Below are positions 1 through 64,000 of a stretch of DNA of 64,000 nt, piece by piece. A program made the position numbers and the translations under genes. Every line of letters starts with the position of its first letter. Position 1 is the first letter of the stretch. Origin of the DNA: Prorocentrum cordatum. Lineage: Eukaryota. Below the pieces are notes generated by a model, which was not told the origin of the DNA, searched no databases, and worked only from the letters and a program-made list of their open reading frames with translations. The stretch covers positions 496,001 to 560,000 of the forward strand of contig CAUYUJ010000314.1 of assembly GCA_963575745.1 (NCBI GenBank), given 5' to 3'.

Positions 1-1039
1 CTCTCTCTCTCTCTCTCCCTCCCCTTCCTCTCCCTCTCCCTCTCTCTCTCTCTCTCTCTTTCTCTTTCTGGCATCCCTGGTTCCCATAGATCTTCTTGGC
101 GCAGGTGCTGGTCACGTCGTACGGATGGATTATTGCCGTGGCTCTCTCTCTCTCTCTCTCACGGGGAGGACCCCGACGCACCCAGGAAAGTCCGATGCGC
201 CCACCCAGCGCGACCACGACTAGCTACCAGCCGGGTGCCAGGAGAAATCCCGACGCCCACCCACTGCACGGGGCGCCAACGAGGCGCCCACGACCAGCCA
301 CCACCAACTGGGCACCCGGCGACACCACGGCACGCCCACCCCAACGTACGGGGCGCCCACGAGGCGCCCGCGACCGGCCATCAACCAGCCACCAACTGGC
401 CACCAGGCGAAACCGTGTTACATCTCCGTCAACCCGAAGCAGGAGCCCCTACAGTGCCGTTTTTAATACATGCTCCGCGTGCGGATCATGTATTAAAAAT
501 GCAGGGATTTAGTATTAACAGCAACGATGAGTTCATGCATACATTTATTCATACATTAACCATGTATGAAACATCCTATATGTTCAAGAATCCTATGTAT
601 TAAAAGCTACCCTGTCAGTGCAAGCACCGTGTGGAGAGAAGCCCAGCACTGGAGGAGCATTTTGGGCCGCTTGGGGCGTCTTGGGGGCCTCTTGGAGCAG
701 CTTGCGCGCCTCTCGGGGAGAGCCCTCGAGGCCTCGCGGGGGAGCTCCTGGGGGGCACGCGCGGAGGCAGTGGGGCGATCTCTGGGCGAAGGGCTCCGAA
801 CGCCCCCTCTCGATGCGTCCTGCCCCTGCGGGGCGCGCTCTGGGGTTCCCCTCGGGGCCTCCTGGCCGTCCTGGGTGCCTCCTGGACCGTCTTTGGGCCC
901 CCTGGGGCCGGCAACACCAGATCTCACCGTCTCGCTTCGCTTCACCTCAGAAATCTGGATCGCATGGCGCTAGAGCGGCCCGCCGCGACAGGTACACGCC
1001 AGCACCGCGATGCGCTTCCTCTCCAGGGTCCATGGGTCA

Positions 1040-2420
1040 CGCGAGGCTGACAGGACCCATGGGCTCTGCAGGGTCAGCGGGCTCAGAGGCCTCTCCGCCG
1101 CCATTTGGTCTCAGAGGCTCGGAGCCTCAAATGGGAAGAGGGGTAATTCAGCCAGCGCGGCTCATGGGGATCATGAGGCTCCGACGGCCCGCAGGTGTGA
1201 TTGAGTGCATAGGGTTCCTCGGGCCGATGAGCTCATGAGGGTTCTGGGGCTCGCAGGGGCCTTGGCCAAACAGAAGTCACGGGCTCTCGGGCCCCATAGC
1301 GGGCGGGCTCATCGAGCTTCTGAGGTTCATGGGGTTCATAGAGGTCACTGTGTCCAACGTGTCCATAAGGCTCATAGGTTTCATAGCGGGTGTTGGGGGT
1401 CATGGGGCTCATATGGCCCATGGGGCTCATACGGCTCATAGGGCTGCGGAGGCTCCTTGGGGTCATGCGGCTCGTGGGGCCCGTGGGGCTGACAGAGCTC
1501 AAATGGCTCGCAGGGCTTATGAGGCTCACAGGCGACATGGGGCTCAGAGGACCCATAAAGCTCATAGGGTTCATAGGGCCTATCGGGGTCATGCAGCTCG
1601 CACGGCTCATAGGGGTCATAGGGCTTATGGGGTTCGGAGGGCGCATCGGGCTCATCGGGGCCACAGGGCTCATGGGGCTCATAGTGGCCACGAGGGCTCA
1701 TGGGGGCCATCGGTCTCGCGGCACTGAGGGCGTCGATGTGCTCGCAGGGCTCGGCGGGCCCGTCAAGCTCATGTAGGCTGATGGTGCCGCGTCCACCAGA
1801 CGCTCGGGAGCAAGGTCGCTAGTGAGCTCCTAGGGGAGTTGTCTGGGGGGCCCCTTGGAGGGCACACTTGACTCAGTGGTCTCGTAGGGTTCGTAGGGGA
1901 GATAGGGCTCGGAGGGGTCGAAGGCTCATGAGTTCATTCGGATCATGGCGCTCGTAGTGGTTGGAAGGCGCATGAGATCGTGAGGAGTATAGGGTCACAG
2001 GGCGCATTGGGCTCGTGATCTTATGTGGTGCGTAGAGGTCGTAGGGCTCATAGGGCAAATGGGGCTGATAAGGGGCTCAGAGGGCTCGTAGCGTTGACTG
2101 GGTCGTAGGATTAGTAGGGCTCGAAGGTCTCGTAAGGGCCGTCGGGCTCATAGGTAACGTAGGGCTCAGGAGCTCATTGGACTCATGGTTTCGTAGGGCT
2201 GATAGGGGCTCACAGGGGAGGATTTCGGGGGTCTCGGGGAGGGGCGTAGGGCTCGTAGGCCTCGTAGGGCTCATGGGGCTCGTACGGCTCATAGGGTTCG
2301 TAGGTGTGGCAGGGCTCATAAGAGGTCATCAGGATCATGGGGTTCGTAGGGGTTGTGAAGTTCACGAGGTTGATCAGAATACAGGGCCATATGGCGCATC
2401 AAGCTCATAAGGGGTGATAG
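1040..2420. repeat. Degenerate short-period satellite (GGGCTCAT / GGGCTCGTA-type units)
   Basis: Dozens of diverged gggctcat/gggctcgta motifs; overlapping ORFs are low-complexity translations. Confidence 0.8.
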
Positions 2421-3693
2421 AGTTTGTTGGGCTTCCGGGGGGGGCTCTTGAGAGCGTTTTGGGAGCTTTGAGGGCGTCATGAGGACCTCTTGGGCCTCTG
2501 GGGGCCTTGATGGCGTCTCAGGGGGCTCCGTGGCAGTGTCCATGACCATCCTTGGGGAGAGGGCTCGAAATGTCAATTCGATGGGTGCCCTTCTTTGGGC
2601 CGTCTTGAGGCGTCCTGCGGACCCTTTTTGGGGGCAGTCCGGAGATCTTCTTGGGCGGTTTTAGGGCTCTTCTGAAGAGCCACTTTCGTCGTGGAAAAAC
2701 AGCGAGCACAAACAAAATGTGTGTCAAACAGCTATACGAACACGCATGAACATCCACTGATTTTGACATCCAGCCCTGTTAGGGGGACATTTGGGGCTCT
2801 CGTGGGGCCGAACATCCCAACCTGAAGGGCGGTACACAGAGCAAAAAAAGGCCAGAACCCTCATACCGTAGCGTAAACGTTAAGCCTGACATCCCAACCG
2901 GAGCTCAAACACCCCAGCTCGAGCACCCTCACCCGGACACCCGAATCCGAATACCCAAACCTGAACACCCAAACCTGAACACCATGACTCCCAAACACTA
3001 ACTTCCGACCGCCTCACCCGAACACCCGAGCAAGTGTACTTGGAAGCTTCTGGCAAGCCTACTTGAGGCCTCGGAAATGCACATGTTTCCTCTTGGGGCC
3101 CTTTCGAATGGTTCTACAGCCCTCTTGAGCCGTCCTGGGGCCCTTCTGGGCTGTCTTGCCGGGCTTTGGCCGTCTTGGGCCTCTACTGGAGGCCCCCTTG
3201 GGGGTCTTGTGGGGCCCTTTCGGGCTGTGTTGGGGGCCTCTTGGGCGGTCTTGGGGCCCTTTGGGGCTGTCATGGACCCTCTGGGGCCTAGAGGCGATTT
3301 GGGGGGCCTCCTGGCCAGGCCGTCAGAGCCGTCTTGGGCCGTTTTTTGCCCGAAGAAGCAAAAATCCCAACACCTTTCAAACCCTTACGGGAAATCAGTG
3401 ACTGTTGCCTCCTCAAGCCCTCTCGGGGGTTCTTTTGGGGCATTCGGGGGCGTTTGGGGTAGCCTCGCGAGCCGCCTTGAGGCCGTATTTGGCCGCTTCG
3501 GGGCCTCTTAGTGCTCTCGGGCCCCTCTCAGGTTGTTCTTGAAGCGGTCTTGGGCCGTTCCGGTGGGACCATCCGGGAAGCGATTTGGGGCCCGCCCGGG
3601 CGATGGGAGCGCCCGGGTCCGAATGGATGTGCGAGGGGGGTCCCGTTTAAGAGCATTCGCAGAGCAATCTATACACATATATATATATACACA

Positions 3694-4580
3694 TAAGACT
3701 GCATTGGCGCTTCGCGCCGTGCACCTTGACCCTGTAAGTTTGGTGTGCAGGCGGAATGGCAGGAAGGTCAAACAGACAATTTAGCGATACATCCTTGTTA
3801 CTTTTCTGGCATCGCCGTAATAATATTCTTCGTTATCCTTCCTCCATGCTTCTTTTTCTTCATTTTAGTCATACCATGCAGATTAATTCCCCATACTCCT
3901 CAGCTCTTTTTGCGGACGGTCCTCCCTGGAGGGCCTCCTGGGGCCTCGCACAAGTTTTTCAGGCTTTCTGAAGGCCTTCTGGAGGCCTCCTGGGCGTCTT
4001 CTGGGGGCCTCTGGGGGCTTCCTCGGGCCGCCCTGCCTCCAACCGCGGTTTCCCTGAACGACCAGGTCACGATTTGGAATGCTTCGGAGGGTGTCTTGAG
4101 GCCATCTTGGGCTGCCATGGGGCTCTATTAGGCCATCTTGGAACCCAGTTGTGCCGTCTTGGGGCTCTCTTGGACTGCCTGGAAGCCCTTTCGGATGATT
4201 TCGGGATGATTTTCGAGCCTCCCAGGTAATCTCGGACGCCCAGAAGATCGAAGAACAGGGCATTCCCAAAATTATGTAACAACTTTTTGGGAAATCAGAA
4301 TTTTCTACGTTTTGGAAACCTCTTGGGGGTCTTCCTTGGGTCGTCTTCGGAGGTCTGGTGGGTGTATGGGGCCTCTTGGGGCCCTCGGGGGGGCGTTCGG
4401 CCGCCCTCCTGACCGATTTGGGCCCGTTGCCTAGGCCCAGGAGCTCTGAGACGCCTGGAGGGCTTCCTGCAGGGGCGTCCAGTGGGTCCTCGGGGCCACG
4501 CATCTGGGGGGTCCAGAGGGTCCTGGGGGCCCGGGATTTGGGGGGTCCGATTTCGGAGGGGGGGGTCCGGGTAATAGAAT
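3694..4580 (-). mobile_element. Non-autonomous Helitron-like element, copy 1
   Basis: Homologous to 8134-9035 (inverted) and 19812-20635. On the minus strand it ends in hairpin GGCGC-GAA-GCGCC (3706-3718) followed by CTTA|T. Flanked by TA-rich microsatellite; 5' boundary approximate. Confidence 0.55.
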
Positions 4581-5105
4581 CATATACATGGGAATGTGTT
4601 ATATATATACATGTAACGGGGGACTGGGGCCGGGGGCCGGGGGCCGGGACCCCAACCACAAATGTGTGGCCCGGGGCCCGGGCCCGCCCTTGGGAGGCTT
4701 AAAATCGCCCCAGCGAGCCCTCAGACAGCAATCCCGGCGGCCCCAGGCGGTCTCGAGACACCCCCAAGACGACGTCCAGGGGTTTCCGTCGACGCACGAT
4801 GCGTTTAAATTGCCCCGGAGGCCCCCATGACGCCCCAAGAGGTCTTTAAGATGCCGCCGACGAGCGCCCCGAGAGGGGCAAAATCGTTGATTTTCATTTT
4901 TGTTTAAAAAGATGTTTTTGTTTTGCATTCTCGCTGTTTCGTGTTTCCGGCGCTGAAGCACCGCCCAAGAGTCTCCCCAAACCGCTCCAAGACGGCCCAA
5001 GAGGCCCCCAAGAGGGCCCCAAGACGGCCCGAGAGAGCCCAGAGACGGCCCCAGAGCCGCCCAAGACGGCGCAAGAGGGTCCCAAGAAGGCCCCAACAAG
5101 AGGGG

Positions 5106-5127
5106 TCCGTAGCCATTTTGGCTCAAG
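5106..5127 (+). other. Perfect genomic copy of the dinoflagellate spliced leader (DinoSL)
   Basis: TCCGTAGCCATTTTGGCTCAAG matches DCCGTAGCCATTTTGGCTCAAG at 22/22; followed by CCATTTGTTTTGCCCAG (5128-5144), resembling an older truncated SL relic. Confidence 0.95.
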
Positions 5128-5201
5128 CCATTTGTTTTGCCCAGTGGAGGTGTCCAGTTTGATATCGTGTCTGATTCCTGTCTGAACGGCTCCCCGCCGC
5201 C

Positions 5202-5800
5202 ATGTTCTGCGCCATGTTTCAGGATGGTGGGGCGGCTCTCGCCGAGCAAGGGACGGGGAAGGTGGCGCGCGCTGAGCCGGACGGGATCAGCTTCCAACCG
5301 AAGAGCTGGTCGCCTTCTCCGACTCCGTCGACGACGGCCAGGACGCCAACGCGCACGAGACGAGCCGGGGCGCCACCGCGATGCCGAAGGACGGCGACGA
5401 GCTGGCGCTCCTCGAGGCGGCGTCCCTCGCCGACCCGCGCCCTCGCCCCCCCAGGCGCCTCAGGTCCGCGGCGTACTGGGAGCAGAAGGCCGCCGCCGTC
5501 GCCGCCAAGTGGCCCGCGCGTTCGCCTTGGGAGCCGGGCGTGAGGCCGCGCCGCCCGTACCTCGACGAAGGTTGGAGCGGTCAGGCCGGCAGCCGCGAAT
5601 GGCACCGCCTCGAGCCGGCGGCGCCCGCGGCGCCCGCGGCGCCCGCAGCGGTGTGCACCGAGGGCGACGGCGCGGTGCGCAGCCCCGGGAGCTTGGCGGG
5701 CGCCATCTCGATGGCGCTTCGCCGCAAGGGGCGCGGGCCTCCCGCGCCGCCGGGGTCGCCCTCGGCGGCGCACGGGGCAGCGCCGAACGCGCGCGGCTGA
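5202..5800 (+). pseudogene. SL-headed processed retrocopy of an unknown protein, apparently frameshifted
   Basis: ATG at 5202, 75 nt after the SL. Protein-like reading continues in another frame (EELVAFSDSVDDGQ...MPKDGDELALLEAA...) to TGA at 5800. No recognisable domain. Confidence 0.5.
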
Positions 5801-8060
5801 GCTCGAGCAGACGTCGGCGGTGAGTCCAGGGGGAGGAGGAGGAGGAAGCGGAGGACTGTGGAGGTGGAGGAGGAGGAGGAGAGGGGGCCAAGCGCCGATC
5901 CAAGAGAGTCCTCGGAACGCGACCCAGCGGCAGTGGATCTGGTCATATTCTAGCGGCGTGCCTTGCCCGGGAGCGCGCGGGTCTCGCGTCGCTTGCCGGG
6001 GCCCGTCTCGCCGGGCCGTCGGCGGCGCGCCGCGGGTGCTCGAGCGGAGCCTCTGCCCCTCCTTCCCTGACTTTCCAGGAGGGCCAAAAAACATAAACAT
6101 AGCTCTCTGGAAGGTCAGGGTTGGGCCCTCGCCTCTTCCCGCGAATGTGGCATGCACGAGGTATTATCAGAAGAGCTTTCCTGGTCGCGACGCCCGTGTT
6201 TTCACACGCATCGGGCCGCTGTTCTAGGGGCCCAGCTTCTTTCGTTCGAGCATGTTCTGGGCTCCAGAAGCATGTCGTGGTAGGCCTATGGGGGTGCCTG
6301 GGCGGTCGGTCCCTGCTCAAGCCCCCCTGGAGCCAGGTCCCCATTTTTCCACCGCCAGAAAATATGTCCACATCCAGCGTTTCGGAGTCGTGCCCTGGGA
6401 TTTCGAGAAACAGTGGATATGTTCTTAAGTTCGGATGGCTTGGGTCGTGTCATCTGTGCCCTCCTCTCGGTCGGCTGCGGCCCTGGCGGCACCACGGGCC
6501 CGAACGACTGTCGCAGCACCGCGAATATCTGGAGCCGTCGCGGACGTGGTCCTGGGATAATTCTGGCACGACGGCTCAATGATTGACGACGCCGCCTGCC
6601 TCGCGCGCCAGGCGCACGGCGCGCATGGTTGCCCCTGGAGATTGTCGGATGAATGGATTCGGGATGACCCGAAGGTTTTGTGCCAACCACTCCACTGCAC
6701 CTGCTGCACTGCGCGGCTTGGTTCCTTGTGGAAGGTTTCTTGTAGTTTGGCCTCCATTGTGATGTGCAAGCGATGTGCCGTCCAGGCACGGTGCGCGGTC
6801 CAGGCGCGGTTCGTATTTTTGCAGCACGATTCAAGGTTACGATATGCCAGAGGTTCGGCGCCTCACGCGTTAGGACGTGAGGCTGTGGTTCTTGCCGCTG
6901 TGTTGGGTTTGGTGCCGTCTAGGCACGGTGCCGTTTAGGCAGATGGTTCCCGCCCGCCCAGTGGGATACCCAGCTGTCTGCGGCAGGTTTCCGCCACCGT
7001 GCCGGGGCAGTATTCGGTGTGGCAGCGCGTCGAGTGGCGCCCAGAAGGCCGCAAGGGGAGACCCATGCCAGGAAGCACCTTGCTTGCCTCCAGGCTATGT
7101 GCGCAGCTCCCCGCTCCCTGTTTCGTTAGCGTGTAACACGATCATCTTACTCCTCTCCTTCTCCTCCTCTCCTCCTCCTGCCCTCCCCTTCCCCATCCTC
7201 TTCTTCCTCCTCCTCCTCTCGGCGGCGCCACAATGGCCCCGGGCCCACGGCGAAGCAGTAGCGATCATGCAACATGGCCCGGCGGAATAAACGAAGCGAT
7301 TCAATGATTTCGATGTTCAGTCGTGCGCGCGGCGGTGTCCGCGGACGCCGACGGAAAAAGTCAAGTCGCGCGTTCCGGCATCAAGCGCCGCAGCGCCGCA
7401 GCGCCGCAGCGCCCACATATTGTATGACGACCCTATCAGAGTTTTGGCATTATGTGTCACCATCTACTTTGGCCGGGCACAGTGCCTCATGCTGCGCTGC
7501 GACGTAGAAGTGTTCGGCCCAACATCGTTCCACGGGAGTCGTTCTACCTATGCGCCCAGTGGTGGCCTTACCTCCTTGAGCGCGGTAACTTTTTCATTTA
7601 ATACCGCGCCCATTGTAGGTTTCTTTGGAAGCGCTTTAGCGCCCACATTTTTTATGACGAGCTTCCGAGACTCTATCAGAGGTTTTGTCATTATGTCTCG
7701 CCATCTATGGTTTTGGCGACATTGAAAAAAAAGGCCCCAAGAGGGGCCCAAGAGAGGGAACGCGAACTGAAAACTCTAGCTCTCCGCCCCAAGGTGCCCA
7801 CAAGAGGCCCCAAGATGCCCCCAGGAAGCCCCCAAGAGGCCCCAAGAGGCCCCCAAGAGGCCCCAAGAGGCCCCAAAGAGGCTCCAAGAGGCCCCCAAGA
7901 AGCCCCAAAGAGGCTCCAAGAGGCCCCGAGACGGCACCCAAAAGGCTTCAGAACTCTTTCTAAGCGGCCCCCGAAAACATGCCAAGAAGGTCCCATGACG
8001 ACTTCAAGAACCAGCCCAGGATGCCCCGAGGAAGCCCCAAGAAGCTAGCTAGAACTTGAG

Positions 8061-8091
8061 CGCGCGCGCGAAGCGCGCGCGATGGTTCTAG
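8061..8091 (+). mobile_element. Helitron-type 3' terminus (hairpin + CTAG|T)
   Basis: CGCGCGC-GAA-GCGCGCG hairpin followed by ATGGTTCTAG and then T/(TA)n, matching the canonical Helitron end; 5' end not located. Confidence 0.6.
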
Positions 8092-8133
8092 TATATATAT
8101 ATATATATATATATGCACACACATATATTCCTA

Positions 8134-9035
8134 TCCATATATTTTTACAGGGCAGGGGGCCCCAGAAAAAGCGCCCCCCCAACCCCCTAACGAATTTGGC
8201 CCACCCCGGGCCTCTCGGGCAACCCTCCAGACGACCCGGGAGAACCCCACGAGAGCCCGAAGACGGCCCCAGAGGGCTCCCGGCGTTCTGGCGCGCTCCC
8301 GAAACGATTCCAGAGAGCCCCAAGACGGTCCACGACGGCCCCAAAGAAGCCATCATACCCTCAAAGATCGTTTCAAAACGTCCCAAGAGGCTTCCAAGAG
8401 CACTCCCAAGAAGGCCCCAAGAAGCAAAATTCATGGAGTTGTTGGTGAATTTTGGGATTCTCCTCTTTTCGGCTTCCGGACGCTTCAAGCCGCGGTCTTC
8501 TGGGCGTCCGAAGCCGCCTGGGAGATTCGAAAATCGCCCCACGACCATCCGAAAGGGCTTCCAGGCAGCCCAAGAGATCCCCAAGACGGTGCAACTGGTT
8601 CCAAGATGGCCTAATAGAGCCCCAAGGCAGCCCAAGATGGCCCCAAGACACCCTCCGAAGCACTCCAAATCGTGACCCGGTCGTTCAGGGAAACCGCGGT
8701 TGGAGGCAGGGCGGCCCGAGGAAGCCCCCAGAGGGCCCCAGACGACGCCCAGGAGGCCTCCAGAAGGCCTGAAGGAAGCCTGAAAAACTTGTGTGAGGCC
8801 CCCAGAGGCTTTCCAAGGAGGAGCCTCCGCAAAAAGAGCTGAGGAGGATGGGGGAGAATAGGCAGGGTACGGCGAGAATGAGGAAAAGGAAACATGGAGG
8901 AAGGATAACGAACAACATTATCATAACGGCGATGCCAGAAAAGGCAACAAGAAGCTATCGTTGAATTGTCGGCTGGAACTTCCTGCCATTCCGCCTGGAC
9001 CAAGGTGCATGGCGCGAAGCGCCCATGTAGGCTTG
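8134..9035 (+). mobile_element. Non-autonomous Helitron-like element, copy 2
   Basis: Starts A|TCCATAT; ends with hairpin GGCGC-GAA-GCGCC (9011-9023) then CTTG|T. The 3' half is homologous to copies 1 and 3. Confidence 0.6.
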
Positions 9036-9700
9036 TATGTGTATGTATGTGTGTTTACGCATGTTTATGTATGTTTATGTACGTAGGTATGTATATGTAC
9101 ATGCAAAGGTCTATGTATGTGTAGTCGTATGTGTATATGTTTATGTATATGTATATGCATATGTGTATGTATATGTGTGTACATGTGTATGTATATGTCG
9201 ATGTAAATGTATATGTATATGTGTGTATATGTGTATACATGCCTGCATGTATGCATGTATACATGTATGCATACATGCATGTATGCATGTATGCATGTAT
9301 GCATGTATGCATGCATGCATGTATGCATGTATGCATGTATGCATGTATGCATGTATGCATGCAGGCATGTATGTATGTATGTATGCATGTATGTATGTAT
9401 GTATGTATGTATGTATGAATGAATGTATGTATGTATGCATATATGTGTGTATGTGTGTATGTATATGCATGCGTGCATGCATGAAATTATGTAAATATGC
9501 GTGTAGGTCTGTATACATGCATGAATGTATGTCTGTATGAGAGTGTGGACACATGTATGTATGTAGGTATGTATGTATGCATGCATGTATGTTGGTATGC
9601 ATATATATATTTGTATGTATGTATGGATGGATGGATGGATGGATGGATGGATGGCAGGATGGATGGATGGATGGATGTATGGATATCTACATATATGTGA
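9036..9700. repeat. (TATG)/(ATGC)/(GATG)n microsatellite
   Basis: Direct inspection. Confidence 0.95.
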
Positions 9701-10215
9701 ACTCCTCTTTATGTTTTATCAGCCGGGGGGCAGGGACAACCTCCCCAACAAAAATCTGGACCCCGGGGGTCTGGAGCTTCGGGGCCCCCTGGGCGCCCTT
9801 GGAAGAGGCCCCCCCAGCCCTGCCGCGCCTCCCAGGGCGCCTTGCCGGGCCTTGCCAGCAAGCTCAAAGCGATCAGCGAAGTGGTCGGAGAGGCGCAGGA
9901 GAGCCCCACGGCAGCGCAAGACGGTGTCAGGATGGCCCATGAGGCCCAAAGACGCCCCAAGACGCTTTTAGGAGAGCCCCCAAGAGGCAAACATCGCTTC
10001 ACGGCCTCAGGAAAGCGCGTTGTTTTAGCATCTTCGCTTTTTGTGTCGTAGCAGCGTCCAAGACGGCCCAAGACGCCTGCGAGATCGCCCTAAGGCGGCC
10101 CAAGAGACACCCAAGAGGGCTTCAAGCCGGGCAAAGAGGATCCCAAGATTGCCCCAAGATCGCCCAAAAGAAGCTCACGAGGCCCCCAAAGGCTCCCAAG
10201 AGAGACCCACGAGGG

Positions 10216-10229
10216 TCTGTTGGCTCAAG
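10216..10229 (+). other. DinoSL relic at the 5' end of the retrogene
   Basis: TCTGT-TGGCTCAAG resembles SL TCCGT[AGCCATTT]TGGCTCAAG with an internal deletion, located exactly where the host satellite is interrupted. Confidence 0.75.
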
Positions 10230-10277
10230 AACTTGTGGCGCGAATGGTAAGCCTTGCATTTCAAGGCGGCGAACAGT

Positions 10278-12767
10278 ATGAGCAGGGTCGCCCCGTCGCC
10301 CGGTGCAATCAGTAGCGCCACGCGGACTGCAATGAAGGCGAACGCGCTGCCCAACAGTCTTTGGCGTGACCGATTGTATCTAGAATTGAGAATGCGCAAG
10401 ATGCTCCCACAGGCAATGAATTTTCTGGTGATCATCACTCTGTTCCTGTTCAATCTGGCGATGGAGCGGCCTGTGGGCGCCATGAATGAAATCAAGGAAA
10501 ACTTTCGGTTCCACTTCAACCTTGATAATGTCAACGAGGTGAACAACTTCCAGGGGATGTATAGCTTTTTGTACGAGTTCTTGGAGGCAGCAGAACGTTT
10601 CGATCCGCTCGACGTGGACAAGTATGTCGAACGTGAATACGACACGCCAGTTTTCACGACCGAGACAGAGATGGTTTATTTGACCAAGCTCAAGCGGTTT
10701 ACGGCAGTGACTGCAGTCGTCGTCAGGCCACAAATTTGGATGACGCGGCGAGAGATTAGAGATTGCACAGGTTTCGCGACAATGTACGATCGGATCTACA
10801 GTTTGGCAAGGCATTTGCGGTTTAAATACAGAGGCGACGCAATCACTGGGGCATGGCAGCCCACGAGTGTCGTCTTCAGGCGTGCAGAGGATGTGCCATA
10901 CGAGCCCATCGGCATCCGGTCAAGCGAACAGCCGTCTGGTCCGTCGAACCCACCACCACCAGAGTCACAGTATACGAGCCCGAATGCAGGGCGCTCGGTT
11001 TTACTGACTTGCACGAGTAGTGCAGTGCGGAACCGAACGATGCGCAATGTTTTAAAAACTAAGTTCAATAATGTAGCGCTTGTGGACGGCGACAGAACTT
11101 TTTTCGGCGATTTTCACGCGGACAAAGTTGACATTCTGGCTTACATGGGCTACAATGTTTATGCCAATGCTGTCAACCTGACAACTCACCCTAGGTGCTT
11201 CATGACGAGCAAGCGTAATGAACATAATCAGATCGAGTGGTCTCTTGACGACGACGGGAATATTGACAGGCACGGGGAGAAAGTGACTGTGAGTGATGTC
11301 GACGAGCGTTGTGAAAGGTCAGCGGATACATGGCATGATGTGCAGACCGACAGGGTAAGAGCACAAGTCTTTCTGTACACTCCCAGCTACGAACTTTTCA
11401 CTCGGATTCTGGTCGAGTGGCACATTGAGAGGTCGGGAAAATTCACTCCCTCATTCCATGTTGAAAGCTTCCAAGAACTCCAGAGCACTGATCGGTACAC
11501 TGCTTGGATTTCTTTGACATTAGTGCAGGTGGGTTTGGGCGTGCTGCAGCTCATCTTGATTCTACGCCGGGTGGCAATCGAAACCCGCGAACGGAGGCTG
11601 TATCCCCGTGCATCGACGTGCACCAACTCTGAGAAAATCGCAATTTCATGTGGGTTTCTTCTGCAGATCGTGTTCATGGTTTTCTACATCACAAGACTTG
11701 CACAGGAGATGGATGGGGGAGACCTGTGGCCATTGGTTGAAAAAGTCTTATCAATCAACCCTTACGCAAGCGAGGAGGCTGCCATGAATTTCATGTCGAA
11801 TCAAAACGCATTGGTTGACCGTGCCCAGTCTTTCCAATCTCTGCGGGTAACGGGCTTTGTGATAGTTTTCGTATCTTTCCTGCAGATTGTAGATTACATG
11901 AGCGTGCACCCTCAGTTAGGCGTGATCCCAAACACCTTGTCATTGATCGTCTCCCAGCTGATCAACTGGATCGGCATCTTCGTAGTTGTTTTTCTGATGT
12001 TGGTTATGCTAGGCCATTGGGCGTTCGGAGAGCAGGTCGACGACTTCTCTTCTGTGTCCAAGACGTTGGTCCTGAGTGGCAACCTCGCCCTTGGCAATTT
12101 TGATTTCATGGCGCTCGAGTCCGAGTTACACGAGACGGCCGATATTGTGCTCTTGGTTGTGTGGGAGTCCGCCATGCTGGCTTTGGTCTTCCTAGTGCTC
12201 CTCAACTTCTTGCTTGCAATTGTTGTGGATGGGTATGCCGTGGTGAAGGGGAGCAGTGAATGCTGCGCGGCGAATGGATTCCTAACCGACCTGTTCAAGT
12301 TTGGCAGGGTCCAGTACATGTACAACAGGCGTGGTTGGCCAAAGAGGGCGCTCCTTATCGAGCATTTGATGGAACTGCCCGACAGGGTGACCGCAGAAGA
12401 CATCCACAGAAGCGGCGCTTTCCGCCAGGATGGGGATGGATCTGATGGAATGTCAGAGTGCCAAGTTTTTTTTGACGCCTACCTTGAAGTCCTCGAGAAG
12501 CTCACCGGGGCGAAAGCCGATGAGGAGCGACGCCCTGAGGCAGAGGAGCCAGGCGGCGGCAAGGAGGGGCAGCTGGCAGCGATCATGCAACAGCTCGAAG
12601 CGCAGATGGCGGCCAGAGATGCAGATCAGAGGGCCAGAGATGCAGACCTCAAGGCCTCCCTGCTCGCAAGGATTGATCGGCTCGAACAGCATCAGGGACA
12701 CCATGCCCCGCCTGGTGAGGGGGTCGCCCGCCCGATCGTACCTCCCGATGAGCCTGATCTTTCCTGA
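10278..12767 (+). CDS. Polycystin-2 (PKD2/TRPP)-like cation channel, intronless retrogene, 829 aa from the first in-frame ATG
   Basis: Hydrophobic S1, long S1-S2 loop ending ELFTRILVEWHIERSGKFTPSF, S4-S5-pore LGHWAFGEQVDDFSSV...LALGNFDF (cf. PKD2 FGTQVDDFSTF...ILGD), S6 FLVLLNFLLAIVVDGYAVVK (cf. [20 protein letters not shown]), and a C-terminal coiled-coil-like segment. Confidence 0.9.
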   Translation: MSRVAPSPGAISSATRTAMKANALPNSLWRDRLYLELRMRKMLPQAMNFLVIITLFLFNLAMERPVGAMNEIKENFRFHFNLDNVNEVNNFQGMYSFLYEFLEAAERFDPLDVDKYVEREYDTPVFTTETEMVYLTKLKRFTAVTAVVVRPQIWMTRREIRDCTGFATMYDRIYSLARHLRFKYRGDAITGAWQPTSVVFRRAEDVPYEPIGIRSSEQPSGPSNPPPPESQYTSPNAGRSVLLTCTSSAVRNRTMRNVLKTKFNNVALVDGDRTFFGDFHADKVDILAYMGYNVYANAVNLTTHPRCFMTSKRNEHNQIEWSLDDDGNIDRHGEKVTVSDVDERCERSADTWHDVQTDRVRAQVFLYTPSYELFTRILVEWHIERSGKFTPSFHVESFQELQSTDRYTAWISLTLVQVGLGVLQLILILRRVAIETRERRLYPRASTCTNSEKIAISCGFLLQIVFMVFYITRLAQEMDGGDLWPLVEKVLSINPYASEEAAMNFMSNQNALVDRAQSFQSLRVTGFVIVFVSFLQIVDYMSVHPQLGVIPNTLSLIVSQLINWIGIFVVVFLMLVMLGHWAFGEQVDDFSSVSKTLVLSGNLALGNFDFMALESELHETADIVLLVVWESAMLALVFLVLLNFLLAIVVDGYAVVKGSSECCAANGFLTDLFKFGRVQYMYNRRGWPKRALLIEHLMELPDRVTAEDIHRSGAFRQDGDGSDGMSECQVFFDAYLEVLEKLTGAKADEERRPEAEEPGGGKEGQLAAIMQQLEAQMAARDADQRARDADLKASLLARIDRLEQHQGHHAPPGEGVARPIVPPDEPDLS

Positions 12768-13492
12768 TCCCGATCTGAGCCCCTACCCGATCCTCACGAT
12801 AGTCGAATGATCTGAGCTGACTCCCTGCCTCAATTCCTGTTCGCTGCATCATGCAGGCGTTGCTTCAGTTTCACCCCTGCTGCCGCCAGAAGTGCCAGGC
12901 TGGTACTCTCGACGAACGCCGAGCCACGCGCTGCCTGAAAGTGTGCTTCGTGGCCGATCTGCTACACGCCCCTCTCTGTTCCCCTCGCCTCCTACCTTTT
13001 TTCATCCACATCCTCGTCCCAGTCGTCGCCCCCCTCCTACTCCTACAGACCTCCTCCCTCCCGCCCGTGAAAGCATGTGTAACTTTAGGTCTTTGCCTCC
13101 GCGTCCAATCCACGGCACCGGTTACTGCTGAAGCTTTGTGCAGTGAGTTGCCACGGTGCAGCGGAGACGTGCTGGCGAAACTGACCGACAGGCTGGTCAT
13201 CTGATCGCAGTCGGCCGGCGAGCACGAGAGCGCCATTTGAAACCCTGGTATGAGCGTGTACTCCACGCGCTCAGGCAGACGAAGGAGCAACCGCACATCG
13301 TGGCGAGCGGTTCCTCCTGACTGTAATCCTTCTGCTGCTACTACTCCTCGTCCTCTTCTGCCCCTCGCTGAGGGGCCGCAGGCCTAGAGAAAGACCGCGC
13401 AGCACGGTGCCGCAAGGACGCGTGCTTGGGTCAAATGTTTGACCTTCGAATTCGAATGTTGCAGAACGGTTGACTTGTCGGGGCCCGGGAGG

Positions 13493-13516
13493 AAAAACAA
13501 AAAAACAACGCGAGGG
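13493..13516 (+). other. Poly(A) relic and target-site duplication of the channel retrogene
   Basis: AAAAACAAAAAAACAA (13493-13508) followed by CGCGAGGG, which duplicates CACGAGGG (10208-10215); the host satellite resumes in register (GAGGG|CCAT). Confidence 0.75.
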
Positions 13517-15980
13517 CCATAGGAGGTCCTCAAGAGGGCCCTCATTTTCCAGGAGAGCCCCACGGCAGCACAGAATGGCCTCCAGACGGCCCAAGAGGCC
13601 CCCAAGACGGCCCAAGAGGCCCCAAAGGCGCCCCAAGAGGCCTTCAGGAGAGCCCCCAAGAGGCAAGCATCGTCCCATTCCCTACGGAAGACGTGGAAGT
13701 TTAGCATCTTCGCTTTTTGTGTCGTAGCAGCGTCCAAGACGGCCCAAGAAGCCTGCGAGATCGCCCCAAGGCGGCCGAAGAGGCCCCCAAAGAGAGCTTC
13801 AAGCCGGGCCAAGAGGACCCCAAGACTGCCCCAAGATCGCCCAAAAGAAGCTCACGAGGCCCCCAAAGGCTCCCAAGAGAGACCCACGAGGGCCATGGGA
13901 GGTCCCCAAGAGGGCCCTAATTTTCCAGGAGAGCCTGACGGCAGCACAAGACGGCCTCCAGACGGCCCAAGAGGCCTCCAAGACGGCCCAAGAGGCCCCA
14001 AAGACGCCCCAAGAGGCCTTCAGGAGAGCCCCCAAGAGGCAAGCATGGTCCCATTCCCTACGGAAGACGTGGAAGTTTAGCATCTCCGCTTTTTGTGTCG
14101 TAGCAGCGTCCAAGACGGCCCAAGAAGCCTGCGAGATCGCCCCAAGGCGGCCGAAGAGGCCCCCAAAGAGAGCTTCAAGCCGGGCCAAGAGGACCCCAAG
14201 ACTGCCCCAAGACCGCCCAAAAGAAGCTAACGAGGCCCCCAAAGGCTCCCAAGAGAGACCCACGAGGGCCATGGGAGGTCCCCAAGAGGGCCCTAATTTT
14301 CCAGGAGAGCCTGACGGCAGCACAAGACGGCCTCCAGACGGCCCAAGAGGCCTCCAAGACGGCCCAAGAGGCCCCAAAGACGCCCCAAGAGGCCTTCAGG
14401 AGAGCCCCCAAGAGGCAAGCATGGTCCCATTCCCTACGGAAGACGTGGAAGTTTAGCATCTTCGCTTTTTGTGTCGTAGCAGCGTCCAAGACGGCCCAAG
14501 AAGCCTGCGAGATCGCCCCGAGGCGGCCGAAGAGGCCCCCAAAGAGAGCTTCAAGCCGGGCCAAGAGGACCCCAAGACTGCCCCAAGACCGCCCAAAAGA
14601 AGCTCACGAGGCCCCCAAAGGCTCCCAAGAGAGACCCACGAGGGCCATGGGAGGTCCCCAAGAGGGCCCTAATTTTCCAGGAGAGCCTGACGGCAGCACA
14701 AGACGGCCTCCAGACGGCCCAAGAGACCTCCAAGACGGCCCAAGAGGCCCCAAAGACGCCCCAAGAGGCCTTCAGGAGAGCCCCCAAGAGGCAAGCATGG
14801 TCCCATTCCCTACGGAAGACGTGGAAGTTTAGCATCTTCGCTTTTTGTGTCGTAGCAGCGTCCAAGACGGCCCAAGAAGCCTGCGAGATCGCCCCAAGGC
14901 GGCCGAAGAGGCCCCCAAAGAGAGCTTCAAGCCGGGCCAAGAGGACCCCAAGACTGCCCCAAGACCGCCCAAAAGAAGCTCACGAGGCCCCCAAAGGCTC
15001 CCAAGAGAGACCCACGAGGGCCATGGGAGGTCCCCAAGAGGGCCCTAATTTTCCAGGAGAGCCTGACGGCAGCACAAGACGGCCTCCAGACGGCCCAAGA
15101 GGCCCCAAGACGGCCAAAGAGGCCCCAAAGGCGCCCCAAGAGGCCTTCAGGAGAGCTCCCAAGAGGCAAACATCGTCCCATTCCCGAAGGAAGACGTGGA
15201 AGTTTAGCATCTTCGCTATTTGTGTCGTAGCAGCGTCCAAGACGGCCCAAGAAGCCTGCGAGATCGCCCCAAGGCGGCCGAAGAGGCCCCCAAAGAGGGC
15301 TTCAAGCTGGGCCAAGAGGACAAGACCACCCAAAAGAAGCTCACGAGGCCCCCAAAGGCTCCCAAGAGAGACCCACGAGGGCCATAGGAGGTCCCCAAGA
15401 GGGCCCTAATTTTCAAGAAGAGAGCCCCACGGCAGCGCAGACCGGCCTCCAGACGGCCCAAGAGGCCTCCAAGACGGCCGAAGAGGCCTCAAAGACGCCC
15501 CAAGAGGCCTTCAGGAGAGCCCCCAAGAGGCAAGCATCGTCCCATTCCCGATGGAAGACGTAGAAGTTTAGCATCTTCGCTTTTTGTGTCGTAGCAGCGT
15601 CCAAGACGGCCCAAGAAGCCTGCGCAATCACCCCAAGGTGGCCGAAGAGGCCCCCAAGAGGGCTTCGAGCTGGGCCAAGAGGACCCCAAGACTGTCCCAA
15701 GACGGCCCAGAAGAAGCTCACGCGGCCCCCAAAGGCTCCCAAGAGAGACCCACGAGGGCCATGGGAGGTCCTCAAGAGGCCCCCAGCTTTCCACGAGAGC
15801 CGGACGGCAGCACAAGACGGCATCCAGACGGCCCAAGAGGCCCCAAGACGGCCCAAGAGGCCCCAAAGGCGCCCCAAGAGGCCTTCAGGAGAGCTCCCAA
15901 GAGGCAAGCATCGTCCCATTCCCGAAGGAAGACGTGGAAGTTTAGCATCTTCGCTATTTGTGTCGTAGCAGCGTCCAAGT
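13509..15980. repeat. 376-bp tandem satellite rich in CCCAAGAGG (related partial unit at ~9890-10215)
   Basis: Matching ORF starts recur at 13895/14271/14647/15023 and 14469/14845 (period 376). Confidence 0.92.
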
Positions 15981-17619
15981 CCCCAAAGCCCTTGGGAGGC
16001 ATTCGTGAGCCCCCCAATAGGTTCTCCAACGAGGAGCCTCGGCAAAACGACCTGCGGGCCGACGTCGAACAAAAACTCCCGAGGATTGCAGAAGCCTGGC
16101 GACTTCCAGCGGCTCCTAACGGTATAAAACCAACGAAAATGTGAGGCATCGCAGACCCCGAACAGTGAGGTGTGGCACTCCAGCAGTGAAAATTCTGCTG
16201 GTAAGCCTAGGTGATGCGAGCAATGCAAGGCAACGGAAAGTAACGCCTCATCGTTCCTCATCGTTCCTGATCCAAAACAGATGCCGGGGTAAGATAACGA
16301 CCCCCCAGAAACAATTGTTCCTCCACAGCGGTCGGTTTGCGTTGTGTCGACGCGGCGGCGACCCCGGCGCGGGCGTTCGGAACGAGCACGGCCAGTGGTC
16401 AGGACTCGGCTTGCGTTGAACGGGAATATGCGATCGTTCACGGCTGAACGATCCAAGCGGTGTCAAAAATCGACGCGAAGGCCGCTACGACACCAGCTGG
16501 CGCAGGATCACTCGAAGAAGGCACGCGATTTTGGTTTGACGTTCTTTCGGAGACTCCAGGTGGCGTTCTCGCGCCACGTGATTGGGTCCGCCTCGAGATT
16601 CGAATCAAAACGCACCGCAAGACAAGTTCGGGTGACGCACGGCTTTGTACAGCGAGGGCAAGAGCAAATAGCAACGGGCGAGGGGACTGGACGGGAAACG
16701 GCCAAAGTTCAAAGGCCAAAGGGGATGGAATTAAGTGCCAACAGATGCAAGGCTTGAGGGATCAAGCTGCATGGCGCGAAGCGCCAATACAGTTTTTCTG
16801 TGTATATAGATATATATATATATATATACATGTATGAATATGTGCGGGCAGCCCCCCAGCACCCTTCTTGACCAGCGTTCACTTACGACGGCGGTGCTGT
16901 TCCTTTCCTCCTCCTCATCTTTCTCTCTCTCTCTCTCTGCTTATATATCTCTCTCTCTCTCTCTCTTTTTCTCTCTCCCACTCTGTATGTATATATATTT
17001 ATAAATGTGTCGATGTCTCTATTTCTCTCTCTCTCTCTCTTTCTCTCGCTTTTTGTCTGTTTGTGTTGATGCTTTCTCTCTCTCTCTGTGTCTTTCTCTC
17101 TCTCTCTCTCTCCCGCCCTCTTCCAGACACCCAACACAATCCTTGTGAAAACAAAAGATTTGCGATGTCAGGCGTGCGTAAGCCTTGTGTTTTCATGTGG
17201 ATGCATGTGATTTCTGGGATGAGAAGTGAGGGATCCATGCGTTTTCATTTTGATGTTTGGAGGATTTAGGGGATTCACCCCTCCAACGAAAATCAAACCC
17301 AGGAGTCCTCCCAGGAGCTCTGATCCCCTAAATCCCAAACAACAAACCGATTGAATGAAAACGCCTTGCTTCCTCACCTTTCATACCGGCAGTACAAACA
17401 TTCAAATGGAACACATGGTTTCCTCATTACTCATGGTAGACATCCCAATCATCCAAGTGTAAAAACAGGGTTCCGGCACCCGTGGCATCGCAAACCTTGT
17501 GTTTTCAGATGGATTGTGTTGGGCGTCTGAGAGAGAGAGGGGAAATAGAAAGAGAGAGAAGGAGAGAGGCAAGAGAGAGAGAGAGAGAGAGAGAAACAGA
17601 CAGACAGCGGGAGACAGAG

Positions 17620-19645
17620 AGGCAGATTCGAGATCCAGCTGATTATAATTATATTCCGATTGGAATACCTTTGAAATGTAAGTATGGTAGGGCGGATCCC
17701 AGATTCAGATGATTCCAATTCGATTCTCGCTGTAGCGTAGTAGAAGTTAATTCGAATTGAGCAGGTCCCAGATCCAGCTGATCCAGATTTGATTCCTACG
17801 GGAATCGATACAGAATTTATTCGAGACTGTGCACATCCCAAATCCAGCCGATTCCAAGTATATTCCGATTGAAACCAAATCAGAATCGAACTAGAATTGA
17901 GCAGATCCCAGATCCAGCTCATTCCCATAAGAGTCTTATTGGGATTCAGTTGCAATCTAATTGGAGTGGAGCGGATCCCAGATCCAGCTGATTCCAAGTT
18001 TACTCCTACTGAAGTCCAGTGGCGCTGCCGCGCGATTCCGCCACCGCGCTTCGGCAAGCGCCCGAGGGGGGGTGGGGGGCGGGCGGGCGCCGTGGGGGAG
18101 GGGCACGTTCTCTGCCTGGAAGGCCAACGACGCAGGGACTTGGTCGCAAAAATGAGCGCACCTTGGGCTCGATGCGTCGGAGGGGCCCAACTACGGTGGG
18201 GAATGTGCGCAGGAGGTTTCAGACCCTGGAGGATTCCTTCTCTGATGGGGGTGACGGTGATGTCCATGGCCGGACATCAGTTGGAGTTCCACCGGCCTCC
18301 AGACCCCGGATTCCTTATCTAAGGGTTCCTTATCCAATGCCCCCACCGTATTGGTTCGCAATGAACGAGGGGGCCGACACACACACACACACCTACCGCT
18401 GCAAGAGCGGTGGCGGATCTATTGCAAATCTAACAAGTACGCAGAACCCAGATCCACCTGATTCTAACCTGTGAAGTGCAAAACCCGGATAGCAGAGCGC
18501 CCGAAGGACGAAGGGCCTGACAAGGGTTGGCGAAGTACTGGCGAGAGGGCCAGAAGGTAAAGTATGCCTGGGGAGCTGGCAAGCTCGGAAAACGCTTGTG
18601 GGAGACGCTTGCCAGGGAACTGGAACGCATGCCTGGGAAGCTTGCAAGCTCCAGAAGCAAGCTTCCAAGGAGCTTCGAAGGAGCTTCGAAGGACCTTCGC
18701 GAGAGCTTCGAGGCACGCGTATTGGGAACGAGTATGAAAACGCTTCCCGGAACACGTTGCGGGGTCAAGCAGGGCGCTCCGGGGATGCTTGCCCTGGAGC
18801 CTTGGAGAGGAGCTGGCGTAGCCCTGCCGGCCGGCTTCTTCTCCAATGACCCTTTTAGCTCTCACAAGGAGCTATCCGGGAATTAGATTCTTATTGTAAT
18901 CGGATTAGAATAGAATTGGGCTGGGCAGATCCCATAGCCAGCTGATTCCAACTGGATTCCTATTGGGATCTGAGTAGAATCTAGTTAGAATTAGAATTGA
19001 GCAAGTCCCAGGCCCAGCTGATTTCAGTTGAATTATTGTGAGGCTCTAGTTGAAATGGGGCAGATCCGAGATCCAGCTGATTCGAGCTTGATTTCTATTG
19101 GACTGCATTTAGAATTTATTTGGAAAAGGGCACATCGCAGATCCAGTTGATTCCAAGTGGTATTCCTATCGGCATCTGATTCGGATTTATTTGGAACCGA
19201 GCAGATCCCAGATCCAGCTGATTCAAAGTTACTCCTCTTACAATCGAACGAGAATCTAATAGGAACTGAGCAGATCCCGGATCCAGCTGATTTCCGTGTG
19301 ATTCGTATTGCAATCGAATTCGAATTCAATTGGAATGGAGCAGATCCCAGATACGGTTGTTTCCAAGTGGATCCCGATTGAAATCGGATACAAATCGAAT
19401 TTGAATTGGGCTGATCCCAGATCCGGCTGCAGCCGAATATATCTATATATATATATATATATGTATCGAGTTGGAGTGTAGTAGATCCCAGATCCAGCTG
19501 ACTCCAATTTGATTCTTGCAGGGATTTACTAAGAATCTAATGTGGCTGGAGCGGATCCCAGATCCAGCCCATTCCAATCTGATTAGTTTTGGAATTTACT
19601 TTGGATCTAATTAGAAATGCGCAGATCACAGATCCAGCTGTTCCC
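17620..19645. repeat. 70-bp-period array with conserved core GCAGATCCCAGATCCAGCTGATTCCAA, interrupted at ~18020-18900
   Basis: Core at ~17622, 17692, 17761, 17831, 17901, 17971, one isolated at ~18440, then ~18925 to 19621 at mostly 70-bp spacing. Confidence 0.85.
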
Positions 19646-19811
19646 CTTAGATTGCAGCACGATAAAGCGGCGGAGAAATGACGAATATGAAAGATGGATG
19701 AGGCACGGATGAAAAGAAGGCGGATGATCAGTAAGAGCACGAATGAAGAGGTCAACGACCGATGTAACATGAATGGGTGCGGGGGGGTTGCGCTATATGG
19801 ATGTATGGATA

Positions 19812-20635
19812 CAAGACTGCATTGGTGCTTCGCGCCATGCACCTTGGTCCTTGGAGTTTGGAGTGCAGGCCGAATGGCAGGAAGGTCAAGCAGACAATTT
19901 AGCGATAATTCCGTGCTGCCTTTTTCCGGATACGCCGTCAGAATAATGTTATTCGGCATCGTTATTCCATGCTTCTTTTTCCTTATTCTCGCCTTACCCT
20001 GCGAATTCTCCCCCATCCTTCTGAGCTCTTTTTGCGGACGCTCCGCCTTGGAGAACTTCTGGGGGCCTCACGGAAGTTTCTCGGGTTTTCTTAAGTTATT
20101 CGGGCCACCTTGCCGCCAGCCGCGGTCTTCTTGAACGACTGGGTCACGATTCGGAATGCTTCGGAGGGTGTCTTGGCCATCTTGGGCCGGCATGGGGCTC
20201 TCTTAGGCCATTTTGGAACCCTGTTGCGCCGTCTTGGGGCTTTCTTGGACTGCCTGGAAGCCTTTTTGAGCCTCCCAGGCCGTCTCGGACGCCCAGAAGA
20301 CCGAAGATCCGGGCATTCCCAAAATAATGCGAAAAAACATGGATCATGGAACATCTAAGTTTTCTATGTTTTGGAAGCCTCTTGGGTTTTTCGGTGGGGT
20401 CGTCTTCGGGCGTCTGGTGGGTGTCTGGGGCGTCTTGGGGCCCTCGCGGGGGCGTTTGGCCGCCCTCCAGACCGGTTTGGGCCCGTTGCCAAGGAGCACT
20501 GAAACGCCTGGGGGGCCTCCTGCAGGGGCGTCCAGGGGGTCCCCGGGGCCACGGATCCGGGGGGTCCAGAGGGTCCTGAGGGCCCAGGATTCGGGGGGTC
20601 CGATTTCGTGGGGGGGTGTCCCAGGGGAATATGGA
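19812..20635 (-). mobile_element. Non-autonomous Helitron-like element, copy 3
   Basis: Minus strand starts A|TCCATAT and ends in hairpin TGGCGC-GAA-GCACCA then CTTG|T; collinear with 3694-4580. Confidence 0.6.
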
Positions 20636-20699
20636 TAGATGGGTATGTTCATATGTATGAATACATACGTATACATGTGTATATAGGTTCTGTCTGTCA

Positions 20700-23330
20700 A
20701 TGCCGTGCTGTCTTCGTATGTCTGTGCTGGGTGGCGTCTTTGTATGATCGTCCTTCTTGTCGTCTTCCATGTCGTGGATGTCGTCGAAGTCGCCGTCAAC
20801 GATGCCTGCTAGTTCGTCTTGTAGTCGGCGGAGTTCGTCATTGGCTTGTGCTTGTTGTACTTGCTGTCATTGTAGTTTGTTTCGTTTTCATTTTTCTTCT
20901 CCTGAGCCGTTCCTGATCGATGTGGCGGTCGATCCGTGTGTCTTCGTCTAGGTCCTTGTCGAAGTCGGGTACGGGTAGCTCTTGTCCTCGATGGGGTTCT
21001 CGGATCCTTTTGTCTTATATTTCTTTCGCTTGTCGTAGTAGTGTCATAAGGTTTTCTCTTCTTTGTGCCACGTTCCGGATTGCTCTTGTGCGGTCATATA
21101 TTTTTGCATCATCGTTTGCGGATGTTGCACGTCTGCTTCGGCCCCTTTTTGGTATCGCTCTGCTGTCAGAAGTCGATGCTGGTAGTGATGGTTGGCCGAC
21201 TTGAGTTGCTCTGTCGCACTGGCCATGTTGAGGTGTGTTGCTTGTTGGTTGTTGCAATTGTCGAGTAGGTTGCTCTCGGCTTGTTGAAGTCGTTGGGTTG
21301 CCAGTGCTGGTTCTTGTGCTGCTGTAACCTCCTGGTCGAATGCTGCTTGTGCCTGGGCCCGCTGCGCTACGTAGGCTGCGCATTGTTCTTCGTGGCTGTG
21401 ATGCTGTTGCGCATACCATCTGGTTTGTAGTATTTCTGGTGTGCGCCCCTGATCTAGTGATTGTATCTTCTGTTCTGCCACCATCAGGTATGGGGCGTTG
21501 TTTTGAGCAATGTCTGATTGCTGGTGTTTGTAGTGTTGGTGAATCTGCTGGACGGAGTGTTGCATGCGCTCCTCTGTAACTTGTGCCGATCTGGGAATGT
21601 ATTGTGCGCTGTTGGTGGTGGCTGCTCTTGGTTGCCATTCAGGTGCTGCTTGTCTTTCACTTAGTTCGGGTCGTAGCCCAGCAGCTGTCGCTTGAGACTC
21701 TTCTTCTTCTTCTTGCCTTTCCTGGGCGATGTGCGTGGCATCGAACTGGCAGTTCTGTGCGCGAAATTGGTGGACTTGCGTATAATATCTGATCGCTTGT
21801 GCTGTCAGGCTCTCAATGTGCTGGTGTATGTGCTCGGTGTGTGTTGTTGTGTGTTCTGCTTGACATTGTGTTGCTTCCTCGGGTTGTTCTACCGTCGTCT
21901 TGCTGGCTTGCATGCATAGCTCTGCTTGTCGCAGTTCTCGCGCATGCTCTCGAGTCTCGTGGTAGTCGTCGGACAAGTGGTCGCTCACTGCTTGTAGCTG
22001 CTGTGTGGTATCCCCTGCTGCTTGTAGTCGTTGATGTAGCTTGGAATCCTTGTTTCTGTCTGGTTGTGCCGCTCTGAGCCCTTCAATGCTCTATGCTTGA
22101 GTAGTGTTTTGAGCTGCTGTGTCTTGTCGTCCTTGTCGACGTTGGTGGTGCTTTCAGTGGGACCAACGGTGTTCGTTCTCGTGGGCATGCGTTGAGCTGC
22201 ACGTCCCGTGCACGAGGTGAAGGCGCTTGTGGGCTGGGCGTGTGTTGTCTGTGATGGGCCAACTCTTTTTCCAGCTTTGCGTACATCTTGGTATTGTGTA
22301 TGTTGTCGTCGTGTTGTTGCTGTGCTTGCTTTAGGCTGGCTGCTGAGATCCTGGCGCATGCTGCGTAGTCGTCCTTGAGCTTGCGTATGTATTGTAGTCT
22401 GTCGGCTTCTGGCTTCTGGTCGAGTGACTGTCTTCTTACACTTGCCAGCTCATGTCGTAGATATCCTGCTTCTTGACCTGCGCTCCCCACTGCCAGTATT
22501 TGTGTGGCAAGCTTCCTGATGTTGGCGGTCTTAGATGTGTTGCAGGCCCCCGCTTCCAGGGGGGTGGCATAAGGTTTGACTTTGTGCTTCACGGTGTCGT
22601 GGTATGCTTCTGGTATGCTGCCGATCAGTGTCTAGCACTCCCTCGTCGATTATGCTGTGAGGTCTGGGTTGCTGCCGAAGCTTGGTTGTGGTACGTAGTC
22701 TTTTTTGCTTGTTGTGTGTGGTCGGTAGTTGGTTTGCCTTTGGTCTTGGTGTAGTCGTTCGCGGCTGTTTGGGAGCGTGTGGCTGTTGAGTCCAGTATGG
22801 TGTCGCTGAAGCTGTTTGGTAGTAGTTGTTATATTTTTGCTGTTGGTAAGGTGATTGTGCTGAATAGTAGGTCGGAGCCTGTTGGGCTGGATTGGCGTAT
22901 CCGCTGTTGCCCACTGGCTGCCAGGTTGGTCCTTTGCCTTTGCCGTATGGTTGTTGCTGTTGGTACTTCTCGTTGCTTTTGCCTTTGGCTTGTGGGGGGC
23001 TTGTATGCGGCCGTACATTGTGTCGGACGTCTGTCTTGGTGGCTGTTGTGCGCTGTGGTGCCGGTTGGATAGAAGCTGTGCTTTTTGTAGTTGTTGGTTG
23101 GTAGGTTGGTCGAGCAGTGAACGTGTGGATGCTACTCGCAGCAGTGTGCGTGCCGCTGCACGCTTTTGTCATTCCATCTTATGCCAAGCAGTGTCGAGAT
23201 AAGTAGTCGAAGTCGTGTTGGAGGTGGCGTCTTGGCCAAAATGGCCCTGCTAGTGGAGCTAGTGTGCTGGTTATTGTGCGTAGGACGTTGATGTCGAAGC
23301 CGTGAGCCCGCAGTGCTGGCGTGGTGCACC
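20700..23330 (-). pseudogene. Decayed coding relic, possibly retroelement ORF1-like (Q/A/E-rich coiled-coil fragments, GKGKG patch)
   Basis: Consecutive broken minus-strand frames (22531-23172, 22083-22592, 21044-21988) with A/C-rich sense strand like the LINE downstream; no catalytic motif seen. Confidence 0.3.
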
Positions 23331-23594
23331 GTAACGCAAGAGAGACAAAGACGAATCTCCCTCCCCCGGAGTGCTCTCCTGCCGAGCTGGAAATTTTGGA
23401 TCTGCGACCCAGTCTCACTCTCCCTGTGTGATCATTTTTCCTCCCTCCTCTTCCTCCCTCGCCATCCCTGCCAGTGCGTAGACTACTGGCGACTTGCTGT
23501 GCCGTCACACGAGTCCTTGTGGAATGGTGTTGGAGGTGCATGGGGATTGGGAGGGATCTGGATCTCACACATCCTTGGCAATCCAAAAAAACAT

Positions 23595-24190
<596 letters not shown>

Positions 24191-27100
24191 CAGTGGGCGG
24201 ACAAAATATCGCAAGTAATATGATCGTTCCGAGAAACAAGGTGACAATTTTGATCATATTCCATCGATATCCGAGGAGCTCCCCTTCCCCCGTATTTCAA
24301 TGTTGACTTGCATTATTTTGTCCTCCCGGACTTGGGGTGCTCGCTCGATGCCAACATTGAAGTTTAGGGGGCGGGGGCGTTTTGTCGAGGTGGCGTCGCA
24401 ATGTCGGCGCGGCCGTACGCGGCCAGGAGCAACTTGCAACATTTCGTCGTGCCACCGATGGAAGCACAGACTTTTCTATGACTCGAAGTGCACGGCATCT
24501 AACAATCATGCACCTCGTCAGCCCCAGTTCCCAGCACTCGAAGTCCTTGTCGCCAGCGCTGCGCCGGGCGTACTCCAGCAAGAAGCGCTTCCCGGTTCTG
24601 GGGGGCAGCGACTCCTTCGGGGCGCAGGAGCGCAGCGCAGACCAAGTTCGACAACTCCATCGAGGCGCTGCCTTTTTCCGAGGCGCTCGCCAGACATCAG
24701 CCCGTTTAATTGCGGCTTCTGGGGTTGCGTCAACCGCCGCCTCCGCAAGCAGCAGGAGGCCCTCGTGCTCGCCTGGTAAGAGGAAAGCCAGGGCCCATTT
24801 CGCGGCGCGCCTCAGGCGGGCTCTCCAGCGCGTGCCCGAGGCCATCTTGACTCCTCTGGTGAAGTCCATGGGCCGGCGCTGCAAGGCCCTCCAGCGCGTA
24901 AAGGGGAAGGACTTCGAGGAGCGATGCCCTGCGCGCCCCGCGCGGCTGCCGACGCCGCGAACACGCGGCCTTCCGCTGGCGGCCCGCCGCCGAGGACACG
25001 GGGAACATGCGAAGTTCATGCCCAGTCGCCGCGGTGGGGCGCCGGGACTTCGGGCCAGCCGCCCACCAGCCGTATGAGTGTAATTTCTTGAGTTGTATTT
25101 TTCCCGACTGGCAGCCGATCTTGACGCGCGCTCGCAATGGCCTTCCCGGAGTAAACATCCTGTCGCAGGGCCCTTTTGCCCATCTAAGCGCTGGCGTGCT
25201 CAGCCGAGGCCTGTCGGCTCATCCGCGGTGGGCGCCCGACGGGCATGAGTTGGTGCGGAGTGACGTTGACCTCCTGTCAGCTATTTCCAGGCCGGCGCCA
25301 GGGCCGCGCTCGGGCTGCGCCTGGAGCGCGAGCGGCCGCCCCTGGGCCGCGCGGCGGACTTGCGCGGGCTCGGCGCGGCAGGCTCTGCCTGGGCGATGCT
25401 GGCGCGTGGCCTGCTCAGAGCAGCGGGCGGCGACAGGGCGGCCCCGCGCCCGCCGCGCTTGCATTTGCCTCATTTGAAAACTCCAGTGCTATTTGAATAC
25501 CTATTTGAATACCTATTTGAATACCTATATGAAAACTGCAGCTATATGGGGATTTGCATTTGCTACGCGCGAATAGTAGAGTTAAAAAGAATGTATTTTC
25601 TTTCTTTCTATTTTCAAGTTTCAAATCGGTTCCCCCCCCATATAACTGAGGTTTTCAAATAGGTATTCAAATAGGTATTCAAATAGGTATTCAAATAGTA
25701 TTCCAATGTACTGGGAGTATTCAAATAGGCCAGATGCAGGCGCCGCGCGCGCCCCGCCACCCCGTCGTCGCCTGGCGCGCCCTGCCCCGCTGCGCGGCCG
25801 CGTGCCAGCACCGGGCGACGTTCGGCACAAAGCCTGGGCAGTGCCCAGCGCAGCCAAGGGTACGCCTGGCGATGCGATCGCAGCGAGGGCCGCGCATGTC
25901 CTCGTCGCGGCCCACGATCGGCCTGGCGCGGGCCAGGCGCGACGCGGGCTCGGCGCTGCTCGCCGGGCGAAGGCGAAGCCCAATATATTGTTCTGTTTTG
26001 CTTGCGCAGCGGAGGCAGCCCAGCGCAGCCCAGCTCAGGTCTGCGCGGCCCAATCCACCCGAGCTCAATATATTGCAGTCCCGTCCAGGTCAGCCCTGCG
26101 CAGGTGCGCCCAGGTCAGCCCAACTCGAACCAGCTGGATCCAGCTCAGACATCAGCGAGGCGTGAACCCTTCGGTCCAGTGGCGGCTCGGCTCCGGCTCG
26201 CACCCTGGTCGAAGCTCGGCAGTCGACCTTCGACCGAACGTCGACCCTGTACCCTTGATCATCCTCGCCATCATCCTTCCCCCAGTTCTCCGAGTCCCCC
26301 GCCCTCCGCGTCAGCCTTCACCCTGCAGGGGGATGACAAACGCAGTGGGCGGACAAAATATCGCAAGTTATATGATCGTTCCGAGAAACAAGATGACAAT
26401 TTTGATCATATTCCATCGATATCCGAGGAGCTCCCCTTCCCCCGTATTTCAATGTTGACTTGCATTATTTTGTCCTCCCGGACTTGGGGTGCTCGCTCGA
26501 TGCCAACATTGAAATTTAGGGGGCGGGGGCGTTTTGTCGAGGTGGCGTCGCAATGTCGGCGCGGCCGTACGCGGCCAGGAGCAACTTGCAACATTTCGTC
26601 GTCCCACCGATGGAAGCACAGACTTTTCTATGACTCGAAGTGCACGGCATCTAACAATCATGCACCTCGTCAGCCCCAGTTCCCAGCACTCGAAGTCCTT
26701 GTCGCCAGCGCTGCGCCGGGCGTACTCCAGCAAGAAGCGCTTCCCGGTTCTGGGGGGCAGCGACTCCTTCGGGGCGCAGGAGCGCAGCGCAGACCAAGTT
26801 CGACAACTCCATCGAGGCGCTGCCTTTTTCCGAGGCGCTCGCCAGACATCAGCCCGTTTAATTGCGGCTTCTGGGGTTGCGTCAACCGCCGCCTCCGCAA
26901 GCAGCAGGAGGCCCTCGTGCTCGCCTGGTAAGAGGAAAGCCAGGGCCCATTTCGCGGCGCGCCTCAGGCGGGCTCTCCAGCGCGTGCCCGAGGCCATCTT
27001 GACTCCTCTGGTGAAGTCCATGGGCCGGCGCTGCAAGGCCCTCCAGCGCGTAAAGGGGAAGGACTTCGAGGAGCGATGCCCTGCGCGCCCCGCGCGGCTG

Positions 27101-28759
27101 CCGACGCCGCGAACACGCGGCCTTCCCCTGGCGGCCCGCCGCCGAGGACACGGGGAACATGCGAAGTTCATGCCCAGTCGCCGCGGTGGGGCGCCGGGAC
27201 TTCGGGCCAGCCGCCCACCAGCCGATGAGTGTAATTTCTTGAGTTGTATTTTTCCCGACTGGCAGCCGATCTTGACGCGCGCTCGCAATGGCCTTCCCGG
27301 AGTAAACATCCTGTCGCAGGGCCCTTTTGCCCATCTAAGCGCTGGCGTGCTCAGCCGAGGCCTGTCGGCTCATCCGCGGTGGGCGCCCGACGGGCATGAG
27401 TTGGTGCGGAGTGACGTTGACCTCCTGTCAGCTATTTCCAGGCCGGCGCCAGGGCCGCGCTCGGGCTGCGCCTGGAGCGCGAGCGGCCGCCCCTGGGCCG
27501 CGCGGCGGACTTGCGCGGGCTCGGCGCGGCAGGCTCTGCCTGGGCGATGCTGGCGCGTGGCCTGCTCAGAGCAGCGGGCGGCGACAGGGCGGCCCCGCGC
27601 CCGCCGCGCTTGCATTTGCCTCATTTGAAAACTCCAGTGCTATTTGAATACCTATTTGAATACCTATTTGAATACCTATATGAAAACTGCAGCTATATGG
27701 GGATTTGCATTTGCTACGCGCGAATAGTAGAGTTAAAAAGAATGTATTTTCTTTCTTTCTATTTTCAAGTTTCAAATCGGTTCCCCCCCATATAACTGAG
27801 GTTTTCAAATAGGTATTCAAATAGGTATTCAAATAGGTATTCAAATAGTATTCCAATGTACTGGGAGTATTCAAATAGGCCAGATGCAGGCGCCGCGCGC
27901 GCCCCGCCACCCCGTCGTCGCCTGGCGCGCCCTGCCCCGCTGCGCGGCCGCGTGCCAGCACCGGGCGACGTTCGGCACAAAGCCTGGGCAGTGCCCAGCG
28001 CAGCCAAGGGTGCGCCTGGCGATGCGATCGCAGCGAGGGCCGCGCATGTCCTCGTCGCGGCCCACGATCGGCCTGGCGCGGGCCAGGCGCGACGCGGGCT
28101 CGGCGCTGCTCGCCGGGCGAAGGCGAAGCCCAATATATTGTTCTGTTTTGCTTGCGCAGCGGAGGCAGCCCAGCGCAGCCCAGCTCAGGTCTGCGCGGCC
28201 CAATCCACCCGAGCTCAATATATTGCAGTCCCGTCCAGGTCAGCCCTGCGCAGGTGCGCCCAGGTCAGCCCAACTCGAACCAGCTGGGTCCAGCTCAGAC
28301 ATCAGCGAGGCGTGAACCCTTCGGTCCAGTGGCGGCTCGGCTCCGGCTCGCACCCTGTTCGAAGCTCGGCAGTCGACCTTCGACCGAACGTCGACCCTGT
28401 ACCCTTGATCATCCTCGCCATCATCCTTCCCCCAGTTCTCCGAGTCCCCCGCCCTCCGCGTCAGCCTTCACCCTGCAGGGGGATGACAAACGCAGTGGGC
28501 GGACAAAATATCGCAAGTAATATGATCGTTCCGAGAAACAAGGTGACAATTTTGATCATATTCCATCGATATCCGAGGAGCTCCCCTTCCCCCGTATTTC
28601 AATGTTGACTTGCATTATTTTGTCCTCCCGGACTTGGGGTGCTCGCTCGATGCCAACATTGAAATTTAGGGGGCGGGGGCGTTTTGTCGAGGTGGCGTCG
28701 CAATGTCGGCGCGGCCGTACGCGGCCAGGAGCAACTTGCAACATTTCGTCGTGCCACCG
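24191..28759. repeat. Head-to-tail ~2.15-kb tandem repeat, 2.1 near-identical copies
   Basis: CAGTGGGCGGACAAAATATCGCAAG starts at 24191, 26343 and 28493; duplicated ORFs in the track; bounded on both sides by (CTA)n. Confidence 0.95.
25459..25740. repeat. Imperfect palindrome with inverted 12-mer arrays around an AT-rich spacer (second copy ~27610-27890)
   Basis: (TATTTGAATACC)x3...TATATGGGG, ~80-bp AT-rich spacer, CCCCATATA...(GGTATTCAAATA)x3. Confidence 0.9.
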
Positions 28760-29913
<1,154 letters not shown>

Positions 29914-29948
29914 GGTCAGAGGCTGTTCGGTAGCCTGTGTGTTTTCGC
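29914..29948 (+). repeat. Left terminal inverted repeat
   Basis: GGTCAGAGGCTGTTCGGTAGCCTGTGTGTTTTCGC. Confidence 0.9.
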
Positions 29949-30169
29949 ATATGCAGTAAGCGAATGCCCGCGCAGCGACGACGACGACGATGACTGTGGC
30001 AGCGGTGATGATAGAGCGTGTTTTGAGGCAGTCATGTCCCCATCGGGTCTCGCAGTCATCTCTTATGCGCTCCACACTGGTCAGCGTGAGTACCCACGCT
30101 GCACCCTTACACTGAAAAAAGCGACAGCCCCAAACTTTGCGTTTGAAGCAGCTTCGCCAGCGCCTGAAC

Positions 30170-31555
30170 TCAGCGGCCCAGCAGCTTGGCCAATGACTTG
30201 AGCGCGCCCTCAGACGTCGTCTCCGAGTGGCGCTTGTTGTACCGATACAGCCACGACCAAACGCGGTCGCGAATGTCCTCGTCAAGCACGCGGTGCACCG
30301 AGCCCTTGACCGAGCGCTTCTTCGCGTGCGTGATGGGGATCGCCTTGTCGAGCTCACGCCAGGCCCTGTCGATGCACTGCGTGCCCGCCAGCGTGGCCAA
30401 TTTCTTAGCATTGCGGCTCCTCCCGCGCACGGCCTTGGTGAACTGGTTGTTCTTGTGCGACACCTGGTGCACCCTGAACTTCTTCTCCCTGTACTTGGTG
30501 GACGCGAGTTTGGGCCACGCCTTGTTGCCGTCGGTGTGGACGTTGGACTTCGGGGCGATTCTGTCGAGCAGGGAAGTCGCCAAGACGCCCTGGTACGACT
30601 CGGGAGGCGGGCGCGCCCTCGGTGGGACAAGCTTGTGGAACGGCAGGAAAGACAGGTATAGCTTGCCCATGCCCCGCTGGATCGCGCCAGCGACTTGCAC
30701 GTGCAGCTGGAAGTAGCTCGGGGGCTTCCTGACGTATTTGTCCTGAATCAGGTGCTGGTAAGACTCGTTCTTCGGCGACACGTGGATCTTCGCGACCTGG
30801 TGGGCGTCCAACTCCACGTCGCCCCCGATCGTGCCTCTCCGATTCAGCAGCTGGCCCTGCCTCGCCTCTGCGTCGCGACACATCTTCGCGAACCGCCGGG
30901 CAATGAACTTGCCGCACCCCGCGTGGGCCGCGAGGGCGCTGGGGCCAGGCGGGGCGATGCGGTCATGGCGGGAGTACTCCTTCAGCAGCGCCAGCGCCTG
31001 CTGCGGCAGCAGCCGCATCTGCTTGAAAGGCGTCAGCTGCATGACGTAGAAGCGCCTGTTGCAGCTCCACGCGTTGCACCGGTAGAACGCGCGCTCCGAG
31101 CCCCCGATGCGCTGCTGGTGCAGGTGCGCTGACAATGCCACTCCACAGCACGGGCACTTCTTCGGAATCTTGATGATGCCACAGTCCTTCAGCTGGCGTA
31201 CGGCGCTGTCCAGCGCGACGGCGTCGTTCTTGATGAAGAGCTCCTTGCGCCCGCTCGCCCCGCGAACCAGCTGGTTGGTCACCTTCCTCTTCGCAGCCTG
31301 CTTGGTGCTCACTGCAGGGTTCGGGGTGTACGCCTTGCGCCGCTTCTTCACAGCTGCGGCGCCCGTCGTCCGAACGCCCATGCGCGGCTTGGTCCTCCTC
31401 TGTCCTGCCCGCAGCTTCAAGACAGCAAGTAACTCTCGAATCTTATTCGCGCCCGTCGCCTTGCACGTGGCCACGGTGTGCCCCGTCTTGCCGCAGCAAG
31501 TGCAGCGCCTGCACGCGCGCGCCGCGGGCGCTGGCGACCCGCGCCGCAGGCCCAT
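30170..31555 (-). CDS. Merlin/IS1595(ISXO2)-like transposase with N-terminal CCHC zinc knuckle, 461 aa
   Basis: CTCCGKTGHTVATC knuckle; zinc ribbon CPCC...YRCNAWSC; catalytic motifs GGDVELDA, VHTDGNKAW, VSHKNNQF and GTQCIDRAW correspond to IS1595-family VEIDE, TDG..AY, VNH...F and TN.IE..W. First ATG at 31555. Confidence 0.85.
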   Translation of the reverse strand: MGLRRGSPAPAARACRRCTCCGKTGHTVATCKATGANKIRELLAVLKLRAGQRRTKPRMGVRTTGAAAVKKRRKAYTPNPAVSTKQAAKRKVTNQLVRGASGRKELFIKNDAVALDSAVRQLKDCGIIKIPKKCPCCGVALSAHLHQQRIGGSERAFYRCNAWSCNRRFYVMQLTPFKQMRLLPQQALALLKEYSRHDRIAPPGPSALAAHAGCGKFIARRFAKMCRDAEARQGQLLNRRGTIGGDVELDAHQVAKIHVSPKNESYQHLIQDKYVRKPPSYFQLHVQVAGAIQRGMGKLYLSFLPFHKLVPPRARPPPESYQGVLATSLLDRIAPKSNVHTDGNKAWPKLASTKYREKKFRVHQVSHKNNQFTKAVRGRSRNAKKLATLAGTQCIDRAWRELDKAIPITHAKKRSVKGSVHRVLDEDIRDRVWSWLYRYNKRHSETTSEGALKSLAKLLGR

Positions 31556-31605
31556 CGGGGCGCCAGGTGAGCGGGCGCAGCCCACGAGCGCTGACCTCGA
31601 ACGAG

Positions 31606-31627
31606 CTCGAGCCAAAACGGCTGCGGG
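31606..31627 (-). other. DinoSL relic upstream of the transposase
   Basis: Minus strand CCCGCAGCCGTTTTGGCTCGAG matches DinoSL at 18/22, 50 nt before the ATG. Confidence 0.75.
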
Positions 31628-31932
31628 AAGCAACAGGGGTGCCGAGGCAATGGCATGGCTTAGCAGCAGCGGCAAAACATCCCAAGCTTTTCAACCTCGG
31701 AGGCCCCGTCCCCGCAGACATCACAGACGTCCGAGCACACGTTCGGGCGCCTATACATCTCTTATGCAAGCAGCTCTGGCAAGCATGGATACCCACGCCG
31801 CAGCGCCCAGACCGCCCCACCTGGCGAGACGCCCCATCGGGCCCAGGACGCGTGGCCCAGCGGACTTCAGCCCGCCGCGCCACCCTGAACAGGGCGCCCC
31901 GCCCGCTGTCACGGCCTCACTTCTCACTTCGC

Positions 31933-33967
31933 CTAGTCCATGCTGCCGCCGAACCCGAACGCGTCCTCCTCCTCCTCGCCTGCGAACGCTTGCTCGTCTT
32001 CGTCGGCGCCCGCCCTCGCGGCGTTCGCGTCCCTCATGAATGCCTCGCACAGGTCATACATGGAAATCGGGGTCTCCTCGCAATCGTCGACAGAAATCGC
32101 ATGCTCCTTGCTGTCCACGTCGGGCACCGCGATGCACTCTTTGCTCGCGGCGAGGGCCGCCGACCGCTCCAGGAAGACGTCGTTCTCGATGAGGATGGCC
32201 GCGCACGAGGAAGCGCCGTCGCCCACCCTGGACCTCTTGGAAGGAGGCTCGTCCGTCGAGTCCACGTCAATGGGGTTCCGCTTCGTCTGGTCGGCGAGTT
32301 CGGAGTTCATCGTGAAGAAATCCTCCTCCTGCTCGCGCTTCACCTGCACGCGGTGGACCTCTGGGTCGGCGAAGATACTGCCAAAGAGATGCTGCTCCTC
32401 GCTCACCAGCGCGTCCAGCTCGGCAGAGTCGCGAAGTATACCGCGTTCGGTGTAGGCCTCAAGGACGCCCTTCGCTTTCTGGGTGATGTAGGAGCCCTCG
32501 TTCTTGTACGTGACGATCGTGGAGGACGCGTGCAAGCCCCGAGGCCGGACGTGGACGTAGTGCTCGGTGTTCACGATCACATTGGCACGCTTGAAGATGG
32601 CCTCCAGGTCCGCCTCAGAACACGGGGGAAAGCGGGCCTCACCATTTTGATGAAGGCCTCGTTCGTGATGCGGTCCGCTGCGCCCCCTAGGACAGCCCCT
32701 GCCCTGACCTGCCTGCCGTCGAGCGTGACCGTTGGGTCGAGGCTGGCGTCGAACTTGTTATCGGCCATCATCCTGGGTTGGCACTGCACGAACTTACTGG
32801 CGCCCCACCTCTCACGGGTGAGGGACTCCCTGCAGCTGACGTCCAAGAAGCTTTTGAACACCTTCACGGACAGGTCCGACATGTCGCCGTCGTCGAGGCA
32901 GCAGCCGCACCAGCGCTCGCCTGGCTCGTCGCGGTAAAAATCGAGGTCCGTCGCCGTCTTGAACATGGGAACAACGTCGGTGTCGCGGGCACCCTGGTCC
33001 TTTGGAACCTCGAGAGGGCCATCATCAGCACATGCATCAGAGGTGTCTTGCCCATGCCGCCGAGGCCAAGGAATGTGATCGACTTGCGCTTCAGCGACGG
33101 AATCAGCGGCTCTAAGATCTTCTGCGCCCATGGCTCCACGTCGCCCCACGCGATCGGCAGGTACGTGTACTTGCTCGCCGTCACCGACTTGCTCCGCAAC
33201 TGCGCGAGACACTCTCGGATGTCTTTCTTGTCCAAGCACTTGATCTTGCTGCCTGGATCCGCGAGCTCCTGCAGCATCCACCTCGTCTGTTTCAGGTCGG
33301 CGTTGTTGTACGGCGCGTGCGCGCGGATGTAATCGATCGCCACTCCTATTTCGGATTGGCTGACCACCCTGTCGGCCAAGTTTTGGTCGAACGACCACCA
33401 GCGATACTGCAGGCCACCGAGCTTGTCCAACATGAAGTTGAAAGCGAGTGCGCCGACTCTCACCTGATTGCCCCAGTTAGTCTTCATCAATACGCCCTGG
33501 CACACCGCGCCGTACACATCGTACTCCTGCCGATCGTCGAACTTATAGCGCTTGATGATGGTGTACGAGTTCTCGGCGGCGGCCTCCTTGATCATGACGA
33601 TCTGCAACTTGAACGGACACACGACGACGGCCGCCGGCTTCATCTTACCAGGCAGGTTCATGTACATCTGCTGCGCCATGAAGCCTGCGACCTCGTCTGG
33701 GTCGAAGGCGTCGGTGTAGCTTTGGACAACGTCAACGACGTGCGTCATTTTTCCTGAAGATTGGTCCAGAGATGTGAGCGGCAAGTCCATCATGCCTGTG
33801 ACGCCGTTCTCCTGCTTTCCAGAGAAAGCGCACTTCGGCAGCTGCTTAATCTTCAGCCCCTTCACGATGCTGCACGCCATGGCGAACGTGTAACGCGGCT
33901 CGCCCGTCTCCGCCTGCACCTCGAGTTCCTCAGCCAAAGAATTGGGAGCACCCACGACGGCGGCCAT
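31933..33967 (-). CDS. Superfamily 3 helicase-like protein (~678 aa reconstructed), split by two frameshifts (~33000, ~32625)
   Basis: Joins ORFs 32864-33991, 32577-33398 and 31933-32580: Walker A KSITFLGLGGMGKT, Walker B CCLDD, B'-like KSFLDV...ERWGASK, motif C PRMMADN, Arg-finger-like EAIFKR, and an acidic tail. Confidence 0.75.
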
Positions 33968-34029
33968 GGGGGGCGAAAGCTGCAGCGTCAACTCTCGACG
34001 GTGGCGACGTGTGCATGATCATTACGATA

Positions 34030-34051
34030 CTTGAGCCATAACAGCTGCGAC
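34030..34051 (-). other. DinoSL relic upstream of the helicase gene
   Basis: Minus strand GTCGCAGCTGTTATGGCTCAAG matches DinoSL at 17/22 with a perfect 3' TGGCTCAAG, 62 nt before the ATG at 33967. Confidence 0.65.
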
Positions 34052-35247
34052 GGTATGATGAAGTGATGTGATGAATGGTGATCGGGGCGGGTTGGCCCAC
34101 CGAGGGCTCTGCTGGGCCCGGGGGGGGGCCCTTCTTGAATGTTTCGGGGGGGCCGTTTCGGCGACTTTCTCGTGCAAAAAATAAGGGAAAACTGAGCCGA
34201 GTTAAGAAAAACTCGGCTGAGTTATGAATTGCAAAAACTGCAACCGAAGAACACCAAACAATGACATCTAAGGGGCCCAAGGGGGCCCCCATACTGCCCA
34301 AGAATCCTCCAGGACGGCCCCAAGAAGGCCCGAAAACCAAAGAAATCCATCTAAAGAGCCCAAAAGCGCCCCAAGATCGCCCAAGAATCCTCCAGGACAG
34401 CCCCAAGACGGCCCGAAACGCCTCCATGACGGCTCCAACACAGCCTGAGAGACCCCGAGGAGTCTCAGTAATGCCCCAAGACGGCCCGAAGAACCCCCGA
34501 GAGGTCCCGATACACCCCACATCGCGCACCCCAAGGACCCAACGAAGCCTCTGAGAGACCCCCCACCGCACGCCTTGAATAGCCCACCGAATGGTTTCCA
34601 CGAGCCCAGGAGAGGCGCTCACGAGGCCTTCCGCGTTGCATCTTTGGGAGGGAGGAGGAGGGAGGAAGGAAGGAAAGAAGGAGAGGGAGGAGGTTGACGA
34701 AGGAGGAAGAAGGGAGAGGCAGGAGGAGAAGAGAGGGAGGAGGTTGACGAGCGCAGGACGAGCGGGGGGGCGAGGGAGGAAGAGAGAGGGAGGAGGTTGA
34801 CGAAGACGACGACGACGACGACGAAGACGACGACAGGGGGCACACGTCACGGCCCCCTGCGCGCTCCCCGACGCATAACTGCCACGGGTGCTGGGCTGGC
34901 GCGACGGCGGGATTTGCAGCAGGATGCTGCGTATCTGTGTGCGAGCAGGAAGACTGCTCTCGCCAGAGGAAGCACGAACAGCGGCAGGACGAGGATGTTG
35001 GGAATGGGGGATGAAGCAAGTGCGGTTGCCACGCTATATAGAATCATACCCAGGAGGGAAGGGGGCGGCGGGGAGAGTTAGGGAGACGGGGGAGGAGGCG
35101 CGAGAACTGGGGAGGGCGAGAGGGGGGAGAAGCATCAGCAAGAAGAAAAAGAGGGGAAGTGGCGGGGCCTGCAGGGAGGGGAAGGGGGAGCGCTCGCGGA
35201 GCAAAAGGAAAGTGGATTTTTTTGGGGCTGCGCAGCAGCTGCGTGGA

Positions 35248-36279
35248 TCACCTGCGGGCGGGCTTCTTCTTGAGCATGTGTTTCTTCACCTTGCCCTGCG
35301 GCGAGGGCGCCTCGTCCCGATCTTTGCCGCCCCACGAGCCGGTCAAGTATGTCTGATAAATCTCCATCCCCTTACAGGCATTCTGCGATCCATCCGTAAC
35401 GAAGAAGTGTGGAAACATTTTCTTGGTGTCGTCTTCGAAAGTGATGGTCTTCGGCACCTGCTTGTACACGCGGTCGCACAACTGCTTCATGGTGTTCGTG
35501 CCGCGCGGCCCGCGCTGGCCGACGGCGTTCGCGATGCGCAGGAAGGCCGCCGAATTCTTCCCGCCCTTGATGTACCCTGCCAGGGTCTCCTTGTCCATCC
35601 TGCAGGTGAACACTGGGAAGGCGCATCCGGCGTCCCACAGTTGCAGGAACTCCAGCGTATGGCTGAAGATCAGCGTGCCGCCGAACAACTTCATGTTCTC
35701 CAATACAGAAACGAATTTGGCAGGCGTGTCCGCGAGGACGAGATCGTACAGCGTCTGCGGACTTTTCCATAAGGGCTGGAGCAGCGCGTCCAATGTATAG
35801 CCAGCGCCCCACGTCTTCTGTTCAGTGGTATGCTGGTTTCTCTTCCGCTTGGGGTTGGCCTTGATGCCGTACATCGGCGTCTCGTGCAGGCAGGTTTTCT
35901 CGTAGAAGGCCGCCCACACCTTGAAAGAATCGAGCAGGACCGACCCGTTTTCGGATAAGTACGACAGCGCCTTCTCGCTGCGCACGCAGAGAAAGTACAG
36001 GGCAGTGAGGACAATCATGGCCCTCGCGTGGGTGTCGCGCTGCACGCCGCCCCAGCTCCGCCACCACTGAGCGCCCATGTTATAGAAAGCATCGTCGCCG
36101 CCATCTTTGTACACTGGATGGAGGTTCAGGCCAAGCACTACGTCCTTGACGCAAAGACCCGAGAGAGGATTCACCAGAGTGACCAGGGCGTGCCAAAGCT
36201 CCAACGTCATCTCGCCGCCCTCGAAAGCAACGGGCGTTTTCCAGCCATCAAAAACTTTTAAAAAAACCAATGTTTTCAC
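35248..36279 (-). CDS. Uncharacterised ~340-aa protein with a basic NLS-like tail; true start uncertain
   Basis: Long, high-complexity ORF inside the TIRs, co-oriented with the other two genes; the 5' end runs into a T-rich repeat insertion. Confidence 0.7.
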   Translation of the reverse strand: MKTLVFLKVFDGWKTPVAFEGGEMTLELWHALVTLVNPLSGLCVKDVVLGLNLHPVYKDGGDDAFYNMGAQWWRSWGGVQRDTHARAMIVLTALYFLCVRSEKALSYLSENGSVLLDSFKVWAAFYEKTCLHETPMYGIKANPKRKRNQHTTEQKTWGAGYTLDALLQPLWKSPQTLYDLVLADTPAKFVSVLENMKLFGGTLIFSHTLEFLQLWDAGCAFPVFTCRMDKETLAGYIKGGKNSAAFLRIANAVGQRGPRGTNTMKQLCDRVYKQVPKTITFEDDTKKMFPHFFVTDGSQNACKGMEIYQTYLTGSWGGKDRDEAPSPQGKVKKHMLKKKPARR

Positions 36280-36700
36280 AACTTAGTCTGTCTGGGACTG
36301 GCCGGCCACCCAAGCCGAGTAAGTTGTGAAAACATTCGTTTTTTTTTTTTTGAGTTTTTTGTGACCCTCACAGGGATTAGTTGGATTTTTTTGGATTTTT
36401 TTGGATTTTCAATGGTTTTCCAATGTTTTTGGATTCCCAGCCCCCCGAGCCCCAGGCCGACTAAGTAGCGAAACGATTGCGTTTTTTTGGTTTTTTGGGA
36501 CCCTCACAGGGATTAATTGGATGTTTTTTGGATTTTTTTGGATTTTCAATGGTTTTCCAATGTTTTTTGATTCCCAGCCCCCCGAGCCCCAGGCCGACTA
36601 AGTAGCGAAAAGATTGCGTTTTTTTGAGTTTTTTGGGACCCTCACAGGGATTAATTGGGTTTGTTTTGGGTTTATTGGTTTTTCAATGGTTTTGGTGTTG
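36260..36700. repeat. ~140-bp tandem repeat x3 plus a 16-bp inverted repeat, probable secondary insertion
   Basis: GACCCTCACAGGGATTA recurs three times; AATGTTTTCACAACTT...AAGTTGTGAAAACATT at 36269-36336. Confidence 0.75.
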
Positions 36701-36745
36701 TTATCTCCGATTGCTCCTTCCTCCTCCTCCTCCTCCTCCTCCTCC

Positions 36746-36776
<31 letters not shown>

Positions 36777-36910
36777 ACTCCTCCTCATGGTTCAACGCAC
36801 GTGGGAGTTTCACACACGCATGGCAGCGGAACAACACATACAACCAACAGCAAACATGAGACACGCAACAACGCAGCAAACAAGTAGCACAACAAGTTAA
36901 ACGCAGCACA

Positions 36911-36945
36911 GCGAAAACACACAGGCTACCAAACAGCCCCTCAGC
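36911..36945 (-). repeat. Right terminal inverted repeat
   Basis: GCGAAAACACACAGGCTACCAAACAGCCCCTCAGC is the reverse complement of 29914-29948 with 4 mismatches. Confidence 0.9.
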
Positions 36946-42020
<5,075 letters not shown>

Positions 42021-42130
42021 CCGTGGTGTGTGTTACCACGCTTGAACGAAGGCAAGCGGTAAGGATTTGGGTTTGGGTTTGGGAAAGCGCCCGAACAGAA
42101 GAAAAACAAAAAAAACAAAAAACAAAAAAA

Positions 42131-42222
<92 letters not shown>

Positions 42223-43123
42223 TGATACGGATCCTTCTGGCAAGTGGAGCTCCTCAGAATTCGGCATAAGAAAAACATGTGAGAAGGATCCCTCTGGAAA
42301 GTGCAGCTCTTCTGGGATCGGCAGAAGGGGCGATTTGTCATATGGAATTGAAATAAGGGTCCCTCTGGAAAGTGGAGCACCTCTGGAACCAGCAAAAAAG
42401 GCAATTTGCCATACATAATGTGAATAAAGATCTTTGTGGAAAGTGGACTTTTTCGGAATACGGCAGAAAAGGCAAATCGTTATATCGAATGTTTAGAAGG
42501 ATCCCTCTGGAAAGTGGAGCTCTCGGGAAACCTGCAAAAAAATATGTCTTGCATAGGGTTATGGCAAAATGCCAATGGAAAGCGGAGTTCCTCTGGAAGG
42601 GTGGGCCGAAGGCCTGAGCGAGAATAATCGTGAACCCCTTGGGCCTTAGGAGGCCCTGGGCCCCAATAGCGACTTGCCGTGGCAGGCGGATGGGCCGAAG
42701 GCTAGAGTGAGAATAATCGTGAACCCCTTGGGCCTTGGGGGGCCCTGCACCCCGTGAGCGGCTTGCCGTGGCAGGCGGATGGGCCGAAGGCCTGAATGAG
42801 AATAGTCGTGAACCTTTGGGCCCTGGGAGGCCCTAGACCCAGGATGGGCTCAAGCAGGCCCGCTGCGGGGGGGGGGTCCTATAGCCTCCTGGGGCCTCCT
42901 GGGGGTTCCTGGGACCTCTTGGGGCCTCTTGGGGCCTCTTGGGGTCTGTTGGATGGGCTGGTGGGGGTCCGCGAAGCGTGAACAATTAAAACGGCATGCG
43001 GAAGTCACACGGAGTCGCGTTCCTGGAAAGAGCCAATATGCACGCACCTACGCCAACACACGCATATTCGCGCCATTTGACAGGGCTAATACATAGGCCC
43101 AGGCGTCAAGATATGCATATTCG

Positions 43124-44225
<1,102 letters not shown>

Positions 44226-44606
44226 CACCATCCATCATTAGGACTGCCATTACGATTACGACTACGACATTGATTGGCACGGAAACGATGATTTTCATGT
44301 TCATCCCACCATTGCTTAATCGTATCCCGTGCTCGTAGCTTGCCAGTGGGTGTTCCAGTGAGGGAGCTTGGGTCCTCGGAATCGGTGACCAATCGTTGCC
44401 CCCCATGGTGCGCCTTTCATGAATTCTGTAAAGTTGTTAAGGGCGTCCTGCCGCAAGGGCGTCGTGTCGTTTCCCACGACAAACACGTTTTCTTTGTTTT
44501 CCACGGTCGGCTAGTCCAGCACAACAAGGCGAATTGCGGGATTCGTTCAAGAGTTATCTCACGGCACATACACACACACACACGCAAACACCAATTGCGA
44601 TAATGC

Positions 44607-45314
44607 GTGTCGGCGGATAATTTGCACAGCATCGATGGGTGTTCGGCAGTTTCGGACAGTTGTGATGATCCTTATGTGAGGCATGTATGTTGCTCGACGT
44701 GCGCACGGGCTTCGAAAGTCAGCAGGGATGTTGAAGATACCATTGATCCTGCTGCTACGTTGGACATAATTTCGATTGGCGCCACCAACGTCAAGAAGGA
44801 ACACTTTGATCTCAACAGGCGCGGGGAGCATCTCCTGCTCAGGGTGCCATCCGACCCCGAGCTCCCCGCCTCGCTGCAAGTGCAAGGTCATGTTTCTGTA
44901 GACATCGGCCTCACGTGCAGGACTTACATATCCGACGTCACCTTAAGCGGAACGTGGCTCGACAAACAAATGGTGAGTTTCCGGCCGATGAGGAAGAACA
45001 AGTTCAACAAGGACCAGCCCTACCCTTTCGCGGCGAGGGTGTTCTCGTCCGAGGACATGAGCGGGCCGTGGAGGACGCCCGAGGCCTTCCCCCAGAAGGA
45101 GGAGGTGTCTGGCCTCGTGACAATCGGCCTCACGCGCTCGAAGGACGAGGAAAATGGCGGCGCCAACGAGACCTTCCTGCTCACAGTCGGTCCGGAGCCG
45201 AACACTGCCGCGATCCTCGTCTCCCAGGGGGCCCACGGCCTCCACGCCGAGCTGCACAGGCTTGGCGTCGGGCGGCCCAAGCCGCAGAGGAGCAGGAGGT
45301 TCGGCTGCGCGTAA
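44607..45314 (+). CDS. Possible terminal exon or gene fragment of unknown function
   Basis: 235-codon high-complexity frame with no clear start; Cys cluster CSAVSDSCDDPYVRHVCCSTC. Confidence 0.4.
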   Translation: MSADNLHSIDGCSAVSDSCDDPYVRHVCCSTCARASKVSRDVEDTIDPAATLDIISIGATNVKKEHFDLNRRGEHLLLRVPSDPELPASLQVQGHVSVDIGLTCRTYISDVTLSGTWLDKQMVSFRPMRKNKFNKDQPYPFAARVFSSEDMSGPWRTPEAFPQKEEVSGLVTIGLTRSKDEENGGANETFLLTVGPEPNTAAILVSQGAHGLHAELHRLGVGRPKPQRSRRFGCA

Positions 45315-45919
45315 GAGAGACCCTTCGCCGGAGTGACCGCTGCTGCGGGTCCACAGGGGTCCTCCCAGCATTGGCTTGCGCGATTGGATCTGGCCCCCAA
45401 GCGGCCCCCTGGAACCGCGCACCAAAGGGCACTCCCGCCCAGGGTCACTCTTGCATGTGGGCGAGAGGCGGGTGGAGGGGTGTGGTCGTCGGGGGGGGTC
45501 CAGGGTGCTGCCTTTTGGAGCTGCAGTGGCAGGGAGGCGGCGCCAGCAGGGCGGCACGACCACCGCTGTCTGCAGCATGGCATGGCTGCCTAAAAGATTG
45601 CCAGTGGTTCCCCGACCGATCCGCACTCTACTAGAGCGGCGCCAGACGCTATGGCGTTCCACCCGCCGACACCGCCCGACGCTCCCCCCCCCCCACGACG
45701 GGGAGCGGCAACCCGCCCCCTCGTTTCCCCTCCTTCCCTGCCGGGCTGGTCGCCTCTGCCTGCAGCATCGGCTTCCCTGTCTGTTCCTCCTCCTCCTCCA
45801 TTTGCTCCTCCACCTCCCTCTCAGACCCTCAGACCAGAAGCAGCGACGACAGGTCACCAGCAACCGCTAACACCAATGACAATCACCGACCAACACCACC
45901 AGGCAGAGCAGAACGGCCG

Positions 45920-46800
45920 CACACACATCACAATCGTTCATAAACATGCGCGGTCACTTTCAGCAGACGACCGCGTCAGCGAAGTGGTCAGGGGGCTCGA
46001 AATTGGTCGTTGAGGTTTCGCATTCATCAACGAAACGTTGAGAACAATGGCCGAGGAGTTTGGGACATCTTCGGAAGGACATGTCTTCGCCGGAGCCAAC
46101 ATCGACCAAATATGACACCGAGTTGTTGAGTCGTACATCGATGTTGGATCACCACACGTTCAGCGATTCTAAGCGTTTTTGCCCAGACTGGCCTCGGCAT
46201 CGGCATCACTGAAGAGAGGATGATTGAATTTACAATTCATGGCAGCATTCTTTTTTATTCTGAATACAGAGACCCGCACGCACAGCGCATGTACGATATG
46301 ATCCACGAGCTTCGCAGAGAGAGAGTGCCAAGACACAACATCATATGATATTCGCAGGGGATTTCAATGCACAGGCTGGAGCGTCCATCATTCCCGAAGA
46401 CGCAGACGACGACAATGCCATCAACTTCGATAACACCACCTCCTGACATGTTGGCCGACACGGGCACGCGGGCCAAAACTCGAGGGGCACTTGGCTACGT
46501 CATTGGGCAACTCAAAAGGGACACGTTCTTGCAAATGGATTTTACAGAAGGCCAGCGCACAAGCAGATCACATACACCAAAGGCGACCGGCACAAGCATG
46601 TCGACTAGGTACGTAATGTGAACCGCACGTTGTTCCGGTATTGCACCTACGCAGACGCCAATAACAGGATTGACGTCGGCTCCGACCACAAGGCTGTGAC
46701 CCTCGACGTGCGGAGACCGACCGGAGTATTGAGCAGACGGCCGCGACACGACGACGAAAGACGTCAGCAATACCACGCCCTTCCACCCGAATCTTCAGCC
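45920..46800 (+). pseudogene. Decayed APE endonuclease of a non-LTR retrotransposon
   Basis: HARSL...INETLR, IFAGDFNA (GDFNA at 46357-46371) and GSDHKAV (~46680), with stops and frameshifts. Confidence 0.8.
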
Positions 46801-46804
46801 AACA

Positions 46805-49800
46805 GGATCGACCCACGAGCCCGGAAAGGAATATAGAAATGTAAGACATGGCAACGTTTCAAAGACACTCGATTGGGCGACGGGCACGTGCCATGCTGAG
46901 TGTATCGATCTTGGTGTACCGTGCCGAGGGCTGTGCTGTGCTGCGCCGTGCTGAACTGCGATGTGCCATGCCGCGATTGTGCTCTACAGCGTTGTGGAAC
47001 GAGTCCTCCTTTGCATCCGAGTCCTGACCGAACTGATCTGAACCTTAAGCTCGAGCTGCCTGAGCACATAGCAACTGCCCCAGAGCTAAGTGACAGGGGG
47101 GCATGCTAGGAAGACACGCCGCGGAAAGTTCCAAAGGGACGCGCCAGGCGACGTGACAGTGGACGTGCCATGGGGGCGCACCGCGGGACGTGCCTTCAAG
47201 GGGGCGCGCTACGGAACGTGCCAGTGGACGTGCCACGGGACGTGCCAGGGGACGCGCCGCGCGACGTGCCAGGGGGACTCGCCAAGGGACGCCCCGCGGA
47301 ACGTGCCAAGGAACGCGCCAGGTTGCAATGCTGAGTGTATCGATCTTGATGTACCGTGCCTAGGGCTGTGCTGTGCTGCGCCGTGTTGTGCCATGCCGCG
47401 ATTGTGCTCTATAGCGTTGTGGATCGAGTCCTCCTTTGCATCCGAGTCCTGACCGAACTGATCTGGATCGTAAGCTCGAGCTGCCTGAGCACATAGTCCA
47501 CACAGTAGCTGCCCCAGAGCTAATTGTCAGGGGGACATGCCAGGAAGACGCACCGCGGAACGTTCCAAGGGACGTGCCAGGGGACGTGCCAGGGGACGTG
47601 CCGCGGGGACGCACCGCGGGACGTGCCAAGGGGACGCGCTACAGAACGTGCTGGGGACAAGCGTCGTGTTGGTGGCCTGGGCACGTAAAAACACATGGTA
47701 CCAGTTCGGGACAACCATGTTAGATACCCTTTGGGTGGCCTGCACACGTAAGTATCCTGGCGAAGGGCCCAACCATACGCAATTCCGAATGCCGCCGTTG
47801 TAAGTATCGTCGTTGGTGGAACACCCGATGGGGCCACGAAGCGTGTGAGAGGTGCGCCAAATGGAGGTGGAACTGCATGCGGACCCTGCCTCTGGGGCCT
47901 TCGGTGGAGCACCCTGTGGGGCCGCGAAACGTGTGAGGGGTGCGCCGAAATGGAGGTGGAACTGCATGCGGACCCTGCCATTGGCGCCCTCGGTGGAGCT
48001 CCCTATGGGGCCGCGAAACGTGTGAGGGGTGCGCCGAAATGGAGGTGGAACTGCATGCGGACCCTGCCACTTGGGCCTTAGGCGGAGCTCTCTATGGGGC
48101 CACGAAACGTGTGAGGGGTGTGCCGAAATGGAGGTGGAACTGCATGCGGACCGTGCCACTTGGGCCTTAGGCGGGGCTCCCTATGACGCCACGAAACGTG
48201 TGAGGGGTGCGCCGAAATGGAAGTGGAACTGCATGCGGACCCTGCCACTTAGGCCTTAGGCGGAGCTCCCTATGGGGCCACGAAACGTGTGAGGGGTGCG
48301 CCGAAATGGAGGTGGAACTGCATGCGGACCCTGCCACTGGGGCCTCAGGTGGAGCTCCCTATGGGGCCACGAAACGTGTGAGGGGTGCGCCGAAATGGAG
48401 GTGGAACCGCATGCGGACCCTGACACTTGGGCCTTCGGTGGAGCTCCCTATGGGGCCACGAAACGTGTGAGGGGTGCGCCGAAATGGAGGTGGAACCGCA
48501 TGCGGACCCTGACACTTGGGCCTTCGGTGGAGCTCCCTATGGGGCCACGAACACGTGTGGGGCCTTCGGTGGAGTGCGCCGAAATGGAGGGGCGCATGCG
48601 GACCCTGACACTGGGGCCTTCGGTGGAGCTCCCTATGGGGCCACGAAACGTGTGAGGGGTGCGCCGAAATGGAGGTGGAACCGCATGCGGACCCTGACAC
48701 TTGGGCCTTCGGTGGAGCTCCCTATGGGGCCACGAAACGTGTGAGGGGTGCGCCGAAATGGAGGTGGAACCGCATGCGGACCCTGACACTTGGGCCTTCG
48801 GTGGAGCTCCCTATGGGGCCACGAAACGTGTGAGGGGTGCGCCGAAATGGAGGTGGAACCGCATGCGGACCCTGACACTGGGGCCTTCGGTGGAGCTCCC
48901 TATGGGGCCACGAAACGTGTGAGGGGTGCGCCGAAATGGAGGTGGAACCGCATGCGGACCCTGACACTTGGGCCTTCGGTGGAGCTCCCTATGGGGCCAC
49001 GGAACGTGTGAGGGGTGCGCCGAAATGGAGGTGGAACCGCATGCGGACCTTGCCACTGGGGCCTTCGGTGGAGCCCACTATGGGTCCACGAAACGTGTGG
49101 CCATGATGGAGACGGCGATGATGATGACGACGATGGTGATAAGAACGATGATGATGATGATGCTGATGATGACGGTGACGATGACGATGATGATGATGCT
49201 GATGATGAGAGGAGGAGGAGGAGGAGGGGGAGGAGGAGGAGAGGAGGAGAGACGCGGGGCACCGTCTCTTCAAAACGAGGACCCAACACCACAGGATGGT
49301 TGGGAAAAACACGTGGCTCCAGCTCGGGACAATCATGTTAGAGATCCCATTGCGTGGCTTGAGCAAGCCGAAAAAGACACGTGGTTCCAGCTCGGGACAG
49401 TCATGTAGATACCCCCTTGCGTGACTTGGATACGCTGAACTCGCGCTCCCGCTCAAGGCATCCTCGCAATGTCTTCCTTGGAGAGGCCCCCAAAGCGCAA
49501 CCCCCTGTTCAGAGCAAGAAAACGCTATTTTTCTGGATCGGGGGATGTGTTCGGGTAGCGCTGTTCGGCCCCCCGTGCGTTTTCTGATAATTCGGCGTTA
49601 GGCCCGACGCCATGTTAGATGCCCCCTTGGGTGGCCGGGGCGCGCAAAAACACGTGGTGCCAGTTCGGGACAACTATATTAGATACACCCAGGAGTGGCC
49701 TGGACATGTTAAAACACGTGGTCTTTGGTCGGGACAGTCATGTTGGATACCCCCTTGGGTGGCCAGGACATGTAAAAACACGTGGTTCCAGCTCGGGACA

Positions 49801-52800
49801 GCCATGTTAGATACCCCCTTTGCGTGGCCTGGATACGCTGAATTCGCGCTCCCGCTCGAGACATCCTCCCATTGTCTTCCCTGGAGAGACCCCCAAAGCG
49901 CCACCCCCTGTCCAGAGCAAGAGAACATCACTGGGACATGTGTTCGGGTAGCGTTTTTCGGCCCCCCGTGCGTTTTCTGATAATTCGGCGTTGGGCCGAC
50001 GCCATGTTGGATATCCCCACTGGGCGGCCTGGACACGTGGTTCCAGTTCGGGACAACGGTCCACTATGTTAGATACCCCCGTGGGTGGCCTGGACGCTTG
50101 AAAAAACACGGCTCCAGCGCAGGACAACCATGTTAGATACCTTTTTTGGGTGGCTTGAACATGTAAAAACACATGGCTCCAGCTCGGGACCAACATGTTA
50201 GATATACCCTTGGGTGGGCTGGACACATGAAAACACGTGATTCCAGCTCGGGACCACCATGTTAGATACCCTTTTGATGGCCTGCACACGTAAAAACACA
50301 CGGTTCCAGCCCACCCAGGGGGGATATCCAACATGCGGTCGTTTGAGGCGCCAGCGACGGGCAACCATGTTGGATAGCCCTTTGGCCGACTTGGGCACGT
50401 GAAAACAAGCATTTCGCCTGAGACATCCTCTGAATTCTGGCCCCCCACGAGGCCCCTGCTCGAGACATCCCCCAACTCTGCAAAACCAGCGCTTCGCTCG
50501 AGACATCCTCAACAATTTCTGGAGGAAAAAAGGGCGTTCCGCCTGATACATTCTCACAAATGATACAGTTGGCCCTTCCCGACTTCGATATTTATCATGG
50601 AGTAATTCCGCCAGCCTTCCCCCAACATAGCACGGGGGACAGTTTACAAACTAAAAGAGAACCTTGGGCCCGCGCCCTGTCCGGGAAACATGATTGACCC
50701 ACGAACCCGGAAAGGAATATAGAAATGTAACGCATGGCAGCGTTTTCAAAGACGCTTGATTGGGTGGCGGGCAAATGCAATGCTGAGTGTATCGATCTTG
50801 AAGTACCCTGCCGAGGGCTGTGCTGTGCTGCACGTGCTGAATTGCGATGTGCCATGCCGCGAGTGTGCTCCATAGCGTCGTGGTGCATCCAAGTCCTGAC
50901 CGAACTGATCTGGATCTGAAGCTCGAGCTGCCTGAACTCATAGTAGCTGCCCCAGAGCTACCCCAGAGCAAATTGACAGGGGGACATGCCAGGAGGACGC
51001 GCCGCGAAACGTCCCAAGGGACGCGCCAGGCGACGTGCCAGGGGACGTGCCATGGGGTTGAACCGCGGGACGTGCAAAGGGGACGCGCTACGGAACGTAC
51101 CAATGGATGTGCCACTGGATGTGCCAGGGGACGCGCCACGCGACGTCCCAGGGGGGCTCGCCAAGGAACGCCCCACAGAACGTGCCAAGGAACGCGCCAG
51201 GTTGCAATGTTGAGTGTATCGATCTTGAAGTACCGCGCCGAAGGCTGTGCTGTGCTGCACCGTGATGAATTGCGATGTGCCATGCCGCGATTGTGCTTCA
51301 TAGCGCCGTGGATCGCGTCCTCCTTTACATCCGAGTCCTGACCGAACCGATCTGGATCTGAAGCTCGAGCTGCCTGAACTCATAGTAGCTGCCCCAGAGC
51401 AAATTGACAGGGGGACATGCCAGGAGGACGCGCCGCGAAACGTCCCAAGGGACGCGCCAGGCGACGTGCCAGGGGACGTGCCATGGGGACGCACCGCGGG
51501 AGGTGCCTTCAAGGAGACGCGCTACGGAACGAGCCAATGGATATGCCACAGGACGTGCCAGGGGACGCGCCACGCGACGTGCCAAGGGGACTCGCCACAG
51601 GACGCGCCACAGAACGTGCCAAGGAACGCGCCAAGTTGCAATGTTGAGTGTATCGGTCTTGATGTACCGCGCCGAAGGCTGTGCTGTATTGCGCCGTGCT
51701 GAATTGCGATGTGCCATGCCGCGAGTGTGCTCCATAGCGTCGTGGATCGAGTCCTCTTTTGCATCCGAGTCCTGACCGAACTGATCTGGACCTTGAGCTC
51801 GAGCTGCCTGAGCACATAGTAGCTGCCCCAGAGCTAAGTGACAGGGGAACATGCCAGGAGAACGCGGCGCGGAACGTCCCAAGGGACGCGCCAGGCGACG
51901 TGCCAGGGGACGTACCATGGGGACGCACCGCGGGACATGCCTTCAAGGAGACGCGCTACGGAACGTGCCAATGGACGTGCCACAGGACGTGCCAGGGGAC
52001 GCGCCACGCGACGTGCCAGGGAACCTCGCCACAGGACACGCCACGGAACGTGCCAAGGAACTTGCCAAGTTGCAATGCTGAGTGTATCGGTCTTGATGTA
52101 CCGCGCCGAGGGCTGTGCTGTGCTGCACCGTGCTGAATTGCGATGTGCCATGCCGCGATTGTGCTCTATAGCGTCGTGGATCGAGTCCTCCTTTGCATCC
52201 GAGTCTTGACCGAACTGATCTGGACTTTGAGCTCGAGCTGCCTGAGCACATAGTAGCTGCCCCAGAGCAAATTGACAGGGGGACATGCCAGGAGGACGCG
52301 CCGCGGAACGTCCCAAGGGACGCGCCAGGCGACGTGCCAAGGGACGTGCCATGGGGACGCACCGCGGGACGTGCCAAGGGGACGCGCTACGGAACGTGCC
52401 AATGGACGTGAAACAGGACGTGCCAGGGGACGCGCCGCGCGACGTGCCAGGGGGACTCGCCACAGGACGCCCCACGGAACGTGCCATGGAACGTACCAAG
52501 TTGCAATGCTGAGTGCCTGGGCGACCTGGACACGTGATAACAAGCGTATCTCTCGAGACATTCTCAACATATCCTCATGTTAGGCATCCGTTTGGGCAAC
52601 CTGGACAACTGCAAACAAGCATCTCGATCGAGACTTCGTCAACACATCCTCATGCTAGACATCCTCCTGGGCGACGAGGACGCGCGAAACCAAGCGTCTC
52701 GCTTGAGACATCCTCAACAAATCCTGGCGCTAGACCTCTGCCTGGGCAATCTGGAGGCATGCTACCAAGCGTCTCGCTCGAGACATCCTCAACACATTCT

Positions 52801-54462
52801 GAAAAACAAGCATCTCGCTTGAGACATCCTCAAAAATAATCCCGCCGGCCCTAGGCGATCTCCTTCTGTATCGCAGAATAATTCCGCTGGCCCTACAGCC
52901 GTCGATTCCGGGGGTAAACCTCTAAAAGAGAACCCTGGGCCCCTGCCTTTTCTGGGAAACATGATCGACCCACGAACCCGGAAAGGAATATAGAAATGTA
53001 AGGCATGGCAACGTTTCCAAGACATTTAATTGGACGACGGGCAAATGCAATGCTGAATGTATCGATTTTGATGTACTGTGCCGAGGGCTGTGCTGTGCTA
53101 CGCCGCGCTGATCTGCGATGTGCCATGCCGCGATTGTGCTCTATATAGCGTTGTGGATCGAGTCCTCCGTGGCATCCCAGTCCTGCCCGAACTGAACTGG
53201 ATCTTAAGCTCGAGCTGCCTGAGCAGATGGTAGCTGCCCAAGAGCTAATCGACAGAGGGGACATGCCAGGAGGACGTGCCGCGAAACGTCCCAAGGGACG
53301 CGCCAGGCGACGTGCCAGGGGACGTGCCATGGGGACGCACCGCGGGACGTGCCAAGGGGACGCGCTACGGAACGTGCCAATGGACTTGCCGCGGGACGTG
53401 CCAGGGGACGCGCCGCGCGACGTGCCAGGTGGACTCGCCACGGAACGCGCCAAGTAGCGTGCCAAGGTGCAACGTTGAATGTATCGATCTTGATGTACCG
53501 TGCTGAAGGCTGTGCTGTGCTGGGCCGTGTTGAACTGCGATGTGCCATGCCGCGATTGTGCTCTATATAGCGTTGTGGATCGAGTCCTCGTTGCATCCGA
53601 GTCCTGACCGAACTGATCTGGATCGTAAGCTCGAGTTGCCTGAGCAGATGGTAGCTGCCCCAGAACTAATCGACAGGGGGGCATGCCAGGAGGACGCGCC
53701 GCGGAACGTCCCAAAGGACGCGCCAGGCGACGTGCCAGGGGACGTGCCATGGGGACGCACCGCGGGACGTGCCAAGGGGACGCGCTACGGAACTTGCCAA
53801 TAGACGTGCACCGCGCGACGTGCCAGGTGGACTCGCCACGGGACGCTCCACGGAACGTGCCAGGCAACATGCCAGTTACGGGTATCGATACTGATGTACC
53901 GTGCCGAGGGCTATGCTGTGCCTGGGCGACCTGGACACGTGAAAACACGCGTTTCGCTCAAGACGTTCTTAGCACATCCTCATGCTAGACATCTGCCTGG
54001 TGCAAACAAGCGTCTCGATCGAGACTTCCTCGACACATTCTCATGCTAGACATCTGCCTGGGCGACCTGGACACGTGAAACCAAGTGTCTCGCTCGAGAC
54101 ATCCTCAACAAATCCTCATGCTAGACATCTGTCTGGGCAACCTGGAGGCGTAAAACCAAGCGTCTCGCTCGAGACATCCTCGAGACCTGGGCACGTGAAA
54201 AGAAGCATTTCACTTCAGAGATCCTCTGAATTCTGGTCCACAGGAGAGGACAATCGACAACACAAAACAAGCGTTTCGCTCGAGACATCCTCAACAAATT
54301 CTGAAAAACAAGCGCGTCGCTCGAGACATCGACAAAAAAAAGTCGCCGGCCCTACGCGACCTCGTTATTTATCGCAAAATTATTTCGCCAGCCCTGCAGC
54401 CGTCAGAACCGGGGGTAAGCACACTAAAAGAGAACCTTGGGCCCGAGCCCTTTTACGGGAAA
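46805..54462. mobile_element. Three head-to-tail copies of a satellite-bearing element inserted in the LINE
   Basis: One end (GACCCACGA.CCCGGAAAGGAATATAGAAATGTAA) at ~46806, 50693 and 52963; the other end (CTAAAAGAGAACC.TGGGCCC...GGGAAA) at ~50651, 52922 and 54424; internal ~420-bp GACGTGCCA-rich repeats. Confidence 0.7.
47752..49305 (-). mobile_element. Helentron-associated (DINE/HINE-like) non-autonomous element with an internal 89-bp satellite
   Basis: Subterminal inverted CCCAACCAT/ATGGTTGGG, (GAT)n/(GAG)n tract and 89-bp tandem units; splits a host A-run with no TSD; shares both ends with 55523-57868. Confidence 0.65.
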
Positions 54463-54464
54463 AA

Positions 54465-55520
54465 TCAACAACACGCGAGCTTACAATGACCACCAAAAAC
54501 TTAACTTTCAACAGCACTATTTACCTTACTACCAGCAAGCGCTGCGCGAACACATCCAACAAGTCATCATCGACGCCGCTGCCGCCAGCATTGACGCGTT
54601 AGAACCAGCACCCCCAAGCAATTCACAAGCAAACAAACAAACCGATCAAGGACTTAAACGGTTGAACCTTTTTTTGCACAGCGACACCAGACGCCCAAAG
54701 ACGATCACCACCCACGTAAACCATTGAGCAATCTCATACAGCAAGATACTCGTACACAGACGCGGGCGACACGACGGGCCCATCTAGCAAACCTACATGA
54801 GCAGGTTGAAGATTTGAAGATCATCCACGTATCAGAACCACGACGGAATCGAAGTCTCATTACCCACATGACAGGCAAAGTGGGTTACAAATGCACGACA
54901 CGACAAGAAAGCGTGGGCGCTGTTGCGGACTTCTACCAGCAGTAGTACAATTCGGCATTAGACAGGACGCAGCGACGCCCACCGACCAGCAGGCCCGACC
55001 AGTTGACAGACCAGCAGACCGACCAGCAGAACAGCAGACCGACTACCGACAACCGACCAGCAGACCCTCCGACTACTACAGCGACCAAACGACGACCACA
55101 CCGACGACTGACCAGCTCACCGACCAGCGGACCGACGAGCAGACCAGCAGACCGACCACCGACCGCCAACGAGCAGTCCAGCAGGCCGACAACTGGCCAC
55201 CGACCAGCAGACCCACCGACTACCATTTTTCACACTGACAGGGCCAAACAATGCGGTCAAACGTCTCCGGCTCGGCAAAGCCCCCAACATCACAGGCTTC
55301 CGCGCAGAAATGCTTAAGGAGGGCACACTTGAACTCAGATGTGCACTTTTCCACCTGCGCAATGCGATCCTGCACGCAGCGCCCCGCCGCCAGCCAGCTG
55401 GAAGAGCACAGTCGCCACAGAAACCCCCAAGTGTGGAAGTTTCACACTTCAACAAAACCCCCGCCCCATTTGCACGATACCATTGTTGTGCAGGCTGCGC
55501 GCTGAATTAGCCGACTAAAA
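54465..55520 (+). pseudogene. Decayed LINE ORF2 linker and RT N-terminal region
   Basis: GKAPNITGFRAEMLKEG (~55274-55324) resembles the K(A/S)PG.DG...E motif preceding non-LTR RT domains. Confidence 0.6.
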
Positions 55521-55522
55521 AA

Positions 55523-57868
55523 TTATCCTGGCGAAGGACCCAACCATACGCAGTTGTGGATACCGCAATTGTGAATATCTTCTTCGGTGGTGCCCACGAA
55601 CCGTATGAGGGGCGTGCCAAAATGTGGCGGGGCACACAACACGAAGGAAAACGATTGGTCTAATTACGAGAGACTGAGCGCGGGTGAATCTGAGCGCGAG
55701 TGAGTCTAAGTGTGAATGAGTCTACGTGCGAGCGAATCTGTTTGCACGAATGCGATCATGGCTACGCCTCGTGTAAATGTATATGAATGTGAATGGTTCG
55801 GGTACGCCTGTCTGTGCACTCGTGACACTGTGCGTGGCCGCCGCAGAAAGCTTTCGCGGAAACCCCAGCGGCAGCGCCCGCACGCCGCGACACCCATGTC
55901 GGCACGCCCCTCACGAGGATCGCGCCCGCTTCGTTCCCTTCTTTTCCGCCTCCTTTGCCCGCGCACTCCAGAGTCCAAAGCTGCGGGTGCAGCGCGGCGC
56001 GGAGTCCCCGCGACACGCGCCGGTCGCCCCGGAAGCGTCCCAGAGACGCGCGCGGGTCGTCCGCTGCGCGGAGCAAAGAAGGCTAGCTGGCGATCTAGCT
56101 GGCTGGCTGATAGCGGGCAAGGCTCTGACCGCAAGGCAGAGCGACGACGGGCGAGCGAGGCGCAGGGAAGAACGCAGCACGGAGTTCCCGCGACGCGCGC
56201 TGGTCGCCCCAGGAGGGTTCCAGCGACGTGCGCGGGTCGTCCGCGGCGCGAGGCCAAACAATTAGTTGCGCAGTCGAGAGAAGGCCACTCCTCCACCGCT
56301 CGTTTAAAGCGACCACAGCGAGAACACCGGAAAGACCTTCGCTGGTGGAATGGAATCTCCCGCGAATGCAAAGCAACATACATACGGGGGGGAGCAGGCC
56401 TCCTTCTCCTCCTCCTCCTCCGCCTCCTCCTCTCTCCCCAGAGGTCTGGAGTTGTTTCCTGAAACCTGGAGTGTGGCGGACGCATGGTGGCGGTGGCAGT
56501 GGCGCCTTCGGTGGAGCCCCCTTATGGGGCCAGGAAACGTGTGAGGGGTGTGCCGAAATTCGTGTGGGGGACGCACGCGGGCGGTGGCACTGGGGCCTTC
56601 GGTGGAGCTCCCTACGGGGCCACGAAGCGTGTGAAGGGTGTGCCGACATGTGTGTGGGGGACGCATGCGGGCGTTGGCACTGGGGCCTTCGGTGGAGCTC
56701 CCTATGGGGCCACGAAACGTATGGGGGGTGTGCCGAAATCGGTGTGGGGGACGCACGCGGGCGGTGGCACTGAGGCCTTCGGTGGAGCTTCCCACGGGGC
56801 CACGAAAAGTGTGAGGGGTGCGCCGAAATGGGTGTGAGGGACGCATGCGGGCGGTGGCACCGGGGCCTTCGGTGGAGCTCCCTATGGAGCCACGAAACGT
56901 GTGAGGGGTGTGCCGAAATGGACGTCGGGGACGCATGCGGGCGTTGGCACTGGGGCTTTCGGTGGAGTTCCCTGTGGGGCCACGAAAATTGTGAGAGGTG
57001 TGCCGAAATGGGCGTGGGGGACGCATGCGGGCGGTGGCACTGGGGCCTTCGGTGGAACTCCATATGTGGCCACGAAACGTGTGAAGGGTGTGCCGACATG
57101 GGTATGTGGGGGGGCGCATGCGGGCCGTGGCATTGGGGCGTTCGGTGGAGCTCCATATGGGGCCACGAAACGTGTGAGGGGTGTGCCGACATGGGTGCGG
57201 GGGACGCATGCGGGAGGTGGCACTGGGGCCTTCGGTGGGACTCCTGATGATGCCACGAAACGTGTGAGGGGTGTGACGAAGTGGGTGTGGGGGACGCATG
57301 CGGGCGGTGGCACTGGGGCCTTCGGTGGAACCCCCTTATGTGGCCACGAAACGTGTGAGGGGTGTGCCGAAATGGGTGTGTGGGGGAGGCATGCGAGCGG
57401 TGGCACGAGGGCCTTCGGTGGAGCTTTATGGGGCCACGAAATTTGTGAGGGATGTGCCGAAATGGGTGTGGGGGACGCATGCGGGCGGTGGCACTGGGGC
57501 CTTCGGTGGAGCTCCGTATGGGGTCACGAAACGTGTGAGGGATGTGCCGACATGTGTGTGGGGGACGCATGCGGGCGGTGACACTGGGGCCTTCGGTGGA
57601 GTTCCCTATGGGGCCACGAAACGTGTGAGGGGTATGCCGACATGGGTGATGATGTTGGTGATGATGACGGCCGTGATGATGTTGATGATGACGATGATGA
57701 CGATGATGATGATGATGCCGCTGATGGTAATGGTGATGATCAGGATGATGATGATGACGATGATGATGACGGGAAGAGAGGAGAAAGGGGGAGCAGGAGG
57801 AGGAGGAGGAGAGGAACGTGGGGCGACGTCTTTTCAAAACGAGGACCCAACACCACAGGATGGTTGGA
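55523..57868 (-). mobile_element. Second DINE/HINE-like element with a ~90-bp internal satellite
   Basis: Same termini as 47752-49305 (TATCCTGGCGAAGG.CCCAACCATACGCA ... TTCAAAACGAGGACCCAACACCACAGGATGGTTGG); flanked by A-runs. Confidence 0.65.
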
Positions 57869-58751
57869 AATAACAGGCTACGACCAAAACTTGGCACCGC
57901 CGACACGGTGGACTTCAGACCAGGCCTTTCGCCCATAGACCACTGTTTCATTCAAACCAATTACGTGAGCGGGCATACGAATAATACCAACGTCTATGGA
58001 TCGCGGCATTCGACTTCAAAAAAGTTGTCGTTGCAGTTGGGCACAAGAGCATATCGGCAGCACTGAAAGCACAAGGCTTACAACCTGGATACATTGCAGT
58101 ACTTCTGCAGCTCTGCGATGGACAGAAAGCTACGGTGAATACAGACGTCCACAGCAGGCCTTTCAGCCTTCTGTGGGGACGAAGCAGGACAACCCACTTA
58201 GCTCCCTACTTGACAACGCTCTTCTACAATACGCTCTTCGCCCGGTGATTTCTGATCAGCGGAAAATGACGGATTTAAATTGGGATACGCGGGTACCGCC
58301 ACGCTTACCAACTTACGTTTCGCCGACGACGTGCTTCTGACCAGCCAAACTCTCCTGAGACTGATAACGATAATCGATGACACTGCGCGCGCAGCAGAGC
58401 CGCACGGGCTCGAACTACACCAGAGCAAATGGAAATATTCAGCAACCAGACGAGAAGGACGGGGACGGCGAGCTCAGGCACAACGCGCGTCTAAGAGATG
58501 AATATAGACATCATTATTATAGTTTCGAGGGCGGTCTCACATACCTCAGCCACTTGACCCGTATCCACGAGCCGATGGACACGGAATCTCACCGCGCGAG
58601 AGCAGCACTGGCACCGTTCATTTTCGCAAATAAAAGTTGACCAGCAAGTGCTACCTTCTGGCTCACCGATTGCGGCTATTCAACACCATTCTAATCTTTA
58701 CAATATTATACAAAGCAGGGGCGTGGACGGTCACAGAGTCCTTCTAGCAGG

Positions 58752-59325
58752 ATTGCGAAGGCCTTACGGCCGGTGCCACCGACCCTGAATGGCGACGACG
58801 ACGACGACGACGAGCGCTCTTGGGGGCCTCTTGGGGGTAGTTTGTGGGCCTCTTGGGAAGGTCTTAAGGGCCGCTTGGAAGCCTCGTGGGGGCCTCTTGG
58901 GGCTTCCTGGGGGTCTCTTGGAGGGGGCCTGGGACGTCTTGGAGGCTTCTTGGACGGTCTTGGGGCTGTCTGGGGCGTTTGCGGCAGATCTTTGGGCGAT
59001 TCGGGGCCTTCTTGGGCCGTCTCGGGGGCCATATTGGGCATTCGGACCTCATTTGGAGTGTTTTCGAGGTTTCTAGGCCGCCCGAGGAAAAACGAATCTG
59101 CCCCCCCAACCCCCCCCCCGGGACCCCCCCCCCCCCCCCCCCCCTGGGGAAGGGATCAAAGGGAAGGGGCTTCCCTTCGACTCGATTACGACACTGCTGG
59201 ATTTTTCTCTCTCGCTCACGAGCTTGAGAAGGAAGCTGCAGGGAAAGGGGACGACGGAGGCGACGACCGACGGAGACGACGACTCGAACAGCCAAGCCCC
59301 TCGCACACGCCGACAGGGTCGGCGG
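58752..59325 (-). mobile_element. Short interspersed element, copy A
   Basis: Inverted homologue of 59615-60164; interrupts the LINE reading frame. Confidence 0.7.
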
Positions 59326-59614
59326 ATTTACGATTAACACAGCGACGCATGCTTGGCATGATCACCAGAACGCCGCGGCGACGCACAACACAACAAGCAG
59401 ATTTTCACAGCAGCCAGAGACCCAGTACATTCGACAGCACAAACAACGAGACACCAGACAACGACCACAGCACCAGCAGCACTAGCGACGACACAGAGAG
59501 CAACCCAGTTCAGCGAGAAACAACAATCATGCCCGACATGCGCAGCGAGAGCGGCGAAGACAGCACAATTGCAGACCTGTGGGAACCATGGGTCGAATAC
59601 ATTCAGCGAGCGGC

Positions 59615-60089
59615 CGTCGTCCCCTTTCCCTGCAGCTTCCTTCTCAAGCTCGTGAGCGAGAGAAAAATCGAGCAGTGTCGTAATCGAGTCGAAGGGAAGC
59701 CCCTTCCCTTTGATCCCTTCCCCAGGGGGGGGGGTCCCGGGGGGGGTCCCGGGGGGGGTCCCGGGGGGGGTCCCGTCCCGGGGGGGTCCCGGGGGGGGGG
59801 GGGGCAGATTCGTTTTTCCTCGGGCGGCCTAGAAACTCGAAAACACTCCAAATGAGGTCCGAATGCCCAAGATGGCCCCCGAGACGGCCCAAGAGGGCCC
59901 CGAGTCGCCCAAAGATCGGCCGAAAACGCCCAAGATAGCCCCAAGACCGTCCAAGAAGCCTCCAAGACGTCCCAGGCCCCCTCCAAGAGACCCCCAGGAA
60001 GCCCCAAGAGGCCCCCACGAGGCTTCCAAGCGGCCCCTAAGACCTTCCCAAGAGGCCCACAAACTACCCCCAAGAGGCCCCCAAGAGCG

Positions 60090-60126
<37 letters not shown>

Positions 60127-60164
60127 TTCAGGGTCGGCGGCACCGGCCGTAAGGCCTTCGCAAT
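59615..60164 (+). mobile_element. Short interspersed element, copy B, with a 16-19 bp TSD
   Basis: AATACATTCAGCGAGCGGC at 59596-59614 and 60162-60180. Confidence 0.85.
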
Positions 60165-62253
60165 ACATTCAGCGAGCGGCACGACGAGTCGATCGCCTTA
60201 TGAAGCTTCACGGCATCGACAATTGAGTGACGAAACACATGCGAAAAGTATGGCGCATGGCTTCAACAGTCGCAAACTACGACTTTAGCAACCAGACATC
60301 AACAGACGCAAGCAGGGACAGAGGCACAACGAAAGCGGTGGGACGACGAAACGAATACCTACGCACGCCAACGCGACCCTCCGCCGATCACCCAGACATA
60401 CCCAATCGAGAGGACAACCAAACAGCATCACATGGACGCAAACAGCCGCAGATACCGAAGCATGGGCGGCGCTCAAGCATCACTATTCAGACCTCACACC
60501 AGCAAGCACCCAGGACCAATGACCCACAAGTGAACACCAAGAGAAAATCGAGACGACACGCCCAGTCCGCGCCGACACCGTCCTCTTTGTCCTGCCCCTC
60601 TCCTCCTAACATTGTATGTGCTTCGCGTTGCATGCATCCGGACAAGCCGGATTCTCGAGGCCGCTTGGTCTGAGCTAGCCCTGGATTTGGTCCACAACGG
60701 CGGTTGCATCCCATCGCTTCGCATACTCTTCCGTTCCGCTCATTGTGACAGTTGACCATTGCCGCAAGCGGCAGGGCGAAACACATCCCTTATATTAGCT
60801 CTCAAATTCGCCAGTCGGCCATATGCGGATGCCAACAGAGGTGGCTTCGCACCCAATGACCGCTGCAAGTTGTCCTTGTCGATAGCCAGATTGCCAATGG
60901 CTCTAGTCTGGGACTCGTTCTCCATTCCCTTCCAGCGGCGAGAGAGGGAGAGAGGAACAGCAACATAGCAAAATAACCACAAAGCAGGAGGAGACGGAGG
61001 AGGGAGGAGCAGCACAGAGCAGTGGCTCTATCAAAGCACCTCCATAACACCCTTGCGCCTGTAAATCTTGGCTCCTGCTCAAACGAGAAGCGACGACAAT
61101 GACGTCCGTGGGGAGTATTCCATCTTCGTCCGTCCTCTGCGCAGATCGGACAATGTTGCCACGGCGCATGCATTGTGGCTGCCCAGAGGCTGGATCAGCT
61201 CGGAGAGAAGCATCTCGGAGGGCTGTTGGGCACGGAGGACCGCAGCAACACCGAGGAGGAACCCGCCAAGGAATGCGTGGCCATGCAGGCCAACAGGACG
61301 AGGTTGATGATGGAGGAGCCCGAGAGGGGGGAGGGGCGGGAAGGGGGGGTGCGCAAAGAGGGGAGGTAGACCGAGGGAGGGGGGGAAGGAAGGGGGAGGA
61401 GGGCAAGAGGAGGAGGAGGAGGAGGAGGAGGAGGAGTTCCTCTTCCTCCTCGTCCTCCTCCTCCTCCTCCTCCTCCTCCTTCTCCTCCTCCTACTCATCC
61501 TCATCCTCATCCTCATCATCATCCTCCTTTCCTCGTCCTCCTCGTCCTCGTCCTCCTCCTCCTCCTCTTCTTCCCCCTCCTCCTCCGCCTTCTCCTATTT
61601 GTCAGGGGGGGACGGGAGTGGGGGAAGGGAGGAGGAGGTTGTTCTTGAGCATCGATCCTGCGACGAGCTCTCATCTCGCCAGGGCCGTTGAAGTCCACGG
61701 GTTGGCGTGCCCTTGCTGCCACGACGCGATTGTGTCACGACGTGGGCATCGGAGCTTCCCACCGCATCCGCGGGGCCAGCTGCGTGCCACGGGAACGTTT
61801 TTAGATTTGTTCTTGGGTGCGAAAACGGCTCTGGACGCCAAAATCGCGGATTATACCTTGTATGTCGTTTACCGGGGCTTCAGCGAGCGGGGAAATGTTT
61901 TTTTGTCCTCCTCCTCCTCCTCCTCCTCCTCCTCCTCCTCCTCCTCCTCCTCCTCCTCCTCCTCCTCCTCCTCCTCTTACTCCTCATACCTGTGAGCTCT
62001 TCCTTCTTGCCCTCCCCTTCCGTCCTCTTCATGCATTCAACAGGCTTACGCCATCCCGCCGACACCCAGACGAAGTGAGGAGCCCTCGAAAATTTCTGGG
62101 GCGCGTCATGGTGCGCAACGTTCTCCCGCATGTGCATCCAGAGTGAGCTAACAGATGTTTGGCACGGGGACAGCCAATCCTCTCGCGCGAGTCTGCAGTC
62201 CTGGCCAGCGGACGTCGGCGAATTCGGACAATGCAGGGCGAGAAGGGTTAGGA

Positions 62254-62449
62254 TTAAGTCGGGCCTGTCCCCCTACAGGGGAGTTTTTTACGAAAAGTAG
62301 GAAATACCCCCAACAAAATCAAAAAAAATGTCCAAAAATAGTCTGGGGACCATTTTTAGAGTATGTGTTGACTTTTGGGGGGGTATTCTTGGGGTATTTT
62401 TTTAATTTTCCGTCGAAAATTCCCCTGTAAGGGGACACGCCCGACATAA
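62254..62449. mobile_element. ~200-bp foldback MITE-like element
   Basis: TTAAGTCGGGCCTGTCCCCCTACAGGGGAG...TTCCCCTGTAAGGGGACACGCCCGACATAA inverted ends; the interior is also partly palindromic. Confidence 0.7.
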
Positions 62450-62870
62450 GCCCAGCACTGGGAGACTTGGCTCAGGCCCTCTAGGTCCTGATCGAACTTC
62501 GCGCTTCGCGGCACAGGCCAGAAAAGCCGTCCTAGTCGCGCTTCGCGTGGCACGAAGCGAGGCCTACGGCAGCGACGACGACGACGACGACGAGGCCTGC
62601 GGGAGGCGGCCATAGTCGCCAACCGAAGCGGGACATTGCCTTCCGCCGCCGCCCCATCGTGGCCGCTCCAAGAGCCCCCCATCCATCAGTGGGCTTCTGG
62701 AGCGCTCAGCCCTGAGATTCGTATGCATTTCGCGCCGTGGGCTGCTCTTTGCGGACCCCCAGGCCAGAAGCAGGCCCCACAGAGCATGGCATCGCTCGGG
62801 CGTGCGCATGTTTTCTTGGCGAGGACCCTCGAGGAGCATCTTGGATCATCTTGCGGGAAGGCAAGGGGGG

Positions 62871-62924
<54 letters not shown>

Positions 62925-63269
62925 CATTTTAAGACTGTTCGCCCTTATCTGCTCGAGTGTCCAATAACGCGTATTTCCCAAACCCTCGATACCCGCCCTC
63001 TCCGTCTTCGATCGAACCCCTTTTGGGGGGTATACCTTTCTTCCCTGCAGGCCGGGCCCAGGCAAGCGGCGGGGCGGCCGCGGACCGTCGGCCTGGCCAG
63101 CGGCAGCGCTGATCGGCGGGGCGGCCGCGGACCGTCGACCCGACCCCCAGAGGGACGGACAGGGGACCGACCACGACGAGGACGACGACGACGACGACGT
63201 CCACGACGACGGCGACGACGACGACGACGACGGCGACGAGCGAAAGCGAGAGCGAGAGAGAACGACAGC

Positions 63270-64000
63270 AGAGCCACGAAGGACACGAAGTAGGCCACGA
63301 AAGGCGACAGCGGGGACACGAAGGGAATGCGTATGGGGCCACGAAGAGCGCGAACGAGCGGGGGCCACGAAAGGCAGATAATGCGGGGCCACAGAAGGCA
63401 ACGATGGGGCCACTGAAGGTAGCAAATTGGGCCACGTAGGACAGTGAGGGGGCCACACACGGCGACAGCGGGGCCACGAAGGGCATGCACATGGGGCAAC
63501 CACGGGCGCGAACGAGCGGGGGCCACGAAGGGCATACATATATGGGGCCACGAAGGGCAGCGAGGGGGCCACGAAGGGCCGCAACGAGGCCACGAAGGGC
63601 AGCGAGGGGGCCACGAAGGGTTGCAACGGGGCCACGAAGGGCTGCAACGGGGCCACGAAGGGCAGCAACGGCGACAACGGGGCCACGAAGGGCATGCACA
63701 TGGGGCCAAAACCGGCGCGAACGAGCGGGGGCCACGAAGGGCATACGTATATTGGGCCGCGGAGGGCAAGAACGGGGCCACTGACGGCAGCAACGGGGCC
63801 ACGAAGGGCAGCGAGGGGGCCACGAAGGGCGACAGCGGGGCCACGAAGGGCATGCATATGGGGCAACCACGGGCGCGAACGAACGGGGGCCACGAAGGGC
63901 ATACATATATGGGGCCACGAAGGGCAGCGAGGGGGCCACGAAGGGCCGCAACGGGGCCACGAGGGGCAGCGAAGGGGCCACGAAGGGCTGCAGCGGGGCC
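63270..64000. repeat. ~21-bp satellite (GGGGCCACGAAGGGC...), runs off the window end
   Basis: Direct inspection. Confidence 0.92.

What the first reader, a model, noticed from the sequence alone, without database searches (positions are those of the whole stretch)
31606..34051. The transposon's own genes carry spliced-leader relics: a DNA transposon assembled from retro-copied mRNAs
Seen: DinoSL-like 22-mers on the coding strand 50 nt before the transposase ATG (31606-31627, 18/22) and 62 nt before the helicase ATG (34030-34051, 17/22). Established: genomic SL relics in dinoflagellates mark reintegrated trans-spliced mRNAs. Inference: both genes passed through an mRNA/cDNA stage, or the relic's terminal AG now serves as a trans-splice acceptor, so that several genes can be expressed from one element.
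Basis: partly seen in the sequence, partly recalled or inferred. Interest (0 to 1): 0.78.

Follow-up and report, generated by a model that had tools for sequence, protein, structure and literature searches.

The report
Spliced-leader relics inside a DNA transposon
Two genes of a decayed mobile element bounded by inverted repeats in a dinoflagellate genome each carry, just before their start codon, a worn copy of the 22-base leader that is added only to finished messenger RNAs; this shows they were once copied back from RNA, which is routine for dinoflagellate genes but which I did not find described for a cut-and-paste transposon.

Summary
On the minus strand, 31606-31627 matches the dinoflagellate spliced leader (DinoSL) at 18/22 and 34030-34051 at 17/22. 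They lie 50 nt and 62 nt upstream of the conserved start codons of two co-oriented genes. Chance is excluded: about 0.0015 such matches are expected in such positions, and 2 are seen. Similarity is confined to the 22-mer, and neither site continues like an SL-RNA gene.

Both genes lie inside a ~7.0 kb unit bounded by a 28-nt inverted repeat (29921-29948 / 36911-36938). The unit interrupts one (TAC)n satellite, with a phase shift that fits an 8-bp target duplication. It holds three genes:
- an intact ORF with sub-threshold IS1595/Merlin-like DDE similarity;
- a P-loop NTPase, SF3-helicase-like by Foldseek only, broken by two deletions that other copies lack;
- a 5'-truncated third gene.

So these are real SL relics inside a TIR element. 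This is a new setting for a well-known process: more than 20% of Symbiodinium genes carry such relicts, best conserved at -50 to -100. "Assembled from retro-copied mRNAs" is only one possible route, and neither gene has a poly(A) remnant. Use of the relics as trans-splice acceptors could not be tested. Interest is moderate.

The parts
28660..29913 (+). Left flank: (TAC)n/(CTA)n satellite, same motif and strand as the right flank; ends ...TACTACTA
   Evidence: Trinucleotide counts and flank print-out; sequence
29914..29948 (+). Left terminal inverted repeat (core 29921-29948 matches the right end; the outer 7 nt match 4/7)
   Evidence: the DNA search: 2 matches in the window, 0 in 100 shuffles; read by eye
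30170..31555 (-). Intact 461-aa ORF: CX2CX4HX4C knuckle and CxxC...CxxxxC ribbon (read by eye), then a probable IS1595/Merlin-like DDE domain (sub-threshold)
   Evidence: ORF; Pfam PF12762 E 0.027, 14.9 bits against cut-off 27; NCBIfam NF033547 E 0.009, 15.9 bits against cut-off 75; ESM Atlas neighbours are IS1595 clusters at 0.88-0.89; 11 homologues, start codon conserved
31556..31605 (-). 50-nt leader between relic 1 and the transposase ATG
   Evidence: One X1 contig lacks 31562-31610 (joint with 4 shared letters) but keeps the 5' 17 nt of the relic
31606..31627 (-). DinoSL relic 1, 18/22, full length, keeps the internal AG, TTTTGG and the terminal AG
31628..31932 (-). 305-nt spacer (3' region of the NTPase gene); no A-run next to relic 1
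   Evidence: Sequence read on the minus strand
31933..33967 (-). P-loop NTPase gene (Walker A GLGGMGKT), a pseudogene here: three frames joined by two frameshifts near 33002 and 32623
   Evidence: ORFs. Other copies carry +4 nt behind 33002 and +G behind 32623. 312 homologues. The homologue model matches SF3 helicases best by Foldseek, but Z 7-8.5 ties with other ATPases
33968..34029 (-). 62-nt leader with two out-of-frame upstream ATGs (34022-34020 and 34016-34014); an X1 contig shows other letters at one base of each
   Evidence: differences 34022 T>C and 34015 A>G
34030..34051 (-). DinoSL relic 2, 17/22, full length, keeps the internal AG and the terminal CTCAAG
   Evidence: An X1 contig of 357 nt (10 differences) runs through it, 33715-34071
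35248..36282 (-). Third gene, open for 344 codons and lacking about 80 N-terminal residues present in homologues of 409-431 aa; its own leader is therefore lost
   Evidence: Lead to DUF6589 from the ESM Atlas only; no Pfam hit
36260..36693 (.). Palindrome (36260-36345) and a ~142-nt tandem repeat that replace the 5' end of the third gene
   Evidence: Self-blastn; sequence
36911..36945 (-). Right terminal inverted repeat (core 36911-36938)
36946..42500 (+). Right flank: (TAC)n satellite, begins TACTACTA

Best explanation
The two 22-mers are genuine, mutated DinoSL relics in the 5' leaders of two intronless genes. These genes belong to a ~7.0 kb DNA transposon copy bounded by terminal inverted repeats. 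The copy carries a probable IS1595/Merlin-like DDE transposase, a P-loop NTPase and a third gene of unknown function, and it sits inside a (TAC)n satellite of a dinoflagellate nuclear genome.

Shown: the relics are real; they lie inside the inverted-repeat-bounded unit; this copy is decayed; other diverged copies exist.

Inferred: at some time in this element lineage, mature trans-spliced mRNAs of its own genes were reverse-transcribed, and the cDNA was written into a TIR-bearing element. The more likely route is cDNA-templated repair or recombination with an existing copy, which would leave the TIRs in place and need not carry a poly(A) tail. De novo assembly of an element from separate retrocopies is less likely. 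The relics have since been carried along with the element.

Inferred function, if any: as proposed for relict leaders in general, the AG dinucleotides of the relic offer a ready trans-splice acceptor and the TTT(T/G) stretch a core-promoter-like motif. Each gene of the element could then be matured as its own mRNA wherever the element lands.
For: - Relics real and non-random: 18/22 and 17/22 on the coding strand at -50 and -62. About 0.00145 are expected in such places, P(>=2) about 1e-6.
- Likeness is limited to the 22-mer.
- The bases after each site are not an SL-RNA intron start.
- Both align over all 22 positions, including the 5' CCG.AG part.
- The start codons downstream are the conserved starts of the two protein families.
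- Both ORFs are colinear with their homologues, so they have no introns.
- Unit bounded by a 28-nt inverted repeat: 2 matches, 0 in 100 shuffles.
- Both flanks are the same (TAC)n array on the same strand. The left flank ends and the right flank begins with TACTACTA, a phase shift of 2 mod 3 that fits an 8-bp duplication.
- Other copies exist. In X1, 38 contigs were laid: 9 at >=99%, 12 at 95-99%, 6 at 90-95% and 11 under 90% identity. Contigs in X1 and X3 carry the letters missing at both frameshifts of the window copy.
- One X1 contig runs through relic 2, and another keeps the 5' 17 nt of relic 1 next to a 49-nt deletion.
- Published context: relict DinoSL lies within 500 bp upstream of 23.24% and 22.28% of gene models in two Symbiodinium genomes. 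It is best conserved at -50 to -100, and TTT(T/G) is preferentially kept (PMC5585692, passages; PMC6050394, passages).
- Re-use of the AG of a relict leader as an acceptor is described in PMC3229502 (passages).
Against: - No poly(A) or A-rich remnant follows either gene, so the classic retrocopy signature is incomplete.
- Only one complete copy could be read. Whether every TIR-bearing copy has the relics, and whether their consensus is closer to DinoSL, is not known. The difference table was cut (149 rows not shown), and the contigs that cover the relics could be alleles of this same locus.
- The transposase assignment is sub-threshold in both profile libraries. Only 1 of 4 family members scanned against Pfam, and 1 of 12 against NCBIfam, shows it. 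Its model is poor in the catalytic part (pLDDT under 50), and the fold search gave nothing significant (best E 0.19).
- The target duplication cannot be read unambiguously inside a trinucleotide array.
- The route (cDNA-templated repair) is inference only.
- Relic 2 has lost the TTTT run (TTAT), which weakens the promoter idea for it.
Confidence: 0.55

Rival explanations
1. One reading: the element was built de novo from separate retrocopies. Two (or three) SL-tagged cDNAs of different mRNAs integrated side by side in one orientation, and the block later acquired inverted repeats and became mobile.
For: Each gene has its own full-length relic at a leader-like distance. The genes are intronless and co-oriented.
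Against: No poly(A) remnants lie between or after the genes. It needs several independent insertions at one spot plus de novo TIRs that the encoded transposase recognises. The NTPase family also occurs fused to a near-threshold KDZ transposase domain (P0083, 25.4 bits against cut-off 26.6), which suggests it is an old transposon companion rather than a captured passer-by.
Confidence: 0.12
2. These are not cargo of a mobile DNA element. They are plain dead retrogenes, that is retro-copied transposon mRNAs lying in satellite DNA. The 28-nt inverted repeat belongs to the satellite's own structure or to an unrelated element.
For: Relict leaders are common before dinoflagellate genes and pseudogenes (PMC5585692). 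The NTPase is frameshifted and the third gene truncated. The window is full of inverted and tandem repeats.
Against: The inverted repeat is unique to the two ends (2 matches, 0 in 100 shuffles). It sits exactly at the two junctions with one and the same (TAC)n array. It encloses a DDE-like ORF. There are no poly(A) remnants.
Confidence: 0.12
3. SL look-alikes kept or evolved for function, without any reverse transcription. The element carries leader-like promoter or acceptor modules because TTT(T/G) and AG are what dinoflagellate expression needs.
For: TTTTGG and both AGs are kept in relic 1, and CTCAAG in relic 2. The promoter proposal is in PMC5585692 and PMC6050394.
Against: Likeness extends over all 22 positions, including the 5' part that has no proposed promoter role. 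Convergence on 17-18 of 22 bases twice is far less likely than descent from the leader itself. Relic 2 has lost the TTTT run.
Confidence: 0.08
4. Chance resemblance in GC-rich DNA.
For: Matches of 15-16/22 are at chance level in this window (7.1 and 1.1 expected).
Against: >=17/22 is expected 0.133 times and >=18/22 0.007 times per window. The chance of two such matches on the coding strand within 100 nt of long-ORF starts is about 1e-6.
Confidence: 0.01

Closest known systems
[quoted passage not shown] 2017, PMC5585692)
   Same: A degenerate 22-nt leader on the coding strand, 50-100 nt before the start codon of an intronless gene, with the AG sites (and, in relic 1, the TTTTGG) kept.
   Different: Here the tagged genes are the genes of a TIR-bounded DNA element, not host genes. 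Two neighbouring genes are each tagged. No poly(A) remnant is present. No tandem truncated relicts are present: only the same three sites reach >=12/15 of the 15-nt core.
IS1595 / Merlin superfamily of DDE transposons (Pfam PF12762, NCBIfam NF033547)
   Same: Best, though sub-threshold, profile hits over residues 327-377. A zinc ribbon lies before the catalytic region (read by eye). The TIRs are short. The flank phase fits an 8-bp duplication; that length for this superfamily is recalled, not checked.
   Different: Scores are below the curated cut-offs. There is an extra N-terminal CCHC knuckle. The element is multi-gene (NTPase plus a third gene), whereas typical members carry one gene. The third catalytic residue may be D rather than E (read by eye from A1).
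SF3 helicase domains of viral Rep/NS1/E1 proteins (AAV Rep40/68, B19V NS1, papillomavirus E1)
   Same: Top Foldseek matches of the homologue model (E 2.5e-4 to 4.6e-4). VIA Z 8.5 (rmsd 8.0, 224 aligned) and 8.2 (rmsd 3.8, 168 aligned). Some alignments include the helical region before the P-loop (model residues 195 onward).
   Different: Z values tie with PilT/GspE, ClpB, BchI, MCM, RecA-like and other ATPases. There is no Pfam hit. The N-terminal 190 residues are not matched to any nuclease or primase fold. Helicase activity is unproven.
Viral genes acquired by Symbiodiniaceae that have a genomic DinoSL upstream (PMC9651163)
   Same: Foreign or selfish genes in these genomes also carry an upstream leader: 13 of 59 within 2 kb (passages).
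   Different: Those are single endogenised viral genes, mostly with introns (only 4 of 59 are single-exon), not the cargo of a TIR element.
cDNA or gene-fragment capture by DNA transposons during gap repair (Pack-MULE-type transduplication; recalled, no paper read)
   Same: TIRs are kept while internal sequence is replaced or added from another template. This would explain leader-tagged, intronless genes between intact TIRs without poly(A) tails.
   Different: Here the sequences written in would be the element's own coding genes, not host fragments. No junction microhomologies or a parent copy could be examined.

Membership tests
DinoSL relict-tagged retrogene | Match to the DinoSL on the coding strand within 500 bp upstream of the ORF, beyond chance | tested here: met
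   18/22 at -50 and 17/22 at -62; P about 1e-6
DinoSL relict-tagged retrogene | Not an SL-RNA gene (no intron-like continuation after the 22-mer, no RNA family hit) | tested here: met
   The bases after the sites are CT.. and TA.., not GT. Rfam at gathering threshold gave 0 matches in the window. Whether Rfam holds a dinoflagellate SL-RNA family was not checked, so the sequence reading carries this row.
DinoSL relict-tagged retrogene | Intronless coding sequence | tested here: met
   The transposase ORF aligns with P0001 and P0002 over 96-97%. The NTPase aligns with P0007 over residues 10-323, and its later frames resemble the rest of P0007 (read by eye).
DinoSL relict-tagged retrogene | Poly(A) remnant at the 3' end | tested here: not met
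   There is no A-run before relic 1 or before the left TIR. It may have decayed or never been copied.
DinoSL relict-tagged retrogene | A relic-less (often intron-bearing) parent copy elsewhere in the genome | not testable with these tools
   No whole genome is held; there is no other copy in the window
DinoSL relict-tagged retrogene | Transcripts with a new leader joined at or in the relic | not testable with these tools
   No RNA run could be laid
IS1595/Merlin DDE transposon | DDE_Tnp_IS1595 domain at or above the curated score | tested here: not met
   Pfam 14.9 bits against 27; NCBIfam 15.9 bits against 75. 1 of 4 family members matched in Pfam and 1 of 12 in NCBIfam.
IS1595/Merlin DDE transposon | RNase-H-like catalytic fold | tested here: inconclusive
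   Model pLDDT is 61.6, under 50 in the catalytic part. Foldseek best E is 0.19; integrases and transposases are among the top rows but not significant.
IS1595/Merlin DDE transposon | Terminal inverted repeats | tested here: met
   28-nt repeat at 29921-29948 and 36911-36938, differing at one position; 0 matches in 100 shuffles
IS1595/Merlin DDE transposon | Target-site duplication of 8 bp (length recalled) | tested here: inconclusive
   The flanks are TACTACTA | element | TACTACTA, but any length of 2 mod 3 fits in a (TAC)n array
SF3 helicase | P-loop ATPase fold closest to SF3 members, standing above other ATPase classes | tested here: inconclusive
   Foldseek top rows are Rep/NS1, but VIA Z 8.5-7.8 for SF3 ties with Z 7.9-7.3 for BchI, FlaI, DotB, PilT and ClpB
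DUF6589 (PF20231) for the third gene | Profile match to PF20231 | tested here: not met
   0 of 6 family members hit any Pfam model at E <= 1. The only lead is ESM Atlas feature likeness, 0.93 with low recognition of 1190.

The most novel reading that the evidence does not exclude
A family of dinoflagellate cut-and-paste transposons renews its multi-gene cargo through its own trans-spliced mRNAs, by cDNA-templated repair of element copies. The element thereby carries built-in leader relics that act as portable trans-splice acceptors or promoter modules, so each gene can be expressed from any insertion site. That would be a DNA transposon with an obligatory or recurrent RNA step in its evolution. 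The strand-asymmetric difference spectrum against other copies (T>C 52 against 16-19 for the other transitions) might be a trace of an RNA/cDNA stage.
Probability: 0.18. Interest if true: 0.7.

Novelty: new variant of a known kind. Interest (0 to 1): 0.42.

Why it matters
Relict spliced leaders are the accepted tag of mRNA recycling in dinoflagellates, and are used to count and date retrogenes. If they occur inside TIR-bounded DNA transposons, three things follow.
- The RNA-to-DNA traffic also reshapes class II elements, blurring the line between cut-and-paste and retro-copied sequence in these genomes.
- A relic upstream of a gene need not mark an independent retroposition event, because it can be multiplied by DNA transposition. 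That would inflate retrogene counts and distort burst dating based on relict divergence.
- It offers a simple answer to how a multi-gene transposon gets each gene expressed in an organism where every mRNA must be trans-spliced.

The element's gene set is itself uncharacterised: an IS1595-like ORF, an NTPase family with 312 relatives and no Pfam model, and a third conserved family.

Tried and rejected
- Whole-genome copy census: no genome is held for this window. The window itself has no second copy of any of the three genes or of the element.
- RNA evidence: no RNA holder was listed among the 5 runs returned, so 5' ends, acceptor use and expression could not be examined.
- Read laying used contigs of four runs of guessed kind 'DNA?'. 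Its difference table was cut (149 rows not shown), so I cannot say whether other copies differ inside the relics.
- Related loci:
A4 then gave 432 pattern matches, none confirmed, and P0007 gave 38 pattern matches, none confirmed.
  - Viral contigs with A4, A1, A6 and P0011 gave no confirmed relative.
  - A 20-mer of the TIR gave 0 matches in viral contigs. It gave 1 in genome contigs, in a bacterial MAG; I reckon about one such match is expected by chance in 596 billion bases, so I dismissed it.
- Rfam at gathering threshold: 0 matches in the window.
- PDB sequence profile search with the NTPase alignment: only Walker-A-level hits, best E 0.091.
- PHROGs: nothing meaningful.
- Pfam on 37 NTPase or third-gene relatives: one near-threshold KDZ hit (P0083) and two marginal P-loop hits.
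- Transposase fold: the model is too poor to use.
- The N-terminal ~190 residues of the NTPase were not matched to any fold; they were not folded alone.
- Earlier findings of this scan: nothing relevant.
- The two substitutions shared by the relics (T5>C, A10>G) were considered as a sign of a variant leader or a common origin. With 4 and 5 mismatches, two shared positions are expected about one time in five (my own hypergeometric estimate), and the flanks are unrelated, so I dropped this.
- Literature: searches, and term look-ups inside seven papers, found no report of leader relics inside a DNA transposon. No supplementary tables were opened. The retrogene lists of PMC5585692 and Table S9 of PMC9651163 could contain transposase genes.
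Full report
**1. What the window is.**
A perfect 22/22 dinoflagellate spliced leader (DinoSL) stands at 5106-5127 (+). It is followed by ordinary sequence, not an intron. The window is GC-rich, gene-poor and full of satellites. This is dinoflagellate-type nuclear DNA. No whole genome is held for it.

**2. The observation.**
Scanning both strands for the 22-mer gave 18/22 at 31606-31627 (-) and 17/22 at 34030-34051 (-), exactly as reported. It also gave the perfect copy, one 16/22 and two 15/22 sites. With at most 3 mismatches to the 21-mer, 2 sites are found, and none in 100 shuffles.

In 300 first-order Markov simulations of the window, the mean number of sites was:
- 7.1 at >=15/22;
- 1.1 at >=16/22;
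- 0.133 at >=17/22;
- 0.007 at >=18/22.

So the 15-16/22 sites are noise and the two sites of the finding are not. Position makes it stronger. The window has 14 ATG-ORFs of 300 aa or more. That leaves 0.00145 chance matches of >=17/22 expected within 100 nt upstream on the coding strand, and the probability of two is about 1e-6.

Relic 1 ends 50 nt before the ATG of a 461-aa ORF. Relic 2 ends 62 nt before the ATG at 33967. Both start codons align with the first residues of homologues.

An alignment of the two leaders and the perfect copy shows likeness only in the 22-mer. The mismatches are mostly transitions. Neither site is followed by GT, so these are not SL-RNA genes. A scan for the truncated 15-nt core found only the same three sites at >=12/15, so there is no sign of repeated rounds of recycling.

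**3. The surroundings: an inverted-repeat-bounded unit.**
Reading outward from the genes, a 28-nt inverted repeat appears at 29921-29948 (+) and 36911-36938 (-). The two arms differ at one position. There are 2 matches in the window and none in 100 shuffles. The next 7 nt outward match 4/7.

Immediately outside both ends lies the same trinucleotide satellite on the same strand, (TAC)n, at 28660-29913 and at 36946 to about 42500. So the ~7.03 kb unit (29914-36945) interrupts one satellite array. The left flank ends, and the right flank begins, with TACTACTA. This is a phase shift of 2 mod 3, which fits a target duplication of 8 bp, but 2, 5 or 11 bp fit as well. This is the anatomy of a class II (cut-and-paste) transposon insertion.

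**4. Its genes, all on the minus strand.**

(a) 30170-31555 is an intact 461-aa ORF. It has an N-terminal CX2CX4HX4C knuckle, a CxxC...CxxxxC ribbon (both read by eye), and a region that gives sub-threshold hits to IS1595-type transposases:
- Pfam PF12762, E 0.027, 14.9 bits against cut-off 27;
- NCBIfam NF033547, E 0.009, 15.9 bits against cut-off 75;
- the nearest named ESM Atlas clusters are also IS1595 (0.88-0.89).

Only 1 of 4 members scanned against Pfam, and 1 of 12 against NCBIfam, gives the hit. The predicted structure is poor in the catalytic half, and the fold search is not significant (best E 0.19). 'Probable IS1595/Merlin-like DDE transposase' is as far as the evidence goes. The family is small in the databases: 11 proteins, most on contigs of 0.7-2.5 kb.

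(b) 31933-33967 is a P-loop NTPase gene (Walker A GLGGMGKT) read in three frames. Contigs of other copies carry 4 extra letters behind 33002 (1 contig each in X1 and X3) and an extra G behind 32623 (1 contig each in X1 and X3). These lie exactly in the two frame-overlap zones. The window copy is therefore a pseudogene with two private deletions.

The family has 312 relatives at E <= 0.001; full-length forms are about 610-740 aa. None of the 31 relatives scanned has a Pfam domain above cut-off. One 1387-aa member has a near-threshold KDZ transposase domain (25.4 bits against 26.6).

A confident model of the 704-aa homologue P0007 (pLDDT 83.1) matches Rep/NS1-type SF3 helicases best by Foldseek (E 2.5e-4 to 4.6e-4). 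By VIA-align it scores Z 8.5 (rmsd 8.0, 224 aligned) and Z 8.2 (rmsd 3.8, 168 aligned). Many other P-loop ATPases tie at Z 7-7.9. 'Helicase' is therefore plausible but not shown.

(c) 35248-36282 is a third conserved family with homologues of 409-431 aa. The window copy lacks about 80 N-terminal residues. They are replaced by a palindrome and a ~142-nt tandem repeat, so any leader it once had is gone. The only functional lead is a weak ESM Atlas likeness to DUF6589, which Pfam does not confirm.

**5. Other copies.**
Contigs of run X1 (kind guessed as DNA) cover all 30 bins of 30100-34240. Of 38 laid contigs, 9 are at >=99%, 12 at 95-99%, 6 at 90-95% and 11 under 90% identity. Two marine metagenome runs hold parts of the stretch. 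So the genes are multi-copy, and less decayed copies exist.

A 357-nt X1 contig with 10 differences runs from 33715 through relic 2 to 34071. Its listed differences in the leader include one base of each of the two upstream ATGs of the window copy (34022 T>C, 34015 A>G). Another X1 contig skips 31562-31610; I read this from the sequence as a 49-nt deletion at a TGGC microhomology. It keeps the 5' 17 nt of relic 1.

Both contigs suggest that the relics are not private to this molecule. They could, however, be alleles of the same locus, and the difference table was cut.

**6. How this compares with what is known.**
Relict DinoSL upstream of genes is the published hallmark of mRNA recycling.
- In two Symbiodinium genomes, 23.24% and 22.28% of gene models have one within 500 bp. 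Relicts are best conserved at -50 to -100, and TTT(T/G) is preferentially kept and proposed to act as a core promoter (PMC5585692, passages; PMC6050394, passages).
- Re-use of the AG of a relict leader as the next acceptor is described in PMC3229502 (passages).
- Endogenised viral genes also carry upstream leaders, 13 of 59 (PMC9651163, passages).

Relic position, length and decay here are therefore entirely typical. What I did not find in print is a leader relic inside a TIR-bounded DNA transposon (searches; term look-ups). PMC5585692 contains no word beginning 'transpos' in its main text. Supplementary gene lists were not opened.

**7. Mechanism.**
*Shown:* real relics, inside the TIR unit, before intronless genes, and without poly(A) remnants.

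*Inferred:* mature mRNAs of the element's genes were reverse-transcribed and written into a TIR-bearing copy. I favour cDNA-templated repair or recombination with an existing element. It keeps the TIRs, needs no new ones and need not copy the poly(A) tail. Plain retrogenes that merely lie in a satellite would not explain a unique inverted repeat exactly at both satellite junctions. Functional mimicry without reverse transcription would not explain likeness across all 22 positions.

A present role of the relics as acceptor or promoter is plausible from the literature but untested here. In this copy it is moot, since two of the three genes are broken.

**8. Verdict.**
This is a new setting (a DNA transposon) for a well-known dinoflagellate process, seen in one decayed copy and without RNA evidence. 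The main practical point is that leader relics carried by a mobile DNA element can be multiplied without new retroposition events, which matters for retrogene counts and dating. Interest is moderate (0.42).

Noticed in passing
window 5106-5127 (+), with 3889-4250 / 8493-8853: A perfect 22/22 DinoSL is followed 74 nt later by an ATG that opens only a 113-aa Arg/Pro-rich ORF with no family hit. The site lies between long inverted repeats (257 nt at 93% plus 106 nt at 83%). It is directly preceded by a ~10-11-nt periodic CCCAAGA.GGCC repeat.
   Followed up: partly
window 30100-34240 against run X1: The differences between the window and other copies are strand-asymmetric: T>C at 52 places, against C>T 16, A>G 19 and G>A 19. 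On the coding (minus) strand, the window has A where the others have G. This could be hypermutation of this copy, an RNA/cDNA-stage signature, or RNA if the run's guessed kind is wrong.
   Followed up: no
window 4960-5095, 7773-7939, 10063-10198, 13772-15741, 34249-34560, 59914-60017: A dispersed family of ~10-11-nt periodic CCCAAGA.GGCC-type repeats. One block lies inside the element, between the third gene and relic 2.
   Followed up: no
window 25706-26458 and 27856-28608: A direct duplication about 2.15 kb apart, seen as two nearly identical 250-aa ORF translations, just left of the (TAC)n array.
   Followed up: no
window 10251-12767 (+): An 838-codon open frame with a polycystin cation channel domain (PF08016, E 2.2e-9). 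It is the only ORF scanned outside the element with a family hit above its curated cut-off.
   Followed up: no
window 47786-49249: A tandem array of an 89-nt unit, 14 overlapping 300-nt copies at up to 92% identity.
   Followed up: no
window 58793-59071 / 59833-60111: A 279-nt inverted repeat, 97% complementary, 761 nt apart, with a second nested pair (111 nt, 89%). This may be another foldback or TIR structure.
   Followed up: no
protein P0083 (relative of the NTPase): A 1387-aa relative joins the NTPase domain to a near-threshold KDZ (Kyakuja-Dileera-Zisupton) transposase domain. This hints that the uncharacterised NTPase family is a recurrent partner of unrelated transposases.
   Followed up: partly
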